Position numbers and translations under genes: made by a program | In this document: piece by piece, positions 1 to 51,058 of the stretch | How positions within the stretch are numbered: the stretch's first letter is position 1 | Layout: each line of letters opens with the position of its first letter | DNA from: a virus | Length of the DNA stretch: 51,058 nt | IMG/VR virus record: IMGVR_UViG_3300015203_000011 | Span: 1 to 51,058 of that record | Reading direction: 5' to 3' (one strand) | The notes under the pieces: generated by a model | What the model was told of the DNA's origin: nothing | The model's input: only the letters and a program-made list of their open reading frames with translations | The model's database searches: none

Positions 1-99
1 TTGTTGGCAAAGAGTTCTTTCAATTTTTCTTCGGCTTTTTCTAATGTTCGGTAAATGCCTAAACAATTTTCTTTTTGGTATTTCAAGTATTCCCATACT
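1..99. repeat. Terminal direct repeat copy 1 (identical to 50960-51058)
   Basis: The first 99 nt and last 99 nt of the window match exactly when read side by side. Confidence 0.97.
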
Positions 100-113
100 T
101 CGTAGTACTTCAT
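1..113 (-). CDS. 5' part of a 61-aa hypothetical ORF crossing the circular junction (continues 50959 to 50887)
   Basis: ATG at 113-111 with GGAGG at 121-125. The frame stays open to nt 1 and, through the overlap, to TGA at 50889-50887. Confidence 0.5.
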   Translation of the reverse strand, partial: MKYYEVWEYLKYQKENCLGIYRTLEKAEEKLKELFAN

Positions 114-116
114 TTT

Positions 117-386
117 TTACCTCCTTGCTGAACATACGTAACTTCGTGGGTGTTCGGGAATGAAGTTACTAGTAATAAATCTATTGGTAAACTTTTGTAT
201 ATATAGCTTTGCGGAAACGGAGAGAGATGAGCAAAGGGACTTGGCTATTCGTTCAGCCTCTTCTTTTGAGTCTGATATTCCCGCTGTGACACAGATCTTT
301 TCTTTACATGCTTCTATGGCGTAAAGTTCTTGTGTCCTTGTATTGCATGCTGTTAAACCTAGTAGTAAAATAAGTACTTTTTTCAT
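117..386 (-). CDS. Small secreted lipoprotein
   Basis: N-terminus MKKVLILLLGLTAC has a signal peptide and a lipobox-like LTAC. It is coupled to the upstream ORF by an ATGA overlap. Confidence 0.6.
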   Translation of the reverse strand: MKKVLILLLGLTACNTRTQELYAIEACKEKICVTAGISDSKEEAERIAKSLCSSLSVSAKLYIQKFTNRFITSNFIPEHPRSYVCSARR

Positions 387-511
387 TTTTTACCTACCTT
401 GAACTCTAGCATCCTTACGAATGCTCTAGTTACTGCAATAAATACGGCTAATCCGAACCCGAAAAACAGTATTGGAACCATGAACAGTAATAACATCGTG
501 ATAAGTATCAT
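383..511 (-). CDS. 42-aa small membrane protein (below ORF-track cutoff)
   Basis: ATG at 511-509 is preceded by GGAG. Product is MILITMLLLFMVPILFFGFGLAVFIAV... The stop overlaps the ATG of the 386 gene (ATGA). Confidence 0.45.
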   Translation of the reverse strand: MILITMLLLFMVPILFFGFGLAVFIAVTRAFVRMLEFKVGKK

Positions 512-514
512 CTT

Positions 515-895
515 TTACTCCTGACCTATTTTACCTATTAATTGTAAATAACCAAAGCAAAAGAAGCTTTGGCAACGATTGACCATTATTTCGATGTCTC
601 CTTTGTTTGTTAAAATTGTATATAGAAGGGTATTTGGTAAACGTTGTTCATCATCTAAGTAATCTAATGTAACCAACGTCAGTTTAACTTTGAAAATTTG
701 AAAATTTATTTCTTTAGATGGAAAATCATGGCTTTTAATTTTGCAATTACTACATTCCATTTTGATATTTATTTTTTCATTTCTATCTGCTAGTAATAAA
801 ATTTTATGTTTCTCAATAATAATTTGATGTATCATTCGGTTATGTAGATAGAATTTGGCTTCTTCGGATTCTAGAGGGGTTGTAAAATATATCAT
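515..895 (-). CDS. Hypothetical protein
   Basis: 126-aa ORF in the leftward operon with no recognisable motifs. Confidence 0.55.
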   Translation of the reverse strand: MIYFTTPLESEEAKFYLHNRMIHQIIIEKHKILLLADRNEKINIKMECSNCKIKSHDFPSKEINFQIFKVKLTLVTLDYLDDEQRLPNTLLYTILTNKGDIEIMVNRCQSFFCFGYLQLIGKIGQE

Positions 896-978
896 AACAT
901 CCTCCTATGCTTTGTATTCTGAAAAGACCAATAACAGTACGAAAATTAGGCCAAAAACCAAAATTCCGCTTGCGAGAC

Positions 979-1152
979 TTATTCCCATAGATCCTCCGCA
1001 TTAAATTCCTGTTCATCTGCCTTTTTAAGGGCCTGGCAGCCTTTACAAGCTTCACATTCATCTTGTGTACAGGCTTCACAGGACTCATTCTCACAATCGC
1101 ATCCTTGACTCTCATCCTCTGTGTACCATTCCGGTGGTAGTGAACCGTTCAT
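979..1152 (-). CDS. 57-aa acidic Cys-rich protein (not in ORF track)
   Basis: Manual translation gives MNGSLPPEWYTEDESQGCDCENESCEACTQDECEACKGCQALKKADEQEFNAEDLWE. Its ATG overlaps the TGA of the upstream gene (ATGA at 1152-1149). Confidence 0.5.
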   Translation of the reverse strand: MNGSLPPEWYTEDESQGCDCENESCEACTQDECEACKGCQALKKADEQEFNAEDLWE

Positions 1153-1367
1153 AGTGTCTCACCTTTGACCATGAACTTAGGACTCGGTGTGATGAACATC
1201 GCAAGCTTAGCACGAAGAGTCTTTTTACGCTCTTCTAGTGGGATATTGAACTTCTCCCACTCATCAATTCCGATGTGTCCGTTCCTCATTAGGTCGTATT
1301 CTACCATGATTTCACATTCTACATCTTCTAGCTCTACTTGAATCTGTCCTTTTGATTGCTTTGTCAT
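1149..1367 (-). CDS. Hypothetical protein
   Basis: 72-aa ORF coupled to neighbouring genes. Confidence 0.6.
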   Translation of the reverse strand: MTKQSKGQIQVELEDVECEIMVEYDLMRNGHIGIDEWEKFNIPLEERKKTLRAKLAMFITPSPKFMVKGETL

Positions 1368-1378
1368 TTTCTTCTCCT

Positions 1379-1561
1379 CTAGTTAATAGTATAGCAATAA
1401 CTCACTAACACCGCAAGTCCTGCAAGGATAAAAAAGATATTCCCTGCATAAACCCACCATGGAGTCCTTTCGCCTACGTCTCTCATTACGTAGACTGAAC
1501 CTAGACTCACGCTGAACAGGAAAACTACGAAAAATGCGAATACGAACGTTGCGTCTATCAT
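1379..1561 (-). CDS. Small membrane protein (2 predicted TM segments)
   Basis: The ORF-track entry is 1379..1597. The internal ATG at 1561 is preferred because AAGGAG lies 7 nt upstream. Hydrophobic stretches are FVFAFFVVFLFSVSLGSVYV and IFFILAGLAVLVSY. Confidence 0.55.
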   Translation of the reverse strand: MIDATFVFAFFVVFLFSVSLGSVYVMRDVGERTPWWVYAGNIFFILAGLAVLVSYCYTIN

Positions 1562-1562
1562 A

Positions 1563-1652
1563 TCATTCTCCTTCATCTGTGTAGTAGTATATAGCAACTA
1601 TCACTGCGAGAAACAAGATCCCTACGAAAAAATTTTTAAGCTTGTTCCACAT
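1563..1652 (-). CDS. 29-aa hydrophobic peptide (tentative)
   Basis: Manual translation gives MWNKLKNFFVGILFLAVIVAIYYYTDEGE, which overlaps both neighbours. Confidence 0.3.
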   Translation of the reverse strand: MWNKLKNFFVGILFLAVIVAIYYYTDEGE

Positions 1653-1797
1653 TTCGGGTTTCCTTTCGTGCGAGGCTTAAATCGTTGTTAATGGCTGTCA
1701 GTAGTTCAGCTGACTCAGTTGTTGTGATGGTTCCTTCGGCCAGTAAGCTGATTACCCATCTAATCTGATTTTCTAGTTCTTCTATTTTCGTTTTCAT
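1636..1797 (-). CDS. 53-aa hypothetical protein, first gene of the leftward arm
   Basis: ATG at 1797-1795 lies 5 nt downstream of AGGAGG (reverse complement of 1803-1808). Confidence 0.45.
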   Translation of the reverse strand: MKTKIEELENQIRWVISLLAEGTITTTESAELLTAINNDLSLARKETRNVEQA

Positions 1798-1825
1798 CTT
1801 GTCCTCCTATTAATACTATGACCCT

Positions 1826-1854
1826 ATTTCGAAAAAGATACAAGTATTTGTCAA
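1826..1854 (-). promoter_or_regulatory. Candidate leftward promoter (TTGACA-17-CGAAAT)
   Basis: Perfect -35 (reverse complement of 1849-1854) but a weak -10. It mirrors the rightward promoter at 2968. Confidence 0.3.
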
Positions 1855-2037
1855 ATATTTTTAATATTACCATAAGTAACTGTATTTATAGTACTTTGTA
1901 TCAAAACGGTCAGTAGATCGATTAAAATTCGACATTCTGGTCAGTTAATGTCACTTTTCGCTCATTTCTGACCATTTGTAGATTCTAGCTTACATTACAT
2001 GTCTTTCTGATAAGTTTATCTAACGAAAAACTTGTCA

Positions 2038-2086
2038 GAGTGAGACACTTTTCAGGGGTGTTTTGAATGACTGAGTGAGACACTTT
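2038..2086 (+). repeat. 14-bp perfect direct repeat GAGTGAGACACTTT (2038-2051 and 2073-2086)
   Basis: Read directly. The two copies start 35 bp apart. Confidence 0.9.
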
Positions 2087-2130
2087 AGATGCCTGTTTAC
2101 CTTTGAAAGGCGTGTAGGTCTGTACAGGAA

Positions 2131-2175
2131 TTAGGTCGTTTTTGAGTGATTTTGGTAATGTTGTACTGCGAATTA
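2131..2175. repeat. Inverted-repeat arm L: TTAGGTCGTTTTT + 20 nt + TACTGCGAATTA
   Basis: Both boxes recur as exact reverse complements in mirrored order at 2538-2582. Confidence 0.85.
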
Positions 2176-2337
2176 TGGATTTGTCGCACTACGAATTCGC
2201 ATCCATATTAGGTTAAAACGGAAAATCACGTACGACATATTTTAGGTTTTCTTGAAAAAAGTGAGCGCAAAAGTTTTTGAGAGGGGGGTCAAAGTGCAAC
2301 CGGATCCTACTAATATGGATCGTTTTTGCCCAAAATG

Positions 2338-2373
2338 GCAAAGGTTACAAAGGTAACCTTTGCAAAGGTTACC
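2338..2373. repeat. Overlapping palindromes: a 26-bp site with 11-bp arms (2338-2363) and a 22-bp perfect palindrome GGTAACCTTTGCAAAGGTTACC (2352-2373)
   Basis: Reverse complement checked base by base. Confidence 0.9.
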
Positions 2374-2419
2374 AACATGTTGTTTTAATTCAATAGGTTA
2401 TAAGGTTTTGTCAGAAAAG

Positions 2420-2440
2420 GTTGCAACAAAAAAGGTTACC
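2420..2440 (-). repeat. Composite site GGTAACC-N7-TTGCAAC (reverse orientation)
   Basis: The plus strand reads GTTGCAACAAAAAAGGTTACC. Confidence 0.8.
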
Positions 2441-2530
2441 TTTTTCCTAGCTAGAATCAGGTACTTAGCTCTCTTTTTAATAGAGGTTGTCACAAATTTG
2501 ATATTTCAAGTCTATATAGGTTGTATGCGA

Positions 2531-2546
2531 TGCGAATTAATTCGCA
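2531..2546. repeat. 16-bp perfect palindrome TGCGAATTAATTCGCA
   Basis: Read directly. The same two 8-mers occur 19 bp apart at 2167-2174 and 2194-2201. Confidence 0.9.
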
Positions 2547-2582
2547 GTAGCAGCAAGGCTCCTATAGTAAAAAACGACCTAA
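2538..2582. repeat. Inverted-repeat arm R: TAATTCGCAGTA + 20 nt + AAAAACGACCTAA
   Basis: Exact reverse complement of the two boxes of arm L, with identical 20-nt spacing. Confidence 0.85.
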
Positions 2583-2638
2583 AATTTGCAACCTCTCTGT
2601 TTTTCCCTTGTAACCCTATGAATAATAACAGGAAAACA

Positions 2639-2659
2639 GGTAACCCCTGTAGTTGCAAC
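2639..2659 (+). repeat. Composite site GGTAACC-N7-TTGCAAC
   Basis: Reads GGTAACCCCTGTAGTTGCAAC. Confidence 0.8.
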
Positions 2660-2695
2660 CTCCTCACTTAAGTACTTGATTAATAACAACAAAGC

Positions 2696-2716
2696 GGTAA
2701 CCTTTGACTTTGCAAC
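2696..2716 (+). repeat. Composite site GGTAACC-N7-TTGCAAC
   Basis: Reads GGTAACCTTTGACTTTGCAAC. Confidence 0.8.
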
Positions 2717-2721
2717 TTGAA

Positions 2722-2800
2722 GTGAGACTAAACGTTTGTATGATGAGACATTGTTTGGCTAAAATGAGACCCCTGTTTCAATGAGGAAATAGTGTCTCAT
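2722..2800. repeat. Phased TGAGAC iteron cluster (starts 2723, 2744, 2765; inverted copy 2792-2800)
   Basis: The three direct copies are spaced 21 bp apart. The inverted copy reads ATGAGACAC. Confidence 0.75.
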
Positions 2801-2967
2801 CAAACCCTAGTTGCGTTGGTTGTTCAGTTGCCCATATTATATAGGAGGGCCCTAATAGGTAAACTTTTCGGGGCCCCCCGCCCATCTAAGAGCACAACTA
2901 ACCCACGTGAGAATTTTCGGCCAAAATTTTCCAGAAAAAATTTTCTATAAAAATAATTTTAGGGGGC

Positions 2968-2999
2968 TTGACAAAGTTTAAGCCTTGGCGCAATATAAT
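2968..2999 (+). promoter_or_regulatory. Candidate rightward promoter
   Basis: TTGACA at 2968-2973. CAATAT lies at 17-bp spacing and TATAAT at 20-bp spacing. AGGAGG follows at 3010-3015 and ATG at 3021. Confidence 0.4.
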
Positions 3000-3020
3000 A
3001 CCAGAGAGTAGGAGGATGAG

Positions 3021-3362
3021 ATGAGAAACAGGATGTTCGATTTCACAGACCAAGCAAGAGCGGCATTAGGAAGCCGTAGAGAGTCTAGGACCTACCTCAC
3101 CCGTCTGGCAAGGCAATACGGCACCCCAGAGCCCACCCTGCGCTCCTACGGCCCCTCAAAGGGCGTTTCGGAGGTTGGGTTCTACAATCCAGTACTTCAC
3201 ACCATATTCTATCTGAGGGACCAAACCCCAGAAGAGACCGAAACAACTATACTTCATGAGTTCGTTCATGCAATCTACGATAGCAAAGGCTACGTAGAAG
3301 AACTTCACGGCCAAGCCTTCCACCTGACCCTGGCTCACCTACTAACCCAGGAACTGAAATGA
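3021..3362 (+). CDS. SprT-like zinc metallopeptidase domain protein
   Basis: Has HEFVH (HExxH) followed by HGQAF, the SprT-like pattern HExxH...HGxxF. Confidence 0.55.
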   Translation: MRNRMFDFTDQARAALGSRRESRTYLTRLARQYGTPEPTLRSYGPSKGVSEVGFYNPVLHTIFYLRDQTPEETETTILHEFVHAIYDSKGYVEELHGQAFHLTLAHLLTQELK

Positions 3363-3742
3363 CAAACTTTCGAAAAATCAATATAATGGAAAGTTCACCA
3401 ATAGAAATTCCATATATAGATCAAGCATGTAAAGAACTAAATATGCCCGTCTGCCCCACAAGATCTTTTCCAAAATTAAGAAAAATAGATAAAGAGGCCT
3501 TCTGCTGTGGTATGTTCGACCCAAAGTTCAATACAATTTTCATTTATGAGAACCTAAGTGAAAAAGAACGAAAGATCACAGCTATACACGAATTGGCACA
3601 TGCATTAGTTTATGCAAACGGAAGTACTTATGGGTATCACGGACCCGAGTTTCAGAAGGCTCTATCGCAAGTAGTAAAAACACAACCAGACATGAAATAC
3701 GATCCTTTTTGGGGTATGACATATGTACGGCCGACTAATTGA
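3359..3742 (+). CDS. SprT-like zinc metallopeptidase domain protein (paralog)
   Basis: Has HELAH followed by HGPEF. ATGA overlap with the upstream paralog. Confidence 0.6.
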   Translation: MTNFRKINIMESSPIEIPYIDQACKELNMPVCPTRSFPKLRKIDKEAFCCGMFDPKFNTIFIYENLSEKERKITAIHELAHALVYANGSTYGYHGPEFQKALSQVVKTQPDMKYDPFWGMTYVRPTN

Positions 3743-3917
3743 ATTAATCTCAAAAATTCCAGGGGTTACGGAAGTCCGCGTTTCAATAGGCAAGGAAAAG
3801 CACGGTATTTCCTATCATTTTACGGTTTTTATGGGGGATAAAGCCGAAGTTCAATCAATTCTTGACAAGCATCCTATCAAAGGTGTAACATATTACTTGA
3901 TGCACTACAGTGAGTAA
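3723..3917 (+). CDS. Hypothetical protein
   Basis: 64-aa ORF. Confidence 0.45.
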   Translation: MYGRLIELISKIPGVTEVRVSIGKEKHGISYHFTVFMGDKAEVQSILDKHPIKGVTYYLMHYSE

Positions 3918-3928
3918 GGAGGTTTAGT

Positions 3929-4474
3929 ATGAAAATAGGTTACGCTAGAGTAAGTACCGACAATCAAACACTCGACCCACAACTCGACGCCCTCAAAAAA
4001 GAGGGATGTGAAAAAATTTTTACGGATGTAGGTTCCGGAAAGAGATCAGATCGACCCGGACTCGAAGAAGCCGTCACGTCCGCGAGCACAGGGGATGTAA
4101 TCTGTGTAGTGAGGCTAGACCGCCTAGGCCGATCCTTACAAAACCTTACGGAAACTGTAACCAAACTTAAGGAAAAGGAAGTCGGGTTTAAAAGTCTCAC
4201 CGAATTAATAGACACAACCACTTCAACTGGAACACTCATGTTCCACATGTTAGGTTCGATAGCTCAATTCGAAAGAGATCTTATGAGAGAGCGTGTTATG
4301 GAAGGTCTAGAATCAGCACGACTTAGAGGGCGGGTAGGTGGCCGACGAATAACAGACCAATCAGCAAGATTAAACGTTCTAAATGCCGTACCAGATGAAA
4401 CGATTAAAGAAACCTGCCACCGTTTAGATATTAGTCGAGCAACCTACTACAGGATACTCAAGAGTGAAAAATAA
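3929..4474 (+). CDS. Small serine recombinase (resolvase/invertase family) with C-terminal HTH
   Basis: Has MKIGYARVSTDNQ, DRPGL, RLDRLGRS, FERDL..ER and a C-terminal ISRATYYRILK. AAGGAGG lies 6 nt upstream. Confidence 0.9.
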   Translation: MKIGYARVSTDNQTLDPQLDALKKEGCEKIFTDVGSGKRSDRPGLEEAVTSASTGDVICVVRLDRLGRSLQNLTETVTKLKEKEVGFKSLTELIDTTTSTGTLMFHMLGSIAQFERDLMRERVMEGLESARLRGRVGGRRITDQSARLNVLNAVPDETIKETCHRLDISRATYYRILKSEK

Positions 4475-4670
4475 TCTATGGACATACAAGAAAAAAAATT
4501 ACACAGAAACAGAATGGATTAATCTTCTAACAGGACCTATGTTTAAACGTCTAACACAATTGCTAGAAGACTCAAGACAAATAAGCAAAGAAAAGGTAGT
4601 TGAGGTAACACTAAATTCAGAAACGGAAGAAGTAAAATACACCTGGAAAAGTTCAGCATACTTAAAATAA
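4464..4670 (+). CDS. Hypothetical protein (GTG start)
   Basis: 68-aa ORF overlapping the end of the recombinase gene. Confidence 0.4.
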   Translation: MKNNLWTYKKKNYTETEWINLLTGPMFKRLTQLLEDSRQISKEKVVEVTLNSETEEVKYTWKSSAYLK

Positions 4671-4698
4671 CATGTACAATCCCGGCAGAGAGGACTGA

Positions 4699-4929
4699 AT
4701 GCACATATATAACGAAAGTTACCTGATAGATGAGTACACAACAGACGACTGGGATGCCCTAGTCAATACCCCGATTACAGAAGCCGTAATCGTATTACAT
4801 GATAACAAATCCTTTATCTCCACCCGAGGTCTGTTCGAACGTATTACGAACAAAGACCGAACTAAAACGACCTATTTTTGGGAAATTGAAGACAAAAAAG
4901 ACACCTACGGAGAGAATTTCTTAGATTAA
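4699..4929 (+). CDS. Hypothetical protein
   Basis: 76-aa ORF with a GAGAGGA ribosome-binding site. Confidence 0.5.
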   Translation: MHIYNESYLIDEYTTDDWDALVNTPITEAVIVLHDNKSFISTRGLFERITNKDRTKTTYFWEIEDKKDTYGENFLD

Positions 4930-4931
4930 TC

Positions 4932-4960
4932 TTGACTTTAACCGAAAATAGAGGTATTTT
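4932..4960 (+). promoter_or_regulatory. Candidate promoter TTGACT-17-TATTTT
   Basis: The -10 ends 6 nt before the ATG at 4966. Confidence 0.45.
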
Positions 4961-4965
4961 TAGCT

Positions 4966-5166
4966 ATGACCAATCGAGTTTACATTGTAGTCCTAGAAAA
5001 TTCTGCATGGGGTAATTTAATCGACATAGTCGGTGTTTTTACTTCAAAGGCCAGAGCTAAAAAAATTAAAGACAACTACGAGACTGGAAACTTGAAACAC
5101 GTCGTCGTAATTTACGAAACTGATTTTTATTCTAGTGCAACTAAAGTTGAAACGAAAGAAGGGTAA
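4966..5166 (+). CDS. Hypothetical protein
   Basis: 66-aa ORF. Confidence 0.5.
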   Translation: MTNRVYIVVLENSAWGNLIDIVGVFTSKARAKKIKDNYETGNLKHVVVIYETDFYSSATKVETKEG

Positions 5167-5168
5167 AC

Positions 5169-5291
5169 ATGACCCAAGATGAATACTACAAAAAATCTCT
5201 TTTCTTCAAAAGAGCTACCCTATTCATGCAGATCGTTAGTTCATTCACGGGCATAACCTCACTTATTATTCTATTACTGAAAGTATTATGA
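5169..5291 (+). CDS. 40-aa small membrane protein (not in ORF track)
   Basis: Product is MTQDEYYKKSLFFKRATLFMQIVSSFTGITSLIILLLKVL. The stop overlaps the ATG at 5288 (ATGA). Confidence 0.4.
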   Translation: MTQDEYYKKSLFFKRATLFMQIVSSFTGITSLIILLLKVL

Positions 5292-5869
5292 GCATATTCG
5301 AAACACCCACAAATACATCCAATAACATCCATTTCAAGCCAATTCGAAATGAGAGTAAGGAAGAATACGCGCAGTTCGATTACTACCTGAAGTCTTCTAG
5401 TAGAGACTTGAACGAAGTGGGCATGAAGTTTAAACTTCGCGAATCCGTAGTTAGAAACCTAGCCAAAAAGAACAGATGGGAAGAACGTGCCGCGGCTTAC
5501 GATATTCAGGAACTTGACCTACAAACCCAACTGTCCGTTGAGGTCTTAACCAGTCAAGAGATGAACGTCCATACAATGGTCGAACAACATCTCAAGATTT
5601 CAGCCCTAGCCCAGGAACTTGGGGTTAAAGGCCTTAAATACCTAAACTACGCCCTTTCACAAGCCGAAACCAGTAATCCGATTAAACCCATAATCACTCC
5701 AGCAGACGTTGTTAGATTATTAGATTTCGGTGTCCGCTTAGCGAGATTAACACATGGTGAGGCGACATCTATAACACAAACCAAAAAAGACGTTGATTAC
5801 AGCAAGTTAAGTACCGAAGAACTGCATCTGCTTAAACAGTTAACCGAAAAGAGTAACACCAGTGATTGA
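5288..5869 (+). CDS. Putative DNA-binding protein / terminase small subunit candidate
   Basis: Lies upstream of terL and has an HTH-like segment LNEVGMKFKLRESVVRNLAKKNRWEER. No firm family match by eye. Confidence 0.35.
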   Translation: MSIFETPTNTSNNIHFKPIRNESKEEYAQFDYYLKSSSRDLNEVGMKFKLRESVVRNLAKKNRWEERAAAYDIQELDLQTQLSVEVLTSQEMNVHTMVEQHLKISALAQELGVKGLKYLNYALSQAETSNPIKPIITPADVVRLLDFGVRLARLTHGEATSITQTKKDVDYSKLSTEELHLLKQLTEKSNTSD

Positions 5870-5908
5870 AACGTGGTTACTTTCCAGTGGGAAAGTAATC
5901 CACACAAT

Positions 5909-5950
5909 CCGGCATTTTTCCCATATAAATATGGAAATTGCCGGTTTTTT
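5909..5950 (+). terminator. Intrinsic terminator-like hairpin plus T6
   Basis: CCGGCA at 5909-5914 pairs with TGCCGG at 5939-5944 and is followed by TTTTTT at 5945-5950. Confidence 0.5.
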
Positions 5951-5972
5951 CGTATTAGAGAGTGGATTATAC

Positions 5973-6001
5973 TTGACTTTGAAAGAGTTCAAGAGTATGA
6001 T
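5973..6001 (+). promoter_or_regulatory. Promoter TTGACT-17-TATGAT
   Basis: Spacing counted directly. It precedes the ATG at 6059. Confidence 0.55.
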
Positions 6002-6058
6002 AGTCTCAAATACTGGAAATCTTGTTTCCAATGAATACTTAAAAACAAAGAGAATATT

Positions 6059-6280
6059 ATGAAAGAAGTCGATGGAGAGAAGCTTAAAGAACAGATATTC
6101 TTAACAGAATTAGCATTAGATATCAACTACGCCGAATTAGAAGTAATATGTAAACATCTAAAAGAGTATAATTCATCCTCCTTAGCTAAAAAAAATCGAG
6201 ACTTCATGCTTAGGGTAAAAATAGCGAAAAATAATGCAAAGTTACAAAAACTAAAAACACTTCACGATCCATACGTATAG
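6059..6280 (+). CDS. Hypothetical protein
   Basis: 73-aa ORF. Confidence 0.5.
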   Translation: MKEVDGEKLKEQIFLTELALDINYAELEVICKHLKEYNSSSLAKKNRDFMLRVKIAKNNAKLQKLKTLHDPYV

Positions 6281-6296
6281 TAATACAAAAGATAAA

Positions 6297-6524
6297 ATGC
6301 TGATTAATGAACTTCCAGACCAACTAACTTTCGATGAGCTTGAATTGTTCATAGAAGACCTGCATTTTGAAGTGGAAGACTTTGATCGAAATCATGTAAT
6401 AGCATTTTGTTCACAGTTTCCCGAGTTGTATAGCATTAGTAATTCCCCTCAAATAGCACTGCGAGATAGCTTAGCCCAAGTCGAGAACTTCTTGTATACA
6501 ATTTATGGATTCATACCAAGTTGA
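6297..6524 (+). CDS. Hypothetical protein
   Basis: 75-aa acidic ORF. Confidence 0.5.
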   Translation: MLINELPDQLTFDELELFIEDLHFEVEDFDRNHVIAFCSQFPELYSISNSPQIALRDSLAQVENFLYTIYGFIPS

Positions 6525-7978
6525 AAAAAGTAAATGCCATACAACTAGATGCAGAAATATGTAAACGCTCATTTAAAGAGTTTGTTAAGGGGGCATGGCC
6601 TACACTTGAACCCGGAAAACCATTTGTTGATAACTTCCACATTGATGCGATATGTAATCATCTCGAGGCAGTCTATAATGGTGATATGAAACGTCTTGTA
6701 ATTAACGTTCCACCAGGGTTCATGAAAAGTCTACTTGTATCCGTAATGTTCACTGGATGGGTTTGGACGACCAAACCACACATGAAGATCGGTGTGCTTT
6801 GCTATAATGCCGCTCTTTCAGTAGATAGCCAAGAAAAATTAATGTCACTGATAGAAAGTGACTGGTATCAAATTAGGTTCGGTTCAGTATTCCAACCGAA
6901 CAAAGAAACATGGAACAAAACAAAACTGATAAATGATAAAATGGGAGTTCGTACTTCAGGAAGTCTTTATGGGTCATTAACGGGGAGACATTGGGACATA
7001 ATTGTAATAGATGATCCAATCAAAGCAGGCGATGCAATGGGTTCTGCGGGTGAGTTAAAGACCATGCTTGAAAAATGCTCTACGTCATTCATCGGCACTG
7101 TTCGTTCACGCTTAACAGATGCAAAAACCACATCAATCATTTTGGTGATGCAGAGATTAAGTGAAATAGACTTGAGTGGAGTTCTACTTGAATCAGGATA
7201 TGACCATCTCTGCTTCCCAGTCTACTTTGTTGAAGGTAGATACACTAGCAATCGTCTAGGACGGTATGATCCACGAACAAAAGATGGCGAACTCCTCTGG
7301 CCCGAAAGATTCCCAGAAGAACATTTAAAATCTGAACAACTTGCAATAGGGCCATATACATTTGCATCGCAATATCAGCAACAACCGATTCCGATTTTAG
7401 GATCGATCATTAAACGCGAATGGATACATTACTGGACCGAACTTCCCAGAAACCAAGTGCAAATGATTCAATCCTGGGACACTACACTCTCTAATTCCAG
7501 TACAAGTGACTACGTCGTAGGTCAAGTCTGGTTGAAACACCAAAGTGGATTTTACTTATTAGATCAAGTCAGAGCCCGAATGGATTTTGAACAAACTAAA
7601 AATGCCATAAAAATGCTTTCAGCGAAATGGCCTAAAGCCATGACCAAGTATATTGAAAATAAGGCATCCGGACCTGACGTAATCAACAGCCTCAAAAAAG
7701 AAGGCGTAATCGGTCTAATTCCGGTTAAGATCGGAAGTTCAGATAAGGAACAACGATTAGTAGCCGTAAGCGGCCTGTTCGCGGCCGGAAACGTTTTTTT
7801 ACCACCCGCAGATAAATGCAGTTGGGTGCTGGATTACGTAACAGAACTATGCGGCTTTCCTAAAGGTTCAAAGAATGACGACCAAGTGGATGCTACATCA
7901 CAAGCCCTAATACAATTACATAAACGATCTTTACATACTATAACAGAAAACCTTAGAAGCATGATGAGTTGGAGATAA
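6521..7978 (+). CDS. terL: Terminase large subunit
   Basis: ATPase-like VINVPPGFMKSLL and IIVIDDP, plus a C-terminal nuclease-like DDQVDATSQAL. It sits immediately upstream of the portal gene. TTG start. Confidence 0.85.
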   Translation: MKKVNAIQLDAEICKRSFKEFVKGAWPTLEPGKPFVDNFHIDAICNHLEAVYNGDMKRLVINVPPGFMKSLLVSVMFTGWVWTTKPHMKIGVLCYNAALSVDSQEKLMSLIESDWYQIRFGSVFQPNKETWNKTKLINDKMGVRTSGSLYGSLTGRHWDIIVIDDPIKAGDAMGSAGELKTMLEKCSTSFIGTVRSRLTDAKTTSIILVMQRLSEIDLSGVLLESGYDHLCFPVYFVEGRYTSNRLGRYDPRTKDGELLWPERFPEEHLKSEQLAIGPYTFASQYQQQPIPILGSIIKREWIHYWTELPRNQVQMIQSWDTTLSNSSTSDYVVGQVWLKHQSGFYLLDQVRARMDFEQTKNAIKMLSAKWPKAMTKYIENKASGPDVINSLKKEGVIGLIPVKIGSSDKEQRLVAVSGLFAAGNVFLPPADKCSWVLDYVTELCGFPKGSKNDDQVDATSQALIQLHKRSLHTITENLRSMMSWR

Positions 7979-7979
7979 A

Positions 7980-9401
7980 ATGACCGAAATCAAAAAGAAA
8001 ACCCCAGGCGAAAAAGTTAAACGTTTTAAACAACGTTTCGATAGTTACTCCAACCCATTGACCGGTATTGGTTTCGCAGGACGAGATAAACTTCTAGCTA
8101 GTCAATTCTACCGTACTGATAAAATGAACGACGATGTTCTAGAAAACATGTATCATGACAATGACATTGCCGCCCGCGTGTGTGATGCTATCCCAGACCA
8201 TATTCTTAGACAAGGCTTCGATATTATAGTTGGAACCGAAACCTATAGCGATGATCTAGAAGATCTTCGCGATAATAATGAAGACCAAGTAAAATATGCC
8301 GATCAAGTCAATAAATTATTGATGCAACTTGATGAACTAGAAGCAAAAGAAAAGATAACTGATGCACTAGTCTGGGCTAACGTATTCGGCGGTTGCGCTA
8401 TCTATGTAGGTGTAGATGACGGCCGAGCACAAGACCAACCTATTGATATGAATAACATTAAAAATGTTACTTTTCTAAAGGTTGTTGATAAGCGATACAT
8501 TTTCCCAACACAATTCTACGAAGACCCATTGGATCCTAAGTTTGCGCAACCTCTTATCTACACCGTGTTCCCAGCTAGTAACACTTTAGCAGATGTTACT
8601 TTACAGAATTACGAAGCTCAAGTCCACGAATCGCGTATCATTCCATTCTATGGGACTCGTACCTCCAATAGACGAAGTCGCGAAAATCGAGGTTGGGCAG
8701 AATCAATACTCCAAAAACTTGATGAGGTGCTTCGTCAATTCTCAGTCAGTTGGCAATCAACCGCTCACCTTATGCAAGATGCTGCTCAGGCAGTCTTTAA
8801 AATGTATGGTGTAGTTGAATCTATGAGTGCCAACATGCCAGACTACCGAGCTAATCGACTCGCTGATATGGACATGAATCGTTCAAACGTCAGAACCATT
8901 CTAGTGGATGCCGAACTAGGCGAAGATTTTAGACGAGATACCTACTCATTCAATGGTATTCCACAAATCCTCGAACTGTTCATGTCACGTCTCGCAGCGG
9001 CAGTCGATATTCCAGTGACCTTGCTTTTCGGTATCTCACCTGGCGGACTTAATGCCACTGGCGAAAGCGAAATGCGAATTTTCTACGATAGGATTAAAGC
9101 CGCCCAAAAATATAAGGTCAAACCAAAAATTGAATATATTCTTCGCTTACTTATGTTAGCACGAAAAGGACCAATGAAGGGCAAAGAGTTCGATGTATGG
9201 TCAGTAAGTTTTCCATCACCATGGCAATCAACGGATCTTGAAAAGAGTGAGATCCACAAGAATAAAGCCATGACCAAAAAGCTACTTGCTGAGGCAGATG
9301 CTATTGAACACGGACGAATTCCAGTACCGGGGGATAAACTATCCGCTCCACCAAATAACAAACCAATTCCTACGGACTTAAACGAAACATCTAAAAAGTA
9401 G
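7980..9401 (+). CDS. Portal protein (DUF1073-like)
   Basis: 473 aa, directly after terL, with portal-like composition. Confidence 0.75.
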   Translation: MTEIKKKTPGEKVKRFKQRFDSYSNPLTGIGFAGRDKLLASQFYRTDKMNDDVLENMYHDNDIAARVCDAIPDHILRQGFDIIVGTETYSDDLEDLRDNNEDQVKYADQVNKLLMQLDELEAKEKITDALVWANVFGGCAIYVGVDDGRAQDQPIDMNNIKNVTFLKVVDKRYIFPTQFYEDPLDPKFAQPLIYTVFPASNTLADVTLQNYEAQVHESRIIPFYGTRTSNRRSRENRGWAESILQKLDEVLRQFSVSWQSTAHLMQDAAQAVFKMYGVVESMSANMPDYRANRLADMDMNRSNVRTILVDAELGEDFRRDTYSFNGIPQILELFMSRLAAAVDIPVTLLFGISPGGLNATGESEMRIFYDRIKAAQKYKVKPKIEYILRLLMLARKGPMKGKEFDVWSVSFPSPWQSTDLEKSEIHKNKAMTKKLLAEADAIEHGRIPVPGDKLSAPPNNKPIPTDLNETSKK

Positions 9402-9430
9402 TTGACAAAAAGAAAATGTTGTACTACAAT
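9402..9430 (+). promoter_or_regulatory. Promoter TTGACA-17-TACAAT
   Basis: Perfect -35 and 17-bp spacer, counted directly. Confidence 0.7.
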
Positions 9431-9459
9431 AAAGAAGAAAACTAACGGAGATATCCTAA

Positions 9460-11175
9460 ATGAAGTTAAAATTACTCGTATCTGGTTTGTTGTTATTTTC
9501 TACAGCCAGTCTCGCGGTGTCGACAAACTACGAATTGAATGCCCAATCAAAAGCAGAATTGTCAGTGGTTAAATCTGCAGGTGGCGCAGAAAACGATATG
9601 TCAGTTTCTGGTAGCTATAGTGCAACAGCAGATCACACTTACGATGTTGTTATTCTAGATAATACCGGCCCATTTGATACCATTAAATGGAGAAAAGATG
9701 CAGGTTCATACGTAACTGGCGCCGCCATTAGTGGACAAGCAATTCCACTTGCAGATGGACTGAGTGTAAACTTTAGTAATCTTCATGGTCACGTCATTAA
9801 TGATTCGTGGCACGTCGTGGCACAACTGACCCAACTGCTTAAGTTGCTTGATGCAGCTGGAGTTGTTAAGCTATCACTCTCTAATGCAGGCGTGCTGGTT
9901 GTCAGTGGGGCAACAATGTCAGGTAGTAATAGTGGGGATGTAACACTAGGAACTGCAAATGGTTTGTCACTCAGTGGACAGATTCTTTCACTTCAAGTAG
10001 CATCAAATTCAGTCCCTGGCGCCCTGAGTGCAGCAGACCACACGACATTTGCAGCTACCAGCGCGGCGAATACTCTAGATGTGAGTCTGGGAACAAGTAA
10101 CGGATTGTCATTGACAGCTCAAACACTCTCACTAGTAGCAGCTACAGATTCAGTGCCAGGAGCACTTAGTGCTTCAGATCATGCCGCCTTTTCTGCGAAA
10201 CAAGCAGCTGGTAACTACATTACAGCGCTCACGGGTGATGTGACGGCCTCAGGCCCAGGTTCAGTCGCAGCAACTATTGCAAATGGCGCGGTCACTGGAG
10301 CCAAATTAGCAAGTAATATCGCAATCAACACGTCTGTCGATGCTGTAATCCACTCTCTAGCGATTGGTGAAGGCGCTGGTTCCATCACAGGTAACTCGGC
10401 CTTAGGTATTTCTGCACTGAATGTAAACACAACCGGAAATCACAATACAGGGCTTGGTTATCTTGCACTTCGTTTTAACACAACTGGGCAATATAACACG
10501 GGTGCAGGTTGGGGTGCACTTGGAAATGTCGTATCATCTACAGACAATACTGCATTTGGCGCAGCAGCCGGCCTTGGTATGACCTCTGGCGGAGACAACA
10601 CCCATGTTGGATCTACTGCCGGATACATGGGCACAACTGGAAGTAGCAATACATCCGAAGGGTATGCTGCATCATATTATAACGTTACAGGTAGTAATAA
10701 CGTTGGTATTGGAAGTTCGGCACTCTACGGGGTAACTGGAAACAGTCAATCAGGAAACGTAGCCGTAGGTTCAAGTGCCATGGTAGCAGTAACGACAGGT
10801 TCCAATAACGTAGTGATTGGGTTCAATGCTGGACTTATTTTAACAAGTGGTGGAACCAACGTATTAATCGGCCATGCGTCAAATGCAGCAGCTGCTACAG
10901 ACACAAATAGTATTGTTATTGGTGATAGTGCACTTGGACTTGGCTCTAATATCACAGTGTTAGGTAATTCCAGCACAGTTCAAACTCAGATCTTTGGAGC
11001 AGTAACACAGAACGTACTAACAGTAAAACCAAGCTGTGCTGCAGGCCTTGCTGGTGCTAGGATTGTCTATCGTAAAGGTTCCGGTGGTTCAGAAGCAACC
11101 TCTGTATGCGATTGCGTAGAAGTCACTGGTTCCTATGCATGGGCTGCAACAACGACCCTTGGCGATTGCACCTAA
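9460..11175 (+). CDS. Secreted repeat protein with fibre-like repeats and YadA-head-like Gly/Asn repeats
   Basis: Signal peptide MKLKLLVSGLLLFSTASLA. Two tandem ~42-aa repeats containing SVPGALSA(A/S)DH. Many NxxxG repeats such as NSIVIGDSALG. It has its own promoter and terminator. Confidence 0.7.
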   Translation: MKLKLLVSGLLLFSTASLAVSTNYELNAQSKAELSVVKSAGGAENDMSVSGSYSATADHTYDVVILDNTGPFDTIKWRKDAGSYVTGAAISGQAIPLADGLSVNFSNLHGHVINDSWHVVAQLTQLLKLLDAAGVVKLSLSNAGVLVVSGATMSGSNSGDVTLGTANGLSLSGQILSLQVASNSVPGALSAADHTTFAATSAANTLDVSLGTSNGLSLTAQTLSLVAATDSVPGALSASDHAAFSAKQAAGNYITALTGDVTASGPGSVAATIANGAVTGAKLASNIAINTSVDAVIHSLAIGEGAGSITGNSALGISALNVNTTGNHNTGLGYLALRFNTTGQYNTGAGWGALGNVVSSTDNTAFGAAAGLGMTSGGDNTHVGSTAGYMGTTGSSNTSEGYAASYYNVTGSNNVGIGSSALYGVTGNSQSGNVAVGSSAMVAVTTGSNNVVIGFNAGLILTSGGTNVLIGHASNAAAATDTNSIVIGDSALGLGSNITVLGNSSTVQTQIFGAVTQNVLTVKPSCAAGLAGARIVYRKGSGGSEATSVCDCVEVTGSYAWAATTTLGDCT

Positions 11176-11194
11176 TATAAACAGATAATAATAG

Positions 11195-11220
11195 AAAAGG
11201 GCGCATTTAGCGCCCTTTTT
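11195..11220 (+). terminator. Intrinsic terminator
   Basis: GGGCGC-ATTTA-GCGCCC followed by TTTTT. Confidence 0.8.
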
Positions 11221-11227
11221 GCATTAC

Positions 11228-11256
11228 TTGACAATTTATTGAAAGTATGGTATAAT
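11228..11256 (+). promoter_or_regulatory. Consensus promoter TTGACA-17-TATAAT
   Basis: Both hexamers are perfect. The -10 ends 6 nt before the ATG at 11263. Confidence 0.75.
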
Positions 11257-11262
11257 ATTCGC

Positions 11263-11481
11263 ATGCCACCAGTTCGTAAACCATTGGCTAAAAAAGCCAG
11301 CTTATTTATTAGATACCCAGTGCCAGTATTGGCAGTAAGTACTCTTGTAAGCATGTTTGTAACGATGGGCGCTGTGTGGGGAAATTGGACAAGTAGAGTT
11401 GTTTCTTTAGAGGATCAAATCCATAAAGTTGAACAAAAACTGGATGTTATATCCAATAAGATAGACAATCTATCTCACTAA
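11263..11481 (+). CDS. 72-aa membrane-anchored coiled-coil protein, probably on a leaderless mRNA
   Basis: The ATG at 11263 sits at the expected transcription start with no SD upstream. The ORF-track TTG start at 11239 lies inside the promoter spacer. TM segment is VPVLAVSTLVSMFVTMGAVWG. Confidence 0.5.
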   Translation: MPPVRKPLAKKASLFIRYPVPVLAVSTLVSMFVTMGAVWGNWTSRVVSLEDQIHKVEQKLDVISNKIDNLSH

Positions 11482-11646
11482 GTCATCGTCCCAATTAATC
11501 GGATTATGCACGTCATCATCGATTGGCATAATAACAGCAACAATTTTATTGTAGCGTTTTATGTAAACTGGAATCTTCTGAATCTCGACTAGTTCGATAA
11601 CTTTCTTCCAGTGTTTACGAGCTTCAGTAATACTATAGATTATCAT
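11470..11646 (-). CDS. Phd/YefM-like antitoxin domain protein (58 aa), no adjacent toxin
   Basis: MIIYSITEARKHWKKVIELVEIQKIPVYIKRYNKIVAVIMPIDD fits the Phd/YefM N-terminal pattern. The internal ATG at 11646 is preferred. Confidence 0.6.
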   Translation of the reverse strand: MIIYSITEARKHWKKVIELVEIQKIPVYIKRYNKIVAVIMPIDDDVHNPINWDDDLVR

Positions 11647-11718
11647 TGTACGCCTTTTAAAGGGTAGAAAATCGCATAAGTTCGCGATTTTTAACATTTA
11701 TTGAAAATAAATAAAATA

Positions 11719-13041
11719 ATGCCTTATAATTCTATATCACAACTTCCCGAAAATGTCAAGACTTCTTTGACACCCGAAGAAGAAAAACAATTTTTAGCAG
11801 TTTTCAACTCCGTCTTTGGACGACATGGCGATGAAACCTCAGCCTTTAAGGTTGCCTGGGCCGCTGTAAATAAGCCAAAGAAAAAGGATGCAATGGACGA
11901 AATAAGACGATACGACTCAGTTGCCTTTTCCTCAAAACCTACTAAAACGAGTCAAGGTTTTTTGAAGGTAAGTGCCAATCTGAGCCGAACAGGCGTTTTT
12001 GTATATACAAACGCAGACGGTTCCAAACGTAGGGAACTTAGACATCCAGACGAAGTCTTCAAAACTGAAGTCATGGATTCGCTTCAAAGTGCTCCCGTAA
12101 CCTTCGGTCACCCAACAGACGGTAAAGATTACGTTCTAGTGAACTCAAAGAATTCGAAAAAATATACTGTTGGTATGCTCGGCGAAGAAATCAAACGAGA
12201 TGATAATTTCATCTCAGGTGGCATCACCATTATGGATTCAGAAGCAATCGAAGCCGTAGAAAAAGGTCACCGCAGAGAAATTTCCCTAGGGTACACCTGC
12301 GACCTGATCCCAGAATCCGGGGAATTCAATGGCGAAAAGTACGATTGCCGACAAACAAATATCTCTTATAACCATGCAGCCATTGTCCCACGTGGGCGAG
12401 CTGGCGCTGAAGTGGCTATAAGGATGGACTCCCAGGATGCGTGCACCGAGTACGTAACCGAAATAAACCTAAATGAGGAAGTAAAAATGGAAACCCAAAC
12501 GTTACATGTGGATGGAGTAGATTACGATCTACCTAAATCAACATCGCAAGCGATTGAGTTGGCCCTTAACAACCGATCCAAAGAACTGGCTGACATTAAA
12601 GCTGAATTGGATTCGACTAAAGGTCAGTTCGATGCAATGAAAGACGAACTCGCAAAGGCCAATCAATCCCGTGCCGATGCAGAAGATCCGAAACGCATTC
12701 AAGAAGCAGTGACCGCTCGTGTTGAGTTGTTGTCGAAAGCTTCAAAAGTTCTTGGAAATACGAATGATTTATCAGCACTTAATGATCGACAGGTCAAAGA
12801 AGCTGTTATTTTGAACGCAAGTCCAGATACGAAATTCGATTCACTTAGTGATGATTATGTAAATGGAAGATTCGACATGGTTGTTGAATCGCATAAAGCA
12901 ACTACGGAATCCCTTGCAAACGCCCGTCGGGCGGTCGATACTGCCGCTAGTGGTTCTGCTGATAAAGCAACGCCAGCTCAGGCCCGACAAGTCAAGCTAG
13001 ACGCTTATGCGAATGCTTGGAAAAAAACTTTAAATAAATAG
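11719..13041 (+). CDS. Head scaffold/maturation protein: ChaB-like N-terminus, DUF2213-like core, coiled-coil C-terminus
   Basis: LPENVKTSLTPEEEKQFLAVFNSV...AFKVAWAAVNK is ChaB-like. RRYDSVAF..GFLKV..RTGVFVY..RHPDEVF..PVTFGHP is DUF2213-like. Confidence 0.65.
   Translation: MPYNSISQLPENVKTSLTPEEEKQFLAVFNSVFGRHGDETSAFKVAWAAVNKPKKKDAMDEIRRYDSVAFSSKPTKTSQGFLKVSANLSRTGVFVYTNADGSKRRELRHPDEVFKTEVMDSLQSAPVTFGHPTDGKDYVLVNSKNSKKYTVGMLGEEIKRDDNFISGGITIMDSEAIEAVEKGHRREISLGYTCDLIPESGEFNGEKYDCRQTNISYNHAAIVPRGRAGAEVAIRMDSQDACTEYVTEINLNEEVKMETQTLHVDGVDYDLPKSTSQAIELALNNRSKELADIKAELDSTKGQFDAMKDELAKANQSRADAEDPKRIQEAVTARVELLSKASKVLGNTNDLSALNDRQVKEAVILNASPDTKFDSLSDDYVNGRFDMVVESHKATTESLANARRAVDTAASGSADKATPAQARQVKLDAYANAWKKTLNK
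11731..11759 (-). promoter_or_regulatory. Candidate promoter TTGACA-17-TATAGA for the Phd-like gene
   Basis: The reverse complement of 11754-11759 is TTGACA and of 11731-11736 is TATAGA. Confidence 0.5.
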
Positions 13042-13050
13042 GAGATTATT

Positions 13051-13842
13051 ATGGCTCAACTTTCATATAGCCTAAATCCTTCCGTAGCCTACGAAGGTGG
13101 ACTTGCGGATCAAGGGTTTAAAGATGTTATTTCGAAAATTAACAGCACCAACGAACTGATCCTTGTTACAGTAGTCAATGCTGTGAATAGTGCAGTTTAT
13201 ACCATTAATGTCAATGATGGCATTAATGCAGCTGCTAATGCAACTTATACCGCAGACGGTTCTGCTACCAAAACTGAAGCTGTTAACGGCCTCATTTCTG
13301 CAATCAATGCTCTTGCATTGAAAGTGAAATGCACCGTTGTCTCGTTGACCGGTGGTACTTTCAATGTTGAATTGGAAGATGAATCAGCAGCGGGTTCGCT
13401 TACCTTGCTTTCGACTGGTGATACACCTTCAGACGTAACTTTCAGCGTGAAAGTTGCTCAAGGTCAAGAAATCCCATTCGGTCGTTTCGTCTGTTTAGAT
13501 GAAGCACGCGGTGACGGTTTCGCACGACTTCCCCGCGTAAGTGGTGATGTTGGTGGTTTGACCTTCGGTGTTGTTCTTGCTGCTTCAGCACGTCAACCCA
13601 ATGCGGGTGGTTTCCCACACGCAAGCGTTTTGCCAGTGTTGAACAAAGGCCGAGTCTGGATGCGCGTTGAAGACGTTGCAACTGTTGGCGCTGCCGTTTA
13701 TGTCCGCTACACCGCAAATGGTGCAGGTCTTCCAGGTATGGTCCGTTCAGACGGTGATTCCAGTAAAGCTGCAGCCCTTGCTAAAGCAACCTTCAAATCA
13801 AGTGGCGGTGCTGGCGCACTAGTCATCGTTGAATTGGCTTAA
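13051..13842 (+). CDS. Putative head decoration/cement protein
   Basis: Lies between the scaffold and major capsid genes. Ala/Gly/Val-rich. Confidence 0.4.
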   Translation: MAQLSYSLNPSVAYEGGLADQGFKDVISKINSTNELILVTVVNAVNSAVYTINVNDGINAAANATYTADGSATKTEAVNGLISAINALALKVKCTVVSLTGGTFNVELEDESAAGSLTLLSTGDTPSDVTFSVKVAQGQEIPFGRFVCLDEARGDGFARLPRVSGDVGGLTFGVVLAASARQPNAGGFPHASVLPVLNKGRVWMRVEDVATVGAAVYVRYTANGAGLPGMVRSDGDSSKAAALAKATFKSSGGAGALVIVELA

Positions 13843-13853
13843 GGAGAATTATC

Positions 13854-14789
13854 ATGAGTGAAATTAGAAATGACGCTAATGAGGTAGCCTTTTTGGCACT
13901 TCAACTCGAGTTCATGCGTCAAAGAGAAATTGAAATCGAGTACGCCCTCCCCAAAGCACTCTCATTTGTAAGTGTGAAATCCGACGTGCCAGCTGGTGCC
14001 GAAGCTTTTGCTTACTATGAACTGGACAAACGTGCTGAAGCAGCATGGTTGGCCAACGGCGCAACGGACATTCCACTTGCAGACGTGTCAGGCGCTAAAA
14101 AAGTATCGCCTTTGGCTCGTATGGCTTCAGGTTATCGTTATACGTTTGATGACGTTCAACGTGCTCTTATGGCAGGTTTGAACTTAGATCAAAAACGTCG
14201 TGACGCTGCCCGTGATGCACTTAATCGCAAAATGGACTCAGTTGCCGCTCTTGGTGATGTTGAATTGGGTTTCCCAGGTCTTTTGAATCATCCAAACGTC
14301 CCAGTGTTGTCAGCAGCCGCTGCAGCGGCTGGTTCGCATGCTAAACCATGGGATGGCGCTGATAAAGTTCCATTGGAAATCCTTGCTGACATGAATGCAT
14401 TGGTAAACAAAATTGCAGATCAAACCCTTGATTTGCATGCAGCCAATGTTCTTTTGTTGCCATCAACCCACTATCGTTTGATCAGTGATACCCCGCTTGC
14501 TGCTAACGGATACAACTCTGACAGCATCTTGAATGCTTTCAAGAAGAACCATCCCGAAGTTTCAGTTTTGCCATGGATCTTGTTGGCAAATGCTGATGCA
14601 GCCGGAACTGGCCAACGCGCAATGGCTTACGAAATGAGTCCTAATAACATGGAATTCGTTGTCGCTGATCCAATCTCTGAAGATGCTCCGGAACGCAAAG
14701 GTCGATCCTATGAAATCGCTATGACTGCTAAAGTCGGTGGTTGCGTAGTGTATCGTCCTCTCGCCGCTGCCTATATGGATCTTATCTAA
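13854..14789 (+). CDS. Major capsid protein (DUF2184-type)
   Basis: FLALQLEFMRQREIEIEY, GYRYTFDDVQRA and GFPGLLNHPNV match the family pattern as I recall it. Confidence 0.8.
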   Translation: MSEIRNDANEVAFLALQLEFMRQREIEIEYALPKALSFVSVKSDVPAGAEAFAYYELDKRAEAAWLANGATDIPLADVSGAKKVSPLARMASGYRYTFDDVQRALMAGLNLDQKRRDAARDALNRKMDSVAALGDVELGFPGLLNHPNVPVLSAAAAAAGSHAKPWDGADKVPLEILADMNALVNKIADQTLDLHAANVLLLPSTHYRLISDTPLAANGYNSDSILNAFKKNHPEVSVLPWILLANADAAGTGQRAMAYEMSPNNMEFVVADPISEDAPERKGRSYEIAMTAKVGGCVVYRPLAAAYMDLI

Positions 14790-14801
14790 ATCGAGTAGCA
14801 A

Positions 14802-15083
14802 ATGGCTGTATCCGTAGCGAATTTTCAAGCACGATTCCCTGAGTTTGCCTCCACTGATACTGGGTTGATCACCTTAGTATTGGCGGAAGCCTCTGCTCAA
14901 ATCGAGACTAGTGTTTGGAGTACGAGACGGGATGAGGGTATTAAATACCTTACAGCCCATTTGCTTGCGATTTCTCCTATGGGAGAACCTGCACGATTAG
15001 GTGCAGACAAGATGGAAACCATTTATGGAAAACATTTCGAACGTTTGATGAAACAAGTAACATTTGGATTACGTAATGCCTAG
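14802..15083 (+). CDS. Head-tail connector (DUF4054-like)
   Basis: FQARFPEF motif, and it follows the capsid gene. Confidence 0.55.
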   Translation: MAVSVANFQARFPEFASTDTGLITLVLAEASAQIETSVWSTRRDEGIKYLTAHLLAISPMGEPARLGADKMETIYGKHFERLMKQVTFGLRNA

Positions 15084-15567
15084 ATCCGCAGTTGTCATAA
15101 GTGACATTGATCGCGGATTTAATCAATACAAATCTTTGTTATACAAACTAGAAAAAAAACCTGCAGTTGTTACTATCGGTATTCTTGAAGAAGATGCCAA
15201 TAAAACTGAAGGTACTTCTGGAGCAAGACTTTTAGATGTAGCTATTTGGAATGAGTTTGGAACTTCAAAAATTCCCGCTCGATCTTTCATACGCGAACCG
15301 TTTGAACGACATGATCATTACGAAAAATTACAAATAAGTGTTTTGAAAAGATATCTCTCAGGAAATATTACATTAGAATCTGCTTTGAATATTGTCGGAG
15401 CAGCAGTAGTAAAATCCTTTAAGAAAAATATTTTTGATTTCATTGCACCAGAAAATGCTGTCAGTACGGTAGATAAAAAAGGATTTAATCATCCTTTAAT
15501 TGGATTAGGTTCACCCGACGGTGAACATCTCCTAAATGCAATAAATTATAGATTGGATAAGTTGTAA
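15076..15567 (+). CDS. HK97 gp10-like head-tail joining protein
   Basis: WNEFGTSKIPARSFIREPFE motif. The ATG at 15076 is preferred over the TTG at 15064. Confidence 0.55.
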   Translation: MPRSAVVISDIDRGFNQYKSLLYKLEKKPAVVTIGILEEDANKTEGTSGARLLDVAIWNEFGTSKIPARSFIREPFERHDHYEKLQISVLKRYLSGNITLESALNIVGAAVVKSFKKNIFDFIAPENAVSTVDKKGFNHPLIGLGSPDGEHLLNAINYRLDKL

Positions 15568-16169
15568 TGGATTGGTCAAGCATACGAACTGGAATAAAAG
15601 GATGGTTCGCAGGTGCGACAGGTCTTCCAGTAGTATGGATGAATGAAGCCAGACCCATGACTACAAAGCCAATGGGAATATTACAAATAATTTCCACTAG
15701 CGCATTTGGTCCAGACATAATTCAAAATACCTATATTGATACAAATCCAGTTGGAACTCCACCAACAATTATCGGGCAAGAAATCGTTACATCGGTTCAT
15801 GGACTTAGAAAAATTACAGTAAGTTGCATGGTAGTTTCACGAGATCAGACCTCAAACCACGATGCTCTTTATTACCTAGAACAAGCAAGAGGTCAACTGT
15901 ATAGACCTTCTCTTTTAGCACTATTAAAAACAGCAAATCTCAGTGTTTTGAATATGAATAATGCTATTAAAATTTCTGATGGTATCTTCCAAGATAGATA
16001 TGAGTCAAAAGCAGTATTGGATATTACATTCAGCACCGCAGAAAATCTGACCTTCGATGATGTGCAAGACAACAGCACCTATATTGATACCATCTCCCTT
16101 TCTTCAGAATTAGAAAACCCAGATGATGAGCAACTTGAATTAGATAATGCCATCATTGGAAACATTTAA
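15567..16169 (+). CDS. Neck / tail terminator candidate
   Basis: Position only. Confidence 0.35.
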   Translation: MDWSSIRTGIKGWFAGATGLPVVWMNEARPMTTKPMGILQIISTSAFGPDIIQNTYIDTNPVGTPPTIIGQEIVTSVHGLRKITVSCMVVSRDQTSNHDALYYLEQARGQLYRPSLLALLKTANLSVLNMNNAIKISDGIFQDRYESKAVLDITFSTAENLTFDDVQDNSTYIDTISLSSELENPDDEQLELDNAIIGNI

Positions 16170-16181
16170 CAGGAGTCTACA

Positions 16182-17495
16182 ATGAGTTTAGATAGTATTG
16201 TCAGTGTGACAATCTCACAACAGACCTCCGCAGTATCCGTAGCAGGTTTCGGTATTCCGCTTATTGCAGGGTATCATACACACTACAGTGATCGCGTTAG
16301 GTCATATGCAGCATCCGGAATGCTCGCACAATTAGTAACAGATGGCTTTTCAACTAAAGATCCAATCTACATGGCAGCCAATGCCATATTAAATCAACAA
16401 CCTTCAGTCTCGACTGTCATGGTTGGTAAGTTAGCTACTTCATCCTCAAGATTTTTATCAGTCGTACCCGTAGCAATTAATTCGCATGTCTATAGTATAA
16501 CAATAGATGGACATATCTGTACGTATACCTCGGATGGAAGTGCGACTGTTGCAGAAATATGCGCAGGTATGGCAAGTGCCATTACAACAGCAGCAATTTC
16601 TGGTGTAACCGCTACCGATAACACAACTAATTTTTCAATTGCATTGTCTGCTAATACCCTGCTCGTCTTTAAAGATTACAATCTTAATGATCTACATGTG
16701 TCTGATAGCACAACTGCAAATGCAAGTTTAGCAACTGAACTGAGTGCAATCCAAACAGCTAATAATGATTGGTATTGTTTGCTATTGGCATCACAGGGAA
16801 CCTCTGACATTCTAGCAGCCGCAGCCTGGGCCGAAGCCGCAAAGAAGATCTTTGGGTACAGCACCGCAGATTGGGGAGTCACCGATTCAGGAACCAGCAA
16901 TGACGTTGCTAGTTCACTAAGCGGATCTGCATATCTCCGAACCTTTGGTGTATATACAGCTAATATTGGTGAGTTTGCAGCAGCAGCTTTAGCAGGAAAG
17001 AGACTTTCACTACAACCCGGTTCAGAAACTTGGGCCTTCGCTCACCTGTCCGGAGTAACTCCAGCCGACATTACCGAAGCTCAAAGACTTATTATAGAAG
17101 GCAAACATTGCAATACCTATATGAAACTTGCAGGTAATAATATCATTCGATCTGGTGTAACAGCTAAACCTGAATATATCGATGTTGTTCGATTTATCGA
17201 TTACATTACTTCAGGTATCCAAGTCGCTGTATTTAGTGCACTTATTAATAACAACAAAATTGCCTATACGGATGCTGGAATCTCAACCATCAAAGGTTTG
17301 ATTTTGGGTGTATTGCAAAATGGCATTAATGTAGGTGGTTTTGCCTCATCCCCAGCACCAACAGTTACTGCACCCTTAGCTGCATCGGTTAGTACGAACG
17401 ATAAAGCTACTCGCAACCTTCCCAATGTCGTATTTAAAGCCACCCTCGCAGGTGCCATCCACACAGTCGCTGTATCTGGCGTTGTGAGTCTATAA
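16182..17495 (+). CDS. Tail sheath protein (DUF3383-like)
   Basis: N-terminus MSLDSIVSVTISQQTSAVSVAGFGIPLIAG, a size of 437 aa, and its position upstream of the tube gene. Confidence 0.7.
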   Translation: MSLDSIVSVTISQQTSAVSVAGFGIPLIAGYHTHYSDRVRSYAASGMLAQLVTDGFSTKDPIYMAANAILNQQPSVSTVMVGKLATSSSRFLSVVPVAINSHVYSITIDGHICTYTSDGSATVAEICAGMASAITTAAISGVTATDNTTNFSIALSANTLLVFKDYNLNDLHVSDSTTANASLATELSAIQTANNDWYCLLLASQGTSDILAAAAWAEAAKKIFGYSTADWGVTDSGTSNDVASSLSGSAYLRTFGVYTANIGEFAAAALAGKRLSLQPGSETWAFAHLSGVTPADITEAQRLIIEGKHCNTYMKLAGNNIIRSGVTAKPEYIDVVRFIDYITSGIQVAVFSALINNNKIAYTDAGISTIKGLILGVLQNGINVGGFASSPAPTVTAPLAASVSTNDKATRNLPNVVFKATLAGAIHTVAVSGVVSL

Positions 17496-17505
17496 GGAGT
17501 AACCA

Positions 17506-17934
17506 ATGGCTGATTTAAAGAATTACGGTCTTGACAATTTATTCTTCAGTTTCAACGGTATTCCGTTCGGACTTGGTGGATCTATTCAATCCTTGAAGAT
17601 TGCTCAAGCTAGCAATGGTTTCGAAGATGAAGTGGGTTCAGGTGGAGAAGTTGTTCGCATTAAGAAACTTGATGGAAGAGCTTCAGTAACCTTAACACTT
17701 ACCGGATACTCTTCAGACAATCTAATTCTCTCGGCTTTACACGAAGCCGATCTCTTGGCCCCTAACGGAGTCGGTGTTGGGATTTTGTTCGCTGAGCAAG
17801 GTAACGATAAGTTCATGGCTGCCAAAGCTTGGATCCAGAAGGCCCCAGATCGTGACTATGCCGGTGATAAAATTGGTGATTGTGAATGGGTATTTCGTTG
17901 TGCTGATCTAGTACGTATCGATGGTGGCAACTAA
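17506..17934 (+). CDS. Tail tube protein (DUF3277-like)
   Basis: 142 aa after the sheath gene. Motif VGSGGEVVRIKKLDGRASVTLTL. Confidence 0.6.
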   Translation: MADLKNYGLDNLFFSFNGIPFGLGGSIQSLKIAQASNGFEDEVGSGGEVVRIKKLDGRASVTLTLTGYSSDNLILSALHEADLLAPNGVGVGILFAEQGNDKFMAAKAWIQKAPDRDYAGDKIGDCEWVFRCADLVRIDGGN

Positions 17935-17972
17935 GTCGTTAATTTACCTACTCTTTTAACTTTCTACTAAAC

Positions 17973-18003
17973 AAAAAGAGCAGGCGAAATCCTGCTTTTT
18001 TTA
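17973..18003 (+). terminator. Intrinsic terminator
   Basis: AGCAGG-CGAAAT-CCTGCT followed by a T7 run. Confidence 0.8.
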
Positions 18004-18004
18004 G

Positions 18005-18033
18005 TTGACAATACTTCAAGTATCTGCTAAACT
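18005..18033 (+). promoter_or_regulatory. Promoter TTGACA-17-TAAACT
   Basis: Spacing counted directly. Confidence 0.5.
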
Positions 18034-18064
18034 TACTAGTTACCAAAATAATATAGGTTAAAAA

Positions 18065-18490
18065 ATGCGCGGATCAGAAGAAAAAAAGATCGGTGAGTAT
18101 ACGTTTGAAGTCTACCCACTGAGTTATGCAGATGGCCAAAAAGTTTTAGCTAAGGCTAAAGACTTGTTAATGCTTAAGATAGCAGATGAAGGTCAGTTCG
18201 ATGAGGGCGTATCCCCCCTCTGCGCCTCAGTCTTCATGAATCTGGATCCAGAGAATCTGGAGTTTGTAGTTAATAAACTAGCAGAAAAGAGTCGAGTCAA
18301 GTCCGATGGCGGAAACTACATGCCACTCGCTAGTCAAAAAGAGCTAGTGTTTGCCGGTGCCTATGAGATCATGTTCGAATTTCTAGACTTCGCCCTGGAG
18401 GTGAGTTACAGAAATTTTTTAGAAGGTCTAAAAAAGACAAGCAAAAGAAAACTCAGTCAGGCCGCGGAGTCGAACTCCCCGAAGGATTAG
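18065..18490 (+). CDS. Tail assembly chaperone (short, G-like product)
   Basis: Lies immediately upstream of the tape measure gene and contains a slippery site near its 3' end. Confidence 0.65.
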   Translation: MRGSEEKKIGEYTFEVYPLSYADGQKVLAKAKDLLMLKIADEGQFDEGVSPLCASVFMNLDPENLEFVVNKLAEKSRVKSDGGNYMPLASQKELVFAGAYEIMFEFLDFALEVSYRNFLEGLKKTSKRKLSQAAESNSPKD

Positions 18491-18675
18491 ACTGGGCTGC
18501 CCATCGAATAGCATCCTATAAAAGTCCATGGGCCGAATCTGGGTGCGGCTACTCAGTCAGTCTGCATGACATCTATGAAAAATGGACATTAGATGATGTC
18601 CTAGATGCCAATGATGTTTTAGATTTATATGATTCCTTACATGAAAAGAATATGCAAGAGTTGAAGAATAAGTAA
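18065..18675 (+). CDS. Frameshifted chaperone extension (GT-like, about 203 aa; -1 shift at 18430-18436)
   Basis: The -1 frame continuation KKDKQKKTQSGRGVELPEGLDW...MQELKNK ends exactly at the tape-measure ATG. Confidence 0.55.
18430..18436 (+). promoter_or_regulatory. -1 programmed frameshift slippery heptamer A_AAA_AAG
   Basis: It is in the zero frame as cta aaa aag. The -1 frame is open from 18367 to the TAA at 18673-18675. Confidence 0.6.
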
Positions 18676-20207
18676 TGAATGAAGCACTTCGCGAACTCGT
18701 AGTAAAAGTCAAAACATTCGCTGATACGAGTGGTCTAACTTCCTATGGGAAGAATATAGATTCCGTCATAGCTAAGGTAAATGGACTAGGTCTTGCACTT
18801 GGCGCAGGCGCAGCACTCTACGGAATGAAACGACTTGTCGAGAGTGGAGTCCAATTTGGCTCTTCTATAGTAGATAGCTCGAGAAAAGTTGGACTCTCTG
18901 CAGAGGAGTTTCAGAAATGGGGTTACGTAGCCGAACGTGCCGGAGTCTCAACAGAATCTGTGCAAAAGGCTATGGGGTTCTTAAATGCGAATCTCGGTGA
19001 AGCACAATTAGGAAGTGCAAAAGCAATTAAAGTTTTTGCAGCTTTACATATAGGTCTAAAAAATCAAGATGGAACTTGGAAAGATACAACCCAAGTCATT
19101 AATGAATTTTCTGATTCCCTAGCAGCACTACCAAACATAGCTCAGAAAACTGACTACGCTAAAAAATTAGGCGGAAAGGGAGCAAAAGAACTTGCTCAAA
19201 CATTTGGATTAGGTTCTAAGGCTATAGAAGAACAAAGAAAAGAACTAGAACGATTCGGCGGACTCCTTGATGGAAAAACAGCATCCGCACTTAAAGAACA
19301 CGAACATAAAATACTGCTAGTTCATAAAGCATGGGACGTTCTAAAAGCTAGGATTGCTTATGGAATGCTTCCGGTATTGGGTCAAATAACAGAAAAGATT
19401 GGTATGGTATCCAGATTTTTTCAGGAGCTAGAGGGCAAGACTGGTGCAGTTTCATTTGCATTTATTGCGATAGGTGCAGCGATGACAGCTACATTGATCC
19501 CGTCGTTCGCTCGATTCCTACCTTACATATTGCCTTTTAGTAAATTTCTATTGATTTTTACGGCAATAACTGCAGTAGTTCAAGAATTCATGGCCATCTT
19601 CGATCCTACAAAGATCGGCGTAATTGAAGTACTATTTCAAAAAATTTACGGTGATTCGGAAACCGCAAAACGTATGCAAGATATTCGAGATTCCTTTCAG
19701 GGGCTTTTTGACATCTTCACAAATAAAGAAAACACGAGTGCAATGTTGGAATTATTAGGGGATATGGCCTACGCATTAGAAAAGATTGCAGAAATAATAG
19801 TCCGTATAATACCATTATTTGTAAAACTGAGAAATTCAATTCAGTCCCTTCCCTCCTTGGATAAGATGTTGGGAAATCCAGAGGGAACGGGGAAATCTGC
19901 ATACGACGCAGCTATGGCAGCTAGACGCGGAGAAGCTACACCATACCATATCGCAAGACCAGGAAAGAGAGAATCAACGACTACACTAGATGGCGTAATC
20001 CCACTTTCAATGCAATCACCCGACAGTCCAGGCAATGTAGCATTCAATAAAAGTTCTGCATCCTACAACTCAGCCTCCTCAGTAACTAACCATAATACAA
20101 TAAATATCAATGGTGGAAATTTAGTTGAAGTTAGAAAAGTTATTGAAGATACGATCAATGGTAAATTAATATTTACTAAAGAAGATTTCGTTACGGCGGT
20201 GCCCTGA
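18675..20207 (+). CDS. Tail tape measure protein
   Basis: SRKVGLSAEEFQKWGYVAERAGVSTESVQKAMGFLNANLG resembles a tape-measure core. Internal hydrophobic segments. Position fits. Confidence 0.8.
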   Translation: MNEALRELVVKVKTFADTSGLTSYGKNIDSVIAKVNGLGLALGAGAALYGMKRLVESGVQFGSSIVDSSRKVGLSAEEFQKWGYVAERAGVSTESVQKAMGFLNANLGEAQLGSAKAIKVFAALHIGLKNQDGTWKDTTQVINEFSDSLAALPNIAQKTDYAKKLGGKGAKELAQTFGLGSKAIEEQRKELERFGGLLDGKTASALKEHEHKILLVHKAWDVLKARIAYGMLPVLGQITEKIGMVSRFFQELEGKTGAVSFAFIAIGAAMTATLIPSFARFLPYILPFSKFLLIFTAITAVVQEFMAIFDPTKIGVIEVLFQKIYGDSETAKRMQDIRDSFQGLFDIFTNKENTSAMLELLGDMAYALEKIAEIIVRIIPLFVKLRNSIQSLPSLDKMLGNPEGTGKSAYDAAMAARRGEATPYHIARPGKRESTTTLDGVIPLSMQSPDSPGNVAFNKSSASYNSASSVTNHNTININGGNLVEVRKVIEDTINGKLIFTKEDFVTAVP

Positions 20208-20833
20208 TGTCAAACCCCCTTTCGACAATTGCACTTCTAGTTCAAAATCCTACGACGATAGGTTCTATATCCCTAGACGCATCTATAAATGAAACGCATC
20301 ACTCATCTGCATTGATCACAGACCACCCAGTTGAGGTGGGCGTAAACATTACCGATCATGTCGTTGTGCAACCCGACACACTAGAAATACATGGTATTAT
20401 TTCTAATACTTCCTTACTATTCCCAGCCGCACTACCCGGCGTAGCTTTAGTTCAGAGTATAGGTAATCTGATAACGGGCGTTTCGAACGATCACGCTCAG
20501 ACATCCTATCTAGCACTGAAGGATTTAGTATCTGGTAATGCCCTCGTAACCATTGTTACGACCCTTAGACAATATGAAAATATGCTTCTAGAAGATTTAT
20601 CAGTTGACCGAAATGCTCAGTATGCGGATGCAATAAAGTTTACAGTTAGGGCAAAAGAAGTTCGAATTATTAGTACGTCAAGTACCCCTCTTGCCGCTCA
20701 GGTCAAACCGCAAAAAATAACTAAAGCAGCAAAAAAAGGTCTTGGTACTCAGGCACCCATATCATCGACCCCATCAGCACCAATACGCACACCTACTTTC
20801 CTAGGTGGTATTGTAAAAGGTATTGCAAAATGA
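20207..20833 (+). CDS. Tail/baseplate protein
   Basis: Position after the tape measure gene. Confidence 0.4.
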   Translation: MSNPLSTIALLVQNPTTIGSISLDASINETHHSSALITDHPVEVGVNITDHVVVQPDTLEIHGIISNTSLLFPAALPGVALVQSIGNLITGVSNDHAQTSYLALKDLVSGNALVTIVTTLRQYENMLLEDLSVDRNAQYADAIKFTVRAKEVRIISTSSTPLAAQVKPQKITKAAKKGLGTQAPISSTPSAPIRTPTFLGGIVKGIAK

Positions 20834-21162
20834 GTTTACAAATACCTACAAGTCAGACTCTACCCTTCTATAGTGAAACAGTATTGTTAGAAGGAACAAG
20901 TTACAATTTATTTTTTAAATGGAATGTTCGAGATTCTGCCTGGTACATGAGTATTCAAACTAGCAACCAAGTAGATATTGTAGATGGGATTAAAATAGTT
21001 TGTGATTGGGGACTTCTCAGACGCTACCGATCCTTAGCTGTACCCCCAGGTGAGATAGTTGCAGTAGATACCACAGGTGCTGGTATTGATCCGGGATTAA
21101 ATGATCTCGGTACTCGAGTCATTCTAACCTATGTAACATCCCCAGAATTGAGTTCTACTTAA
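20830..21162 (+). CDS. Baseplate-associated protein
   Basis: Position, with overlapping stop/start. Confidence 0.4.
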   Translation: MSLQIPTSQTLPFYSETVLLEGTSYNLFFKWNVRDSAWYMSIQTSNQVDIVDGIKIVCDWGLLRRYRSLAVPPGEIVAVDTTGAGIDPGLNDLGTRVILTYVTSPELSST

Positions 21163-22064
21163 TGATAGCAAACTATCAACTATTTAATAGATACATCAAG
21201 ATCTCAGTGGGACCATTGGATATAGAATCCCTACATGCATCATTCACAGTGGAAAAAGACCTTTCGCGAGTTGCAAATAAAGCCGAATTGATGGTCTACA
21301 ATTTAAATCCCGCTCACAGAAAAGCCTTCGATAGTGTCCCAAGTGGAATAACTCCCATTAAGATTAACACTGGCTATAGTGGATTTCCTACCATTGGTAG
21401 TGTCGGTGGTAGTTTAAATGTAGGTTCATCACCTATCGTAAACTCACTAGATAGTAGTTCACAGATTTTTTCAGGTGACGTAGTTCAGATTTTCAGTACT
21501 AAGTCTGGACCAGACTGGATTACAGTTTTCAGAACTGCGGATGGTGTAGATGCTGATCAGAAATCTAGAATAAATACAAGCTATAAAAAGGGACATGTTT
21601 ACAAAACTATAGCCCTTGACTTGATCAAAGCTTATAGAGTTTCTGGTGGTAAGGCCATAACAAAAATTAGTGAAAGTCAGTTTGACTCTGCTGCAACTAG
21701 TGTCCTTAGTAACTATACAGTGAGTGGTAAGGTGAACGAAGAGCTGCATGCCCTACTGACAAAAATGAAACTCACAGGTTCAGTTCAAGATGGCGAGTTA
21801 ATCATTCTCGGCGATAAAGAGTTTCTAGGAACCGATGCAATAGTACTCACCCCAGATACTGGATTACTTGGAAGCCCGGAATACCAGACAAATGGTTACG
21901 TAAAATGTCGAACTTTAGTTCGCCCAGAAATTAAACCAGGATATCAAATTAATATTCAATCCGATGCTGTGAACGGAAATTTTCGAGTTGAACGAGTTGT
22001 CTACACCGGCACTACTTACGATAACACCTGGTACACAGACATCGAAGCGAAACCAATAACTTAA
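21162..22064 (+). CDS. Baseplate hub candidate
   Basis: Position and size (300 aa). Confidence 0.45.
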   Translation: MIANYQLFNRYIKISVGPLDIESLHASFTVEKDLSRVANKAELMVYNLNPAHRKAFDSVPSGITPIKINTGYSGFPTIGSVGGSLNVGSSPIVNSLDSSSQIFSGDVVQIFSTKSGPDWITVFRTADGVDADQKSRINTSYKKGHVYKTIALDLIKAYRVSGGKAITKISESQFDSAATSVLSNYTVSGKVNEELHALLTKMKLTGSVQDGELIILGDKEFLGTDAIVLTPDTGLLGSPEYQTNGYVKCRTLVRPEIKPGYQINIQSDAVNGNFRVERVVYTGTTYDNTWYTDIEAKPIT

Positions 22065-22065
22065 T

Positions 22066-22779
22066 ATGCCATTAACAACTACACCTACATTGAGTCAGTT
22101 GCTACGAATCGCAAATAAGTCATTTGTCGATGAGATACATACGGCTTTTCCATGTGTAGTTCAGAGTTACGATTCTGGACATCAAACCGTAGATGTTCAG
22201 CCGCAGATTAAAAGACCAATACAAAAACAAGACGGTAGTACTACCTACGAATCCTATCCGGTTATTTCGAATGTTCCAGTTGCCTTCCCGAGAGCTGGTC
22301 AATGGTTCATGTCCTTCCCAATAACGACAGGCGATTGCATTTTCGTAGTCTGCTCTGAACGCTCACTTGATGAGTGGCGAGCTAATGGGTTCGAAACGGA
22401 AACATCTGATCTTCGAACACACGTCATTGATGGTGCAGTAGCATTCCCGGTAAATGTCTATCCAACAAGTTCACCTATTCAAAATGTGAGTGCAACAAAG
22501 TTAGTTATTGGTAATGATACAACTTCACGTATTTATATTGATACAAATCTAATAAATCTCTATGAAGAGAATGCAAATCAATTTGTAGCTCTAGGGCAAA
22601 AAACTGAAGATAGATTGTCTGCTCTTGAGGGAAAATTAAATGAGTTTATTGGAATATATAATGGGCACGTTCACGGTGGTGTGTTTGCAGGCGCAAGTTC
22701 AACGACCACTACCCCAGCAGTAGAAACAACATTGACTCCAGGCGCAACAGTCTCAGCAATTCACGTTAAGGCATCTTAA
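22066..22779 (+). CDS. Baseplate spike (gpV / gp5 N-terminal OB-like)
   Basis: FPCVVQSYDSGHQTVDVQPQIK is a typical spike N-terminus. Confidence 0.55.
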   Translation: MPLTTTPTLSQLLRIANKSFVDEIHTAFPCVVQSYDSGHQTVDVQPQIKRPIQKQDGSTTYESYPVISNVPVAFPRAGQWFMSFPITTGDCIFVVCSERSLDEWRANGFETETSDLRTHVIDGAVAFPVNVYPTSSPIQNVSATKLVIGNDTTSRIYIDTNLINLYEENANQFVALGQKTEDRLSALEGKLNEFIGIYNGHVHGGVFAGASSTTTTPAVETTLTPGATVSAIHVKAS

Positions 22780-23147
22780 TGGACTTAAAGTTAAATACTA
22801 GTGGCGATTTAGATACGACCAACAATAAATTCTCTGTTGTCGATGGTTATGATGCTATTAATCAAAATCTAAAAGTCAGATTTAGAACATTCCTTGGCGA
22901 GTGGTTTTTAGATACTTCAATTGGAATGCCCTGGTTTCAAGAGTTTCTAGTTAAGAATCCCAATAAGCTAATCATGGATGCTAGAATTCGAGCATGTATA
23001 CTTGGAACACCCGGTATTATAGCTCTTCAAAGTATCAATTATGATTTCAATCCATCTACCAGAAATATGGCAATTAGTTTCGTAGCTAAATTGCAATCTG
23101 GAACTAACTTTACATTCGTTTACGAACCCTTTGTGATAGGCGGTTAA
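22779..23147 (+). CDS. Baseplate wedge protein (gp25/W-like)
   Basis: 122 aa. Motif DAINQNLKVRFRTFLGEWFLDTSIGMPW. Confidence 0.55.
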   Translation: MDLKLNTSGDLDTTNNKFSVVDGYDAINQNLKVRFRTFLGEWFLDTSIGMPWFQEFLVKNPNKLIMDARIRACILGTPGIIALQSINYDFNPSTRNMAISFVAKLQSGTNFTFVYEPFVIGG

Positions 23148-23148
23148 T

Positions 23149-24321
23149 ATGACATATGGAATAACAAGTAGTGGTTTCGTAATCAAACCCCTCGAAAATG
23201 TCATCTCAGATGTGAGCGCATCTATTCAAGCTAATATAGACCCAGGTATTGATGTCGGAGCAACCTCCGTCATTGGTAACATCATTGCTCCACTCTCGAA
23301 CGAGATTGCAGATCTCTGGGATGTAGCTAACGCCATTTACTCTGCCTTCGATCCCGCCGCAGCTAGTGGCGTTCCATTGGACAATCTTTGCGATCTTACT
23401 GGCGTAGTTCGGCTACCTGCCACCTATAGCACTGTCACAGGAACCGCAAGACTAACAAATGGCACAACTCTCCCAGTGAACTCTCAGGCCAGCGTCAGTG
23501 GCGATACCTCGACTATTTTTACTACGATCGAGCAAATAGTCAACTCAAGCGGGATTACCGCTAATTTTCCAGTTAAAATGAGAGCCGTAGTTACTGGTCC
23601 ACAAGTAGCCAATTCCGGTACTTTAACCGTCATACAAACCCCAGTATCTGGTTGGGTAAGCATTACAAATGCCGCAGATGCCATACTCGGTACCAACATT
23701 GAATCAGATTCAGCACTGAGACTCCGCAGGTTTGAAGAGCTTACAGCCCAGGGTAAATCAACATTAGAGGCCGTTAAAGCCGACCTTTTAGCCGTAGCCG
23801 CTGTTACAGATGTAGTGGTTTTCGAAAACCAGACTTTAGTTACAGATGGCAATAGTACTCCGGGCAAGGCCTTTCAAAGTGTGGTACTTGGTGGTACAAA
23901 CGCAGATGTAGCGGCAGCCATCCTCGCCTCAGGGCCCTTAGGCATTCAACCCTACGGCACCACCTCAGTAAACGTTACTGATTCGCAAGGAATTGTTCAT
24001 GCCATAGGCTTTACAAGACCTACAACCATTCGACTTTATTGCGAAACTACTGTATTAACTGACCCTGCCCTATTCCCAGCAGATGGAGTCACTAAAATCA
24101 AGGCAGCATTAGCAGCTAAATTATCGAGCATGTGTCGTATTGGTGATGACGCAATCCGAACACAACTCTACTCCCCAATTTATACAGTTCCAGGGATCCT
24201 TAATGTGACTGTTTTGAAAATTGATAATGTGACCCCTACTGTAGCAACTGGAGACTTTACTGTAGCGGCAAAGTCCATTGCCCAATTAGCCACTGGCGAT
24301 ATTACGGTTACGGTGACCTGA
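23149..24321 (+). CDS. Baseplate J-like protein
   Basis: Size and position. ESDSALRLRR motif. Confidence 0.65.
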   Translation: MTYGITSSGFVIKPLENVISDVSASIQANIDPGIDVGATSVIGNIIAPLSNEIADLWDVANAIYSAFDPAAASGVPLDNLCDLTGVVRLPATYSTVTGTARLTNGTTLPVNSQASVSGDTSTIFTTIEQIVNSSGITANFPVKMRAVVTGPQVANSGTLTVIQTPVSGWVSITNAADAILGTNIESDSALRLRRFEELTAQGKSTLEAVKADLLAVAAVTDVVVFENQTLVTDGNSTPGKAFQSVVLGGTNADVAAAILASGPLGIQPYGTTSVNVTDSQGIVHAIGFTRPTTIRLYCETTVLTDPALFPADGVTKIKAALAAKLSSMCRIGDDAIRTQLYSPIYTVPGILNVTVLKIDNVTPTVATGDFTVAAKSIAQLATGDITVTVT

Positions 24322-24322
24322 T

Positions 24323-24877
24323 ATGACTATTGCGAATGATGCAAATCACGTTAGTGAAGGACTAGCATTACTGCTAGAGCAATTTAAAGGTAAACCTAAA
24401 ATTGCCGCAGTCTTGAGTTCCTTTTTAAAAGAGATTCAAGATTTAGAGGTAGTTCTACAATCCCTACTCAATTCTAGAACGATCGATAATGCAAGTGATT
24501 CTACACTCGATCTTATTGGACGTATTGTAAATCAACCTCGTGACATTCTAACAGATGCTGAGTATAGGCTCTGGTTAAAAGCCAGAATCATCATCAACAA
24601 AAGTTCCGGGGATATCGGAGAGATTTACAAAGTCTTGCAACTGATCTCAGGCAATTTTGATGTTGGAACATTTGGACTTGTGAGTGCCTACCCAGCATCC
24701 TTTGTAGCTACATCCTATGTTGCTAACGTAGCCGATCCAGTTACCCTTTACAATATTTTGAATGAGATGCGAGCTGTTACTATTTCATTCAACTATGTAT
24801 ATTATATTTCAAACCCTCTTTTCCGTCTTGATATTGGCCCGGGTTACGACCAAGGCCACATCGCTGGTATTCTTTAG
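24323..24877 (+). CDS. Baseplate / fibre-attachment protein (DUF2612-like)
   Basis: Lies between the J-like gene and the fibre gene. Confidence 0.4.
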   Translation: MTIANDANHVSEGLALLLEQFKGKPKIAAVLSSFLKEIQDLEVVLQSLLNSRTIDNASDSTLDLIGRIVNQPRDILTDAEYRLWLKARIIINKSSGDIGEIYKVLQLISGNFDVGTFGLVSAYPASFVATSYVANVADPVTLYNILNEMRAVTISFNYVYYISNPLFRLDIGPGYDQGHIAGIL

Positions 24878-24888
24878 GAGCTACTTAA

Positions 24889-27036
24889 ATGACTAAACCT
24901 ACACAGAATTTAACATGGGATAGCAATGGAACTAATCTCACTACACCACGCTCTGGGTGGAGAAGTGATGGATTTGCTACTAACGATATCCCAACTTCTG
25001 GCGAAGACAACTATCTCCGTAAAGGGTACGCTGCATGGCAAGCATATTTAGATGCACAAAATGATACGAATGTCTCAAACATAAATACTGCAGATGGCCG
25101 TATTAATTTCAATCAATACGATGCGACAGTTACGCCCTTTGAAGCTAACGATTTTTATGCCATATCTTACAATTCCGGCGGTGGTTTTTATCTTGTAACT
25201 GGCAGTGCCGGAGTCACCTATCGCTCTGTAGATGCCGGATTAACTTGGGTAAAGCAAGTCGTAGGTGCCGGTGATTTTCTTTGTAATGCTTCGAATGGAA
25301 CAACAACTGTTATTGCTGATACTAATGGAGCAATTTGGAATACGACAGACGGCTTAACATTCACTTCTCGAACCCCAGGATATAGCACCGCAGCTTACGC
25401 AATCGCATATGGTGGTGGTGCTTATATTATCGGAAGCGCTACTGGAAATTATCAAACATCAGTAGATGGCGGTACCACTTGGGTATGGCAAGATGGTCCC
25501 TTTGCTGCGGATATTAGATCTATAGCAGTTGGTGCAGCATATTTTGCTCTCGGACTATCAAATGGCAAGACAATCTATGTCGCTCAGAATCTTGGGGTAT
25601 TAGGTAGCCCAAGCGTAACCGCATCAGCTCAAGGTATTTACAATATTGCCTACAAACCAGGTTTTGGTTTTATTGCTTATGGTCACGGCGGTAAAATCTC
25701 AACATCTATAGATGACGGTCTTACATGGTCATACGATGTCGCAACTCTTTCGGATACCGGATATCCAGTAGGTTCAGTCGTAAATGAGTATGGTATCGTT
25801 GGATTAATAAGTGATTCTAATAATATTTTTTGGACATCCGATGGCTTGAATTTTACTAAACAACCTACAAAACTTCTTACAAGTTTCTATGGTTCAAGTC
25901 AAGCAGCATATCTAAATGGACTTTATTTCCTTTTAGGATTTACTGGACAAATATTACGTTGTGATACCTACACTTCAATCCGCAATGATTTACAGACCGC
26001 TCTAGTAACAAATAAAAATGCAGCACTCGCAGCATCCCAATCAGCCTCAGCAATGTCTATGCTTCATAGCATATTACAGTCTGTTAATTCAGCTCAAGCC
26101 CCTGGAAATACCGTAGGCGCACAGAATACGGTATCTTTTGCCAATCCTACCGGCGGCTATTCCGTAGCATCAATAGGTGCCTCGAACAACATCTTTTTTT
26201 CGACACCTACAAACACTTATAATATAGGTGGTACACTTCCGGCCCTAACTGGAACTCAAACTGGCTCTGCGCATACCTTTTATGACATTTGTTGCGATGG
26301 TACAACGTATCTAGTTGCTTGTGGCGCAGCTGGTATTATCTATACTATGCCAATTGCGAGTGGACCGGCTACATTAACTGCCGCAACATCCGGTACGGCA
26401 AATGCGCTTACTGCCATAGCAACAGATGGTGTAAATTATTGTGCAGTTTCTGGAACAACCTCAACAAGTACCATGCGCTATAAAGGAAGCACCCTACCTA
26501 CTGGAACTTGGTCAGGAGCCACTACAGGTTTAACAAGTAAAGCATTGGTCGGTGTGGCTTACGGAAATGGGGTATGGGTATCTATTTCCTCTGATGGCAT
26601 CCCTATTACGGCTTCAACACCTGGCGGCACTTGGACTACGCAAACAACATTAGCTAGTTTTACTTGCCAAGGTATGAAATTTATTGGTGGTTTATTTGTA
26701 GCTTACGGAAATGCAGGAAAAATATTCACAAGCACCAATGGCGTTACCTGGAGTGCTAAAGTCGACCCATCGGTTAATGCGGCATTAGGTACCTTAGTTG
26801 GAGCAACAGCGATACCACTATCCACCGGAGGATATTTGTATCTTTTCAATGCTTTTTACTCCAGTCAATTCTGGATAGTATATACATACGATAGTTTTTC
26901 TACAATGAAATCCTCCGCTCTTTCAAATTTCTCATGGCAGAGTGCATTATTTAATTATGTACCCTTGGCAAAATGTATGGTATTCGAAGAACTTACAACG
27001 TCAAAAATTTTCATTTCTCCACAACTCGTATTTTAA
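24889..27036 (+). CDS. Tail fibre / receptor-binding protein with BNR (Asp-box) repeats
   Basis: Asp-boxes SVDAGLTW, SVDGGTTW and SIDDGLTW. Degenerate copies TTDGLTF, TSDGLNF, STPGGTW and STNGVTW. Confidence 0.65.
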   Translation: MTKPTQNLTWDSNGTNLTTPRSGWRSDGFATNDIPTSGEDNYLRKGYAAWQAYLDAQNDTNVSNINTADGRINFNQYDATVTPFEANDFYAISYNSGGGFYLVTGSAGVTYRSVDAGLTWVKQVVGAGDFLCNASNGTTTVIADTNGAIWNTTDGLTFTSRTPGYSTAAYAIAYGGGAYIIGSATGNYQTSVDGGTTWVWQDGPFAADIRSIAVGAAYFALGLSNGKTIYVAQNLGVLGSPSVTASAQGIYNIAYKPGFGFIAYGHGGKISTSIDDGLTWSYDVATLSDTGYPVGSVVNEYGIVGLISDSNNIFWTSDGLNFTKQPTKLLTSFYGSSQAAYLNGLYFLLGFTGQILRCDTYTSIRNDLQTALVTNKNAALAASQSASAMSMLHSILQSVNSAQAPGNTVGAQNTVSFANPTGGYSVASIGASNNIFFSTPTNTYNIGGTLPALTGTQTGSAHTFYDICCDGTTYLVACGAAGIIYTMPIASGPATLTAATSGTANALTAIATDGVNYCAVSGTTSTSTMRYKGSTLPTGTWSGATTGLTSKALVGVAYGNGVWVSISSDGIPITASTPGGTWTTQTTLASFTCQGMKFIGGLFVAYGNAGKIFTSTNGVTWSAKVDPSVNAALGTLVGATAIPLSTGGYLYLFNAFYSSQFWIVYTYDSFSTMKSSALSNFSWQSALFNYVPLAKCMVFEELTTSKIFISPQLVF

Positions 27037-27058
27037 TAAACAACAAAAGGAAAATAAT

Positions 27059-27502
27059 ATGTTATCAACCGTTCTATATAGTCTACTTCTAGCCCTCGGT
27101 GGCAGTTTACTCGCTCTCGCAGTCTACGGAGTAGCAAAATTAAATGCACTCGTTAGTGCAAAAGTCAAAAGTGCCTATCTTCAAAGCGCAATTCTTCGTC
27201 TTGACAACGCAGCCATGAATGCTACGAAGTCTGTGTATCAGACTTTCGTTTCGCCCCTTAAAGCAGCCGGTGGTCTTTCCGATGCTAACAAAGCAGCAGC
27301 TAAGGCAGCAGCTCTTGCAGAAATGAAAAGTTACTTAGGCGAAAAGGGTCTTCAAGAGATCATGTTCGTGTTAGGTTTGGGTTCAGCTAAGGATCCCAAT
27401 GCAGCACAAGCCGCTCCAGTAGCCCCACCCGCAGCCGTCCCTAGTTCGGTAGATGCCGTTTTGAGCACTAGCATCGAAGCAGCAGTTTCGAACTTGAAGT
27501 AG
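27059..27502 (+). CDS. Holin-like protein (single N-terminal TM, LL-H-like architecture)
   Basis: ATG at 27059 after AAGGAAA. TM segment is VLYSLLLALGGSLLALAVYGV. The ORF-track start at 26942 overlaps the fibre gene. Confidence 0.4.
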   Translation: MLSTVLYSLLLALGGSLLALAVYGVAKLNALVSAKVKSAYLQSAILRLDNAAMNATKSVYQTFVSPLKAAGGLSDANKAAAKAAALAEMKSYLGEKGLQEIMFVLGLGSAKDPNAAQAAPVAPPAAVPSSVDAVLSTSIEAAVSNLK

Positions 27503-27504
27503 TT

Positions 27505-27918
27505 ATGTTGGCTTCAATATTAGCCTTAATAACACTTCTAGGACCTATTTTTGGGTACATCGTCAACAAGATTGTTGGCGGACTAAACTCGGCAGATGAC
27601 GCAGTGGCAGCTAACGTAGCTCTAGCTGCTCATCTTGCTGACGTTAAGAATAGTGCCCTTAAAGCCGTCAAAGAAATAGATATTACCTTCGTCTCTCCGG
27701 CAAAGGTTCGTGGAACGTTTACTTCAGACACGGCAATCGAAGCTAAGGCTTTAGCCCTAGAAAAGTTCAAGTCGAACATGGGTACAAACGAACTAGTTAA
27801 CCTAGCCATGGTCTTCCAAACCAACGCAGACGGCCTGAATGGCATCCTAAATACCATGATAGAAGCTGCTATTTACGATAATAGCGGACAAAAAATGGGC
27901 TCTATAGCCCTGAATTGA
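27505..27918 (+). CDS. Holin-like protein (paralog of 27059 gene)
   Basis: It shares the TM segment, an FVSP(L/A)K motif and an ALAE/ALEKFKS segment with the upstream gene. Confidence 0.4.
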   Translation: MLASILALITLLGPIFGYIVNKIVGGLNSADDAVAANVALAAHLADVKNSALKAVKEIDITFVSPAKVRGTFTSDTAIEAKALALEKFKSNMGTNELVNLAMVFQTNADGLNGILNTMIEAAIYDNSGQKMGSIALN

Positions 27919-27959
27919 TTGATTTTTTCATTATTTTTAGCGGATCATGACGATTTTTC

Positions 27960-27989
27960 TTGACTTGGATACCTTTAGTTTGATATAAT
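27960..27989 (+). promoter_or_regulatory. Promoter TTGACT-18-TATAAT with extended -10 (TGATATAAT)
   Basis: Counted directly. No ORF follows. Confidence 0.7.
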
Positions 27990-27995
27990 ATACTC

Positions 27996-28094
27996 AGAAA
28001 GGGAAGGAGCTCTGGAAACGGACCCTGACACCAGTACCACCGGCCTCCCTTTCGAAGATGCCAGAAGAAGCCCCAGAAGAGGGGCTTTATTTTT
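27996..28094 (+). ncRNA. Candidate ~100-nt structured small RNA
   Basis: It lies between a strong promoter and a terminator. A 10-bp closing helix pairs GAAAGGGAAGG (27998-28008) with CCTCCCTTTC (28044-28053). There is no start codon with an SD. Confidence 0.35.
28068..28094 (+). terminator. Intrinsic terminator 1
   Basis: AAGCCCC-AGAAGA-GGGGCTT followed by TATTTT. Confidence 0.65.
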
Positions 28095-28117
28095 ACCCTC
28101 TAATGGAGGGTTTTTTT
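28095..28117 (+). terminator. Intrinsic terminator 2
   Basis: ACCCTC-TAATG-GAGGGT followed by T7. The T-run overlaps the endolysin stop codon on the other strand. Confidence 0.75.
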
Positions 28118-28544
28118 ATGCCAAAAATAAGCACATTTCAGCTTTTCGCCTACGCGTCAGGCCATTGTTCACGATTGAGTGGATCTTATTCCACTTGATG
28201 AACTCGTTGGCAGCTGCATTGAAGTTATTTTGATTTACTTGGTGGAGCAAGGTGGAAGTCTCTATGGCCCCTAAACCGATGTTATAGGCTAGGCAAACTA
28301 AGGCACTGAATTCATTTTCTGTAACATCTACTTTCAGTAGTTTCGTTATGCCCAATTCAGTCCTGGCTAGATCATTTTCCAGTAATCTATCAGCCTCACA
28401 TTGACTAATTTCTTGCCCCAGATGTACCTCAGGACCAGTATGCCCATAACCTATCGTAGGTTTTCCACCTTGATCAAGATAGGCTTTAAATTTACAACCT
28501 TCGAAATCCTTAATTAATTTACGGCCAGCTACGTTCGTTTTCAT
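28116..28544 (-). CDS. Endolysin, GH24 (T4/lambda-type) lysozyme
   Basis: LIKDFEGCKFKAYLDQGGKPTIGYGHT carries the Glu-Asp-Thr catalytic pattern. Confidence 0.85.
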   Translation of the reverse strand: MKTNVAGRKLIKDFEGCKFKAYLDQGGKPTIGYGHTGPEVHLGQEISQCEADRLLENDLARTELGITKLLKVDVTENEFSALVCLAYNIGLGAIETSTLLHQVNQNNFNAAANEFIKWNKIHSIVNNGLTRRRKAEMCLFLA

Positions 28545-28548
28545 TTAG

Positions 28549-28806
28549 TCACCATTTGCAGTTCGTTCCTTGCTCAATAAGCCAAGATTGTAGAGCGGTA
28601 TCATTATCACAGACCAGAATAGTTACCGGGACTAGATTACCATTCGGTTGTAACTCTAGATATGAGCATAGTCTACCATACCCACTAGAGCACGGCACGT
28701 CTTCATGGGCCTGCAAATGCGTGCAACCTGCCATTGAATAGGTTAATAAAAAACCAACTATGAGAAGCCCTGCTGCTAGAAGTGCCATTTTCAATTCCAG
28801 TTTCAT
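28549..28806 (-). CDS. Lipoprotein adjacent to endolysin (possible outer-membrane spanin-like component)
   Basis: The internal ATG at 28806 has an AAGGA site upstream. Signal peptide plus lipobox is LLTYSMAGC. No C-terminal TM. Confidence 0.5.
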   Translation of the reverse strand: MKLELKMALLAAGLLIVGFLLTYSMAGCTHLQAHEDVPCSSGYGRLCSYLELQPNGNLVPVTILVCDNDTALQSWLIEQGTNCKW

Positions 28807-28991
28807 TCTTGATCCTTTTTCACGGTTGGCATTGATTTTATATGTTCCGTGTGCCGGGCTTGGCTTGTACGAAAACACTCTAGTGAGATGAGGTATTGTC
28901 CATTTTCCTTAGTTATGCTAGGGTTGTCAGAGTATAGCCATAGCATATACCCTGGATGGGCTTTAACTCTACATAGCACTAGTTCCCTCAT
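28803..28991 (-). CDS. Hypothetical protein
   Basis: 62 aa, with ATGA coupling on both sides. Confidence 0.4.
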   Translation of the reverse strand: MRELVLCRVKAHPGYMLWLYSDNPSITKENGQYLISLECFRTSQARHTEHIKSMPTVKKDQE

Positions 28992-29500
28992 TCTGCGTCC
29001 CTAACAACCACACTTATGATATTTGTTGGTTTTATTCCGGGTATCTCAACACCAGATGAGAGTCGGTCCTTTACTGCATCCTTATCGATACTTTTAACTA
29101 CGAACTCTTCGGGCACAAGTGCCTCATCTTCGATTACGAAGGATGGGTAGGTCCTATAGAACACCGCACCGTCAGTTGTAATAATGGCAGATGAGGATTC
29201 CAATGTGGATTCCATAACTACATCCATGTTCCCGGTCTCGTAACCTACTACGGCCTTATCATGGGCAGTATTCTGAACTTCTCTAGCGAGTTCGAAAAGG
29301 AACTTAAGTTTGCCCCGTACCTCTTGATCCTTGAGTTTCAAGGCCGAGTACTCATCGGCATATTTATCTTGAGCTTCTTTAATAGCTTTACGATGTTCCA
29401 AAGTTTCGAGATTGTATTTTTCTTCGAAAGCCTTTATTTCTTTGTTCGTATTCTGCATTTCGGCAGATAGTTCTTCATATTGTTTTTGCATTTTCGACAT
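28988..29500 (-). CDS. Gp157-like protein
   Basis: N-terminal coiled coil. C-terminal VPEEFVVKSIDKDAVKDRLSSGVEIPGIK...VVVR resembles the siphovirus Gp157 family. Confidence 0.55.
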   Translation of the reverse strand: MSKMQKQYEELSAEMQNTNKEIKAFEEKYNLETLEHRKAIKEAQDKYADEYSALKLKDQEVRGKLKFLFELAREVQNTAHDKAVVGYETGNMDVVMESTLESSSAIITTDGAVFYRTYPSFVIEDEALVPEEFVVKSIDKDAVKDRLSSGVEIPGIKPTNIISVVVRDAE

Positions 29501-30044
29501 TTTTTATCCTTTTATTAAATCTATCTCTTGCCCATAAACCAATTCCGATACTGTCAAAACCGTTGTGTCTAAGTGCCTCTGGAACTCTCGATAACTCCCA
29601 GGATAGCACATCGATCTCTTGTTTGCTCAACTGACTGCAGGTTTTTTTAGTCATTACATTTTTAGGAACTTGACCCTTCCATTCCTTAGGGGTCGGTAAC
29701 ATCAAGTTCTTTGGTTTGAATTTTTCCCAAAGTACTCCGGACATTAAGGCTAAGGGGATTAGGTCATTCGGATCACCTTTAAGTTGAGCCTGTTGGTAAA
29801 TCTGAGGTTTCTCAACAACCAATAACTCTGGTCTTAGAGAATCAGAAATCGTAGTTTGCCAGATATGATGAAGTTTATCACAGATCTCTTGGATGGCTTG
29901 AGCTTGATTTACTACAGCCATCGTACGAATAACGTCAACGTAAACTAATTTACCTTTCAAAAATATAGCTACGCCACAAGCACGGATGCTCGGGTCTATG
30001 GCCAGAATACTCTCGGATTTAAAAGAGTTTGATGTTTCGTTCAT
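29475..30044 (-). CDS. RuvC-like Holliday junction resolvase
   Basis: Motifs ILAIDPSIRACGVAIF, LVVEKPQ and DSIGIGLWA. Confidence 0.7.
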   Translation of the reverse strand: MNETSNSFKSESILAIDPSIRACGVAIFLKGKLVYVDVIRTMAVVNQAQAIQEICDKLHHIWQTTISDSLRPELLVVEKPQIYQQAQLKGDPNDLIPLALMSGVLWEKFKPKNLMLPTPKEWKGQVPKNVMTKKTCSQLSKQEIDVLSWELSRVPEALRHNGFDSIGIGLWARDRFNKRIKNVENAKTI

Positions 30045-30267
30045 TTAATATCTCGTAAAATAGATCGGAGATTTCTTTGGCTAATGCGGACTCTTCCGAG
30101 GTCAATTCCCTTCCACTTATACCGGGATGACAATCCCTCTTCGTCATACGACGCAATACTTCCTGTGAAAATTCATGTAATGCTAAATAGTAATCTATAG
30201 CATGACTTGCTCTATCGAATTCCTCTTGTTCTTCAGGTAGGTTAAACTTTAATATTCCTTTAGCCAT
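30019..30267 (-). CDS. Hypothetical protein
   Basis: 82-aa ORF. Confidence 0.45.
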   Translation of the reverse strand: MAKGILKFNLPEEQEEFDRASHAIDYYLALHEFSQEVLRRMTKRDCHPGISGRELTSEESALAKEISDLFYEILNERNIKLF

Positions 30268-32065
30268 TTTTTCTCCAAGGTATTAGTTTTCCATTTTCGT
30301 AAACTGGTTTCGAATCTTTCGACCAGCAAGTCGCTAACTCGGGAGCCGCTTTTATTGGAACATCTGGAGTCCATCTATTGAAAGTCTGAATCATAACTTT
30401 CGTTAGTTCCTCAGCGGCCTCTGCTGCTCCGTCTTCTGGGGATTCCAAAATGATCTGATCGTGAACAAAGTTAGTAGGTCTACTTCCGTAAAGTGGTGAT
30501 TCTTGATCAATATAGCATCTTTTACAGACTTCGTAAAGTGCATTTTTTGCACCATCTGCTGCCAATCCTTGAAAAAATGAGTTGCAAGCTTCGGTGTAAC
30601 GCACATTTCCCCGATACCGATTGCTAAAAAATTGTTTTATGGGTTCTCCGGACCGGGTTATTGTGTTAATCCATTTAAAGTAATCGTTCATTTCTGGCCA
30701 ATTCTGAAGCCAGGCGGCCTTTAGTTTCTTTACTTCATCAACGGAGATAACTAGTCCAGTACCTTTCGCATAAAGTGAAAACTTTTCTGCGCCCATACCA
30801 CCGGGAAATCCGAAATTTGCGGCTTTCGAACGCTGTCTAGCTTCCTTTATTTCTACTGTTTCCTTACGTTCAACTGCAGATTCGTAGCTTATTCCTAACA
30901 TTTGCGCTGCAAAATCTAGATGTAAGTCCTTACCTTCAAGTAAGGAATCACGCATCTTGCTATACCCAAAAAGGGTATAGCAGATCTGTGCTAGGGTATA
31001 GAGTTCGGCTGAGTTGTAGTCGCAGGAGGCGTACACGTACCCAGGTCTCGGAACGTAGCATTCCCTAACACCAGGCTCTCTACGAGGGTTTTGGATGTTT
31101 GGCTTACTAGAACTGGTTCTTCCGGTTTCAAGTAGGCTCTCGAACCTCGTATGAATCGGTTCTGTGTTACCTCTTCGAAGAACAAGGATGTCTTTTGTTA
31201 TCAAAGTCTGAAGTTTACGGTAACGTGAGAGTTTTAGAAGAACTTCGTTATTAGAATCGTCACAAGCCTCTTCATCACACTTCGGTTTGCCAGTGGGTGT
31301 TCTAGGGCAGTTTGGATAACTTTGTTCCATCAACTGCTCAACTAACTTCATATTTCGAGTGCCATCTTCACGAACGACTTTCGCTTCTTTCAGAAAATCT
31401 CTCAGCAAATCTATCTCATTACGAGTTTTTAATTCTAAATCATCGACGGCTTCCTTAGAGGTTACAAGACCCCAAGCCGAAGTAAGGTAGAGTGCGAATG
31501 CTGTTCTAGTTTGTTCCGGTTCATTTTCGAACAAATTTAACTTTTGAGCCGGCTCTTCTTGCATTTCATACACTTTTCCTGTAGTTACGGCATCTTCAAT
31601 AGCGTAATCAACGGCACCTTGAGGCCATAGTTTTATTGGAAGGTTTTTTAGTTCCTTGTATCGAAGACGCCAAGTATCCTTATCTAAGGAAAGACCTAAA
31701 TATCTATTGGCAACATCTTTCAATGAATAGGTATTTTCTTTGAGAGTTCCATTGGCAATATGGATTAGGCGTTCACGTTTCAACGTATCACTGACTGCAC
31801 TACGATCAAGAGTATCAAAAATTAATGGCAGTAAATCGGGAAATTGATTCCCGATTACTGCTAAATCGAATGCTGCGTTGTGAAATACAAGCGGTTTCTC
31901 TTGTGATGCCTGTTCTAGTTTATCCTTAATCCAGTCGTGAGAATCCTTCCAGTGCAACAACCCCGATTCCTTGCCATCATACCAACTTATACATATGAGG
32001 TGGGGCGCCTGATTACCAGGCGCAATCAACTCAGTTTCAGTATCGAGGGCTAAAAAGGATTTCAC
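30260..32065 (-). CDS. Family A DNA polymerase with 3'-5' exonuclease domain
   Basis: Exonuclease motifs LALDTET, FHNAAFDL and YAIEDA. Polymerase motif A CDYNSAELYTLA, motif B RQRSKAANFGFPGG, motif C FVHDQ. Confidence 0.9.
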   Translation of the reverse strand: MKSFLALDTETELIAPGNQAPHLICISWYDGKESGLLHWKDSHDWIKDKLEQASQEKPLVFHNAAFDLAVIGNQFPDLLPLIFDTLDRSAVSDTLKRERLIHIANGTLKENTYSLKDVANRYLGLSLDKDTWRLRYKELKNLPIKLWPQGAVDYAIEDAVTTGKVYEMQEEPAQKLNLFENEPEQTRTAFALYLTSAWGLVTSKEAVDDLELKTRNEIDLLRDFLKEAKVVREDGTRNMKLVEQLMEQSYPNCPRTPTGKPKCDEEACDDSNNEVLLKLSRYRKLQTLITKDILVLRRGNTEPIHTRFESLLETGRTSSSKPNIQNPRREPGVRECYVPRPGYVYASCDYNSAELYTLAQICYTLFGYSKMRDSLLEGKDLHLDFAAQMLGISYESAVERKETVEIKEARQRSKAANFGFPGGMGAEKFSLYAKGTGLVISVDEVKKLKAAWLQNWPEMNDYFKWINTITRSGEPIKQFFSNRYRGNVRYTEACNSFFQGLAADGAKNALYEVCKRCYIDQESPLYGSRPTNFVHDQIILESPEDGAAEAAEELTKVMIQTFNRWTPDVPIKAAPELATCWSKDSKPVYENGKLIPWRKNG

Positions 32066-32072
32066 AATATTC

Positions 32073-32507
32073 CTAGACTGGGTAGAAGGCCAAATTTACG
32101 TATTCCTTACCTGTTTTAGCAGAAACTTTAGAAAATGCCCGTACTCCAATGTGTTTACCAGCGAGAGGGTTCTTGTCTGATACTACTTGATCACAGACTT
32201 CTTCGGTGACTTCTGCGGCGTCTCTTCCACCACCTAGGGCACTAATAATGTACTGTGCAATATTCTTTTGGGCCATGTCTCGGATTACGAAAGTTTGAAA
32301 ATAGCTTTTTTCATCGCCTACTTTAACATCCTCATTATCACTTTCAAGGATTCTTAACTCACCTACGAATACTTTTGAACCGTCTTTTCGTTCAACAAGT
32401 TTAGATGCCAAGATTTCTGCCTTGTAGTTCCCTGGAACGAAATAACTATTTTCTTTCGGTGGTCTAACGTCAACTTTTTGTTTTTCGATACCTGTAAATA
32501 CACTCAT
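32073..32507 (-). CDS. Hypothetical protein
   Basis: 144-aa ORF between the ClpP-like gene and the polymerase gene. Confidence 0.5.
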   Translation of the reverse strand: MSVFTGIEKQKVDVRPPKENSYFVPGNYKAEILASKLVERKDGSKVFVGELRILESDNEDVKVGDEKSYFQTFVIRDMAQKNIAQYIISALGGGRDAAEVTEEVCDQVVSDKNPLAGKHIGVRAFSKVSAKTGKEYVNLAFYPV

Positions 32508-33262
32508 TTCTTTACTCCTCTTTTAGGTTTAGCTTTTGATTTTTTTGCGGGTGCTTCTTTTTCTTCATTCTCGTCTGTTAAAACTTGTCGATATTTCTTT
32601 TTACCTTTTCTATCTTTTTTGACTTCATCAAAAATATGAACGAATGCTGCTTTAGCATATTCAATCTTCATGTACCCAATCTCATCTACGACACCGAGTT
32701 CCTTAGCTTCTTTGGCACTCAACCACTTGTCTCGCTTTAGATAGTTCTTTAGACCTTCGAGCCCACCGGGGAACCCAGTATTGTCTACAAAAATCTGCAT
32801 AGCTAGATCGTTCATACGTTCAAGTTCATCTGCATGGACTCGCATGTCATCAACGTGAGGTGATCGGGGCCATCCTGAGGTCTGGTGGATCATTACCGTC
32901 GATTTAGGAGTTGCTATTCTTAGGTCTCCGTAGGCAAGCAGGTCTGCTGCTGCGCTGCAGGCCTCCCCACTAACCATTGTAATGAAGTAGAACTCCTTAG
33001 GGGCGCAGGCGGTAATAGCATCCATGCTATCGAACATCTGAAACATAGCTGCAACATCGCCACCAGGTGAGTTAATGTTGATAGTTATGGGAAGTCTGGG
33101 GTTCATTTTGAACTGTCGATTAATACGATCATGAAATTCTATAGCAGAATCGGGAGTTATTTCCTGGACCCAGATCTCATCTGCGTCCCTAAAAGCACTT
33201 GATTCATCTTCATCATCCATATCACGTCGTGGTTTTTGGTTCATCATTTTACCTTTTTCCAT
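32504..33262 (-). CDS. ClpP-family serine protease with Lys-rich C-terminal tail
   Basis: Motifs ININSPGGDV, GEACSAAADLL (Ser), VMIHQTSG (His) and LGVVDEI (Asp). The start may be an internal Met at 33247 or 33244. Confidence 0.75.
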   Translation of the reverse strand: MEKGKMMNQKPRRDMDDEDESSAFRDADEIWVQEITPDSAIEFHDRINRQFKMNPRLPITININSPGGDVAAMFQMFDSMDAITACAPKEFYFITMVSGEACSAAADLLAYGDLRIATPKSTVMIHQTSGWPRSPHVDDMRVHADELERMNDLAMQIFVDNTGFPGGLEGLKNYLKRDKWLSAKEAKELGVVDEIGYMKIEYAKAAFVHIFDEVKKDRKGKKKYRQVLTDENEEKEAPAKKSKAKPKRGVKK

Positions 33263-34968
33263 GCCCAGTCGGTTTTTTTTAGTTGTTGTATTTTAGTTTC
33301 ATCACATAACTCAATATCAGCGAAAAGTATTTTTTGTGGTTGTTTTGTTGTTGCTTCTACATATTTAGCTTGCTCAATAGCCTCGTTAAATCCTTCCAAT
33401 GATTCTCGACATCCAAACATAATTTCAAAGTTCACCTCATCGGAAGTCTGACCCGAACGATGAGTTCTTCCTATTAGCTGCTCAAAAACAGAGCCACTTG
33501 GTGGGCAACTAACTATCAAATTGTTGTTATATTGCTGCAAGTTACGCCCTTCAGAATTCGAAGCAATGGAAGCAATTATGGGCCCTTTAGCATCCTCAAT
33601 CAATTGCTTATCTCTATTCATACCATTTTGTGAGTAAAAAGGCAAGCCCGTAGTTTGAGAAAGTTTCTCTCCAAAGGCTAAATGTTCTACCCAAGCAATT
33701 CCTTCGTTATTATTCAGCCATTTAGCAACTTGTAGTATCACATTGTCAGATCGCCATACGGCTTCAGTTACTGGTTCAAAACTATCTTTAATAGCTTTCC
33801 ATGTGTGATATTCAGGACTTACGTAATCTCCGGATGTTACAGCTTTGGCTACACGAAATTCAGTATCGATCCCTTTTCTGCTATGTGATACTATATTCCT
33901 TACGAAGGATGCCCATTCCTTACGTGCTGCTAGCCATTCCGCGGGGGGTCTATTAGTCCATCTATAGTAGAAACCATTGCTCAGTTCCCTACAATGTCTC
34001 CAAAAGGCCATAGCATCCATAAAATCAACCCCATCTGGGGTTTGCCATGTAGATCTAAGTGTTTCAAAATCCGATTGAATCTCTTCAATGGTGTGATTAA
34101 GTTCACATTTTAGGTATAGACTAGATCCGGTAAAGGTGTCAGAAGTGGCAACAACGCCGGGGGAGCCTGTTAGCCTATTGCGAAATCCTAGACGCGAAAA
34201 TTCTAGGCCGGCCTTCGGTTTTGTTGTGGCGATAGCTTGCTCTTCCGCTGTGCATAGTAACAATAGGCATCCAGGTTGTAACCGTTGCCACCCGAACGGT
34301 ATTTGTTCATCTAGGGCCAATGACCAATCTTTGACCTCACGCCAGCCCGTGGGGATTGGGGCTTTGTCTTTCAGGCACCATTTAAGGATGTGCCAATAGT
34401 CCATGATAGATTTTCTGGTTATGGTACCCGAAACAGCTAGCATTTTCGTATCCGGATTTTCTTTGAAGTAACGACCTACTCGTTTTGTGCATGCAGCTTT
34501 TAGGTTCTTCAGCTTGTGGCACTCATCTGCTACTACTAGATCAGGGTTGTAACTTATCAATTCCTTTTCCCCTCGATCTCTACTCAGAAGTTCATAACTC
34601 ATGACCTTAAGGTTGTTGGGTAGTTTGAAATGCTTTCCGTAGTTTTCAAGTTCCCTGTGTGTTTTAGCGACCAACTTAGCTGGTATTAAAAGTAAGGGTC
34701 GTTCTGCATTTACGACGGTTGCTGCTAAATAACTTATTAAACTTTTTCCATAACCTACGGCTATAGAACCAAAAAGACCGTCGTTGTCATGGAACTCTGA
34801 CAAAGCAACGGTCTGAATATGTCGAAGTTTCATCTTTCCGTCTGGAGTCTTCACATGTTCTGTAAGTAGGTCAGTTAGACGTTCGAGATTTTGAGTCTCC
34901 CAGTTCCTCATCGGGAGATTGAGGATACGATCAAATTCCTTTGTTCGTGAGACTCCTCGTTTTGTCAT
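33244..34968 (-). CDS. SF2 (SNF2/DEAD-like) helicase
   Basis: Motifs GYGKSL, VVADECH, SGT and QLIGRTHRSGQ. The ATG at 34968 forms an ATGA overlap with the upstream ORF. Confidence 0.8.
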   Translation of the reverse strand: MTKRGVSRTKEFDRILNLPMRNWETQNLERLTDLLTEHVKTPDGKMKLRHIQTVALSEFHDNDGLFGSIAVGYGKSLISYLAATVVNAERPLLLIPAKLVAKTHRELENYGKHFKLPNNLKVMSYELLSRDRGEKELISYNPDLVVADECHKLKNLKAACTKRVGRYFKENPDTKMLAVSGTITRKSIMDYWHILKWCLKDKAPIPTGWREVKDWSLALDEQIPFGWQRLQPGCLLLLCTAEEQAIATTKPKAGLEFSRLGFRNRLTGSPGVVATSDTFTGSSLYLKCELNHTIEEIQSDFETLRSTWQTPDGVDFMDAMAFWRHCRELSNGFYYRWTNRPPAEWLAARKEWASFVRNIVSHSRKGIDTEFRVAKAVTSGDYVSPEYHTWKAIKDSFEPVTEAVWRSDNVILQVAKWLNNNEGIAWVEHLAFGEKLSQTTGLPFYSQNGMNRDKQLIEDAKGPIIASIASNSEGRNLQQYNNNLIVSCPPSGSVFEQLIGRTHRSGQTSDEVNFEIMFGCRESLEGFNEAIEQAKYVEATTKQPQKILFADIELCDETKIQQLKKTDWAWKKVK

Positions 34969-35177
34969 ATTTGCTCTGAAGTCTCGAGATCTCTTTTCAA
35001 AAAGAGTAGGCAAGCCAATAGTTCTATGTCCGATGTATAGAATAATTCCTTGTCTATCTGTGTATCTGATTGATAGTCTGCATACATTAAGGAGTTTTGA
35101 ATGATTTGACCTACTCGAAGTTGCTGGTCTAAATCGTGAATATCCTGTATTACTCGGAGTATTTCTTGAGCTATCAT
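34965..35177 (-). CDS. Hypothetical protein
   Basis: 70-aa ORF. Confidence 0.45.
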   Translation of the reverse strand: MIAQEILRVIQDIHDLDQQLRVGQIIQNSLMYADYQSDTQIDKELFYTSDIELLACLLFLKRDLETSEQI

Positions 35178-35395
35178 GTAATACCTCCTATACTTTGAAC
35201 AGGTTCGTCATTCAGCCAAACAGCCACGAACTTGCACTTCAGTTCTTTTTGTTTATGTTCTAGACAGGTTTGAATGTAGAGGTTCGTAACATCCGACGTT
35301 GAGAATTGTAGGTACTCAGTCAGTGAGGCGTTCTTTAGAAACTTTACATCTGCTTTTCCGTTAGCAAGTTTCGTATGTCTAGCTATGAACCACAT
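35174..35395 (-). CDS. Hypothetical protein
   Basis: 73-aa ORF. Confidence 0.5.
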   Translation of the reverse strand: MWFIARHTKLANGKADVKFLKNASLTEYLQFSTSDVTNLYIQTCLEHKQKELKCKFVAVWLNDEPVQSIGGIT

Positions 35396-35464
35396 CTTCG
35401 AAGCCTATTGTTAATTCTTCATATCCTTTGAAGTCTTTTGAGAATATCATTTTTTCAAACTCGG

Positions 35465-36211
35465 TCATATCTGTTCCTTTTTCTTTGCTCCTCGAAATAC
35501 ACTGGAACATTTTCTACACTTCTTTGTATCGTAGACTGTTTTGCCTTGGAACCAAGGTTTTTTCAAGATAATAATCCATTTGCTTGTGCAAACAGGGCAA
35601 CCGTCTTTTTGACCGAAAGCGAAATTGGGATGATTGGGAGCGAACTTGCGTTCATGCATATACAGTTCACGTAGTGTTACTACGTCGCCCTTACCGTATC
35701 GTGTCATGTCTTTCATGGCCTTCATATTACTTCGCATAACACCTACCCAAAAATCATTTTTTGACTCTAGTTTGGGGGTTAGTCTAAGTAGTTTTGCAAG
35801 ATAACGTAATGAACTGCTATTAACCCGATAGATTTGTCTGGCCATGATACATGTATCGATGAGTTTTGTTCGTTGCATGTGTTGAGCAGCATCATCTAAG
35901 CCTGAAAGAATGAAGCGAGTGCGTAAAATTGGCTTATCGAAGCCTGAACCATAATGAGCTACAAGAACATCTGCTTCTAGAATAACTTTTGCAGCTGCTT
36001 GCAAAAGTTTCTTATCATTAAATGGGTCTTTTTTGAAGTCTGCTGGAAATGCTGAAAGGTCTATAGATTGAACTTTTCCTTTGTCTCCCCAGGCGTACAG
36101 GAAGGAGCAGACTGCGGTATCCTCGGATCGGATCCTTTCGCGAGATGTAGTGAAAGGTTTCGCTATAGTCTCGAGGTCAAAGAAAAGTATTTTTAAATTA
36201 CTGGTCGTCAT
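35465..36211 (-). CDS. DEDD-type 3'-5' exonuclease with C-terminal Cys4 finger
   Basis: Motifs FFDLET, HYGSGFDKPIL, YGKGDV and CPVC...CRKC. Confidence 0.7.
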   Translation of the reverse strand: MTTSNLKILFFDLETIAKPFTTSRERIRSEDTAVCSFLYAWGDKGKVQSIDLSAFPADFKKDPFNDKKLLQAAAKVILEADVLVAHYGSGFDKPILRTRFILSGLDDAAQHMQRTKLIDTCIMARQIYRVNSSSLRYLAKLLRLTPKLESKNDFWVGVMRSNMKAMKDMTRYGKGDVVTLRELYMHERKFAPNHPNFAFGQKDGCPVCTSKWIIILKKPWFQGKTVYDTKKCRKCSSVFRGAKKKEQI

Positions 36212-36353
36212 TAGAATCCTTTATTTTTATCATGGATTTGGCAACGTCTTTCATAAATTCATCCATGTAATCGTAACCTTCTTGCGCTGTTTCGACCTCT
36301 ACTACCGGTTCCCAATGTAGAGTGTCTTCATTGAATACGCGTACTAGCCACAT
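36198..36353 (-). CDS. 51-aa hypothetical protein (not in ORF track)
   Basis: Manual translation gives MWLVRVFNEDTLHWEPVVEVETAQEGYDYMDEF... Confidence 0.35.
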   Translation of the reverse strand: MWLVRVFNEDTLHWEPVVEVETAQEGYDYMDEFMKDVAKSMIKIKDSNDDQ

Positions 36354-36356
36354 ATG

Positions 36357-36626
36357 TCAACTCCGTGTATCTTTATCCAGAACAGAGACCGGACCATTTT
36401 CCAATGCTTTTTTGTCTTCGTAAGGTGCTGCTAGCATGCGATAGCATTCCAATTTTGCGCATTCCAATACACCAATTACGGCATTTAGTGCAGTATAACT
36501 TACACCACCATTGCGTTCTAGGTAGCTATGTACCAGTTTGCTTATCAGAAAATTCAGTTCGCCAACGTTTTCTGGAGAATGTGATTCGGTTACCTGCTTG
36601 CGCTGATATGGGGCAATGTATGGCAT
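36357..36626 (-). CDS. Conserved phage hypothetical protein
   Basis: GELNFLISKL...VIGVLECAKLECYRMLAAPYEDKK looks like a recurring phage family that I cannot name. Confidence 0.5.
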   Translation of the reverse strand: MPYIAPYQRKQVTESHSPENVGELNFLISKLVHSYLERNGGVSYTALNAVIGVLECAKLECYRMLAAPYEDKKALENGPVSVLDKDTRS

Positions 36627-37042
36627 TAGACCACCTCTGCATGTACTGACTTAGCTTTTGGGGCTTTCGACTTGCGCTTAGCCCTAGGTTCATCGATTTG
36701 TTTACCTTCAACATCGAAATACTTGACAGGAATACCGGATTTAATAGCAAATTTAATTTCGGCTGTAACCCCTACAGACTCTTTCCAACCGTCCATGGTT
36801 ACTACCCATACCTCATCTGACTTGCTGATGGCGTAGAGGTCTATATCACGCCAATTAGCGAAAGAACCACCCAATGCAGGTATCATCTTCACTAGTTGGT
36901 AGGATTGGGTAATTGGTAGAAAAAAGCAGTTTCCTGTATTCAGGGTTAGGTAAGCTGCTACCTTCGTGATGAGCTTGTAGCGGCTTGTCTGGACCTTTGG
37001 GTCTTTGTCAGAATAGGGGGAGGCAAGGTATATAAGCTTCAT
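36626..37042 (-). CDS. DUF1937 / nucleoside 2-deoxyribosyltransferase-like protein
   Basis: MKLIYLASPYS start, then DEVWVV..GW..S.G...E. Confidence 0.6.
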   Translation of the reverse strand: MKLIYLASPYSDKDPKVQTSRYKLITKVAAYLTLNTGNCFFLPITQSYQLVKMIPALGGSFANWRDIDLYAISKSDEVWVVTMDGWKESVGVTAEIKFAIKSGIPVKYFDVEGKQIDEPRAKRKSKAPKAKSVHAEVV

Positions 37043-37054
37043 AGTAGGTAAACT

Positions 37055-37456
37055 CTACTCTTTTTCCAAGTTTTTGTCAAGTTTTGGTTTGATCCATCGA
37101 TCGTCGAGGTCATTTCTTCCGAAATGCGTTTGCACTGCGATGTTCATAAGATTGAAAAAGGCTGCATTTATGTGGGAACCAACTACCTTTTTACCATCTT
37201 CCAGCGTGTCTACGTAGGTGTCTTCCCCGCTATCCCAGGCTGCTAGGTGTCGCATTAAGGCAGCTTTGGATTGCATGAAAGAAATGCCTTTGAACCAATT
37301 ATGGCGATCGTAGCCCTTTTCTGAACCTGCTTCTAAAGGTTCTGCTAGCAATGCTAGCACTACCAAAGGGACCATGTCCAATTGGGCCTTTCCTTGGTTG
37401 TCTTTGCAGCCGCCGTGTTTCGTCTTTTCAATCTTAACTACGCGATTTTTTGTCAT
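37055..37456 (-). CDS. dATP/dGTP diphosphohydrolase N-terminal-like (DUF5664-like) protein
   Basis: Motifs DNQGKAQLDMVP, KGYDRHNWFKG, RHLAAW and GSHINAAFFNLMNI. Confidence 0.5.
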   Translation of the reverse strand: MTKNRVVKIEKTKHGGCKDNQGKAQLDMVPLVVLALLAEPLEAGSEKGYDRHNWFKGISFMQSKAALMRHLAAWDSGEDTYVDTLEDGKKVVGSHINAAFFNLMNIAVQTHFGRNDLDDRWIKPKLDKNLEKE

Positions 37457-37749
37457 TCTAAGGCATCTCGTGTGGCTTTTTCTTGTGTAATTAGTGGACT
37501 ATACTTTTTAATAACTTTTTCTAACTCTTCCTGAGCATGTTCAAATTCCCACATTTTGTCCTTTACTCTCGAGGAATGTATGTGAAAATCAGAATTTTCT
37601 TTAAAATACAGTTCTAGTTGCTCTCTGACTTTTTGTTTTGTATACTCGACCATGTCGGTAAAATTAGCAATTATATTTTCATACCCTTCTAGTTTTGTGA
37701 GTTCTTTTGATACTCTTTTTTTCATTTGATCAATCCCACCACAATACAA
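37453..37749 (-). CDS. Hypothetical protein
   Basis: 98-aa ORF. Confidence 0.5.
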   Translation of the reverse strand: MYCGGIDQMKKRVSKELTKLEGYENIIANFTDMVEYTKQKVREQLELYFKENSDFHIHSSRVKDKMWEFEHAQEELEKVIKKYSPLITQEKATRDALE

Positions 37750-38272
37750 TATATTTATTGAGGGTTTGGAAGAGTAGTGTTAAATCTGCTTTTTTGACTT
37801 CATTTGCCTTTTTATAGATTCTTTGAACTTCATCTGATTCTTTTTTGTAATTTTCTGGAGTTTTTACATTCGCTCTTTCAAGGAAAAGTTGAGAATGTTG
37901 ACCACCCTCTCCATCTTCAACACGTTCGAATCTCATTTCCAATTCGCCCCATTTAGCATCATGCAGTTCCATGTCATGCTTATCATACTCACCTAATTGC
38001 AATCTTTTAAGGATTGTATGGCATATTTTTATTCGATCGGCGTCCTTGTTACAACTAAGGTGGTTTCCATTACGTAGACATTTTTCCATGCGTTTCAGTT
38101 TGTGTTCCATCAAGGCAAAAAAGTAAAAGTGATCCCAGTCGTGGTCGTACCATAGAATCGGAATGTAGGCAATTACAGTTTTTATACGTTGAATCGGTGC
38201 ATAGATATGCGTCGAATGGAAATTTTTAATCCCGTAATGCACATTCCAAAATAGGTCTCGGAGTTTTTTCAT
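37730..38272 (-). CDS. Hypothetical protein
   Basis: 180-aa ORF. Confidence 0.5.
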   Translation of the reverse strand: MKKLRDLFWNVHYGIKNFHSTHIYAPIQRIKTVIAYIPILWYDHDWDHFYFFALMEHKLKRMEKCLRNGNHLSCNKDADRIKICHTILKRLQLGEYDKHDMELHDAKWGELEMRFERVEDGEGGQHSQLFLERANVKTPENYKKESDEVQRIYKKANEVKKADLTLLFQTLNKYIVLWWD

Positions 38273-38529
38273 TCCAAACTCTCCGGTCTGCCGGAATACA
38301 ATTTCTTGATTTCGGGTTGTACTAAATCTAGATGCACATCAAAGGTATCAATGACGTTTAGCATCTGTTCTCGAAGAGCCTGTCTTCGGTCAGTATAGGC
38401 ATATGTTAATGAGTACTCATGGTCGAAGTAATGTGATGCGGCATAGACTAGTTGTCTAAGATACCAATCTTCTAGTTCATGAAGGTAGGCCATTTTTTCT
38501 AGATCACCTTCGCCCTTTAAATATTCCAT
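38269..38529 (-). CDS. Hypothetical protein
   Basis: 86-aa ORF. Confidence 0.5.
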   Translation of the reverse strand: MEYLKGEGDLEKMAYLHELEDWYLRQLVYAASHYFDHEYSLTYAYTDRRQALREQMLNVIDTFDVHLDLVQPEIKKLYSGRPESLE

Positions 38530-39716
38530 TATTTTACTCCTTGAACGACCTTCCCTGCGTGAGAGATCATGATATCAATGGCATCCTGACCTTCTTTTCC
38601 ACTAGTATTCAATAGAATGGTTACATCTTCACTTTGTGGATTTTCATCTAAGTATTTATCCAAAGTTGTTAAGAAAACTGCGCGACCTTCGTAGGGGATA
38701 AAATTGTAATGTCCGACACTCTTTTCGGTTGATATTCGTTTGAAGACTGGCTTGAGAAAATCCATAAATTCTATACAATTTATACCTTTACGAGGTATGC
38801 AATCAATTAATAAAGTAAATTTTTCTGATTTTGGAGCTGTTACTGAAGCTTGTAAGGATTCATCCTTTAATAACTCAACTGGTGACGCAGTGACACCTGT
38901 TACTGCATTGGTCGGTAGTGACAGCTGCTTTGGGGGGTTTATGCCACTTGCAAGCTCTTCAAGTACTTCTGAAAGTTGTCGTTTATCTGTCATTTTCATT
39001 CCTTTGGTGCCTACCAGTACTGCCGCACACTGTCCAAACGCCCTACAACCACCTACTGGTGGGTCAAAATCTGAGGCGGTCTTGCCTTCAAGTTTAGCTT
39101 TTTGCATCTCTTTACAGTCATTCAAGACAAGACTAACATAGTTCATAACGAAAGGCAAGTCTGTTTCAATCTGCACAAGCCTTGATTCAGGTACGCCTGC
39201 GGTCTTGTAGTAAATCCATTTTAGGAATGCCTTTTCCTCTTGAAACTTTGAGAGTATGAAAGCGGCATAAATATTGGCTTGAATGTTGTTTTTTAGTGCT
39301 TGTGGGGTCAAAGCATAGTTGAAACTCTTGGTGGTCTTGTGGTCACAAACGTAGAGACCGCTATCATCCTTATAGAACATGTCGATGTAACCACCGAACT
39401 TAAATCCATCTTTTTCGAATACGAAACCTTGTTCAACTTTCGCCGTTCCTGGCTTTGGTAGGTGCTTGATGCCAGCAAGCAGCATCTGCCCGTACTTAGT
39501 GGATGGCTTGATTGGAATACCGTAATCTAGGTACTGTTCCAGTAATTTATGAAGATCCTGACCGCGCTTCGCAGCGAAGTTTTCTGGCTTTTCTCTCTTA
39601 TCTAGATACTTAAAAGCCCAGCAGATCTTGCACTGTCTATAGGTGCTTATCTGACTGGGACTGAAATAGTCTCGCTGAGACGCCTCTTGGTCAAGTATGG
39701 TTACATATTTACTCAC
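38529..39716 (-). CDS. PD-(D/E)XK (Cas4/RecB-like) nuclease, DUF2800-like
   Basis: FSPSQISTYRQCKICW, GGYIDMFY and VCDHKTTK, with a distal GGCRAFGQC cysteine pair. Confidence 0.65.
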   Translation of the reverse strand: MSKYVTILDQEASQRDYFSPSQISTYRQCKICWAFKYLDKREKPENFAAKRGQDLHKLLEQYLDYGIPIKPSTKYGQMLLAGIKHLPKPGTAKVEQGFVFEKDGFKFGGYIDMFYKDDSGLYVCDHKTTKSFNYALTPQALKNNIQANIYAAFILSKFQEEKAFLKWIYYKTAGVPESRLVQIETDLPFVMNYVSLVLNDCKEMQKAKLEGKTASDFDPPVGGCRAFGQCAAVLVGTKGMKMTDKRQLSEVLEELASGINPPKQLSLPTNAVTGVTASPVELLKDESLQASVTAPKSEKFTLLIDCIPRKGINCIEFMDFLKPVFKRISTEKSVGHYNFIPYEGRAVFLTTLDKYLDENPQSEDVTILLNTSGKEGQDAIDIMISHAGKVVQGVK

Positions 39717-40249
39717 ACTTCATTTCCCCAGCAGTCCCAACCTTCGGCCTTTTCTCTTGCGAATAGCTCGATTTTTCCTTGCATAGGAAACATTAATTCA
39801 ATACGTTTTCGTACTTCATCTGGTTTTTTACTATGCTCTCTTCTTTTTTCGCTAAGGAACTGTCGTATGTTCCTTGCACCTCGAGGTTTTGGAATACTTC
39901 CTTTACAGAAAACTAAACAAATCTCACATTCAGACATCGTGTAATAACCTGGATTTGGCCTCTCTTTATTCCAGATGAATGCAATAGTTTTATATTTAAA
40001 GCCCCATGAATTTCCTAACTCTATAGCTTCTTCGAGGTGGGGATTAGATGTCCACATAAATAGGATGCAGTTTTTTTCTGAGATTTCGGGTATTGGTAAC
40101 TTTTTTAAATCTGGGGTTGGCACTGTGGGATAGTGTACGAATGCACTACCCGTGCTTTCTTTTCCATTATGTTGGATACTGCCTTTATAGAACCATGGTG
40201 GGTCGGCGTAAATAACAGCATATTTTTTCTCTGGAAGTGCTGCAAACAT
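39713..40249 (-). CDS. MT-A70 family N6-adenine DNA methyltransferase
   Basis: VIYADPPWFY (DPPW motif). Confidence 0.85.
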   Translation of the reverse strand: MFAALPEKKYAVIYADPPWFYKGSIQHNGKESTGSAFVHYPTVPTPDLKKLPIPEISEKNCILFMWTSNPHLEEAIELGNSWGFKYKTIAFIWNKERPNPGYYTMSECEICLVFCKGSIPKPRGARNIRQFLSEKRREHSKKPDEVRKRIELMFPMQGKIELFAREKAEGWDCWGNEV

Positions 40250-40758
40250 TACACAAGTCCATTTTTCTTTTTAAACTTCAACATTTTCTTTTTTACAATA
40301 TTTTGTTTAAGGGTAGACAGCTCATCAATGAAGAGATGGCCACTTAAATGATCCATTTCGTGTTGTATAATAACGGCATTTTGCCCGTAAAAATGTCTTT
40401 CTTGAGCATTTCCTTCCAAATCAGTATATTTCAATCGAACAGTTGCATGTCGTTTTACGATGTCTGCAAATCTTGGTATTGAAAGGCAGCCCTCTTGACT
40501 ATCTACCTTCTCGACTGACATTTCTGCTATTTCTGGATTTATGAAAACTGAAGGTATTTCTTCACCATCGATTTTCGCTATGAAAATAGCATCACTCAGA
40601 AAAACTTGATTGGCAGCAAGGCCCACCCCGCCAATTCTCTCCAGCGTCTTGTTCATAAGTAATACTTTATCATTCAATAAACTATCTGGAAGGACTACCT
40701 GTTTTGCGTGTTTTCTGAGGCTAGCGTGAGGATGTAAGGATAATATTTGTTGGTTCAT
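40249..40758 (-). CDS. def: Peptide deformylase
   Basis: All three PDF motifs are present: GVGLAANQ, EGCLSIP and HEMDHL. Confidence 0.9.
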   Translation of the reverse strand: MNQQILSLHPHASLRKHAKQVVLPDSLLNDKVLLMNKTLERIGGVGLAANQVFLSDAIFIAKIDGEEIPSVFINPEIAEMSVEKVDSQEGCLSIPRFADIVKRHATVRLKYTDLEGNAQERHFYGQNAVIIQHEMDHLSGHLFIDELSTLKQNIVKKKMLKFKKKNGLV

Positions 40759-43166
40759 TGAATGTCCCTTGGTAGTGGAGGTGGTTTTTGTTCACCTCTG
40801 ACGATAGTATTGACTGAGGTCAACGAAAGTAGTTCGTCTCTTGTGGAGTAGTTATTCATTTCTGCCCATGCTACAAGATTGTCAAAATCTACATGCCAGA
40901 AACGTAATACTTCTTTGTTAATTTTAATAGATTTTTTCTCTTTTTTGCATATTCGAATCAGGGCTTTAGATGTTTTTGATGGTGTTGGTGGCAGAGTATG
41001 CGTATCGTACATCGTCCAATAATCGTTCAGGGCCTTAGCAGTTACATAAATTTCGTTGTCCCTTACCAAGACCTGACCCTTGCTCTGAGCATCCACTTTT
41101 GCTGGACTTTGAAGATAACTCACAAGCCAATGGCAGATGTTAGAAGGTAGACCTGTTCCTATGGCCATTCTGCGGTGGAACTGGGAGTTCGTAGTGTCGA
41201 TTATGAATCTACTCTTGTTTTCAATAACTCGATTTTCTACAAGCCAGAGCGCATAGGCTGCTATTCTATCGTCTTTTATGAAACTGGCAACTGTATCCCA
41301 GCCCAGACCTTCGAGGAATTCTTTGACCTCTTTGTTATTACAATTGATGTATAGGAAACGTCCTGCTATGGCGTTGATATCCTCTTGTGACAGATCCTCG
41401 TGTGTTCCTAGCAGGTCGGCGTTATTGGCTGCCAGAATGAGTCTAATGCAGCCCTTTAGCTGCATTTCTAGCTTGAACTTACGTCTCAACTGTCTAGTCT
41501 CGGCCTGAATGAACTCTCTAAGTTCACCAGTATTGCCATTTTTACGAAAAGTGGACGGCATTACTTCATCTGCAACGATTAAAGGGCACCTACTTAGGGT
41601 TTCATTGAAGCCTTCCCCCATGGCTTGACCTAGTTTTGGTGGTGCTCCTTGACCCCAAATTCTGGCAAGTCCATCAAATAGTAGACTTTTTCCATATCCG
41701 GCATCGCTATGAAGGTATAGGGCAACAGAAGGTCTTGAAAGATCTGTTATGGAGGCCATGAAATCCTTGAGCTGCCCCTCTTGTTCCCCAGCTAATAACT
41801 CAATATATTTTTCAACTAGTGGGTCATATTTCGGTTGAATGTTTCGTCTTGGGGCCGTTGCTTCAATAAAAGTTTTTATTTTTTCATTGTACTTTGATTT
41901 TTGAACTGTAAGATCAGCTTCGATAGTGAAGCATGGACTTCCGTAATCAATGGTTAATTCCGTAATTGACTTCGCTGTAACATTACCTCTTGAACGAACT
42001 GCTTCAGTGGACACTCCTGCCGTTATTGCTGGAGCTAAAAATGTATCGCATGCATTTAATAGGTCCTTCTCGGTAATAGGAGGCAGATAAGACCCATTGA
42101 AGAAGATGTAATAGGTACCACAACTGTGAATGATCCAACGTTTTTTGAACTGCTGGGAATTACACTCCGCATCGTCGTAAAACGATTGAAGTTCTTCTGG
42201 GGTATAGGGGTGTGTTCTTTGAGCATCACTTCCGAATGCTACAAGGATTTTTTGAGCTATGGCATTATCTAACTCTGCCTGTATTGCTTGCTTTTCTTCT
42301 AATAATTGTTCTTTAGCTCTGCGTAATTTATCTTCAAACCAACCTGGTTTATTGGAACTCGGGTTATCTAATTGCATTACTGCAATGCTACTCAAAAAAA
42401 TATTTGTTACATTTTGAATATCGCAAGTAGGAAATTCCTTAACGATAGCGTGCGCAATCTTGAAGAGCATGTTATCTCTTTCGCCTATTGGAGCTATTGG
42501 ATTTCCTTTCAAAGCTTGTAGTATTGCTTGAGAAATGCCCTTTGAGGAGTCGCCTAGTCTTCGTTGTAATTTATATGCTAGTTGTCTAAGATCTTCAGAG
42601 TCTAGTTTCTTAATACCCGAAAAATCTTGATTCAACAACCAATCTACATCGAAAGCGTTTCCTTCGTGTTGTTTAATCCAATGAGGCCCATCTCCATCAA
42701 CCGCGGGGAAGTAATATCCTCGTTGAATATCCTTCGCTGACTGATCTATGACTTTATCAAAATACAAATTTAACTTGTTCCAAAATTTGGACCATTCTAA
42801 TTTATCTACAGGTCTTGATAGCGGAAATAGGAATCGAACACGGTGTTGGTCATTTAATTCCTTTTCTCGGGAATGTGACCATGAAGTGTAACTAATATAG
42901 GACGTTTCTTCTAGCTTTTTTTCAATATCCCTCATTTGAGCCAATGAAACATCATCTAGATCTATAACACCTAAATGGGCTTGTATCGCTGTGTTATTGC
43001 TGTGAGGCTGTCCGGGTTTGAACTCGGCGGCTGAAAACATGGGGACATCTTTTTTGGATGTATAGCGTGTTTCGTGTTTAGAAAAAAGTTTCTTTAACTC
43101 GTCCCAAGAAATCTCCTCCTGCGCAACAACTCGACTGCTGTATGTTTCCAAAATCGATATTTTCAC
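40755..43166 (-). CDS. Primase / SF3-type helicase (D5/P4-like)
   Basis: 803 aa. The C-terminal half has a P-loop (SDAGYGKSL) and IVADEV. The N-terminal half has prim-pol-like acidic motifs (VIDLDD). Confidence 0.7.
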   Translation of the reverse strand: MKISILETYSSRVVAQEEISWDELKKLFSKHETRYTSKKDVPMFSAAEFKPGQPHSNNTAIQAHLGVIDLDDVSLAQMRDIEKKLEETSYISYTSWSHSREKELNDQHRVRFLFPLSRPVDKLEWSKFWNKLNLYFDKVIDQSAKDIQRGYYFPAVDGDGPHWIKQHEGNAFDVDWLLNQDFSGIKKLDSEDLRQLAYKLQRRLGDSSKGISQAILQALKGNPIAPIGERDNMLFKIAHAIVKEFPTCDIQNVTNIFLSSIAVMQLDNPSSNKPGWFEDKLRRAKEQLLEEKQAIQAELDNAIAQKILVAFGSDAQRTHPYTPEELQSFYDDAECNSQQFKKRWIIHSCGTYYIFFNGSYLPPITEKDLLNACDTFLAPAITAGVSTEAVRSRGNVTAKSITELTIDYGSPCFTIEADLTVQKSKYNEKIKTFIEATAPRRNIQPKYDPLVEKYIELLAGEQEGQLKDFMASITDLSRPSVALYLHSDAGYGKSLLFDGLARIWGQGAPPKLGQAMGEGFNETLSRCPLIVADEVMPSTFRKNGNTGELREFIQAETRQLRRKFKLEMQLKGCIRLILAANNADLLGTHEDLSQEDINAIAGRFLYINCNNKEVKEFLEGLGWDTVASFIKDDRIAAYALWLVENRVIENKSRFIIDTTNSQFHRRMAIGTGLPSNICHWLVSYLQSPAKVDAQSKGQVLVRDNEIYVTAKALNDYWTMYDTHTLPPTPSKTSKALIRICKKEKKSIKINKEVLRFWHVDFDNLVAWAEMNNYSTRDELLSLTSVNTIVRGEQKPPPLPRDIQ

Positions 43167-43174
43167 ATTATGGC

Positions 43175-43441
43175 CTAGTGTTTCGTAAATAAATCAATGT
43201 ATTGTTGCTCTTTCCAATCCTTGTCTTGGCAATAGAGCATAGAGTATTTCAGGTAGCCTGCTGTAAGCATCCGAGATGAGAGTGATTGCTCTTCGACAAG
43301 ATTGATGTAAAAACAGTCATCTGCAATAGTTGCTATGGGTTTTCCTTGGTTCAACAAAATCTCATACATTTCATAGATGGCTATGAGATCTGCATTTGTC
43401 TCTGGAAGGTCTACAATCTTGTCATCTTTTTTCTTTTTCAT
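43175..43441 (-). CDS. Hypothetical protein
   Basis: 88-aa ORF. Confidence 0.5.
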   Translation of the reverse strand: MKKKKDDKIVDLPETNADLIAIYEMYEILLNQGKPIATIADDCFYINLVEEQSLSSRMLTAGYLKYSMLYCQDKDWKEQQYIDLFTKH

Positions 43442-43797
43442 CCGAGGTTATTCCGACGCCAATTTGGGGCTTTTTTAGGAAAGGCTAATTGCATAGACAT
43501 GCTATCGGATATTTCTTTCAATCTATCCTCTACCTCGTCAAGATTGTAAAAATCAATCTTGTTCCGAAATGCTAAAGCTTTTACCTTTTGACCAATCAAC
43601 TGCACATCTGATATTTTCATATCTATGGAATTCAAATATTCTGCGACGTGTTCTATTGAGATGTAGAGGTTATTCTTAAATATGATTGCATCGATCTCTT
43701 TCACCTTGCTCATATCACAATAAAATCCAAATTTTCCTAACAAATCATTCAATGACAATATCACAGGGTGAGTATCATTTTTGATTGTTGTCCACAT
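43438..43797 (-). CDS. Hypothetical protein
   Basis: 119-aa ORF. Confidence 0.5.
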   Translation of the reverse strand: MWTTIKNDTHPVILSLNDLLGKFGFYCDMSKVKEIDAIIFKNNLYISIEHVAEYLNSIDMKISDVQLIGQKVKALAFRNKIDFYNLDEVEDRLKEISDSMSMQLAFPKKAPNWRRNNLG

Positions 43798-43798
43798 T

Positions 43799-44062
43799 TT
43801 ATTTGCTCTTTTTGTGCGGTTTTGGTGCTACATCTTCCTTTTTGCTGCCTGATTGAAAAATCTCTTGACTCTTATCATCAACTTTTGGTGGATTGAACTC
43901 CTCTGAAGTCCGCTCTTGGACAAGACTCGCGCGATCCACAATGCGGTGTGTCCTTAAGTCTAAAAAAACGCGATACCCAAGTGCGCCAGCAAGAAACAAT
44001 ACTGCCAAAAGAACAAACTTCCTATTCATTTTTTTCACCTTTTTCCATGTTTTTTTCTTCAT
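43799..44062 (-). CDS. Membrane-anchored protein
   Basis: TM segment FVLLAVLFLAGALGY. The start may be the internal Met at 44029. Confidence 0.45.
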   Translation of the reverse strand: MKKKTWKKVKKMNRKFVLLAVLFLAGALGYRVFLDLRTHRIVDRASLVQERTSEEFNPPKVDDKSQEIFQSGSKKEDVAPKPHKKSK

Positions 44063-44240
44063 TTTTTACTCGTGTTAAAAAGTTTAACAATCTAATAACT
44101 TTCAATTTATTGAGTTTTTCGCCTTCACGAATGGATAACTCATCTACTCTTACGTATTCAACACAACTACCATCCTCACGAACCCATGTTGTTTCGACTA
44201 TATCGAATCCGGTAGGTTGATCTCGTAAAACGAATGTCAT
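44022..44240 (-). CDS. Hypothetical protein
   Basis: 72-aa ORF. Confidence 0.45.
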   Translation of the reverse strand: MTFVLRDQPTGFDIVETTWVREDGSCVEYVRVDELSIREGEKLNKLKVIRLLNFLTRVKNEEKNMEKGEKNE

Positions 44241-44368
44241 TTTTTTGCCTTTTTTCTAGCTTTTTTCTGTTCCTGCAGAAAAAATAGCCAAGTTGTTGCT
44301 GCCAAATTTCCGATTATGATGGCTACTGCTATGGCCGTAGATTCAATAATTATTTGTACTAGTGTCAT
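44237..44368 (-). CDS. 43-aa small membrane protein (not in ORF track)
   Basis: Product is MTLVQIIIESTAIAVAIIIGNLAATTWLFFLQEQKKARKKAKK, with ATGA overlaps on both sides. Confidence 0.4.
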   Translation of the reverse strand: MTLVQIIIESTAIAVAIIIGNLAATTWLFFLQEQKKARKKAKK

Positions 44369-44544
44369 TCCCAATCCTGTATGTCTAGAAAACGTTCAAG
44401 TACGTATTCTGCTTCAGCGCGTAGTCGTTGCACATTATCATGTAAAAGGGCAGCATTTGTGCTGATTCTACCTTTAGTCTCTTGCTCAGCTTCTTCAAGA
44501 AATTCAAGGGCTTTCATAAGCGCATTTTGTGTGGTTAGGTTCAT
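44365..44544 (-). CDS. 59-aa hypothetical protein (not in ORF track)
   Basis: Product starts MNLTTQNALMKALEFLEEAEQETKG... It is the first gene after the promoter at 44568-44596. Confidence 0.4.
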   Translation of the reverse strand: MNLTTQNALMKALEFLEEAEQETKGRISTNAALLHDNVQRLRAEAEYVLERFLDIQDWE

Positions 44545-44567
44545 AAAATTTCCTATGTAGTTCTTGT

Positions 44568-44596
44568 ATCCTACTTCAAAAAATAAATCTTGTCAA
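44568..44596 (-). promoter_or_regulatory. Promoter TTGACA-17-TAGGAT (leftward replication operon)
   Basis: Reverse complement of 44591-44596 and 44568-73. Confidence 0.5.
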
Positions 44597-44647
44597 GAGT
44601 TGCTTTTCTTGGATTGGGTTGTTATCTTAACAATGGAGGCAGATTTT

Positions 44648-45070
44648 ATGATTTACATTTTGTCATTCATTGCTATGTTCGAGTCATTCACACACGACCC
44701 CTACCATGACAGGGCTCAAAATACGGTAGGTTATGGCTCCAAAGCTACTGAAAAGATGTGTATTACTGAGGATTATGCCTTGGCAATGCTGCAACGTGAT
44801 GTAATGTATCACTATTCTAGGGTCTCTAAGCTAAAAAATTTGAACGCCTGCCAAGTGGCGGCCTTAACTAGCTTCAGCTATAACGTAGGTTATGGGGCAT
44901 TTAGGGCCTCTAGGGTCTATAAAGAGGCAAAGGCTGGTAGATTACATGGTGCAGCTGATGCCCTCGATTCCTGGGTCTTTAAATCAGGCAAAAAAATGAC
45001 GGGCCTTGTAGCCCGTCGTAAGGTAGAAAAGAGGGTATTTTTGGCCTCTAATCTAAATGGATGCCGATAA
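44648..45070 (+). CDS. Second GH24 lysozyme-like protein, on the opposite strand to its neighbours
   Basis: Motifs FESFTHDPYHDRAQNTVGYG (Glu-Asp-Thr pattern), LTSFSYNVGYGAF and GLVARRKVE. GGAGG lies upstream of the ATG at 44648. Confidence 0.7.
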   Translation: MIYILSFIAMFESFTHDPYHDRAQNTVGYGSKATEKMCITEDYALAMLQRDVMYHYSRVSKLKNLNACQVAALTSFSYNVGYGAFRASRVYKEAKAGRLHGAADALDSWVFKSGKKMTGLVARRKVEKRVFLASNLNGCR

Positions 45071-45722
45071 TACGGCTTTTATTAGCCTTTTTAACTTCTG
45101 GACCTGGTAGCGTATCTGCACTACAGGCTACCATAAAGAATGACTGGGCATTTACGTCATTGAACATTGTCATGTGCGTGTGTTCAAAGTCAAAATAGGT
45201 GCTAATATACGCTTTGCTTCCCCATGAGTTCGTGATTGCTTGGCATGCTTCAACACCTACAACATCCTCAATATGTCCACCTACGTGGTCTGCAAACATA
45301 AGAACCATGGCTATGCAACCTTTGTTCATCTGGTCCGCTGCATAGAAGTATGGTTCACATTGCCCTTTTTGCATTTCTACTAGGGTTACATGCTTTCCTC
45401 TGCTTTCGTAATAGGTATAGATATCCTCAGCTTGTGCGCCACCTGTGAGTACATCAACATGTGAGTCCTTTTCTATTTGTCGCCATTCTGCTTGCGTGGG
45501 TTCCCCATCTGCCTCATGTTGTTGCCTCTTGGCAACTGCTACTGACCATGGGAAGCAGTATCCAAAGATGGTTCCCACAAGGGACTGCGGATCTGTTATG
45601 AACAAGCCTTCATATGCATGATCTATAGGTTCTCTGGATTTTGGCTTAATCCACATTTCTGAGTTCGTATGTAATGAGATCAAGCTTACTGCTAAAAATA
45701 ATCCGATTAACAATTTCTTCAT
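45048..45722 (-). CDS. Secreted papain-like (clan CA-like) cysteine peptidase candidate
   Basis: Signal peptide MKKLLIGLFLAVSLISLH. Motifs GYCFPWS (Cys), GGHIEDVVGV (His) and TNSWGS 15 aa later, resembling the papain His...NSWG spacing. Confidence 0.5.
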   Translation of the reverse strand: MKKLLIGLFLAVSLISLHTNSEMWIKPKSREPIDHAYEGLFITDPQSLVGTIFGYCFPWSVAVAKRQQHEADGEPTQAEWRQIEKDSHVDVLTGGAQAEDIYTYYESRGKHVTLVEMQKGQCEPYFYAADQMNKGCIAMVLMFADHVGGHIEDVVGVEACQAITNSWGSKAYISTYFDFEHTHMTMFNDVNAQSFFMVACSADTLPGPEVKKANKSRIIGIHLD

Positions 45723-45725
45723 TTT

Positions 45726-46457
45726 TTACTCTACATTTGTCTCTGGAGGTGTTTCATCAATTGAGGTAGGAACTGGGATAACTTGTTCTGGTTCTGCCTG
45801 TTGTGGTAAAATAGCAGTGTCATGCGAACTTCCACCATCATTGCACATTGCTAGAACTTCTACATTTACATCGACGTTATCGTATTGAGGCAGATTGTCT
45901 TGTTTGAATCGATTGTGCATTGTTACTGTTGCTAGGCTTCCGAACTGATTGGTTTTCAGGGCGCAGTCGTCTACGCCTTCGACATATTCCGTGTGATTTA
46001 AGTATGCATAGTTTTTCTGATCGTTAGCATGTATTAAAAGGAGTACGTGACAATTAGTTTTCATTTTGTCTGCTATCCAATTAAATTGATTGCAGTTGTT
46101 TTCATCTAGACTTACCCTTACTATATTACTGAAGAGAGTGTGCAAGTACTCTTCAAGGGCGATATCAGGGGTTCCGCCTTGTGGAGTGTACTGTATGTCT
46201 TTTTCTATTTTAGATATTATTTCTGGAGATAGTTCTGATTTTATGATTCCCATTTCCGTTTCCAGTGCTGCAGTAGCAAAAATAGCACATGAATTAGGAC
46301 TGCTGAGTATTTGGGGGGTTGCTTTTGGGATAGCGGGTGGCGGACTGAATGTCAGTGGTTTCATCAGCGGTAGGTTTTTTGCATCTAGAGAAACTGTAGC
46401 GCAGCTCTGAAAGAGGCAACATGTTATTGAAAGAAATAATAGTCTATTCATGGTCAT
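45726..46457 (-). CDS. Secreted paralog of the 45048 gene (possible lipoprotein)
   Basis: Hydrophobic N-terminus ending in Cys residues. Motifs NSCAIFATAA, LNHTEYVEGV and TNQFGS. It shares IEKD and C..F..AD.M...C with the paralog. Confidence 0.5.
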   Translation of the reverse strand: MTMNRLLFLSITCCLFQSCATVSLDAKNLPLMKPLTFSPPPAIPKATPQILSSPNSCAIFATAALETEMGIIKSELSPEIISKIEKDIQYTPQGGTPDIALEEYLHTLFSNIVRVSLDENNCNQFNWIADKMKTNCHVLLLIHANDQKNYAYLNHTEYVEGVDDCALKTNQFGSLATVTMHNRFKQDNLPQYDNVDVNVEVLAMCNDGGSSHDTAILPQQAEPEQVIPVPTSIDETPPETNVE

Positions 46458-46798
46458 GCTTTCATAGTGTAGATTTTAACCTGGTCAGTCAATTCTAATT
46501 GTTCCAGTTGTCCGTCAAGCATAAAATAACGTCCGTAAAGTTTCAACTTTTTAATGATGAAGCATTTACAAATTCCTTTAATCCTTGTTGGATTAGTGAC
46601 GTCGCCATCCATATCAAATCCTATGTATTTTGTAGGATTCAAATTGAATTCTTCAATCGCTTTTAGTAAGTCAAAAAGATTGAATTGAGGTTGTAAACCG
46701 CCAAACTCGCCTGTTTCAAAATCTATACTGCTATAACCATCAATCAAAAACTGAAACTCTTTATTGCCTAGATAGACTGTAAAACTACTGAATGGCAT
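46454..46798 (-). CDS. Hypothetical cytoplasmic protein coupled to the peptidase-like genes
   Basis: 114 aa with no signal peptide. ATGA overlap with the 46457 gene. Confidence 0.5.
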   Translation of the reverse strand: MPFSSFTVYLGNKEFQFLIDGYSSIDFETGEFGGLQPQFNLFDLLKAIEEFNLNPTKYIGFDMDGDVTNPTRIKGICKCFIIKKLKLYGRYFMLDGQLEQLELTDQVKIYTMKA

Positions 46799-46816
46799 AT
46801 TTTTGCCTTTCGTTAA

Positions 46817-47029
46817 TTATTTTTTGACTTTCTTTTTAGCAACTTTTTTCTTTACGGGAGCCTTCTTTTTCGCGACTACTTTTTTCTTTGGTGCTTTTTT
46901 CAACGGATTTTCATGTCTTAAGTTCAAGTCTAAATCCAGAAAATATGATTCCCAAGCTTTTTTATCAAAAAGGGATTTTTGTTTCATCAAGCCTAGTTTC
47001 CTAAGTGCATCTTTCAATTTTTCTAACAT
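46817..47029 (-). CDS. Lys-rich histone H1-like tail protein
   Basis: C-terminus is KKAPKKKVVAKKKAPVKKKVAKKKVKK. Confidence 0.6.
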   Translation of the reverse strand: MLEKLKDALRKLGLMKQKSLFDKKAWESYFLDLDLNLRHENPLKKAPKKKVVAKKKAPVKKKVAKKKVKK

Positions 47030-47048
47030 TTTATTCTCCTATTTTCAT

Positions 47049-47077
47049 ATTCTAGCAGTTACTGGTATCTCTGTCAA
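47049..47077 (-). promoter_or_regulatory. Promoter TTGACA-17-TAGAAT
   Basis: Reverse complement of 47072-47077 and 47049-47054. AGGAG and the ATG follow. Confidence 0.7.
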
Positions 47078-47079
47078 GT

Positions 47080-48399
47080 CTAAAGTAACTTCGTAGCTAA
47101 TTCTGAGAGTTCTGAACGTTCGCCTTTATCGAGTTTTACATGGCCTGCAATCTTTTCATTTCTGAAACTGTTAACTACATGAATCAAACCATTATTAGTA
47201 GCATCTACGTAGGGATTGTCAATCTGTTCTGGGTCACCTGTAAGGATGATCTTGGTTCCTTCACCTGCTCTTGAGATAATAGTCTTCACTTCATGTGGCG
47301 TGAGATTCTGTGCCTCATCTACAATCATGTATTGTGAAGCGATTGACCGTCCGCGAATGTAGGTCAGTGGTTCAATTTGCATCAAGTTCAGATCAATGAG
47401 CTCTCTGTAACTTCTATTCCCCTTTTTGCTTCCCGGGTTTAGACCCATCAAAAACTCGACGTTGTCGAATATGGGTTGCATCCAAGGGTTCAATTTATCC
47501 TCAATCTCACCGGGTAGATATCCAATATCCTTGCCTAGAGGAAAAATTGGGCGGCTTACGAGCAATCTCAGGAATGTTCGTTCCTCTGCAACCTTTTGCA
47601 GGCCTGCTGCGATGGCTAGCAGAGTCTTCCCTGTACCTGCCTTACCTACTAGTGTTACTAGCTTAATAGAGTCATCAAGGAGTAGGTCTAGGGCGAACAG
47701 TTGCTCTTTATTCTTTGGTCTGATGCCCCAAGTAGCTAGTTTAGCCGTTTTGATTACACTAACACCATTTTCACTGCGTCTTGCAACTGCGGTATGGGAA
47801 GGATTCGTATTATCGGTAAGGATTACGAAGTCGTTGGGCGGAAGGTTTGCGAATTCCTTACCTTCTAGGCTACCTTGCTTGTAAAAACTATCGATTTTTT
47901 CTGTGGTGGCTAATTTTTCAGTAAATCCAGTGGGTAGAACATCAATTTCTACATATTTTGATTCGAAGTTTTCCGTTGGGATTCCTATGGCATCTGCTCT
48001 GATCCTCAGATTGGAGTCTTGGGTAAGGAAAACTACGGGTGTTTCCTTACTTTCATGGATGTCTAGAGCTACAGCTAATATGCGGGAGTCTTGTCCACGG
48101 TCGGATGAGATATCCAGAGGCAGCGTCTTGGCGGTTGTAGCGACTCGTAGAATGCCTTTATTGGGTAATTTTACGCCGGTTGAAAGGGAACCTTTTTCTC
48201 TAAGACCGTCAAGATTTCTGCTGATTTGTCTAGCGTTACGACCACGTTCTGATAGTTCTTTTTTGAAGTTGTCGATCTCTTCCACAACGTAAATAGGGAT
48301 TATTACAGTATGTTTTCCGAAGCTGAACATGGATGCTGGGTCGTGTAGTAGGACATTGGTATCCAAAACGAAGGTCTTAAGACTCTGTTTTTTAACCAT
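47080..48399 (-). CDS. PIN-domain / PhoH-like ATPase fusion (PhoH2/YlaK-like)
   Basis: PIN motifs VLDTNVLLHD and VVEEID. PhoH motifs GKAGTGKT and MIVDEAQN. Confidence 0.85.
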   Translation of the reverse strand: MVKKQSLKTFVLDTNVLLHDPASMFSFGKHTVIIPIYVVEEIDNFKKELSERGRNARQISRNLDGLREKGSLSTGVKLPNKGILRVATTAKTLPLDISSDRGQDSRILAVALDIHESKETPVVFLTQDSNLRIRADAIGIPTENFESKYVEIDVLPTGFTEKLATTEKIDSFYKQGSLEGKEFANLPPNDFVILTDNTNPSHTAVARRSENGVSVIKTAKLATWGIRPKNKEQLFALDLLLDDSIKLVTLVGKAGTGKTLLAIAAGLQKVAEERTFLRLLVSRPIFPLGKDIGYLPGEIEDKLNPWMQPIFDNVEFLMGLNPGSKKGNRSYRELIDLNLMQIEPLTYIRGRSIASQYMIVDEAQNLTPHEVKTIISRAGEGTKIILTGDPEQIDNPYVDATNNGLIHVVNSFRNEKIAGHVKLDKGERSELSELATKLL

Positions 48400-48419
48400 T
48401 TTTTCTCACCTCTGTCTAG

Positions 48420-48448
48420 ATACTATGCTCAAAATTCATAAAGTGCAA
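48420..48448 (-). promoter_or_regulatory. Promoter TTGCAC-17-TAGTAT
   Basis: Counted directly. GAGGTGAG and the ATG at 48399 follow. Confidence 0.55.
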
Positions 48449-48453
48449 GTGAT

Positions 48454-48483
48454 TTCCCCCTTTTTCGAAGAAAAAAGGGGGAA
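48454..48483. terminator. Hairpin terminator (bidirectional type)
   Basis: TTCCCCCTTTTT-loop-AAAAAGGGGGAA. Confidence 0.55.
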
Positions 48484-48498
48484 TTTCCGTTAGTGATA

Positions 48499-48714
48499 TC
48501 ACAATTTGTAGTCAATATATTCGTTAAATTCAATCAAATCTATGGCTTTACGGTGTTCTTTGGGCATATTTTCCATCATTGTTTGATAATATAAAAGTGC
48601 AAAAAACTCATCTACATTGCATTTTTGAAAATACTCTCTGTTTGGATCATCGGGGTTTTCTAGAGCATTTTTCAATAAATTTTCAATTTTTCGTTCCTGT
48701 TTGGTTTTTTTCAA
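48499..48714 (-). CDS. Hypothetical protein
   Basis: 71-aa ORF. Confidence 0.5.
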   Translation of the reverse strand: MKKTKQERKIENLLKNALENPDDPNREYFQKCNVDEFFALLYYQTMMENMPKEHRKAIDLIEFNEYIDYKL

Positions 48715-49177
48715 AGCGAGCTCCTGTTAAATTAGCACTATAATAATTAATATTTGTAATATTAGCCTCTAAAAAATTTGAATTCTTTAGATCGGAATAT
48801 TCGAAACTGGCGTTTGTTAAATTAGCCCCTTGAAAGTCTGCATTATGGAGTATTGACTGTTCAAAATTTGCATTTTTACAATTTGCATTTTCGAAATTCG
48901 TATCGATAAGAATAGCTAAATAAAAATTTGCATTTGTTAAATTAGCAGATGAGAAATTTGCATTTCTCAAAATTGACCCATAGAAATTTATTCCTGATAA
49001 ATCGGCACTGCTAAAATCTAATCCTTTTAAATCTTTACCTTGGAAACTCACGTTTTGCCAATTTGGCCTCCTAGATTTTGTTAATCCTGATTTTAAACAT
49101 TGTTGATGTATTTCTAGGGCATCAATCAATTCTTTTTTATCTGCTTCATCGCAGATTTGGTTTAGTGTTTTTTTCAA
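48683..49177 (-). CDS. Pentapeptide-repeat protein
   Basis: About 20 consecutive A(D/N)LxX-type pentapeptides (ADLSGINFYGSILRNANFSSANLTNANF...). Confidence 0.85.
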   Translation of the reverse strand: MKKTLNQICDEADKKELIDALEIHQQCLKSGLTKSRRPNWQNVSFQGKDLKGLDFSSADLSGINFYGSILRNANFSSANLTNANFYLAILIDTNFENANCKNANFEQSILHNADFQGANLTNASFEYSDLKNSNFLEANITNINYYSANLTGARFEKNQTGTKN

Positions 49178-49449
49178 AATAAGCTCCTAATTCCGGCGAT
49201 TACCATTTCGATCGCTATCACGGCAAGTATGAATCCCATGAAACGTTCTAGAGCATTCAACGCATCTTCACTAAAGAATCGTTGCAGCCTAAATGAGAGC
49301 CATACTACCCCGAAACTGGCTGTCATGGCTAACAGAATAGCTGCAATGCATATGAGGGCGTTGGCTGAGTGTAGGACGATGTAGGCTAGAACTCCAGGTC
49401 CGGCTAGTAATGGCATGGCTATTGGGGTTACTGGAGTGTATTTTTTCAT
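49174..49449 (-). CDS. MarC-family (UPF0056) membrane protein, C-terminal half only
   Basis: TPIAMPLLAGPG and ERFMGFILAVIAIEMVIAG match the second half of MarC-family proteins. It has its own AAGGAG site. Confidence 0.75.
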   Translation of the reverse strand: MKKYTPVTPIAMPLLAGPGVLAYIVLHSANALICIAAILLAMTASFGVVWLSFRLQRFFSEDALNALERFMGFILAVIAIEMVIAGIRSLF

Positions 49450-50176
49450 AATTTACTCCTTTTTGGGCAAATGTTTCTTTTCGGAGAGTTCTTGTATGGT
49501 CTCTTCAATTTGTTTAATAGTCTCACTGAAAATTTTACTTAGCCAAGGTTCGACATCCTTTTCCCTAGCTGTACTTTCCGTGTCTTTTTCTGTCATATTT
49601 ACTCCTTTTTGAACATTATATTGTTTTGTACATAGTTGAATAGATTTTCAACTTGTTGAAATGTAAAGTTACTTTTCATAAAATTTGCTCTTGCTGAAAT
49701 GATTGCAATATTTCCTTTTATGTAGCCTTTTGTATTGTCTATTCTATCTATTGCTGGAGAATCTGATTGTAAACTTGTATTTTTTTGATTTAGTTTTATT
49801 CCTAGAATTGGGCAGTATTCAGGAATACTAATATCTGATATTTCTATATTAAATTCTAAACCTAATCTTTTTGCTCGACCTTTAGCTCGTAAGAATATAG
49901 TTAGTGGTTTATCTTCGCGTATTTTTTTATGGTATTTGGAGCATGCTTTTTTAATTTCATCTTTATTATTTTTATAATATTGAATATTATAATTCTTACT
50001 TTTTTCTTTATTTTCTTGTCTCCACTTCATACCGTATAATTGTAATTTTTTAGTATCGTCAAGAGCTTTTATTGTTCTATTATGTAAATTAAAACATTCT
50101 CTGTGGTATAACCCGCAATGTTTTTTATCTTTTGTGCTCTGGTCTTGTATTTCTATCTTGCATAAATTACAAATTC
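49450..50176 (-). mobile_element. Insertion separating the two MarC halves (HNH gene plus 47-aa ORF)
   Basis: It lies between MLFP... (the end of the N-half) and ...TPIAMPLLAGPG (the start of the C-half). It is visibly more AT-rich than the flanking sequence. Confidence 0.6.
49453..49596 (-). CDS. 47-aa hydrophilic ORF, in frame with the MarC C-half (separated by TAA ATT)
   Basis: Product is MTEKDTESTAREKDVEPWLSKIFSETIKQIEETIQELSEKKHLPKKE. Confidence 0.3.
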   Translation of the reverse strand: MTEKDTESTAREKDVEPWLSKIFSETIKQIEETIQELSEKKHLPKKE

Positions 50177-50180
50177 TCAT
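49599..50180 (-). CDS. HNH (His-Me finger) homing-endonuclease-like protein
   Basis: Has an N-terminal Cys cluster and CPILGI...SPAIDRIDNTKGYIKGNIAIISARAN, typical of phage HNH endonucleases. Confidence 0.7.
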   Translation of the reverse strand: MRICNLCKIEIQDQSTKDKKHCGLYHRECFNLHNRTIKALDDTKKLQLYGMKWRQENKEKSKNYNIQYYKNNKDEIKKACSKYHKKIREDKPLTIFLRAKGRAKRLGLEFNIEISDISIPEYCPILGIKLNQKNTSLQSDSPAIDRIDNTKGYIKGNIAIISARANFMKSNFTFQQVENLFNYVQNNIMFKKE

Positions 50181-50455
50181 ATGTTTGACCTAGGAAAAAG
50201 CATCTGCAGTGCGATGAGGAACAGGATTATTCCGCCACTGATCTGTATGCTGTAGAGACCTAGACCCATGAAACCTAGCACTGTTGAACCTGCGATTGCG
50301 AAAAATAACATGATTCCTAAAGCTATTAAAAATTCTCTACGAATTAATTTTTGCGGGTTTACTTCATTTCGCAGTAGTACTAATAGCAAGGGGATGGCGC
50401 CGAGAATATCAATTACGAGGAACAGGGTTACTGCGAGTGGAAGTATTTCTTTCAT
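50177..50455 (-). CDS. MarC-family membrane protein, N-terminal half only
   Basis: LGAIPLLLVLL, then IQISGGIILFLIALQMLFP. The stop overlaps the HNH ATG (ATGA). The start is taken at the internal Met (MKEILPL). Confidence 0.75.
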   Translation of the reverse strand: MKEILPLAVTLFLVIDILGAIPLLLVLLRNEVNPQKLIRREFLIALGIMLFFAIAGSTVLGFMGLGLYSIQISGGIILFLIALQMLFPRSNI

Positions 50456-50459
50456 TTTA

Positions 50460-50624
50460 TTATTCCTCTTGTTTATCGAGATAGTAAGCATAGATTATTG
50501 AAATTAAAAGAAAGAGAGTTCCTTGGCAAAGCAGGCATGCTCTGTAGGTAAAGTTAAGATTCATATTTCCTAGAATCAATATTGCAGTCTCTAGGATAGC
50601 TAAAATCTTTAATATTGTTATCAT
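50460..50624 (-). CDS. 54-aa small membrane protein (not in ORF track)
   Basis: AGGAG upstream. Product is MITILKILAILETAILILGN...LFLLISIIYAYYL. Confidence 0.4.
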   Translation of the reverse strand: MITILKILAILETAILILGNMNLNFTYRACLLCQGTLFLLISIIYAYYLDKQEE

Positions 50625-50773
50625 TTCAACATCTCCTTTTTCTGTTTTTCTTCTACCTCGTGAATCCGTTGAGATTCCCTCTTTGTTTCTATAGCTTCGA
50701 TCTTGCTACGAACCGATCTCATTCCTACCATCCAAAGTAACCCAACTGCTGTGATACAAAAGAATGTTGCCAT
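50621..50773 (-). CDS. 50-aa small membrane protein (not in ORF track)
   Basis: Product starts MATFFCITAVGLLWMVGM... ATGA overlap with the next ORF. Confidence 0.4.
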   Translation of the reverse strand: MATFFCITAVGLLWMVGMRSVRSKIEAIETKRESQRIHEVEEKQKKEMLK

Positions 50774-50789
50774 GTTTCCCTCTAGATAT

Positions 50790-50819
50790 AGTATAACACT
50801 TCAAACTCATGAATGTCAA
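50790..50819 (-). promoter_or_regulatory. Promoter TTGACA-18-TATACT
   Basis: Reverse complement of 50814-50819 and 50790-50795. Confidence 0.55.
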
Positions 50820-50890
50820 TGGTTTGAAAGCCATAGAATAACACCTGAAAGACCTGTAAATGCTGCGAAAGCTACTATTATTGTTATCAT
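50816..50890 (-). CDS. 24-aa hydrophobic peptide (tentative)
   Basis: Product is MITIIVAFAAFTGLSGVILWLSNH. ATGA overlap with the junction ORF. Confidence 0.2.
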   Translation of the reverse strand: MITIIVAFAAFTGLSGVILWLSNH

Positions 50891-51058
50891 TTTTCGTTCC
50901 TTATTACGCAAACATCGTGAATTGCGTAATCAATATTACATTGTGGCGTATTTGGAGGTTTGTTGGCAAAGAGTTCTTTCAATTTTTCTTCGGCTTTTTC
51001 TAATGTTCGGTAAATGCCTAAACAATTTTCTTTTTGGTATTTCAAGTATTCCCATACT
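50887..51058 (-). CDS. 3' part of the junction-spanning 61-aa ORF (5' end truncated by the window edge)
   Basis: Same ORF as 1..113. Confidence 0.5.
   Translation of the reverse strand, partial: VWEYLKYQKENCLGIYRTLEKAEEKLKELFANKPPNTPQCNIDYAIHDVCVIRNEK
50960..51058. repeat. Terminal direct repeat copy 2
   Basis: Identical to nt 1-99. Confidence 0.97.

Follow-up and report, generated by a model that had tools for sequence, protein, structure and literature searches.

Genomic context and coding content

The window, i.e. the whole 51,058-nt stretch of viral DNA analysed here (IMG/VR record IMGVR_UViG_3300015203_000011), is about 91% coding and was assembled as a circle, with a terminal overlap of 99 bp and a junction that is bridged by an independent Logan contig. 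Its largest non-coding gap (1,223 bp; the runners-up measure 468, 283 and 219 bp) separates a - arm and a + arm of genes and is referred to below as the hub; its features are listed in Table 1. Because the contig is circular and the - arm continues across the junction (1797 to 1, then 50959 to about 28990), the hub is the only point of divergence of the genome, in agreement with the two divergent arms described in the first-pass annotation.

That annotation also described an ORF-free region of 1.2 kb, and this description is borne out by the size of the gap and by its coding content. The longest ORF inside the hub is 103 aa, the hub ORFs score from -0.28 to +0.10 per codon with the phage's own usage, which does not exceed background (real genes: 0.29±0.07), and none of them has a match in PHROG. 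A decayed coding sequence was rejected on the basis of these codon scores and missing PHROG matches. The search for tRNAs in the hub gave nothing, and the abutting gene of the + arm (3021-3362) is an orphan. Positions 1500-3400 found no match by blastn among 50,697 phage records, the region found none among plasmids, and an exact scan of IMG/VR for the 22-bp palindrome of the hub was equally negative. The gapped box pattern gave 96 matches in IMG/VR, each a lone site without hub-like clustering, and most of them correspond to one conserved 29-nt site from a single contig family. In a second assembly of the genome, which probably derives from the same reads as the first, the hub is identical.

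Table 1. Features of the hub and the related gene outside it (window coordinates)
Feature	Position	Strand	Details
Whole gene-free hub	1798..3020	none	Between the first gene of the - arm (1636-1797) and the first gene of the + arm (3021-3362)
AT-rich, easily melted tract	1825..1905		18% GC at 1831-1890; may serve as DNA-unwinding element or UP region
Leftward boundary promoter candidate	1826..1854	-	TTGACA-17-CGAAAT
GGTCAG boxes	1908..1973	+, +, -	1908 (+), 1939 (+), 1968 (-); modest enrichment, 3/21 genomic copies
Left TGAGACA cluster	2000..2098		48-bp inverted repeat TGTCTTTCTGATAAGT...ACTTGTCAGAGTGAGACA at 2000-2047
Two 31-nt tandem units of the left cluster	2033-2063, 2068-2098		
Bipartite inverted repeat, left arm	2131..2175	+	TTAGGTCGTTTTT, 20 nt, TACTGCGAATTA
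Further TGCGAATT half-sites	start 2167, 2194	+, -	
Cluster of overlapping GGTWACCTTTG half-sites	2338..2375		Holds the 22-bp perfect palindrome GGTAACCTTTGCAAAGGTTACC at 2352-2373
Left composite module	2430..2467	-	TAAGTACCTGAT (2456-2467), 15 nt, GGTAACCTTTT (2430-2440)
16-bp perfect palindrome TGCGAATTAATTCGCA	2531..2546		Apex of a large imperfect inverted repeat, 2363-2448 / 2630-2706
Bipartite inverted repeat, right arm	2538..2582	-	
Three tandem modules of ~28 nt	2570..2718	+	GGTAACC-type box, 7-8 nt, TTGCAAC; at 2570, 2634, 2691
Right composite module	2669..2706	+	TAAGTACTTGAT (2669-2680), 15 nt, GGTAACCTTTG (2696-2706)
Right TGAGAC array	2717..2806		Boxes at 2723, 2744, 2765 (21-bp period); inverted copy at 2794
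GC-rich island	2843..2886		AGGAGGGCCC...CGGGGCCCCCCGCCC; two GGGCCC-centred palindromes
A/T-tract element	2922..2967		AAAATTTTCCAGAAAAAATTTTC... then AATTTTAGGGGGC; directly upstream of the + arm -35 (TRF, stability)
Rightward boundary promoter candidate	2968..2997	+	TTGACA-17-CAATAT
Primase / SF3-type helicase (DUF5906)	40755..43166	-	Candidate origin-binding protein; outside the hub

Candidate boundary promoters, AT-rich tracts and base skew

Mirror-image promoters had been proposed at the two edges of the hub. Their spacing is confirmed, TTGACA at 1854..1849 (-) and 2968-2973 (+) lying 40 and 36 nt, respectively, from AGGAGG, but both -10 hexamers are poor (CGAAAT and CAATAT), and the rightward candidate, which has the top promoter score of the hub, ranks only 30th genome-wide with the PWM. 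The leftward -35 sits within a 13-bp palindrome, TATTTGTCAAATA (1845-1857). Promoter-like sites internal to the hub are weak (ranks 45 and 56 genome-wide), and no terminator accompanies them.

The AT-rich left part noticed at first reading corresponds to the third least stable distinct 80-bp window of the genome (1825-1905) and holds the lowest-GC 60-nt window of the hub; a second soft tract is present at 2922-2961. The softest AT tracts of the window are located at the hub edges, off the dyad centres, and the core (2468-2668) has 38% GC. Detrended cumulative skews, of which the GC skew had been suggested earlier as a check, reach their minima inside the hub (GC skew at 2007, AT skew at 2214), but the skew switch cannot be separated from the change in gene orientation.

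Repeat boxes and palindromes

Several families of short boxes are concentrated in the hub, which contains 5 of the 6 genomic GGTWACC sites, all 5 AAAGGTTAC sites, 4 of the 6 TGAGACA sites, 4 of the 7 TGCGAATT sites and 2 of the 3 GTTGCAAC sites. The repeat families listed in the first-pass annotation therefore occur far above chance, except for GGTCAG, whose three boxes are located as described but are less enriched (Table 1). More generally, 7-11-mers of the hub are reused 4-6 times each, in direct plus inverted copies, and inverted 7-mer pairs number 228, compared with 80±11 in block shuffles and 93±14 in dinucleotide shuffles. Origin-like repeats are absent from every other gap of the window.

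The "several perfect palindromes" of the earlier description turned out to understate the signal. Indeed, distinct 8-bp perfect palindromes number 21 in the hub, compared with 5.5±2.4 after dinucleotide shuffling, none of 2000 shuffles reaching 21, and this excess (about four times the expectation) is the highest among 499 sliding windows. All other gaps pooled have 1.6 palindromes per kb, and the two longest even palindromes of the genome, of 22 and 16 bp, are both in the hub. The rest of the genome shows a mild depletion of palindromes (684 versus 742 expected). Relaxed restriction-site avoidance and a restriction-site decoy were both rejected, given the mildness of this depletion and the fact that none of the palindromes is unique to the hub.

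Many of these elements are arranged as dyads. The left arm of the bipartite inverted repeat matches 2570-2582 (13 nt) and 2538-2549 (12 nt) perfectly, with the register kept, and its dyad centre (2356.5) is the top centre of the symmetry spectrum. The left and right composite modules form a divergent pair, 201 bp apart, and inverted copies of the ~28-nt GGTAACC-type/TTGCAAC module are found at 2418-2445. The two dyad systems of the hub cross each other. On the right, the TGAGAC array overlaps a promoter-like TTGAAG-16-TATGAT (2717-2744, +) and has the direct repeats at helical phasing, at least three in number, that are expected of iterons, its units sharing only a 6-9-nt core.

Hubs of related phages

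Usable relatives were provided only by a TerL search of a 5.8-billion-protein set, in which the matches are related uncultivated myoviruses (designated L316, L318, L319, L322 and L323). In IMG/VR, JGI metagenomes and GTDB genomes, TerL matches did not exceed 46% identity and none came with a syntenic hub; PhoH relatives have nothing else in common with the window, and the primase-helicase has no relatives in IMG/VR. Among cultured phages, the nearest TerL has about 39% identity. A gene-free hub is found at the equivalent divergence point in L316, L318, L322 and L323, with a similar architecture and some common boxes, so that the lack of conservation in related phages, named beforehand as an argument against a functional region, is not what was found. 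Alignments between these hubs are restricted to short boxes. The hub-proximal genes vary between relatives; the first gene abutting the hub is a primase-helicase homologue in L322 and L323, and the first gene of the + arm in L322 encodes a DnaA C-terminal DNA-binding domain. Outward sigma70-type promoters bound the hubs of L318 (TTGACA-17-CAAAAT) and L316 (TTGAAA-17-TATATT).

The hubs of L316 and L318 present an excess of palindromes and inverted repeats like that of the window (19 observed versus about 6±2.4, reached in 0 of 1000 shuffles). In total, short palindromes are in fourfold excess in three independent hubs. L322 and L323, whose hubs are smaller, show no such excess, which is therefore not needed for basic function.

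A 12-mer found only in hubs (box1, TAAGTACYTGAT) is common to four of them, and a lineage-specific GGTnAC box usually lies 15-17 bp away from it. The four hubs carry either TAAGTACTTGAT or the variant TAAGTACCTGAT, and outside them about 110 kb contain no exact copy of the box; no 10-mer is common to coding control segments across three genomes. L318 and L316 also carry the composite module (box1, 15-17 nt, GGTnAC box), and the L318 pair is divergent, like that of the window, with a distance of 221 bp. In the same frame, L318 has a 22-bp perfect palindrome, GGTCACACTTGCAAGTGTGACC, in which 8 of the 11 positions of each half are identical to those of the window and the differences are mirrored, a pattern that suits a hairpin and a dimer-binding site equally.

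Other elements are kept in position or arrangement. Boxes of the L318 hub are reused at least 12 times, and at its dyad centre the lowest-GC stretch (18% GC) has an inverted array on either side. L316 has an AT-rich stretch, also of 18% GC, between oppositely oriented boxes, and in L322 inverted TCGCAAC/GTTGCGA arrays, formed by TTGCAAC/TCGCAAC boxes, flank a polypyrimidine centre. At the position of the TGAGAC array, L316 contains three repeats with a 21-bp period plus inverted copies, of a different sequence, and L319 contains ATAGTGTCTCA boxes just upstream of the + arm. A G-rich island is similarly placed in L318 (about 5855-5895), and the 2922-2967 element of the window is conserved with L318 (6028-6066) and L319 (86-118).

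Box1 matches on the - strand (2669-2681 (-) = AATCAAGTACTTA) the consensus of IHF, WATCAANNNNTTR, which is confirmed in the literature (e.g. PMC9452768); the copy at 2456 has one mismatch. IHF was rejected as the binder of box1, since only 1 of the 10 genomic matches to its consensus is in the hub, i.e. without enrichment, and since box1 is also conserved at the "N" positions, which suggests a binder more specific than IHF.

A candidate replication origin with arm promoters and operators

The hub is thus non-coding, enriched in sites of its own and maintained in position and architecture in relatives, with some boxes in common. In our reading, it is a cis-acting control region made of double-stranded DNA and neither a gene nor a structured RNA. 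We read its elements as DNA sites because identical boxes are reused in direct and inverted orientation, the palindromes are loop-less and the mismatches show no strand bias. Its core function is most likely that of a bidirectional replication origin, and the complete reading, a double-stranded-DNA origin combined with the promoters and operators of the arms, has in our opinion slightly better than an even chance of being correct.

According to this model, the outward promoters of both arms would occupy the hub edges, with dyad-arranged arrays of protein-binding boxes between them. A phage-encoded sequence-specific protein, the best candidate being the primase / SF3-helicase, encoded about 10 kb away in the window, or its partner, would bind the GGTnAC/TTGCAAC-type half-sites and the palindromes. 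A conserved factor, either host IHF-like or phage-encoded, may bind the clade-wide TAAGTACYTGAT box 15-17 bp away, and the bound complex would then melt a nearby AT-rich tract. The phased TGAGAC array beside the + arm would probably be an operator array acting on a rightward promoter. DnaA boxes are common, not universal, in iteron-type origins; the hub has no match to TTATCCACA within 1 mismatch, and the genome-wide count is at chance. Several binding proteins are implied by the existence of at least five box families, so that a large share of the hub could serve transcription alone. The reading of the hub as an iteron-type origin and/or a set of operators, first put forward in the first-pass annotation, gains from the density of DNA sites, their maintenance in relatives and the skew minima, from which we infer the origin, and it loses from the weak -10 hexamers of the hub's own promoters.

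Alternative readings

The hub could be purely transcriptional, its boxes being operators that time both arms and the origin lying elsewhere. We consider this unlikely, though worth keeping in mind: the TGAGAC boxes overlap a promoter-like site with 21-bp phasing, the analogous phased array of L316 overlaps a TTGACA just upstream of the + arm, the hubs of relatives have boundary promoters, and the box sequences turn over between relatives as would those of co-evolving repressor-operator pairs. However, no repressor-like gene (HTH or RHH) was found beside the hub of the window, the strongest promoters of the genome are located outside the hub, and relatives keep the hub architecture while the hub-proximal genes differ. 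The inverted arrays around AT-rich cores and the adjacency of the primase-helicase in L322 and L323 are better suited to an origin.

A region of packaging recognition (cos/pac or termini), with the boxes as targets of the small terminase and the GC island as the cutting point, is improbable. The GC-rich island (2843-2886) can be likened to cohesive-end regions and an IHF-like box is a feature of lambda cos, both of which count in favour of packaging, as does the fact that every relative has its hub upstream of the packaging module. Among the common proteins, TerS has moreover diverged the most (28-39% aa identity, compared with 44-56% for TerL), as suits a co-evolving site specificity. Against packaging, a distance of 1.6-4.8 kb and several intervening genes separate the hub from terS, whereas cos/pac sites are usually in or beside terS, no hub box occurs in or near terS, and the circular assembly has no sign of termini.

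Because diverse perfect palindromes that are extremely dense and conserved in the subclade coexist with interlocking long-range inverted repeats, the hub might also be a new nucleic-acid device of this phage subclade, namely a bistable switch made of DNA (cruciform or invertible) or RNA (pseudoknotted or with alternative folds), or a hairpin-rich decoy; we give such a device only a small chance. As a switch it would couple replication to the early/late decision, as a decoy it would occupy host nucleases or defence sensors, and in any form it would depart from a conventional set of binding sites.

Large structured non-coding RNAs transcribed from the hub, for instance a primer transcript of the c2 kind or a previously undescribed phage RNA, are very improbable. 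Positions 1990-2900 do fold far better than shuffles (z = -8.2 on the + strand and -5.6 on the - strand), G.U pairs are confined to the + strand in two local hairpins (2000-2047 and 2738-2805), some L318 palindromes are terminator-like, and the origin of c2 employs a non-coding transcript (PMC7150918). Nevertheless, fold stability is alike on both strands, with a mixture of G.T and A.C mismatches, and RNA helices would not be expected to give palindromes without loops or many copies of one box, among them the direct repeats of L318 and L319. The hubs are alignable at short boxes only, and no terminator paired with a strong internal promoter was found in that of the window. Searches of the window and its relatives with Rfam 15 (including GOLLD, ROOL and OLE) gave nothing at the gathering threshold and only chance-level matches at permissive thresholds (E>=0.37). 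The long structured RNA that had been offered as an alternative thus finds no support, having neither an Rfam match nor a G.U strand asymmetry in a region of loop-less palindromes and recurrent direct and inverted boxes.

Finally, it is likewise very improbable that the hub is an invertible switch or a res-type site at which the small serine recombinase encoded at 3929-4474 (Resolvase domain, E=2e-42; PHROG "DNA invertase", E=9e-60), 0.9 kb away, flips or resolves repeat-bounded segments. Interlocking inverted repeats do flank segments of 181-362 bp, the L322 resolvase gene is between the hub and TerS, and comparison of recognition helices showed that the DNA-binding helix of the recombinase resembles that of the Tn3 resolvase. 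On the other strand the TGAGACA boxes read TGTCTCA, similar to half-sites of a real Tn3 res, read from plasmid pEC886, an example being TGTCTGATAA; the literature, searched for strings of this kind, yielded nothing relevant. The switch region evoked earlier is contradicted, as far as this recombinase is concerned, by the lack of res-sized TGT...ACA dyads (24-36 bp) in the hub, which has 0 of the 11 found genome-wide, and by the hubs of L316, L318, L319 and L323, which have no recombinase in the available surrounding sequence, L316 and L318 keeping the full palindrome excess. In addition, the boxes of the right cluster are tail-to-tail, a 26-bp site at the recombinase promoter (3884-3909) is without a partner (best match 18/26), and both assemblies, though probably from the same reads, have one orientation.

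Significance and comparison with known systems

Phage genomes are expected to have a non-coding origin and control region where divergent modules meet, and the hub is most likely such a known kind of element and not a new RNA or gene. In this uncultivated phage lineage, it is the place where the replication origin and the early/late control sites should be sought. The 22-bp palindrome, the TAAGTACYTGAT box and the box1-N15-17-GGTnAC module can serve as probes for binding proteins, and the palindrome, whose halves have changed symmetrically between relatives, offers a natural experiment on how protein and DNA co-evolve.

In the SaPI origin, P4 ori/crr and the core origins of polyoma- and papillomaviruses, boxes in both orientations flank an AT-rich segment, and the initiators are of the SF3 or primase-helicase type. 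The hub palindrome would suit a comparable head-to-head loading of helicases, and in L322 and L323 the gene of the putative initiator-helicase adjoins the hub. The hub differs from these origins by being several times larger, with at least five box families, and by the distance of about 10 kb that separates it in the window from the candidate DUF5906 primase-helicase.

The c2-type origin of Ceduovirus is a region without ORFs and RBS, bounded by promoters, between divergent early and late blocks, and its sequence varies among related phages while position and function are kept (PMC7150918). The hub is likewise non-coding and lies between divergent blocks. However, the c2 origin is defined by PE1, PE2 and a non-coding primer transcript and needs no phage proteins, whereas the hub consists of dyad box arrays with no convincing internal promoter or transcript evident. 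Neither the c2 nor the bIL67 and 923 origin types have sequence similarity to the hub (blastn of 1500-3400, 50,697 phage records), and host and phage type also differ, the phage of the window being a myovirus with its own PolA and primase-helicase. The PLE satellite of Vibrio cholerae (RepA_N origin) has a kilobase-scale non-coding region with several repeat families and semi-palindromic iterons that are bound by its own initiator (PMC7145576); this region measures 2.7 kb, has four repeat types and is unrelated in sequence, and the phage of the window encodes no RepA_N protein.

In the res sites of Tn3 and gamma-delta, located between the divergent tnpA and tnpR genes, the recombinase binds TGTC-type half-sites that overlap promoters, and the TGTCTCA boxes of the hub are similar. 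The hub is ten times larger and is devoid of 25-34-bp dyads with TGT at their outer ends, and, as described above, four of the related hubs have no recombinase gene in the available sequence around them. Finally, in its richness in palindromes and inverted repeats, the hub is like the untranslated repeat region of the T5 iss type. The T5 region has eight paired DnaA boxes and belongs to the terminal repeat, beside A1 and A2, whereas the hub has no DnaA boxes, lies between the divergent arms of a circularly assembled 51-kb genome and is similar to no deposited phage record, T5-like ones included. The palindrome excess of the hub nevertheless resembles only that of the still mysterious T5 "iss" region, and solving one of them may inform the other.

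Genome organisation

The window comprises an entire phage genome. Its positions 1-99 are identical to 50960-51058 (a 99-bp terminal direct overlap) and the junction of its ends is bridged by an independent 50,703-bp Logan contig (ERR4837134_28241 from run ERR4837134, L314), so that we consider it a closed circular assembly of ~50,959 bp. On the plus arm (3021 to ~27,500) are genes for two SprT/ImmA-like metalloproteases, a small serine recombinase, TerS, TerL, the portal, the major capsid protein and a myovirus tail. The minus arm, which starts at 1797, crosses position 1 and extends to ~28,990, carries genes for small proteins, an endonuclease, PhoH, a primase/SF3-type helicase, an exonuclease, helicases and PolA. 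Neither an integrase nor a repressor was seen among the window's genes. Given the circular closure and the directions of the arms, the gene-free stretch 1798-3020 (here called the hub) is the sole point from which both diverge.

Several features of the arms (see table) were recorded in passing. The plus arm starts with two tandem paralogous metalloprotease (HExxH) genes, the first of which lacks homologues among 5.8 billion proteins; no gene for a cognate repressor was found nearby. A small PhdYeFM-antitoxin-like gene lies antisense within the structural arm, adjoining the best sigma70-type promoter of the genome, and is equally placed in the related phages L316 (16354-16545) and L318 (13171-13347). 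A phage lysozyme gene interrupts the otherwise minus-strand arm; its homologue lies near the hub in L316 and L318. The genome's least stable 80-bp window, inside an endonuclease VII-like ORF (49599-50180), contains a 21-bp perfect palindrome, and the gap upstream of PhoH contains a perfect hairpin shaped like a bidirectional intrinsic terminator.

Composition and anatomy of the hub

The genome is ~91% coding, and the hub (1,223 bp) is far ahead of the next-largest gaps (468, 283 and 219 bp). As the first-pass annotation had stated, it is free of credible ORFs: the longest has 103 aa, all codon-usage scores (on the phage's own usage) are at or below background, and no hub ORF matches a PHROG. 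No tRNA was found in the hub either. Counted genome-wide, the repeat families listed in that annotation are real and concentrated in the hub, which holds 5 of 6 GGTWACC, all 5 AAAGGTTAC, 4 of 6 TGAGACA, 4 of 7 TGCGAATT and 2 of 3 GTTGCAAC sites; GGTCAG is weaker (only 3 of 21). The palindromes are stronger than first noted: the hub has 21 different perfect ones of 8 bp, whereas dinucleotide shuffles give 5.5±2.4 and none of 2000 reaches 21. It ranks first among 499 sliding windows; the other gaps, pooled, have 1.6 per kb. Inverted 7-mer pairs (228 vs 80±11) and direct 7-mer pairs (148 vs 72±11) are likewise numerous. The AT-rich left part is also borne out, as the third least stable 80-bp window of the genome, and a further soft tract lies on the right.

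Two dyad systems with interlocking arms dominate the hub. The bipartite inverted repeat of the first consists of perfect 13-nt and 12-nt blocks with 20 unrelated nt between them on both sides. The TAGGTCGTTTT box occurs as its outer arms and elsewhere only as a third copy, in an ORF (4699-4929) just past the recombinase gene. The TTGACA boxes of the proposed boundary promoters are present as annotated, but each is paired with a poor -10 hexamer (CGAAAT, CAATAT); the best promoter in the hub ranks 30th genome-wide (PWM), and strong canonical promoters are located in other gaps.

Features of the hub and of the remainder of the window
Feature	Position	Strand	Description
AT-rich left part	1825-1905		
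Second TGAGAC cluster	2000-2098		
First dyad system	centre ~2356-2362		apex: 22-bp perfect palindrome GGTAACCTTTGCAAAGGTTACC (2352-2373)
Outer arms of first dyad system	2131-2175 vs 2538-2582		bipartite 45-bp inverted repeat
Second dyad system	centre ~2535-2540		apex: 16-bp palindrome TGCGAATTAATTCGCA (2531-2546)
Arms of second dyad system	2363-2448 vs 2630-2706		imperfect, ~86 nt
Right TGAGAC boxes	2723, 2744, 2765		21-bp period; inverted copy at 2794
GC island	2843-2886		precedes plus arm
A/T-tract element	2922-2967		precedes plus arm
Soft tract	2922-2961		
Metalloprotease genes	3021-3742	+	tandem paralogues
Quasi-palindrome	3884-3909		26 bp, TGTA...TACA ends
Small serine recombinase	3929-4474	+	
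Third TAGGTCGTTTT box	4864-4877		
Best sigma70-type promoter	11228-11256		
PhdYeFM-antitoxin-like gene	~11470-11697	-	
Primase/SF3-type helicase	40755-43166	-	DUF5906
Phage lysozyme	44564-45070	+	
Hairpin	48454-48483		12-bp stem, TTCCCCCTTTTT(6 nt)AAAAAGGGGGAA
Least stable 80-bp window	within 49947-50030		
Palindrome	49972-49992		21 bp, TTATAATATTGAATATTATAA

A long structured RNA had been offered as an alternative to DNA sites. Predicted folds of 1990-2900 are much more stable than those of shuffled sequence for either strand (z = -8.2 and -5.6), which would be expected from any dense inverted-repeat architecture, and Rfam gave no family for the hub at the gathering threshold and only chance-level matches at a permissive one. 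The imperfect inverted repeats contain a mixture of G.T and A.C mismatches, leaving no strand asymmetry, most hub palindromes have no loop, and identical 7-11-mers recur many times (in relatives also as direct repeats). Together, these properties point to proteins recognising double-stranded DNA rather than to RNA helices.

Conservation in related phages

DNA searches for relatives of the hub gave no match, the gene abutting it is an orphan, and TerL scans of IMG/VR, JGI metagenomes and GTDB genomes reached at most 46% identity without a syntenic hub. Closer kin, all uncultivated myoviruses, came from a TerL search of a 5.8-billion-protein set, with contigs in Logan and JGI assemblies: L316 (TerL identity 56%; gene-free hub of ~1.4 kb, 1.6 kb without a called gene), L318 (47%; 1,238 bp), L322 (46-47%; 749 bp), L323 (44%; 425 bp) and L319 (47%; ~1.36 kb at one end of its contig, where it is probably truncated). 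In each of the first four, the hub lies between a minus arm and a plus arm leading to TerS and TerL; position and architecture are thus conserved, so that one refuting condition of the first-pass annotation, a lack of conservation in related phages, does not apply. In the L316 and L318 hubs, 8-bp palindromes number 19 against ~6±2.4 (a count reached by none of 1000 shuffles), and inverted 7-mer pairs exceed the shuffle mean by 10-17 SD. Both excesses are absent from the L322 and L323 hubs, and the palindrome excess is therefore a trait of an enlarged-hub subclade. In L319 (8450-18450), primase-helicase, peptide deformylase, exonuclease and helicase genes come after the portal gene on the same strand, an order different from the window's two-arm layout that would come from genome rearrangement or from chimerism of the contig.

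Four hubs (window, L316, L318, L319) contain a 12-mer, TAAGTACTTGAT or its variant TAAGTACCTGAT, here called the clade-wide box; the exact box is absent elsewhere in ~110 kb, and coding control segments have no 10-mers common to three genomes. Host IHF, considered as its binder, is disfavoured: the consensus fits, but the box is conserved beyond it and matches are not enriched in the hub. The clade-wide box and a GGTnAC-type box, 15-17 bp apart, form a composite module seen five times in three phages; a divergent pair of modules is spaced by 201 bp in the window and 221 bp in L318. The GGTnAC box varies by lineage (GGTWACCTTTG in the window, TGTTACCT in L316, GGTCACACTT in L318, TGTGGTAAC in L319). 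The 22-bp perfect palindrome of L318, GGTCACACTTGCAAGTGTGACC, has the same length and frame as that of the window, with 8 of 11 positions per half identical and mirrored differences; judged on sequence, this looks like a site co-evolving with a dimeric binding protein. TTGCAAC boxes are common to the window and L322, ATAGTGTCTCA and AATTTTAGGGGGC to the window and L319, and the A/T-tract element to the window, L318 and L319, while L316 has a 21-bp-phased triple repeat at the place of the TGAGAC array. Both L318 (TTGACA-17-CAAAAT, TTGCAA-17-TATACT) and L316 (TTGAAA-17-TATATT) have outward-facing promoters at the hub boundaries. Two GGTCACACTT palindromes of L318 (5313-5334, 5531-5552), followed by T-runs, score as intrinsic terminators; they face the AT-rich core from both sides and could insulate it from transcription.

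Functional interpretation

The best reading of the hub is a replication origin. To the origin or operator function proposed in the first-pass annotation, the relatives add dyad box arrays and, in two of them, adjacency to replication genes; from these and from features of the window itself we infer the origin function. The two inverted arrays of L318 comprise at least 12 half-sites and surround its lowest-GC stretch (18% GC), located at the dyad centre; L316 has an AT-rich stretch between oppositely oriented boxes, and L322 a polypyrimidine centre flanked by inverted TCGCAAC/GTTGCGA arrays. The first gene abutting the hub in L322 and L323 is a primase-helicase homologue, followed in L322 by exonuclease and PolA, and the first plus-arm gene of L322 encodes a DnaA C-terminal DNA-binding domain. 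The gene order of these two phages suggests an ancestral layout of replication module, hub and packaging module. The window now has ~10 kb of accessory genes between primase-helicase and hub. Origin-like repeats were not found in other gaps of the window. The detrended GC-skew minimum (2007) and AT-skew minimum (2214) fall in the hub, both being confounded by gene orientation.

The strongest rival, which may be partly true, is a purely transcriptional operator region, as the phased right TGAGAC boxes overlap a promoter-like TTGAAG-16-TATGAT. The hub might instead be a switch or res site of the small serine recombinase, whose catalytic domain is closest to Gin and whose DNA-binding helix is closest to that of Tn3 resolvase; TGAGACA boxes, read as TGTCTCA, resemble real Tn3 res half-sites. 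However, the hub has no res-sized dyads, the rest of the genome offers no partner for the 26-bp site at the recombinase promoter, and L316, L318, L319 and L323 keep the hub without a recombinase gene in the surrounding sequence examined. That 26-bp quasi-palindrome, just upstream of the gene, overlaps the -10 of a strong promoter (TTGACA-18-TAACAT) and may be an autoregulatory or recombination site. The recombinase gene itself shortly precedes TerS/TerL in the window and L322 (8816-9379, 43% identity) and is similarly placed in several distant prophage-like contigs (L020-L025, L045), which suggests a conserved link with the packaging module. A cos or pac region is disfavoured by the hub-to-terS distance (1.6-4.8 kb) and by the absence of hub boxes near terS. 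Restriction avoidance, as artefact or decoy, was rejected as the cause of the palindromes.

In sum, the hub is a genuine feature with strong statistical backing, and relatives have kept both its position and its architecture. The description that suits it best is a non-coding region for origin and control functions, of a known kind but unrelated in sequence to known ones, set between divergent modules of the phage. The fourfold palindrome excess of three hubs and the interlocking dyads leave a small probability for something more unusual. Experimentally mapped precedents exist for the origin reading: the Ceduovirus ori, like the hub, is located between divergent (early and late) gene blocks (PMC7150918), and the ori of the PLE satellite lies in a non-coding region with semi-palindromic iterons (PMC7145576).

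Follow-up and report, generated by a model that had tools for sequence, protein, structure and literature searches.

Genome organization and the gene-free hub

The window, by which we mean the whole stretch of 51,058 nucleotides analyzed here, carries the same 99 bases at its beginning and its end, so the assembly is a circle of 50,959 bp. Logan's independent assembly of run ERR4837134 does not differ from it over the 20.5 kb compared; searching the literature with the run accessions turned up nothing. The genome is that of a tailed phage from an undescribed lineage without deposited relatives. Indeed, megablast and blastn searches with the genome and with the intergenic region described below gave no nucleotide match to deposited phages or plasmids (INPHARED and PLSDB), and no deposited phage has a TerL more than 39% identical to its own, which carries a Terminase_6C nuclease domain. 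The genes fall into two divergent operons. The + strand operon runs from 3021 to approximately 27,900 and begins with two genes for SprT/ImmA-like mini-metalloproteases, a 64-aa ORF, and a serine recombinase; the genes for TerS, TerL, portal, capsid, and tail proteins come later. The − strand operon starts at 1797, wraps around the circle, and ends at approximately 28,100. Its products include a D5/P4-alpha-type primase-helicase, a family-A DNA polymerase (PolA), an SNF2-type helicase, and a PD-(D/E)XK nuclease, as well as a DNA methyltransferase, PhoH-PIN, a peptide deformylase, and others. For the primase-helicase, neither the PDB nor deposited phages contain a detectable relative; a homologue that is 40% identical is encoded by L124, one of three distant relatives treated below. 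Among the proteins scanned, none was identified as a repressor or an integrase. Elsewhere in the genome, a 20-nt inverted repeat surrounds an oddly oriented lysozyme gene and is probably a chance match of A/T runs. The features of the genome that matter for what follows are:

1800-3020, no strand: gene-free hub of 1.2 kb, without called genes, between the leftward (replication/early) and rightward (accessory, packaging, structural) operons
3929-4474, + strand: small serine recombinase with intact catalytic motifs
5288-5869: candidate TerS gene
40755-43166, − strand: D5/P4-alpha-type primase-helicase, by inference a candidate hub-binding initiator

The hub is the point from which the two operons diverge, and it is the 1.2-kb stretch of the genome densest in inverted repeats, with 32 inverted 10-mer pairs; elsewhere in the genome, windows of 1.2 kb average 1.7 such pairs and never exceed 12. 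Its only long ORF (2360-2671) has no family match and no homologue in the relatives. The AT skew turns at about 2200, inside the hub, a signal confounded with gene orientation. The AT-richest 60-mers lie at 1847 (82% AT), which is also the left promoter zone, and at 2374 and 2472 (72 to 73%); the latter are the best between the mirrored arms described next, where no extreme AT-rich unwinding element is evident. Matches resembling sigma-70 promoters number five in 1600-3100, compared to 3.7 ± 2.2 in shuffles.

Mirrored arms and the surrounding motif sets

Within the hub lie two mirrored arms, here called pair A. In the preliminary description, each arm consisted of two boxes, with the boxes being exact reverse complements in mirrored order at equal 20-nt spacing; we re-found the coordinates, the complementarity, and the spacers. 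Pair A is composed of the following elements:

2131-2143, + strand: box 1, left copy, 13 nt, TTAGGTCGTTTTT
2144-2163, no strand: left 20-nt spacer, arm L
2164-2175, + strand: box 2, left copy, 12 nt, TACTGCGAATTA, which includes the half-site TGCGAATT
2194-2203, − strand: left inner inverted half-site, GATGCGAATT, 18 nt from box 2
2529-2538, + strand: right inner half-site, GATGCGAATT, abutting box 2
2531-2546: perfect 16-bp palindrome TGCGAATTAATTCGCA, formed by the right inner half-site and box 2
2538-2549, − strand: box 2, right copy
2550-2569, no strand: right 20-nt spacer, arm R
2570-2582, − strand: box 1, right copy

Each box has exactly two perfect copies in the whole window. The spacers, both exactly 20 nt long, are unrelated, as had been noted: they match at 4 of 20 positions, which is the random level. 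Each arm also has a third element beyond those described earlier, an inverted second TGCGAATT half-site, so that the full order is box 1, N20, box 2, and inverted half-site. The two TGCGAATT dyads thus formed are about 330 bp apart and differ in width, with a gap of 18 nt in the left one (35 bp wide) and of 0 nt in the right one (16 bp). By direct reading, box 1 and the reverse complement of box 2 agree at only 3 to 6 of 12 positions. The distance from the start of box 1 to the start of box 2 is 33 bp, or about three helical turns, and the axis of the two arms, 2356.5, falls inside a cluster of palindromes at 2338-2373.

The arrangement is real and beyond chance. We counted cases of two separate exact inverted blocks sharing one common axis, within 2 kb and 60 nt. 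The real genome contains exactly one such two-block arrangement, with blocks of 13 and 12 nt, and of 200 genomes simulated from a first-order Markov model, none contained one at k=11 and two did at k=10. When the left half was aligned, with gaps allowed, to the reverse-complemented right half, no homology appeared outside the boxes, which therefore are conserved islands and not the remnants of a decayed large palindrome. The idea of one large decayed palindrome was rejected for this reason, the halves being unalike outside the boxes. Taken together, 25 nt kept perfectly in two blocks, a spacer of equal length and random sequence, and the lack of outer homology constitute a signature of selection on two contact patches held in a fixed geometry. 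This pattern of box and spacer conservation is not the signature of a recent duplication.

The arms are embedded in several other sets of motifs:

2041-2098, + strand: two TGAGACAC...TGTTT units to the left of the arms, an outer motif layer
2338-2373: three alternating GCAAAGGTTAC units forming two overlapping palindromes, the strongest dyads of about 24 bp in the genome
2420-2467, − strand: left arm of a second mirrored pair (pair B), TAAGTACCTGAT - spacer - GGTAACC - N7 - TTGCAAC
2639-2659, + strand: third copy of GGTAACC-N7-TTGCAAC
2669-2716, + strand: right arm of pair B, TAAGTACTTGAT - spacer - GGTAACC - N7 - TTGCAAC
2744-2799: three more TGAGAC units to the right of the arms, at 2744 (+), 2765 (+), and 2793 (−)

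The genome has six GGTNACC sites, five of them in the hub. The preliminary description had placed the GGTTACC palindromes in the segment between the arms (2176-2537), and this holds for three of the five hub sites; the other two are outside, at 2639 and 2696. The bipartite motif GGTWACC-N7-TTGCAAC has three copies in the genome, every one in the hub, compared to 0.03 expected. Two of these belong to pair B, whose composite arms, TAAGTACYTGAT-spacer-GGTAACC-N7-TTGCAAC, are mirrored and built like those of pair A. Aligned without gaps, the reverse complement of 2420-2467 and 2669-2716 share TAAGTACYTGATT, N14, GGTAACCTTT, N4, and TTGCAAC; the arms are in register about an axis at 2568, with the boxes kept and the spacers diverged. 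Pair B encloses arm R of pair A, giving the order A-left, B-left, A-right, B-right along the hub. The TGAGAC units, five in all, lie outside the arms on both sides.

The central cluster includes a perfect 22-bp palindrome (2352-2373) near the common axis of several nested inverted-repeat pairs. N15-type tos/telRL sites have a central 22-bp palindrome with nested flanking inverted repeats, and the hub resembles them in this respect. It differs in its circular assembly, in the kind of recombinase, a small serine enzyme, and in that no protelomerase was seen.

Arm R contains a sigma-70-like match, TTCGCA-16-TATAGT (2541-2568, + strand), in which the -10-like TATAGT is located in the right spacer; arm L has no counterpart. 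The notion that the arms are sigma-70 promoters was rejected, since the match is confined to arm R and uses non-conserved spacer bases, and the regional count is at shuffle level.

An earlier suggestion that the arms are two opposed units, in which conserved handles frame a variable 20-nt core, survives for bipartite sites in DNA and fails for RNA units, the arms by themselves giving no significant fold and no Rfam match. Acting as RNA, they would supply a long-range stem bracketing a transcript, or two guide-like RNAs of about 45 nt, and the handle-core-handle layout does have a superficial likeness to guide RNAs. Moreover, the 476-nt segment folds better than shuffled sequences on both strands (z = −4.7 and −5.5). 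However, the fold is equally good on the two strands, as would be expected because inverted repeats at the DNA level would give it, and for the arms by themselves the folding is not significant (z between −1.0 and +1.0). Rfam gave no meaningful match, the promoter-like signal is not above that of shuffles, the operon promoters are outside the arms, and no RNA-guided enzyme was found in the genome. On the folding and Rfam results we dismissed both a structured RNA and a known RNA family; any RNA role strikes us as highly improbable.

Distant relatives and the serine recombinase

Searches by way of the recombinase, the SprT-like protein, and TerL found nothing closer than a TerL at 57% identity. 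The nearest phages, L083, L085, and L124, have TerL proteins 47 to 56% identical to that of the window phage. In all three the packaging genes are syntenic with those of the window, and in L083 and L085 the structural genes are as well. Each has, in the same position, a gene-free region of 1.2 to 1.6 kb packed with short motifs, and these hubs are upstream of the packaging genes, as in the window phage. Mirrored (inverted) pairs are present in all three. The L085 hub has a perfect 18-nt inverted pair 315 nt apart and three 21-bp palindromes; the L124 hub has an inverted pair of 27 nt, 93% matched and 96 nt apart. The hubs also have a vocabulary in common, and the pair B module recurs in L083, L085, and L124. 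GCTAAGTACYTGAT occurs in all four hubs examined (the window, L083, L085, and L124); in L083, L085, and the window, a GGTNAC-type box follows it after 15 to 19 nt. L083 is also enriched in GGTWAC and has in common with the window the double GGTWAC unit of 2338-2373; GTGTCTCA and ATTTTAGGGGG are common to the window hub and that of L124, and TTGTACAAG to L083 and L085.

The boxes of pair A are not part of this vocabulary. Box 1 and box 2 are absent from the fetched parts of the relatives (7 to 21 kb each), as are the SprT-like genes, and no homologue of the recombinase was found in the fetched parts of L083, L084, L085, and L124. Exact and relaxed versions of the arm patterns had no match in IMG/VR. 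Elsewhere they gave single matches in unrelated taxa, at chance level: 21 in JGI metagenome contigs, and 14 in 185,579 species genomes, compared to about 22 expected by chance in the latter; probing IMG/VR with the hub module returned four chance matches and no relatives. From these sequence comparisons, the boxes and the recombinase cassette appear to be private to this phage among the collections searched, and box 1 and box 2 are a private addition of this phage to the hub of its lineage. Since relatives without the recombinase in their fetched loci have both hubs and mirrored sites, these are a feature of the lineage that is independent of the recombinase.

These comparisons bear on the idea that the arms are the terminal inverted repeats of a non-autonomous element of the MITE or TIME kind, 452 bp long and inserted in the hub. 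Its size and its terminal inverted repeats would fit, and a relative of Tn3-type resolvases is encoded nearby. However, the flanks, AGGAA and AATTT, do not form a target-site duplication, and no transposase is found among the genes scanned. The element has a single copy in the genome and no real match in IMG/VR, the JGI metagenomes, the 185,579 species genomes, INPHARED, or PLSDB. In addition, the middle 20 nt of the repeats have random-level identity, and the enclosed segment holds ancestral hub motifs common to the relatives. We consider such an insertion very unlikely.

The preliminary description had pointed to a serine recombinase of the resolvase/invertase type at 3929-4474, about 1.3 kb from the arms, with no other target in evidence, and each of these statements is borne out. 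The Pfam Resolvase domain is matched with E = 2e-42 over positions 2-144 of 145, and the motifs YARVST, LDRLGRS, and GRVGGR can be read in the sequence. The closest PDB match is the Gin invertase (E = 1e-38), followed by the Tn3 and γδ resolvases, full length. The protein has thousands of cellular homologues at 55 to 59% identity and none closer. Its gene starts 1,347 bp from arm R with three ORFs between, and the gap directly upstream of it is only 11 bp. As to other targets, the genome contains no target-like inverted repeats, no hix/gix-like sites, and no duplication of tail-fiber genes resembling a G segment. In particular, none of the inverted-repeat pairs of 16 nt or more is target-like or adjoins the recombinase gene, and no hix/gix-like site rises above shuffles (best full-site score 15.5, shuffles 14.5 to 16.5). 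Against the hix/gix half-site consensus, the arms score 2 to 3.5 per half-site out of a maximum of 11. A tail-fiber G segment as an alternative target was rejected, there being no such duplication.

Two further lines were followed. In three cellular homologues that we examined, the gene is preceded immediately by 290 to 480 bp of non-coding DNA, and the dyads in it are unrelated from one homologue to the next; the attempt to derive a clade-specific site from the contexts of the closest homologues (L122 and L123) was abandoned, as the dyads there are unrelated and yield no consensus. A foreign origin of the recombinase by composition is a weak case: its GC content of 0.443 is reached or exceeded by 17% of genome windows. 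The only compositional outlier is the first SprT-like gene.

Could the arms nevertheless be the target of this recombinase, either as the ends of an invertible segment (2176-2537) or as a dispersed res-like site that resolves multimers? An apparently active enzyme, closest to Gin, is encoded 1.35 kb away, and no other target was found for it. Like the recombinase cassette, the boxes are private to this phage, a co-occurrence (n = 1) compatible with a functional link. The TGCGAATT half-sites, in dyads of differing spacing, loosely recall res subsites, and a flip would make pair B and the three GGTWACC-N7-TTGCAAC sites direct repeats. However, in neither arm do related half-sites form a dyad around a short (2-bp) core, and the left and right TGCGAATT dyads, being unequal in width (35 and 16 bp), are not equivalent and so are not matching crossover sites. 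The sites do not adjoin the recombinase gene with its 11-bp upstream gap, where the cellular homologues keep 290 to 480 bp. The arms are interleaved with ancestral hub motifs and lie outside the accessory cassette, and mirrored composite architecture is also present in hubs without a recombinase in the fetched loci. The segment between the arms has no credible ORF, and its promoter-like signal is not above that of shuffles. Finally, the JGI window and the Logan contig, two independent assemblies, agree on one orientation of the segment, although this is weak evidence.

The crossover sites of Hin and Gin are about 26 bp long, imperfect dyads with half-sites of about 12 bp around a 2-bp core. 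The present locus resembles the Hin/Gin/Cin/Pin systems in having a small serine recombinase closest to Gin and inverted repeats that bracket a few hundred bp. Unlike Hin and Gin, it has no 26-bp dyad-symmetric crossover sites and no hix/gix-like sequence, the recombinase gene is neither inside nor adjoining the segment, there is no tail-fiber cassette, and no orientation-dependent gene or promoter was identified in the segment. The res sites of Tn3 and γδ consist of three dyad subsites, 25 to 34 bp each, packed into about 120 bp immediately in front of the resolvase gene. Like these, the arms have one half-site, TGCGAATT, in dyads of varied spacing, and the recombinase aligns with the resolvases over its full length. 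Unlike them, the dyads number two and not three and measure 16 and 35 bp; they are separated by about 330 bp and located 1.4 to 1.8 kb from the gene instead of directly upstream, and box 1 has no counterpart in res.

The suggestion of an invertible element or a res-like site thus gained no support, given non-dyad arms, a distant gene, and the lack of a hix/gix-like site. What speaks for a link between the recombinase and the arms is proximity and joint privacy (n = 1), and we regard that link as unsupported. We give the arms only a small chance of being a target of the enzyme in either form. A more specific version, in which the private arms would serve as non-canonical (non-dyad, bipartite) sites of synapsis and crossover and the recombinase would invert the 362-bp core of the hub, is a long shot that makes up about half of that chance. 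If it were true, the flip would turn the TAAGTACYTGAT/GGTWACC-TTGCAAC module from mirrored to direct relative to its partner, and a virulent phage would gain a phase-variable switch of replication or of early/late transcription polarity.

Proposed paired binding sites in a probable origin/control hub

With moderate confidence, we take the arms to be a mirrored pair of putative composite binding sites, bipartite or in the strict sense tripartite, for a sequence-specific protein or protein pair, located in a probable origin/control hub. In favor of this, the hub holds other bipartite sites and a second, interleaved mirrored pair (pair B), and L083, L085, and L124 have like-placed hubs with mirrored pairs and a common vocabulary of motifs. 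What the sequence shows is the anatomy, its departure from chance, the setting in the hub, and analogues that do not depend on a recombinase; protein binding, looping, and a role in origin or control function are what we infer, by analogy with iteron origins read by primase-helicase or initiator proteins. The location of the hub between divergent operons at the turning point of the AT skew, a primase-helicase and a PolA encoded by the phage itself, and the absence of a repressor or integrase from the proteins scanned also favor this reading, within which we lean modestly toward origin function over pure transcriptional control.

In the mechanism that we propose, box 1 and box 2 of each arm would be read together from roughly one face of the helix, with the 20 bp between them unread. 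The second, inverted TGCGAATT half-site would add a dimer-type operator, which on the right is the perfect 16-bp palindrome. The arms, about 180 to 225 bp to either side of the GGTWACC palindrome cluster, would be bridged or co-occupied, probably producing a looped nucleoprotein complex over the cluster. This complex would then set up replication initiation or the decision between early and late divergent transcription.

Recognition of two boxes across an unread stretch has a precedent in box A and box B of P1 parS, which are held at fixed spacing and are read by two domains. The arms resemble parS in that each pairs two short boxes of different sequence, a fixed distance apart, and the whole is mirror-symmetric about a center. 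They are unlike it in that no ParB or partition genes were found, and the spacing and the sequences are unrelated.

Symmetric clusters of sites around a center are also a known design of packaging initiation regions (P1 pac, SPP1 pacL/pacR), and the arms or the whole hub might be such a region, with sites for the terminase small subunit flanking a cleavage zone. The circular assembly is compatible with headful packaging, the genome encodes a TerL with a Terminase_6C domain and a TerS candidate at 5288-5869, and the hub is upstream of the packaging genes in all relatives. However, known pac sites are usually in or next to terS, which here lies 2.7 kb and about ten genes downstream of the hub. 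Moreover, TerS is conserved among the relatives (32 to 39% identical) and box 1 and box 2 are not. We therefore think a pac function for the arms or the hub improbable.

For the binding-site reading, the nearest known systems are the iteron-type origins: P4 ori/crr, bound by alpha; the PLE NCR, bound by RepA (PMC7145576); and λ ori. As in these, the hub is a gene-free region with short motifs in direct and inverted orientation between divergent operons, and the element encodes its own D5/P4-alpha-type primase-helicase. The PLE NCR, which is repeat-bearing and lies between divergent operons, is a validated origin, as demonstrated by a coverage peak, deletion, and RepA EMSA (PMC7145576). The hub departs from the iteron origins in having at least five motif families in place of one iteron, and its arms are two-copy bipartite sites with an apparently unread 20-nt spacer instead of arrays.

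If the arms are indeed such sites, they would be a clean natural case of bipartite recognition, with two perfect boxes and a free 20-bp spacer in mirrored arrangement. For specialists this would be useful and not surprising, and it would become far weightier only if the recombinase flipped the core of the hub. The motif vocabulary held in common across these phages provides a defined starting point for mapping the origin and the early/late control of the lineage.

Circular assembly of the genome

Positions 1-99 and 50960-51058 of the window are identical, an overlap of 99 bases at the two ends. The window is therefore a circular assembly representing a complete phage genome of 50,959 bp. Across the 20.5 kb compared, it shows no difference from a Logan contig of run ERR4837134.

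Genes of the two operons

Three distant relatives, L083, L085 and L124, serve as comparison for the operons flanking the gene-free hub (1800-3020). At the head of the rightward operon is a tandem overlapping gene pair (3021-3362 and 3359-3742) encoding SprT/ImmA-like mini-metalloproteases (HExxH). The first looks recently acquired, because its GC content of 0.515 ranks among the highest 0.6% of genome windows. Neither gene was found in the parts of the relatives' contigs that were fetched. Farther along, a PhdYeFM-antitoxin-like gene (11470-11697, minus strand) lies on the opposite strand within the late structural operon and is kept at the same position in relatives (L083 16354-16545, L085 13171-13347).

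The early operon includes genes for a nucleoside 2-deoxyribosyltransferase, a DNA methyltransferase, a peptide deformylase and a pentapeptide-repeat protein (36626-37042, 39713-40249, 40249-40758 and 48683-49177), with possible roles in DNA modification or host takeover. Between the PhoH-PIN and pentapeptide-repeat genes, the 28-bp GC-clamped palindrome TCCCCCTTTTTCGAAGAAAAAAGGGGGA (48455-48482) is probably a bidirectional terminator. The lysozyme gene (44564-45070, plus strand) is the sole plus-strand gene within the minus-strand operon, and its orthologues in L083 and L085 have the opposite orientation. It is flanked by a 20-nt, 90% inverted repeat (44236-44255/44981-45000), which is probably due to chance, since it is an A/T run covering a start codon and coding sequence. 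Gene order in L124 differs from that in the window: its replication genes (primase-helicase, deformylase, nuclease and helicase) come after the portal gene and share its strand (8450-18450). The cause is either a chimeric Logan contig or a rearrangement on a large scale.

Sequence motifs of the hub

The rightward operon has a -35-like hexamer, TTGACA, and immediately before it stands ATTTTAGGGGGC (2955-2974). This element, found again in the L124 hub (107-121), is possibly promoter-proximal and conserved. Within the window, a second bipartite motif, GGTWACC-N7-TTGCAAC, has three copies, confined to the hub (0.03 expected), with 7-nt spacers that are not conserved:

2420-2440, minus strand
2639-2659, plus strand
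2696-2716, plus strand

All four divergent phages carry a further motif of 12-14 nt, GCTAAGTACYTGAT, in their gene-free hubs, often arranged as a mirrored pair; its core, AAGTACTT, is palindromic:

Window 2456-2467, minus strand
Window 2669-2680, plus strand
L083 4621-4632
L085 5583-5594
L124 479-505, 602-628 and 123-145

Two candidates for the reader of GCTAAGTACYTGAT are a host factor and a conserved phage protein.

Follow-up and report, generated by a model that had tools for sequence, protein, structure and literature searches.

The window, by which we mean the whole 51,058-nt stretch of viral DNA analysed, carries a pair of small convergent genes directly ahead of its head genes. The new observation is that this pair is conserved across related phages, together with promoters that stand face to face. 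One gene encodes a 72-aa membrane protein. The other, phd, encodes a 58-aa protein (mini-Phd) that consists of a Phd/YefM N-terminal domain (residues 1-44) and a 14-residue acidic, proline-containing tail. From the sequence, we tentatively propose that an antitoxin DNA-binding domain has been exapted as a small repressor in an antisense gate, built on convergent promoters, that stands at the beginning of the head operon. Coordinates are collected in Table 1.

Table 1. Features of the convergent pair and its surroundings in the window.
Feature	Position	Strand	Remarks
Candidate distal operator, promoter of upstream 571-aa gene	9402..9430	+	palindrome TTGTA-c-TACAA at 9419-9429 overlaps the -10
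Bidirectional intrinsic terminator, AAAAGGGCGC-N5-GCGCCCTTTT	11195..11219		-17.7 (+) and -17.2 (-) kcal/mol; z ~ -5
P_TM (predicted), TTGACA-17-TGgTATAAT (TG extension)	11228..11256	+	12/12 sigma-70 match
Membrane-protein gene, 72 aa	11263..11481	+	ATG 11263, TAA 11481; predicted leaderless mRNA
3'-end overlap of the convergent pair	11470..11481		12 nt; no intergenic spacer
Mini-Phd gene (phd), 58 aa	11470..11646	-	ATG 11646, TAG 11470
TTGTAC (GTACAA on minus strand)	11646..11651		abuts phd start codon; copy of GTACA-type motif
Shine-Dalgarno-like AAGG	11653..11656	-	6 nt upstream of phd ATG; favours 58-aa start
Dyad AAAATCGC-N8-GCGATTTT	11668..11691		in phd 5' UTR; immediately precedes the protease gene on +
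Perfect 17-bp palindrome ATTTATT-gaa-AATAAAT	11696..11712		between phd transcription start and hairpin
Head protease/scaffold gene, ChaB-DUF2213 (Pa193 gp24-like)	11719..13041	+	first gene downstream of the pair
P_phd (predicted), TTGACA-17-TGaTATAGA (TGn extension)	11731..11759	-	inside protease codons 5-14; 10/12

Layout and conservation of the pair

The preliminary description had placed both ORFs and their 12-nt overlap correctly. It had also named the Phd-like gene as the sole minus-strand gene of the structural arm, and this was upheld by codon usage. Both pair genes scored positive in their own frame only (+0.25 bits/codon for phd; +0.18 bits/codon for the membrane-protein gene, with every other frame negative), and the other minus-strand ORFs of the plus-strand arm, at 4499-4853 and 18557-18712, scored negative. 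A 75-aa start for phd was rejected because the AAGG placement and a Pfam match beginning at residue 1 favour the 58-aa form, the 17-codon extension scores negative for coding, and the homologues start at the 58-aa Met. The start of the head protease is fixed by a conserved MPY... beginning. Neither a Shine-Dalgarno sequence nor a promoter of its own was found for this gene; a candidate promoter at 11691-11730 was discarded because its predicted starts lie downstream of the conserved start codon.

The same order of membrane-protein gene, opposing PF02604 gene and protease gene was found in six relatives (L050, L051, L052, L053, L054 and L055) and in a seventh, a JGI contig known from its gene table only. 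The relatives are uncultivated phage contigs, six of them with DNA across the region, and the head protease genes of those bearing the pair are 54-61% identical. The contig of an eighth relative, L060, begins inside phd, and only the phd 5' end and promoter are visible. In the window and six relatives, the neighbours of phd are the membrane-protein gene, which is convergent with it, and the head protease gene, which is divergent. The 3' overlap in the relatives measures 0, 4, 4, 4, 10 and 80 nt. The preliminary description had called the antitoxin an orphan, but neither protein is one: the pair is fixed in the head-gene block of every close relative in which the region can be seen. The possibility that it is a moron, a sporadic accessory gene, was dismissed for the same reason, as the pair is present in 6/6 close relatives with DNA and in the gene-table seventh, and it is instead the cargo upstream that varies between contigs (an Asp-protease-like protein, a Peptidase_M10, a 571-aa protein). 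Two more distant relatives, L056 and L058, keep the membrane protein and have no Phd gene. The whole module is small, about 530 bp, and its parts are conserved in at least eight contigs.

Strong purifying selection acts on the two genes, with pN of 0.17-0.25 against pS of 0.65-0.91 and dN/dS of 0.09-0.14; for the membrane-protein gene alone, pN was 0.17-0.20 against pS of 0.76-0.91. Other searches returned little. Megablast of positions 9000-14000 against phages gave no match, tblastn of the 58-aa and relatives' proteins against 50,697 phage records gave a single match at E 0.04, and a word-indexed protein search with both small proteins recovered only the query itself. Scans of IMG/VR and JGI with the protease reached distant phages only (27-46% identity), in which the pair was absent, and an IMG/VR scan with the family alignments gave no match. 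The window encodes a serine invertase at 3929-4474, and location of phd on an invertible segment was considered and rejected because no inverted repeats flank 11200-11760.

The two proteins

Mini-Phd is homologous to Phd/YefM proteins, as the preliminary description had proposed. Pfam PF02604 matched it above threshold (E 7.4e-10; 38.9 bits against a gathering score of 29.8), residues 1-44 aligning with profile positions 1-44 of 74. It also matched phrog_375 ('Phd-like antitoxin') at 1.5e-5, while TIGR01552 stayed below its cut-off (16 vs 20.8 bits). A profile built from seven homologues matched PDB chains of S. aureus YefM (3.8e-6), Rv2865 (RelJ; 2.5e-4), E. coli YefM (1.1e-3) and Phd (0.01). 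These matches extend over only the first ~47 residues of the chains, which are 53-108 aa long, the Phd chain itself being 53 aa. Mini-Phd aligns without gaps to residues 1-44 of E. coli YefM, with R10 and R31 identical; the seven homologues all have R10, and at position 31 they have R or K. YefM cannot bind its operator without these two arginines, and Phd dimerises and binds DNA through its N-terminal domain (PMC4803016). An AlphaFold single-sequence model gave the expected beta-alpha-beta-beta order at low confidence (pLDDT 64.9), and a Foldseek search of the PDB with it gave no match below E 0.9. The fold assignment therefore rests on the sequence profiles.

What follows this domain is short and variable. 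All seven homologues, the window included, are 56-63 aa long, and mini-Phd ends at about YefM residue 56 of 83, without the intrinsically disordered toxin-binding C-terminus of ~30-45 residues. After the last strand there are only 14-21 non-conserved residues in each of the seven, and these tails differ completely between relatives. As previously described, no toxin gene is adjacent; no toxin family (Doc, YoeB, RelE/ParE, VapC and the like) was recognised in the neighbours of the pair or in the 10 small early ORFs that were scanned.

In the 72-aa protein, a basic N-terminal tail precedes a TM helix (residues ~20-40) and a coiled coil of four heptads (46-70), in line with the general organisation reported for it earlier. 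The Kyte-Doolittle value peaks at 2.0 over residues 20-38, and the a/d heptad positions (V46, L49, I53, V56, L60, I63, I67, L70) are all hydrophobic. AlphaFold gave one helix spanning residues 20-71. Judged by these features, it should be a bitopic inner-membrane protein, with the basic tail in the cytoplasm and the short coiled coil outside. It showed no similarity, in sequence or profile, to known small phage membrane proteins.

It might be argued that this ORF arose by chance in the leader of the head operon, where only the promoter matters. A protein-homologue search gave no relatives, and a full HMMER scan of 1.84 billion representatives returned the protein itself and three low-complexity matches. 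This result misleadingly suggested an ORFan, since homologues emerged only through synteny, from the neighbouring protease. The eight found in this way bring the family to nine members of 72-115 aa, with the coiled coil conserved and a common motif, YPGPxLA...G.AWA...RLEE...KEEL.TIK. Together with the purifying selection on the gene and a coding score that is positive in its frame alone, the shared motif refutes the chance reading, which we regard as scarcely credible.

Facing promoters, terminators and palindromes

Predicted promoters on both strands, a leaderless start and the 3' overlap had all been noted previously; they are real features of the locus and are conserved in relatives. P_TM, noted as a consensus promoter, is the single perfect sigma-70 match across the 51-kb contig. 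The membrane-protein ATG lies 6 nt past its -10, a spacing that no other strong promoter has, and the mRNA is therefore predicted to be leaderless. On the minus strand, the TTGACA-17-TATAGA promoter noted before is likewise present, with a TGn extension (-35 TTGACA at 11759-11754, -10 TATAGA at 11736-11731). The promoter scan missed it because the -10 lacks the conserved final T.

Equivalents of P_TM occur upstream of the homologous gene in L050, L051, L052, L053 and L055. In the case of P_phd, the closest relative, L060, has TTGACA-17-TATTGT at the same protease codons despite saturated synonymous divergence. Six other relatives have cTTGACT-17-TAxxxT (TATAAT/TATATT/TATACT) upstream of phd, in the phd-protease spacer. 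In L050, L051 and L053 the promoter scan found one plus-strand promoter before the membrane-protein gene, one minus-strand promoter before phd and no plus-strand promoter between phd and the protease. The two promoters score 10-11/12 in these three relatives, compared with 12/12 and 10/12 in the window. In these three contigs the gap of 45-57 nt ahead of the protease ATG is taken up entirely by the phd promoter, so that head-gene transcription must cross phd. The Phd-less relative L058 has a consensus promoter plus GGAG directly before its protease gene.

No terminator lies between the convergent genes, whose overlap region has no spacer, and between the facing promoters there are only weak hairpins (the window's -11 kcal/mol dyad; two in L051, where weak terminator-like hairpins lie downstream of the membrane-protein gene). 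The strong terminator at 11195-11219 closes the transcript of the upstream 571-aa gene on the plus strand. A phd transcript, arriving on the minus strand, would meet its first strong stop here, after crossing the entire membrane-protein gene and P_TM. Rfam found no family at threshold in 11100-11900, and its sub-threshold matches all fell on this terminator. At the level of sequence, the locus thus presents predicted convergent promoters with no efficient terminator between them, and the two transcripts would run through each other.

A dyad in the phd 5' UTR had been reported as ATCGC-N8-GCGAT. It is present but longer than reported (AAAATCGC-N8-GCGATTTT). It occurs once in the contig, and at least one match was obtained in 20 of 100 shuffles. 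The RNA folds at -11 kcal/mol on the plus strand and -9.5 on the minus strand (z ~ -5). It forms an A-tract/hairpin/T-tract element specific to the window, with no equivalent in the relatives, and is best interpreted as a hairpin that pauses transcription or weakly terminates it in both directions. A role as Phd operator was rejected because the dyad is unique in the contig and missing in relatives, and because its 8-nt spacer and flanking tracts suit a hairpin or weak terminator more than the compact palindromes bound by Phd/YefM. Against a gate, this hairpin could terminate some P_TM transcripts; the weak hairpins of L051 and the missing final T in the -10 of P_phd also count against it.

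Other motifs may be sites of action for mini-Phd. The hexamer GTACAA/TTGTAC was the most enriched of 619 upstream of phd (6/7 loci, p = 1.7e-7), with the -35 hexamer behind it, in an analysis that was partly post hoc and drew on related, hence not independent, loci. For intergenic location in the window, AGTACA ranked first and GTACAA second among 487 hexamers of equal GC. TGTACA is the operator core of YefM (PMC4803016). In L052, TGTACA lies within the P_TM spacer, and in L051 the -35 and spacer of P_TM lie within a perfect palindrome of 19 bp. No comparable motif or palindrome was found at P_TM of the window, L050 or L053, the window P_TM having no GTACA motif, and no single operator sequence is common to all loci. 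The left half and centre of the 17-bp palindrome (ATTTATTGAAA) recur in the window's P_TM spacer at 11234-11244; by a rough estimate rather than a computed one, about 0.3 are expected by chance in AT-rich sequence, and the recurrence may be a chance match. GTACA-type motifs also occur in other intergenic regions of the window (2121, 2161, 4673 and 44354). The palindrome at the promoter of the 571-aa gene is a possible distal operator, to be read as a post hoc lead only.

A proposed antisense gate and its alternatives

The arrangement we tentatively favour would work as follows. P_TM would start a leaderless mRNA with the membrane-protein gene as first cistron, and transcription would then run over the antisense strand of phd to reach the genes for protease, cement and capsid. 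From the opposite side, a promoter at or within the protease start would drive the gene for the 58-aa dimerisation and DNA-binding domain. Mini-Phd would be a small dimeric repressor, autoregulating and probably acting on GTACA-type palindromes at promoters of the region. With the promoters facing each other about 460 bp apart, each mRNA would be fully antisense to the other, so that polymerase collision and RNA pairing would make expression of the regulator and of the head operon mutually antagonistic. The cassette would then gate the late genes in time, and would not be a toxin-antitoxin pair. There is a precedent in phages lambda and 186, where promoters that converge over 320-340 bp interfere with each other through collision and occlusion (PMC6593788). 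Since no strong terminator separates the promoters and the transcripts would traverse each other, the mutual antisense control raised in the preliminary description, or transcriptional interference, is architecturally plausible for the pair. Such a gate would not be obligatory, because the Phd-less relatives manage with an unregulated consensus promoter.

The two genes might instead be uncoupled neighbours with unrelated jobs, for example superinfection exclusion or lysis timing for the membrane protein and regulation of distant genes for mini-Phd, with convergence being inherited synteny and the antisense overlap incidental. The occurrence of the membrane-protein family without phd in L056 and L058, an overlap length that varies from 0 to 80 nt, the want of a common operator at P_TM and the GTACA-type motifs in further intergenic regions are all consistent with this. 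However, the convergent, spacer-less arrangement is kept in 7/7 contigs showing both genes (window included) while the genes upstream vary freely, and head-gene transcription must cross phd in L050, L051 and L053. We consider uncoupled neighbours unlikely, though the most serious of the alternatives.

The toxin-antitoxin and decoy readings advanced previously are both weakened. A non-canonical toxin-antitoxin or exclusion module, in which a toxic or exclusion membrane protein is held in check by mini-Phd and/or by the phd mRNA, a type I-like antisense RNA over the leaderless 5' end, would account for the constant adjacency of the two genes in the Phd-bearing clade. A phd transcript that runs on to the terminator at 11195-11219 would span the entire membrane-protein mRNA, 5' AUG included, and the acidic tail of mini-Phd might be charge-complementary to the +5 cytoplasmic tail of the membrane protein. 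Yet mini-Phd lacks a toxin-binding domain and ends in a non-conserved tail, the membrane-protein family also occurs Phd-free in L056 and L058, and the genes are convergent instead of forming a co-directional operon. The membrane protein, which is 72-115 aa long and has its coiled coil conserved, does not resemble type I toxins, and PADLOC gave zero hits. Addiction logic would also have no obvious use in this phage, which appears virulent because it encodes a DNA polymerase, a primase and a helicase of its own and the scanned ORFs include neither an integrase nor a repressor. We regard such a module as improbable. Slightly less probable still is a hybrid control/exclusion device, in which a harmful or exclusion-active membrane effector, made from a leaderless mRNA, would be restrained twice by phd, through the repressor and the full-length antisense mRNA, timing both effector and head genes; here mini-Phd might be removed on schedule by proteolysis (a phage ClpP-like gene lies at 32504-33262). 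As a decoy, mini-Phd would neutralise a host Doc, YoeB, RelE or ParE-type toxin set free in the course of infection, or disturb a Phd/YefM antitoxin of the host or the operator of that antitoxin. It belongs to the Phd/YefM family but comes without a cognate toxin, and phrog_375 is catalogued under moron or host-takeover genes. Antitoxins carried by phages are documented, T4 Dmd among them, and orphan antitoxins have been proposed as anti-addiction factors (PMC7354431). But the protein stops before the C-terminal segment that wraps the toxin, its 14-21-residue tail is wholly different between relatives, and a decoy leaves the fixed antisense position in the head operon unexplained. With the toxin-binding region absent, a decoy against a host toxin is unlikely, and we rate the decoy reading as a whole lowest among these functional alternatives.

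Comparison with known systems helps to place the proposed gate. Mini-Phd shares with Phd/YefM antitoxins (P1 Phd, E. coli and S. aureus YefM, M. tuberculosis RelJ/Rv2865) a homologous N-terminal dimerisation/DNA-binding domain, and a GTACA-type motif resembling the YefM operator core is enriched near the phd promoter. It differs from them in its length of 56-63 aa, with the toxin-binding C-terminal half missing and no toxin gene. It also differs in being encoded by a monocistronic gene, antisense inside the structural operon of an apparently virulent phage. Temperate-phage switches (186 pR/pL and pR/pE, lambda PR/PRE, P2 Pe/Pc) likewise have terminator-free promoters facing each other a few hundred bp apart, with one transcript encoding a small DNA-binding regulator, a putative one here. 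In both settings collision, occlusion and the removal of 'sitting duck' complexes would be expected to cause interference (PMC6593788). Here, in contrast, the promoters stand before the head genes of an apparently virulent phage instead of at a lysis-lysogeny decision point, the regulator has a predicted antitoxin fold instead of that of CI, Cro or Apl, and both transcripts are coding over their first half.

Two further comparisons concern the membrane protein. Type I toxin-antitoxin loci with 3'-overlapping convergent transcripts include bsrG/SR4 and txpA/RatA of B. subtilis, and these too set a small single-pass membrane-protein gene against an overlapping antisense transcript. The antisense partner here is a protein-coding mRNA, however, and the membrane protein is larger, has a conserved coiled coil and is present without the partner in sister phages. 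Type I toxins are typically under about 60 aa, compared with 72-115 aa here, where the overlapping convergent units are predicted ones. Small bitopic phage inner-membrane proteins include HK97 gp15, the T4 exclusion proteins Sp and Imm, and Rz-type i-spanins. The window protein resembles them in its predicted N-in topology, single TM segment and extracytoplasmic helical domain, and in the position of its gene among structural genes. It differs in lying 16 kb from the lysis cassette (27505-28878) and in having an extracytoplasmic part of only ~30 residues.

The pair carries a warning, in that short Phd/YefM matches in phages should not be called antitoxins or anti-defence decoys on name alone. 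If the gate is real, a virulent lineage would have kept the DNA-binding half of an antitoxin, shed the toxin-binding half and wired what was left antisense ahead of its head operon. This would be a clear exaptation of an antitoxin domain for phage developmental timing, and the locus would offer, away from any lysis-lysogeny context, a natural and minimal convergent-promoter switch.

Genome context and the convergent gene pair

The window is a whole contig (51,058 bp, 40.5% G+C). Its plus-strand structural arm encodes the small terminase, large terminase, portal, a 571-aa signal-peptide protein, the convergent pair, the ChaB-DUF2213 head protease/scaffold (hereafter the protease), a cement protein, the major capsid protein, tail genes and a holin-like gene. 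The minus-strand arm encodes lysozyme, a split DNA polymerase, helicase, primase, exonuclease, PhoH, a ClpP-like protease and peptide deformylase. The ORFs scanned included a small serine invertase but no integrase or repressor, so the phage appears to be virulent. A lipobox protein adjoining the lysozyme gene points to a Gram-negative host, and the several Legionella genomes among the invertase's best genomic relatives (45–57%) are a weak hint in the same matter. Protease identity to the nearest cultivated phages is only ~34%. The invertase and a 31-nt inverted repeat may constitute an invertible switch. The region between the holin-like and lysozyme genes, which contains no ORF and matched no Rfam family, looks like a small RNA gene.

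Features of the window and their coordinates
Feature	Strand	Position (nt)	Details
Structural arm	+	roughly 2360-27918	
Inverted repeat, 31 nt		2363-2393 / 2676-2706	77% complementary, arms 282 nt apart; at junction of the two divergent arms; core AAAGGTTACC
Serine DNA invertase	+	3929-4474	181 aa; phrog_125 match, 8.6e-60
571-aa protein gene region	+	9402-11219	own terminator; own promoter (9402-9430), TTGACA-17-TACAAT
First strong terminator for phd transcript		11195-11219	beyond the whole membrane-protein gene and P_TM
P_TM	+	11228-11256	TTGACA-17-TATAAT, TG extension
Membrane-protein gene	+	11263-11481	72 aa
phd	-	11470-11646	58 aa
Dyad		11668-11691	AAAATCGC-N8-GCGATTTT
Protease	+	11719-13041	N-terminal ChaB domain (PF06150), 11719-11892
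Possible small RNA gene	+	27960-28111	promoter TTGACT-18-TATAAT with TG, strong, 11/12
Two tandem terminators		28067-28088, 28095-28111	~80-120 nt downstream of the 27960 promoter
Phage-lysozyme genes (two)	-, +	28116-28544, 44564-45070	one in early arm, opposite strand
ClpP-family protease, besides the DUF2213 head protein	-	32504-33262	in replication arm
Peptide deformylase	-	40249-40758	
MarC-family membrane protein gene, apparently split	-	49174-50491	N-terminal half 50177-50491 (profile positions 2-92); C-terminal half 49174-49449 (113-203)
Endonuclease VII/HNH-type gene		49599-50180	between the MarC halves

The coordinates and 12-nt overlap of the pair in the preliminary description proved exact, and the 58-aa product, described there as Phd/YefM-like, scored above the Pfam threshold for PF02604. 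Each gene of the pair had a positive codon-usage score in its own frame alone; scores were negative for the 17-codon upstream extension of the Phd/YefM-like gene (phd) and for the remaining minus-strand ORFs of the plus arm. Both the 58-aa form and the claim that phd is the only minus-strand gene of this arm therefore stand. Synonymous sites were saturated between relatives (pS 0.65–0.91 versus pN 0.17–0.25; dN/dS 0.09–0.14), which marks both as genuine genes under purifying selection.

The membrane segment attributed to the 72-aa protein corresponds to a Kyte-Doolittle maximum of 2.0 at residues 20–38, and its coiled coil to hydrophobic residues at 8/8 a/d heptad positions (V46–L70); the AlphaFold model is a single helix over residues 20–71. 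Homologues share YPGPxLA, the TM segment, G.AWA and then RLEE...KEEL.TIK...K.D. No relatives of known function were detectable. By the positive-inside rule the coiled coil should face outward, so that exclusion or envelope-related functions are plausible.

Conservation of the module and of the Phd N-terminus

Direct searches with either protein of the pair returned no homologues, both appearing singleton-like. Searches with the neighbouring protease recovered relatives at 44–61% identity. A minus-strand PF02604 gene of 56–63 aa lies directly upstream of the protease in seven related contigs (L050–L055 and the JGI contig), and each adjoins a plus-strand homologue of the 72-aa protein gene, with a 3'-end overlap of 0–80 nt; the L052 copy was missed by the gene finder. 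The closest relative, L060, begins inside phd (MIRYT...). The membrane-protein/phd/protease block is constant between contigs and the genes upstream of it vary. The membrane protein is also present in more distant relatives (L056/L057 and L058; protease 51% and 44%), which have no phd. The module was not found in cultivated phages (50,697-record collection) or in IMG/VR contigs, and to our knowledge no truncated Phd/YefM protein has been described as encoded antisense inside a phage head operon.

Upstream of the pair, the 571-aa protein has a signal peptide, repeats and a Cys-rich C-terminal domain ending ...GDCT. Domains with this ending occur in the corresponding neighbours of L052 (92 aa, 6001-6279), L054 (340 aa, 3352-4374) and L055 (upstream of 1208); more distant relatives have a Mu-F-like gene after the portal instead. 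In a distant clade (L007, L009, L010 and L013; IMG/VR sample 3300020045), small genes on the minus strand again lie immediately upstream of the protease match (~6001, or ~5071 in L010); in all but L007 they include a 58–82-aa ClpX zinc-finger-like protein recognized by its CxxC...CxxC pattern. Small antisense genes here may be a recurring theme.

Seven of these short Phd/YefM-like proteins (mini-Phds) align over residues 1–42 with M1, S5, R10, K11, V20, K34, A37, V38 and P41 invariant, after which the tails are short, mostly acidic and completely divergent. Their profile matched S. aureus YefM (3.8e-6), Rv2865, E. coli YefM, RelJ and Phd, always within the first ~47 residues of those chains (53–108 aa). 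The window's protein aligned without gaps to E. coli YefM residues 1–44, with R10 and R31 identical, and ends near YefM residue 56/83. The N-terminal domain of Phd dimerizes and binds the operator while its disordered C-terminus binds Doc, and R10 and R31 of YefM are essential for DNA binding (PMC4803016). Since only the N-terminal domain matches, with R10/R31 kept, the family appears to have retained the repressor half and lost the antitoxin half.

Promoters and a candidate operator motif

The consensus promoter reported before the membrane-protein gene (P_TM) is the only 12/12 match in the contig. Its -10 hexamer is followed 6 nt later by ATG 11263, where transcription is expected to begin, and a leaderless mRNA is therefore predicted. 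A strong promoter lies just upstream of this gene in 5/6 relatives with DNA, and no Shine-Dalgarno sequence precedes any of these genes. The start is 6–7 nt past the -10 in the window, L052 and L055, and 12–18 nt past it in L050, L051 and L053; in L054 the gene directly follows its upstream neighbour.

The opposing phd promoter, TTGACA-17-TATAGA, is likewise present, with a TGn extension; it was unlisted by the scan tool because its -10 lacks the conserved last T. All relatives with DNA have a phd promoter of the form cTTGACT/A-17-TAxxxT, and in L051 and L054 phd itself starts 6 nt past the -10. An independent scan returned exactly this promoter pair in L050, L051 and L053, and no plus promoter in their 45–57-nt phd-protease gap. 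The first protease codons contain the phd promoter in the window and L060, with TTGACA kept despite saturated synonymous divergence. The Phd-less L058 has a consensus promoter and GGAG ribosome-binding site directly before the protease. Most simply, the head operon would be transcribed from P_TM, through the antisense strand of phd; in the window the two predicted transcription starts lie ~460 bp apart. The dyad noted upstream of phd is real and was reported too short; as RNA it has a folding energy of -11 kcal/mol on the plus strand and -9.5 kcal/mol on the minus strand.

Within the protease, an AAGGA ribosome-binding site precedes an internal Met at nt 11893, so a shorter internal product is possible. 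The ChaB fusion is kept in closer relatives (homologues P0007–P0011, P0013 and P0016) and absent from distant ones, which begin at this Met.

TGTACA is the core of YefM operators (PMC4803016). In an unbiased hexamer test, GTACAA/TTGTAC ranked first of 619 hexamers upstream of phd (6/7 loci, p = 1.7e-7), exceeding the -35 hexamer, in loci that are related to one another and an analysis that is partly post hoc. Its position varies by locus: it adjoins the -35 in L050, L051 (as TTGTAT) and L053 and lies upstream of it in L052 and L055, L054 has it within the promoter spacer, and a copy stands beside the phd start codon in the window, L052, L055 and L060. The L052 module shows strong clustering of TGTACA (4/7 of the locus's sites, including the P_TM spacer), and in L051 a perfect 19-bp palindrome spans the -35 and spacer of P_TM. 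No GTACA-type site occurs in P_TM of the window itself. These results are consistent with a YefM-like DNA specificity. Among 487 equal-GC hexamers of the window, AGTACA and GTACAA ranked first and second for intergenic location. Across the contig, GTACA-type motifs (TTGTACT or TGTACA; 2121, 2161, 4673, 9419 and 44354) are concentrated between genes, a pattern that points to a small regulon or to a promoter element specific to the phage. One copy forms the palindrome TTGTA-c-TACAA, which covers the -10 of the 571-aa gene's promoter.

A possible regulatory gate at the head operon

We tentatively favour, with slightly less than even confidence, a reading of the pair as a regulatory gate at the head operon. 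That it is simply inherited synteny, two genes kept together without coupling, is rather unlikely. The preliminary description had proposed a toxin-antitoxin or exclusion module, and this is now improbable: the mini-Phd lacks a toxin-binding domain, its tails vary and Phd-less relatives exist. As was also reported, no toxin gene is adjacent: neither the neighbours nor ten small early ORFs matched a toxin family. Although the idea of orphan and phage antitoxins is recognised (PMC7354431), the missing toxin-binding domain equally weakens the proposed decoy antitoxin, to which we give little credence. A chance origin of the 72-aa ORF is barely conceivable, being refuted by the family alignment and purifying selection.

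Built on observed genes, homology, conservation and promoter and terminator sequence features, the gate would entail DNA binding and repression, read-through and a temporal outcome. In it, a promoter firing head-on into the head-operon promoter would drive expression of the mini-Phd as a small dimeric repressor, and collision of polymerases, occlusion of promoters and antisense pairing would set regulator and head genes against each other. Interference of this type is described for the convergent promoters of lambda and 186 (PMC6593788). The gate would thus draw on two kinds already known, the Phd/YefM DNA-binding domain and the convergent-promoter switch.

Follow-up and report, generated by a model that had tools for sequence, protein, structure and literature searches.

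The window analyzed here, a stretch of 51,058 nucleotides spanning positions 1 to 51,058 of the viral record IMGVR_UViG_3300015203_000011, carries two adjacent minus-strand genes whose products raise a question: are they exported cysteine peptidases, and if so, what might a phage use them for? An earlier note on this DNA had described them as tandem secreted papain-like paralogs of 243 aa and 224 aa, preceded by a coupled cytoplasmic protein of 114 aa. The three minus-strand ORFs are real and were placed correctly by the note (Table 1). The coupling it had claimed is also present: the 114-aa and 243-aa genes meet at ATGA, the stop of the former overlapping the start of the latter, and the 243-aa and 224-aa genes are separated by a 3-nt gap (TAA-AAA-ATG). 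In one public gene call for the 243-aa ORF (P0002, 175 aa), translation begins at Met69, which omits the signal sequence and a conserved Cys. Because the family alignment described below supports the long form, we take the 243-aa form to be correct and the truncated call, which our analysis corrects, to be wrong.

Table 1. Features of the predicted peptidase cassette and its flanks, in coordinates of the window
Feature	Coordinates	Strand	Remarks
Second GH24 phage lysozyme gene, lone plus-strand gene	44648..45070	+	Pfam Phage_lysozyme E = 1.6e-26
Intrinsic-terminator-like hairpin	44998..45017	-	8-bp stem (6 G-C pairs) followed by T7
224-aa paralog gene	45048..45722	-	predicted Sec signal peptide and papain-fold peptidase domain
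Asn165 codon, 224-aa protein	45228..45230	-	motif TNSWG
His150-Ile151-Glu152 codons, 224-aa protein	45267..45275	-	
Cys56 codon, 224-aa protein	45555..45557	-	predicted nucleophile
Signal peptide, 224-aa protein, ~residues 1-21	45660..45722	-	MKKLLIGLFLAVSLISLHTNS; without lipobox
243-aa divergent paralog gene	45726..46457	-	probable lipoprotein, predicted papain-fold peptidase domain
Asn170 codon, 243-aa protein	45948..45950	-	predicted catalytic; motif TNQFG
His155 codon, 243-aa protein	45993..45995	-	predicted catalytic
Cys57 codon, 243-aa protein	46287..46289	-	predicted nucleophile, from column conservation
Signal sequence, 243-aa protein, residues 1-19	46401..46457	-	MTMNRLLFLSITCCLFQSC; atypical lipobox F-Q-S-C
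114-aa protein gene	46454..46798	-	without signal peptide
70-aa ORF	46817..47029	-	first cassette gene; Lys-rich C-terminal tail
Sigma-70-like promoter	47049..47077	-	TTGACA, 17 nt, TG-TAGAAT; 11/12 matches in consensus scan

The two peptidase genes appear to belong to a four-gene cassette that begins with the 70-aa ORF, for which family searches returned zero matches. (A weak PADLOC match of this ORF to Cas2, at E = 0.0016, was judged spurious.) A promoter-like site falls inside the 50 nt that separate the 70-aa ORF from the PIN-PhoH gene; it has the top score in the 4.8 kb scanned, a region in which the site total is not above shuffled expectation, and by positional inference only we propose it as the start of the cassette. 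The proposed end is a terminator-like hairpin situated 30 nt past the stop codon of the 224-aa gene and inside the 3' end of the lysozyme gene on the opposite strand. This second lysozyme gene, whose product is 27% identical to the other lysozyme of the window, is convergent with the 224-aa gene, the two sharing 23 nt at the 3' end of the latter. Its mechanical ORF opens with a TTG (44564), the likely start being the downstream ATG.

The sequence motifs that the note had quoted were all found, namely MKKLLIGLFLAVSLISLH, MTMNRLLFLSITCCLFQSC, IEKD (residues 83 and 84), GYCFPWSVA / NSCAIFATA, GGHIEDVVGV / LNHTEYVEGV and TNSWGS / TNQFGS. The pattern C..F..AD.M...C is correct to within one residue, C122, A129, D130, M132 and C136 being identical in the 224-aa and 243-aa proteins. 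In particular, the 224-aa protein contains C56, H150 and N165, with a Cys-to-His distance of 94 residues and a His-to-Asn distance of 15, and the 243-aa protein contains C57, H155 and N170, with distances of 98 and 15. Consistent with the paralogy that had been claimed, BLASTP aligned the two proteins over ~199 residues at 21% identity (E = 3e-11), far beyond chance, and by sequence comparison they are genuine, though old, paralogs. The 243-aa copy has diverged around the Asn, where it reads TNQFG and does not have the Ser-Trp of NSWG, and it does not have the Trp after the Cys; it also carries Glu157 and a Pro/Glu-rich C-terminal tail.

An exhaustive profile search identified 38 relatives with E values down to 1e-50, giving a family of 40 members. 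The predicted catalytic residues are conserved throughout: the Cys56 column is Cys in 39 of the 39 sequences that cover it, His150 and Glu152 are each present in 40/40 members, and the Asn165 column holds 39 Asn and 1 Asp. Essentially all 40 members thus keep the triad, and the peptidase claim came through this check unrefuted. In contrast to papain and the N5 domain of Lysin A, an oxyanion-hole Gln preceding the Cys is not conserved, the column 6 residues upstream being Gly (24) or Asp (9). Searches of Pfam, PHROGs, NCBIfam, PADLOC and PDB sequences gave zero family matches for the peptidases. Specifically, neither the window proteins nor any of the 40 members matched PF05543 (staphopain) or PF00112 (papain) at E <= 1, and neither matched the Pfam NlpC/P60 or CHAP families; among 50,697 deposited phage genomes no homolog of the family was found. 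The carriers are a group of uncultured E217/Pam3-like myoviruses, Myxococcota, Bdellovibrionota and some Alphaproteobacteria, and in the long bacterial forms a further domain of roughly 100 residues is present at the N-terminus.

The AlphaFold (AF2) model of the 224-aa protein (pLDDT 86.3, pTM 0.81) places Cys56 at the N-terminus of helix 56-67, His150 on strand 148-158 and Asn165 on strand 161-166. The model thereby shows a papain (clan CA) fold, with Cys, His and Asn in papain order and on the right secondary-structure elements. When the model was compared with the PDB using Foldseek, staphopains A, B and C were the best matches (E = 5e-5 to 9e-4, probability 1.00, TM 0.45/0.55), among them entries 1y4h and 1pxv, which are complexes of staphopain with staphostatin. 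These were followed by the C39 domains of PCAT1/ComA, IdeS, AvrPphB, SpeB and calpain, and clan CA enzymes made up nearly all of the top 50 matches; the NlpC/P60-type Tse1 reached only E = 0.14, at rank 41. In BFVD, the matches at E about 1e-3 included a Gordonia endolysin and peptidase domains of tape-measure or virion proteins; CHAP and C51 proteins came at E about 0.3 (CHAP E = 0.28). The papain-like fold that had been claimed from motifs thus held up in the structure search, and in the predicted structure the family is nearest to the staphopain (C47) and C39/C39_2 peptidases. Taken together, sequence and model indicate that the 243-aa and 224-aa proteins are members of a previously undescribed family of papain-like cysteine peptidases within a known superfamily. 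The best PDB neighbors are protein-cleaving proteases and not peptidoglycan hydrolases, an observation that counts against the lysis-linked role considered below.

Several features argue that both proteins are exported, as the note had proposed. The predicted signal peptide of the 224-aa protein has an 11-residue Kyte-Doolittle mean of 2.89 (its cleavage site was assigned by eye using the -3/-1 rule), most members of the family have N-termini that are hydrophobic or carry a lipobox, and canonical lipoboxes are present in 13 short members. In addition, four further cysteines behave as two pairs: 21 members have both C122 and C160 and the other 19 have neither, and C136 and C200 occur together in 36 members. 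Three homologs (P0009-P0011) retain the triad and have neither a signal nor any of the four paired cysteines; their ORFs allow no upstream extension, and hence they are truly signal-less. The prediction of export follows from the N-terminal signals together with the two covarying Cys pairs that are missing exactly in these signal-less homologs, and we infer that C122-C160 and C136-C200 form disulfides in the 224-aa protein. This covariation constitutes a clean natural experiment that sets the catalytic Cys apart from the structural ones and can guide mutagenesis.

The genomic neighborhoods of the family suggest what the peptidases might do. In five related phages a family member sits at the junction of holin-like genes and the endolysin, and all five of these members adjoin homologs of the window's TM proteins at 26942-27918. 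The gene next to the member is a lysozyme in L019 and, in both L021/L022 and L023, a CHAP gene; in L026/L027 the member comes after genes for CHAP and glucosaminidase, and in L028 it is the last gene of a CHAP operon. The peptidase pair of the window adjoins its second lysozyme, and in L024 a homolog of that lysozyme (E = 1.4e-30), of the same type, lies 1.5 kb from the peptidase. (Note that these adjacencies are not independent observations: several of the contexts share ancestry, and junctions of convergent operons are also typical hot spots for insertion.) Counting against a link to lysis, the peptidase genes of the window, L007 and L020 lie outside the lysis locus, among replication or early-type genes (PIN-PhoH, DUF5906 primase, peptide deformylase); the window's lysis locus at 26.9-28.9 kb looks complete and contains no family member. 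Orthologous lysis-locus positions are occupied by signal-less or by exported versions. Two members in L003 are grouped with an exported aspartic protease of the pepsin type, which points to protein substrates.

We consider it probable that these proteins are exported papain-fold peptidases whose breakdown of the host envelope is linked to lysis, and this is the best explanation of our data. It is favored because family members occupy the holin/endolysin junction in five phages, because neither the exported nor the signal-less version would get further than the periplasm (the latter once the holin has acted), and because the closest phage-encoded relative, by a weak profile link, is the peptidase domain of Lysin A. 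According to this explanation, the four-gene unit (70, 114, 243 and 224 aa) would be produced from its own promoter-like site and end at its terminator. Both peptidases would be translocated across the inner membrane; the 224-aa one would be soluble in the periplasm, the 243-aa one a lipoprotein, and both would fold with two disulfides. Hydrolysis of an amide bond in some host-envelope component would then fall to a Cys56/His150 thiolate-imidazolium pair, oriented by Asn165. Candidate substrates are the stem peptides or cross-links of peptidoglycan and, alternatively, proteins that anchor the outer membrane to the wall. The peptidases may work alongside the adjacent second lysozyme. A more specific version, which we regard as distinctly unlikely, holds that the exported lipoprotein and the soluble enzyme form an outer-membrane release system that cuts Lpp-, OmpA- or Pal-like tethers and so assists or replaces the spanins, by analogy with the esterase LysB, which acts on the mycobacterial outer membrane. 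If true, this would explain the holin-endolysin site, the presence of lipoproteins where an o-spanin is expected and the pepsin-like lipoprotein in one relative.

The earlier note had favored a different role, in which secreted proteases act on proteins of the host or of neighboring cells (receptor cleavage, superinfection exclusion) and the 114-aa protein is a staphostatin-like inhibitor that shields the producer from prematurely folded enzyme. This we think unlikely, even though a number of observations fit it: the fold is closest to that of staphopain, including staphopain in complex with staphostatin; the cassette has its own promoter-like site and is situated among early-type genes; and the L003 members cluster with an exported protease. 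The 114-aa protein is the right size and, as the note had claimed, has no signal peptide (maximum 19-residue Kyte-Doolittle mean 0.75); its gene is small, adjoins and is translationally coupled to a peptidase gene, and lies in the same predicted promoter-terminator unit. There are also precedents in the adjacent, co-transcribed inhibitor genes of C47 and C10 proteases and in a prophage-borne C10 protease (PMC2873492). Against it, the 114-aa protein found no relative but itself among 5.8 billion proteins, and a metagenome scan returned no homologs. A weak homolog of the 114-aa protein turned up only in the syntenic phage L007 and the related L008 and L009: its sole detectable relative is a 108-aa ORF at the same position (L007:1260-1586; phmmer E = 1.3e-4 in a database of 10, BLASTP E = 0.003). 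No counterpart accompanies the peptidase in L003, L019, L020, L021, L023, L026, L028 or the bacterial loci, and only in the closest relative is there a conserved partner at this position. Run against all PDB chains, which include staphostatins A and B, neither phmmer nor a two-sequence profile gave a staphostatin hit at E <= 10, although this test is weak because identity among staphostatins is itself only about 20% (PMC2873492). In addition, the ~25-35 residues that separate the signal from the catalytic domain in the window proteins leave no N-terminal propeptide and no evident zymogen logic. Staphostatin genes lie downstream of the protease gene, unlike the 114-aa gene, which lies upstream. 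The inhibitor assignment is not supported by these data. The idea of rare cargo that cleaves receptors leaves the association of the family with muralytic genes unexplained, and it needs revision given the lysis-locus placement in five phages and a nearest phage-encoded relative that is probably an endolysin peptidase domain.

Two further readings concern whether the proteins are peptidases at all. They might have a papain fold and act as an acyltransferase, transglutaminase, deamidase or an amidase of a non-peptide envelope component, or at least the 243-aa copy might be a non-catalytic binder; an invariant Glu beside the catalytic His, such as Glu152, is not a known papain or staphopain feature, the oxyanion Gln is not conserved, and both the Ser-Trp of NSWG and the Trp that follows the Cys are gone from the 243-aa copy. 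We nevertheless judge this reading quite improbable, since Cys, His and Asn are complete in every member, the 243-aa copy included, the closest structures are hydrolases, and NSWG around the catalytic Asn is a hallmark of papain C1. In its favor, the superfamily does contain non-protease activities, with acyltransferases such as BtrH in the same subcluster as C47 and C39 (PMC10318531). To the view that the motifs are chance matches or a gene-calling artefact, with no real enzyme family behind them, we give next to no weight. The lack of any match in Pfam, PHROGs, NCBIfam, PADLOC or PDB sequences fits it, but it is refuted by the 38 independent homologs, by conservation of the triad and by a confident AF2 model with significant Foldseek matches; synteny of the family loci, conserved in several phages, likewise speaks against it.

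If the proteins are active, they would define a new clan CA peptidase family, one for which there is no Pfam, PHROG or NCBIfam model. Their placement in lysis loci and the interchangeability of signal-less and exported forms suggest an additional, unrecognized enzymatic step in the lysis of Gram-negative hosts, and the family offers envelope-active candidates to enzybiotic research.

How does the family compare with known systems? Papain carries Asn175-Ser-Trp-Gly, and the family resembles papain C1 (PF00112) in its Cys-x-x-Trp, in His-x5-Gly and in an Asn-Ser-Trp-Gly located 15-16 residues past the His; it differs in a Cys-to-His distance about 40 residues shorter and in having no equivalent of Gln19, and in the fold search C1 members rank much lower than staphopain and C39. 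The periplasmic endopeptidases of the MepS/Spr type (NlpC/P60, C40) and the CHAP endolysin domains are likewise Cys-His enzymes with a papain fold, and their targets are the peptides of peptidoglycan. MepS is a lipoprotein of the diderm periplasm and so illustrates, by analogy, a way in which an exported copy might work and yet not lyse the cell at once. The family differs from these enzymes in that it gives no NlpC/P60 or CHAP match in Pfam, in that their folds rank low in the fold searches, and in that its model has extra helices typical of the papain/staphopain 'cluster I' (PMC10318531). The C10 proteases Bfp1-4 of B. fragilis, with their Bfi inhibitors, are likewise clan CA enzymes with multiple paralogs, lipoprotein leaders and a phage-borne copy (bfp3, with a lipoprotein leader, on prophage Bfgi2), and some are co-transcribed with small adjacent inhibitor-like genes (PMC2873492). 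Unlike the family, they are SpeB-like members of C10 with propeptides; bfp3, the prophage-borne gene, is the copy with no adjacent inhibitor, and no link to lysis genes has been reported (PMC2873492).

Among the systems compared, the staphopains (MEROPS C47) are the best structural match, being secreted Cys-His-Asn proteases with a similar core size. The Cys-to-His spacing of staphopain A is about 96, compared with 94-98 in the window proteins, and in both cases a small signal-less protein is encoded beside the protease gene. There are differences: the phage forms have no PF05543 match and no large propeptide, the small phage neighbor is an upstream orphan without similarity to staphostatins, and the genes lie in a phage lysis or early region as opposed to a virulence operon.

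Comparison with the N5 domain of Lysin A suggests a weak link between the family and Peptidase_C39_2 (PF13529), the Pfam family that the N5 domain of Bxz2 gp11 matches at E = 7e-12. None of the 40 members reaches the curated threshold of PF13529, one giving E = 0.0057, and alignment of the family with C39_2/N5 by hhalign gave E = 0.017. With core-trimmed profiles the score was 22.6 (E = 0.006, 122 columns, with a low reported probability), Cys being in register with Cys and His with His and the Asn/Asp motifs not being aligned; this exceeded the scores of 120 shuffled controls (mean about 13, maximum 19.4) and of 2 reversed ones. The two groups differ in several respects. The third residue is Asn in TNSWG in the family and Asp in ADSG in N5; an invariant Gln of N5 has no counterpart in the family, in which the invariant Glu152 is new; the family's hosts are evidently diderm, whereas those of N5 are actinobacteria; and most family members have Sec or lipoprotein signals and two predicted disulfides that N5 does not have. 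Both are phage-encoded papain-fold Cys-His enzymes of ~200 aa found in or beside lysis genes, and the fold neighbors reported for N5 by HHpred, a C39-like peptidase and S. aureus cysteine proteases (PMC3314691), match those of the family. Besides Bxz2 gp11, examples of N5 are the standalone proteins of Gordonia phages annotated as 'lysin A, protease C39 domain' (210-240 aa). In the 'split lysA' arrangement an N5-type protease is encoded as a separate gene beside a glycosidase gene (PMC9671378), and this arrangement resembles the peptidase/lysozyme pairs of the family.

We found the ORFs of 114, 243 and 224 aa at the place that the earlier note had given, each on the minus strand, together with every motif that it had quoted from the two larger products and the ATGA overlap by which it had coupled the 114-aa gene to the 243-aa gene; three bases separate the 243-aa stop from the 224-aa start. 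The two larger proteins, which had been read as tandem paralogs, are genuine ones (BLASTP E = 3e-11, 21% identity over ~199 residues). The 224-aa protein is 37-49% identical to its homologs in other phages, well above its identity to the 243-aa neighbor, so that, judged from these identities, either the duplication would be old or the second copy would have come in separately. (Note that one public gene call of the 243-aa ORF, P0002 (175 aa, JGI), begins at Met69, so that neither the conserved catalytic Cys57 nor the signal sequence is included; the Logan caller gives the full 243 aa, and the family alignment indicates that this long form is the correct one.)

A profile search run exhaustively against 1.84 billion cluster representatives returned 40 proteins at E <= 1e-3, 38 of them beyond the window's two. 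The predicted catalytic residues of the 224-aa protein are C56, H150 and N165, and those of the 243-aa protein are C57, H155 and N170. In the alignment of the 40 sequences, H150 and E152 never vary, C56 is conserved in each of the 39 sequences covering its column, and the N165 column holds Asn in 39 sequences and Asp in one; the family motifs are G-x-C-x-x-W-A, G-H-[VI]-E-T-V and T-N-S-W-G. Conservation of the Cys, His and Asn, which the earlier note had named as one of the points on which its reading could be refuted, thus holds both across the family and in the two window paralogs. Pfam, PHROGs, NCBIfam and PADLOC contained no family for any of the three window proteins, and sequence and profile searches of the PDB returned nothing relevant for them; none of the 40 members reached Pfam or NCBIfam thresholds or had a family in PHROGs or PADLOC, and a single member gave a sub-threshold match to Peptidase_C39_2 (E = 0.0057). 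A word-indexed search of 5.8 billion proteins, with the 224-aa protein, a two-paralog profile and the 114-aa protein as queries, recovered the window's own products only, and no peptidase homologs were found in a scan of IMG/VR or by blastn or tblastn against deposited phage genomes. A faint match of the 243-aa protein to the 'endolysin' family phrog_10967 (E = 0.15) was absent from every other member, and this lead was rejected.

AlphaFold, which gave an unusable model from the two-sequence alignment (pLDDT 41.5), gave one with pLDDT 86.3 and pTM 0.81 from the 40-sequence alignment. In this model C56 is the first residue of a helix (56-67), H150 lies on a strand (148-158) and N165 lies on the next strand (161-166), a predicted placement that is the papain arrangement, with the Cys-His distance taken from the topology. 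The best PDB neighbors found by Foldseek were staphopains (A, B and C; probability 1.00, E = 5e-5 to 9e-4, TM 0.45/0.55); C39 domains, those of PCAT1 and ComA, came next, and then IdeS/IdeC, AvrPphB, SpeB, interpain and calpain, with the NlpC/P60-type Tse1 appearing only at E = 0.14. The structure search therefore bears out the papain-like, clan CA-type fold that had been proposed from motifs and spacing. A 2023 classification of papain-like enzymes assigns C47, C70, C39 and C39_2 to a single subcluster within its 'cluster I' (PMC10318531), and it is in this subcluster that the family belongs. We regard it as established that this is a new papain-fold family with a Cys-His-Asn triad in canonical order, and that the triad is kept in both window paralogs.

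Most members carry a hydrophobic N-terminal segment, and canonical lipoboxes occur in thirteen short members. Both window proteins had been proposed to start with export signals, and indeed the 224-aa protein starts with an ordinary signal peptide and the 243-aa protein carries MTMNRLLFLSITCCLFQSC, in which the lipobox is atypical. The four extra cysteines of the family behave as two covarying pairs: C122 and C160 are both present in 21 sequences and both missing in 19, and C136 and C200 occur together in 36. A hydrophobic N-terminus is lacking in three members, P0009-P0011, whose ORFs can gain no more than 1-10 codons by extension; these proteins are without C122, C136, C160 and C200 and have kept C56, H150, E152 and N165. 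By sequence, P0009-P0011 amount to a natural experiment that would distinguish the nucleophile from cysteines whose role is structural and that matter only once the protein has left the cytoplasm. This pattern favors export of both window proteins, and we regard the predicted export, as well as the two predicted structural disulfides, as well supported.

The first and last 99 bases of the window (1-99 and 50960-51058) are identical, a signature of circular assembly, and the genome is therefore complete at ~50.96 kb (about 50,959 bp); a circularly permuted copy of 50,703 bp (L001) is present in another sample (run ERR4837134). The phage combines an E217/Pam3-like structural module with a family A DNA polymerase, and no isolated phage matches its capsid protein at more than 31% identity. 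The peptidase genes form a four-gene unit (ORFs of 70, 114, 243 and 224 aa) lying between a promoter-like site and a terminator. A Cas2 match of the 70-aa ORF (PADLOC, E = 0.0016) was judged spurious, the protein being short with a lysine-rich tail. Lysozyme 2, which is 27% identical to lysozyme 1, is encoded by a lone plus-strand gene between two minus-strand transcription units; it converges on the 224-aa gene with a 23-nt overlap, and the terminator of the cassette sits within its 3' end. A consensus scan revealed no convincing promoter for lysozyme 2; a plus-strand promoter-like site at 44652-44679 lies inside its ORF and was not accepted as such. The window also has a canonical lysis locus at 26.9-28.9 kb (26942-28878), in which the 109-aa lipoprotein is possibly an o-spanin or u-spanin.

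Features of the window and of related phage contigs
Locus	Feature	Coordinates	Strand	Remarks
Window	N-terminally anchored, Ala/Lys-rich membrane protein	26942-27502	plus	first of pair
Window	N-terminally anchored, Ala/Lys-rich membrane protein	27505-27918	plus	second of pair
Window	Lysozyme 1, GH24	28116-28544	minus	E = 1e-35 to L019 lysozyme; faces membrane-protein pair
Window	109-aa lipoprotein	28549-28878	minus	lipobox MAGC; several Cys
Window	Genes common to this phage group (auxiliary and replication)	39713-43166	minus	DUF5906 primase-like (803 aa), peptide deformylase (169 aa), MT-A70 methyltransferase (178 aa), PD-(D/E)XK nuclease (395 aa)
Window	Promoter-like site	44596-44568	minus	covers lysozyme 2 5' region
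Window	Lysozyme 2, GH24	44648-45070 (or from 44564)	plus	Pfam E = 1.6e-26
Window	Hairpin terminator, good	45017-44998	minus	consensus scan; 30 nt past last stop of unit
Window	224-aa ORF	45048-45722	minus	peptidase paralog
Window	243-aa ORF	45726-46457	minus	peptidase paralog
Window	114-aa ORF	46454-46798	minus	
Window	70-aa ORF	46817-47029	minus	opens cassette; histone-H1-like Lys/Ala/Pro-rich tail KKAPKKKVVAKKKAPVKKKVAKKKVKK, not conserved in L007
Window	Near-consensus promoter-like site	47077-47049	minus	consensus scan; gap after PIN-PhoH gene
Window	PIN-PhoH fusion	47080-48399	minus	PIN_4 E = 7e-33, PhoH E = 1e-47; directly upstream of cassette
Window	Pentapeptide-repeat protein	48683-49177	minus	near peptidase genes; conserved in L007 and L024
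L007	Pentapeptide-repeat protein	L007:488-1162		near peptidase gene
L024	Pentapeptide-repeat protein	L024:1454-2092		near peptidase gene
L003	351-aa lipoprotein, MKKLFLLTLLVGC...	L003:2697-3752		pepsin-like aspartic protease domain, Pfam Asp E = 7e-10
L019	Signal-less member			final gene of late operon, downstream of homologs of window's membrane proteins; convergent with lysozyme
L021/L022, L023	Signal-less member			position as in L019; converges on CHAP gene
L024	P0008-like member, lipobox FVSC			lysozyme of window's second type 1.5 kb away
L026/L027	Lipoprotein-type member			after CHAP and glucosaminidase genes, same strand, 11-nt gap; faces membrane-protein pair
L028	Lipoprotein-type member			closes operon containing CHAP gene; faces membrane-protein pair

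The earlier note had further suggested that the 114-aa protein is a cytoplasmic inhibitor of the two peptidases, in the manner of staphostatins. Such a protease-plus-inhibitor module is possible, its one basis being the adjacency and size of the small protein, which indeed has no signal sequence. Against it, the 114-aa protein had no family in Pfam, PHROGs or NCBIfam, no PDB match and no homolog among 5.8 billion proteins, and a metagenome scan revealed no relatives. Its sole relative is a 108-aa ORF that directly precedes the peptidase gene of L007, a syntenic contig, and the two align end to end (BLASTP E = 0.003; phmmer E = 1.3e-4, the database holding ten sequences); no counterpart occurs among the genes flanking members in the phage contigs L003, L019, L020, L021, L023, L026 and L028 or in eight bacterial loci. 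A 114-aa ORF just downstream of the 216-aa member of L020 is unrelated to it. Beyond position, then, the inhibitor assignment found no support. A profile of the small protein and its L007 relative matched 2x32, 'cellulose-binding protein X158', which we take to be a YceI-like barrel, at E = 0.8; this match was not significant and was not used. We also considered whether the 114-aa protein might be a free-standing version of the N-terminal domain ('FQ..LDGW.Y.FD') of long bacterial members, and rejected this, since the domain profile misses it at E <= 10 among 715 ORFs. Those longer homologs, which have a lipoprotein signal and the extra domain, are encoded by standalone chromosomal genes in Myxococcales, Polyangiaceae, Bdellovibrionales, other 'Deltaproteobacteria' MAGs, Parvularculaceae and Henriciella. 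The domain (loci L011-L018 and proteins P0015-P0038, from Myxococcota, Bdellovibrionota and Alphaproteobacteria) spans ~100 residues with the motif LFLTIGDP...FQDALDGWTY.FD..DP..P.Y.CQHD; no match to it was found, and it could be a prodomain.

All phage carriers fall in one broad group. A muralytic gene is located no more than 2 kb from the member in 7 of 10 phage contexts, and in five the member fills the exact position between endolysin and membrane-protein pair, on one strand or the other. Since these contexts share descent, and since such a junction is also a place where insertions naturally occur, they do not count as independent trials. The member found at the lysis junction in relatives is absent from that junction in the window, where, as in L007 and L020, members lie among replication genes instead. 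Two copies are present in the window (in tandem), in L020 and in L003. In L003, the two come just after the gene for the 351-aa pepsin-like lipoprotein, in which both the DTGS and the DSGT motif (DTG/DSG) are present. To our knowledge, pepsin-like proteases are unusual in phages.

The placement of the family in the lysis locus of relatives leads us to infer a role tied to lysis, and the enzymes would hydrolyze an amide bond of some envelope component. A substrate common to the signal-less and the exported forms could be reached only in the periplasm. That substrate may be a protein, as suggested by analogy with the closest solved structures, which are protein-cleaving proteases, and by the exported pepsin-like protease that L003 adds; proteolytic release of outer-membrane tethers during lysis would be a speculative form of this activity. 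It may alternatively be the peptide of the wall peptidoglycan, a reading favored by the relationship to N5, the peptidase domain of actinophage Lysin A, and by the recurrent pairing with lysozyme, CHAP and glucosaminidase genes. The results tie an unannotated enzyme family to the lysis locus of one set of phages, uncultured and with diderm hosts, provide an instructive case of covariation between signal peptides and disulfides, and offer a testable link of the family to outer-membrane or wall breakdown.

N5 of mycobacteriophage Lysin A was predicted by Payne and Hatfull to be a cysteine protease, with HHpred matches to a C39-like peptidase and to S. aureus cysteine proteases (PMC3314691). Residues 13-163 of Bxz2 gp11 match Pfam Peptidase_C39_2 (E = 7e-12), a domain present in 571 actinophage records, many annotated 'lysin A, protease C39 domain'; several of these proteins are standalone, at 210-240 aa, and in Gordonia phages Lysin A is split into two single-domain proteins (PMC9671378). 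With an alignment of ten sequences on the N5 side (invariant Q15, C21, H142 and D162), hhalign of the full alignments placed the Cys motifs in register at E = 0.017, and core-trimmed profiles scored 22.6 (E = 0.006; 122 columns), with the Cys of one side aligned to that of the other and likewise for the His; reversed profiles scored 11-12, and 120 column- or block-shuffled profiles had a mean of ~13 and a maximum of 19.4. Since the trimmed-profile score lies above both sets of controls, the relation of the family to N5 appears weak but real at the profile level, short of family membership. The family is a new, unannotated one within the well-known papain-like superfamily and involves no new principle, and its nearest phage relative would be the peptidase domain of an endolysin, which also points to a role in lysis.
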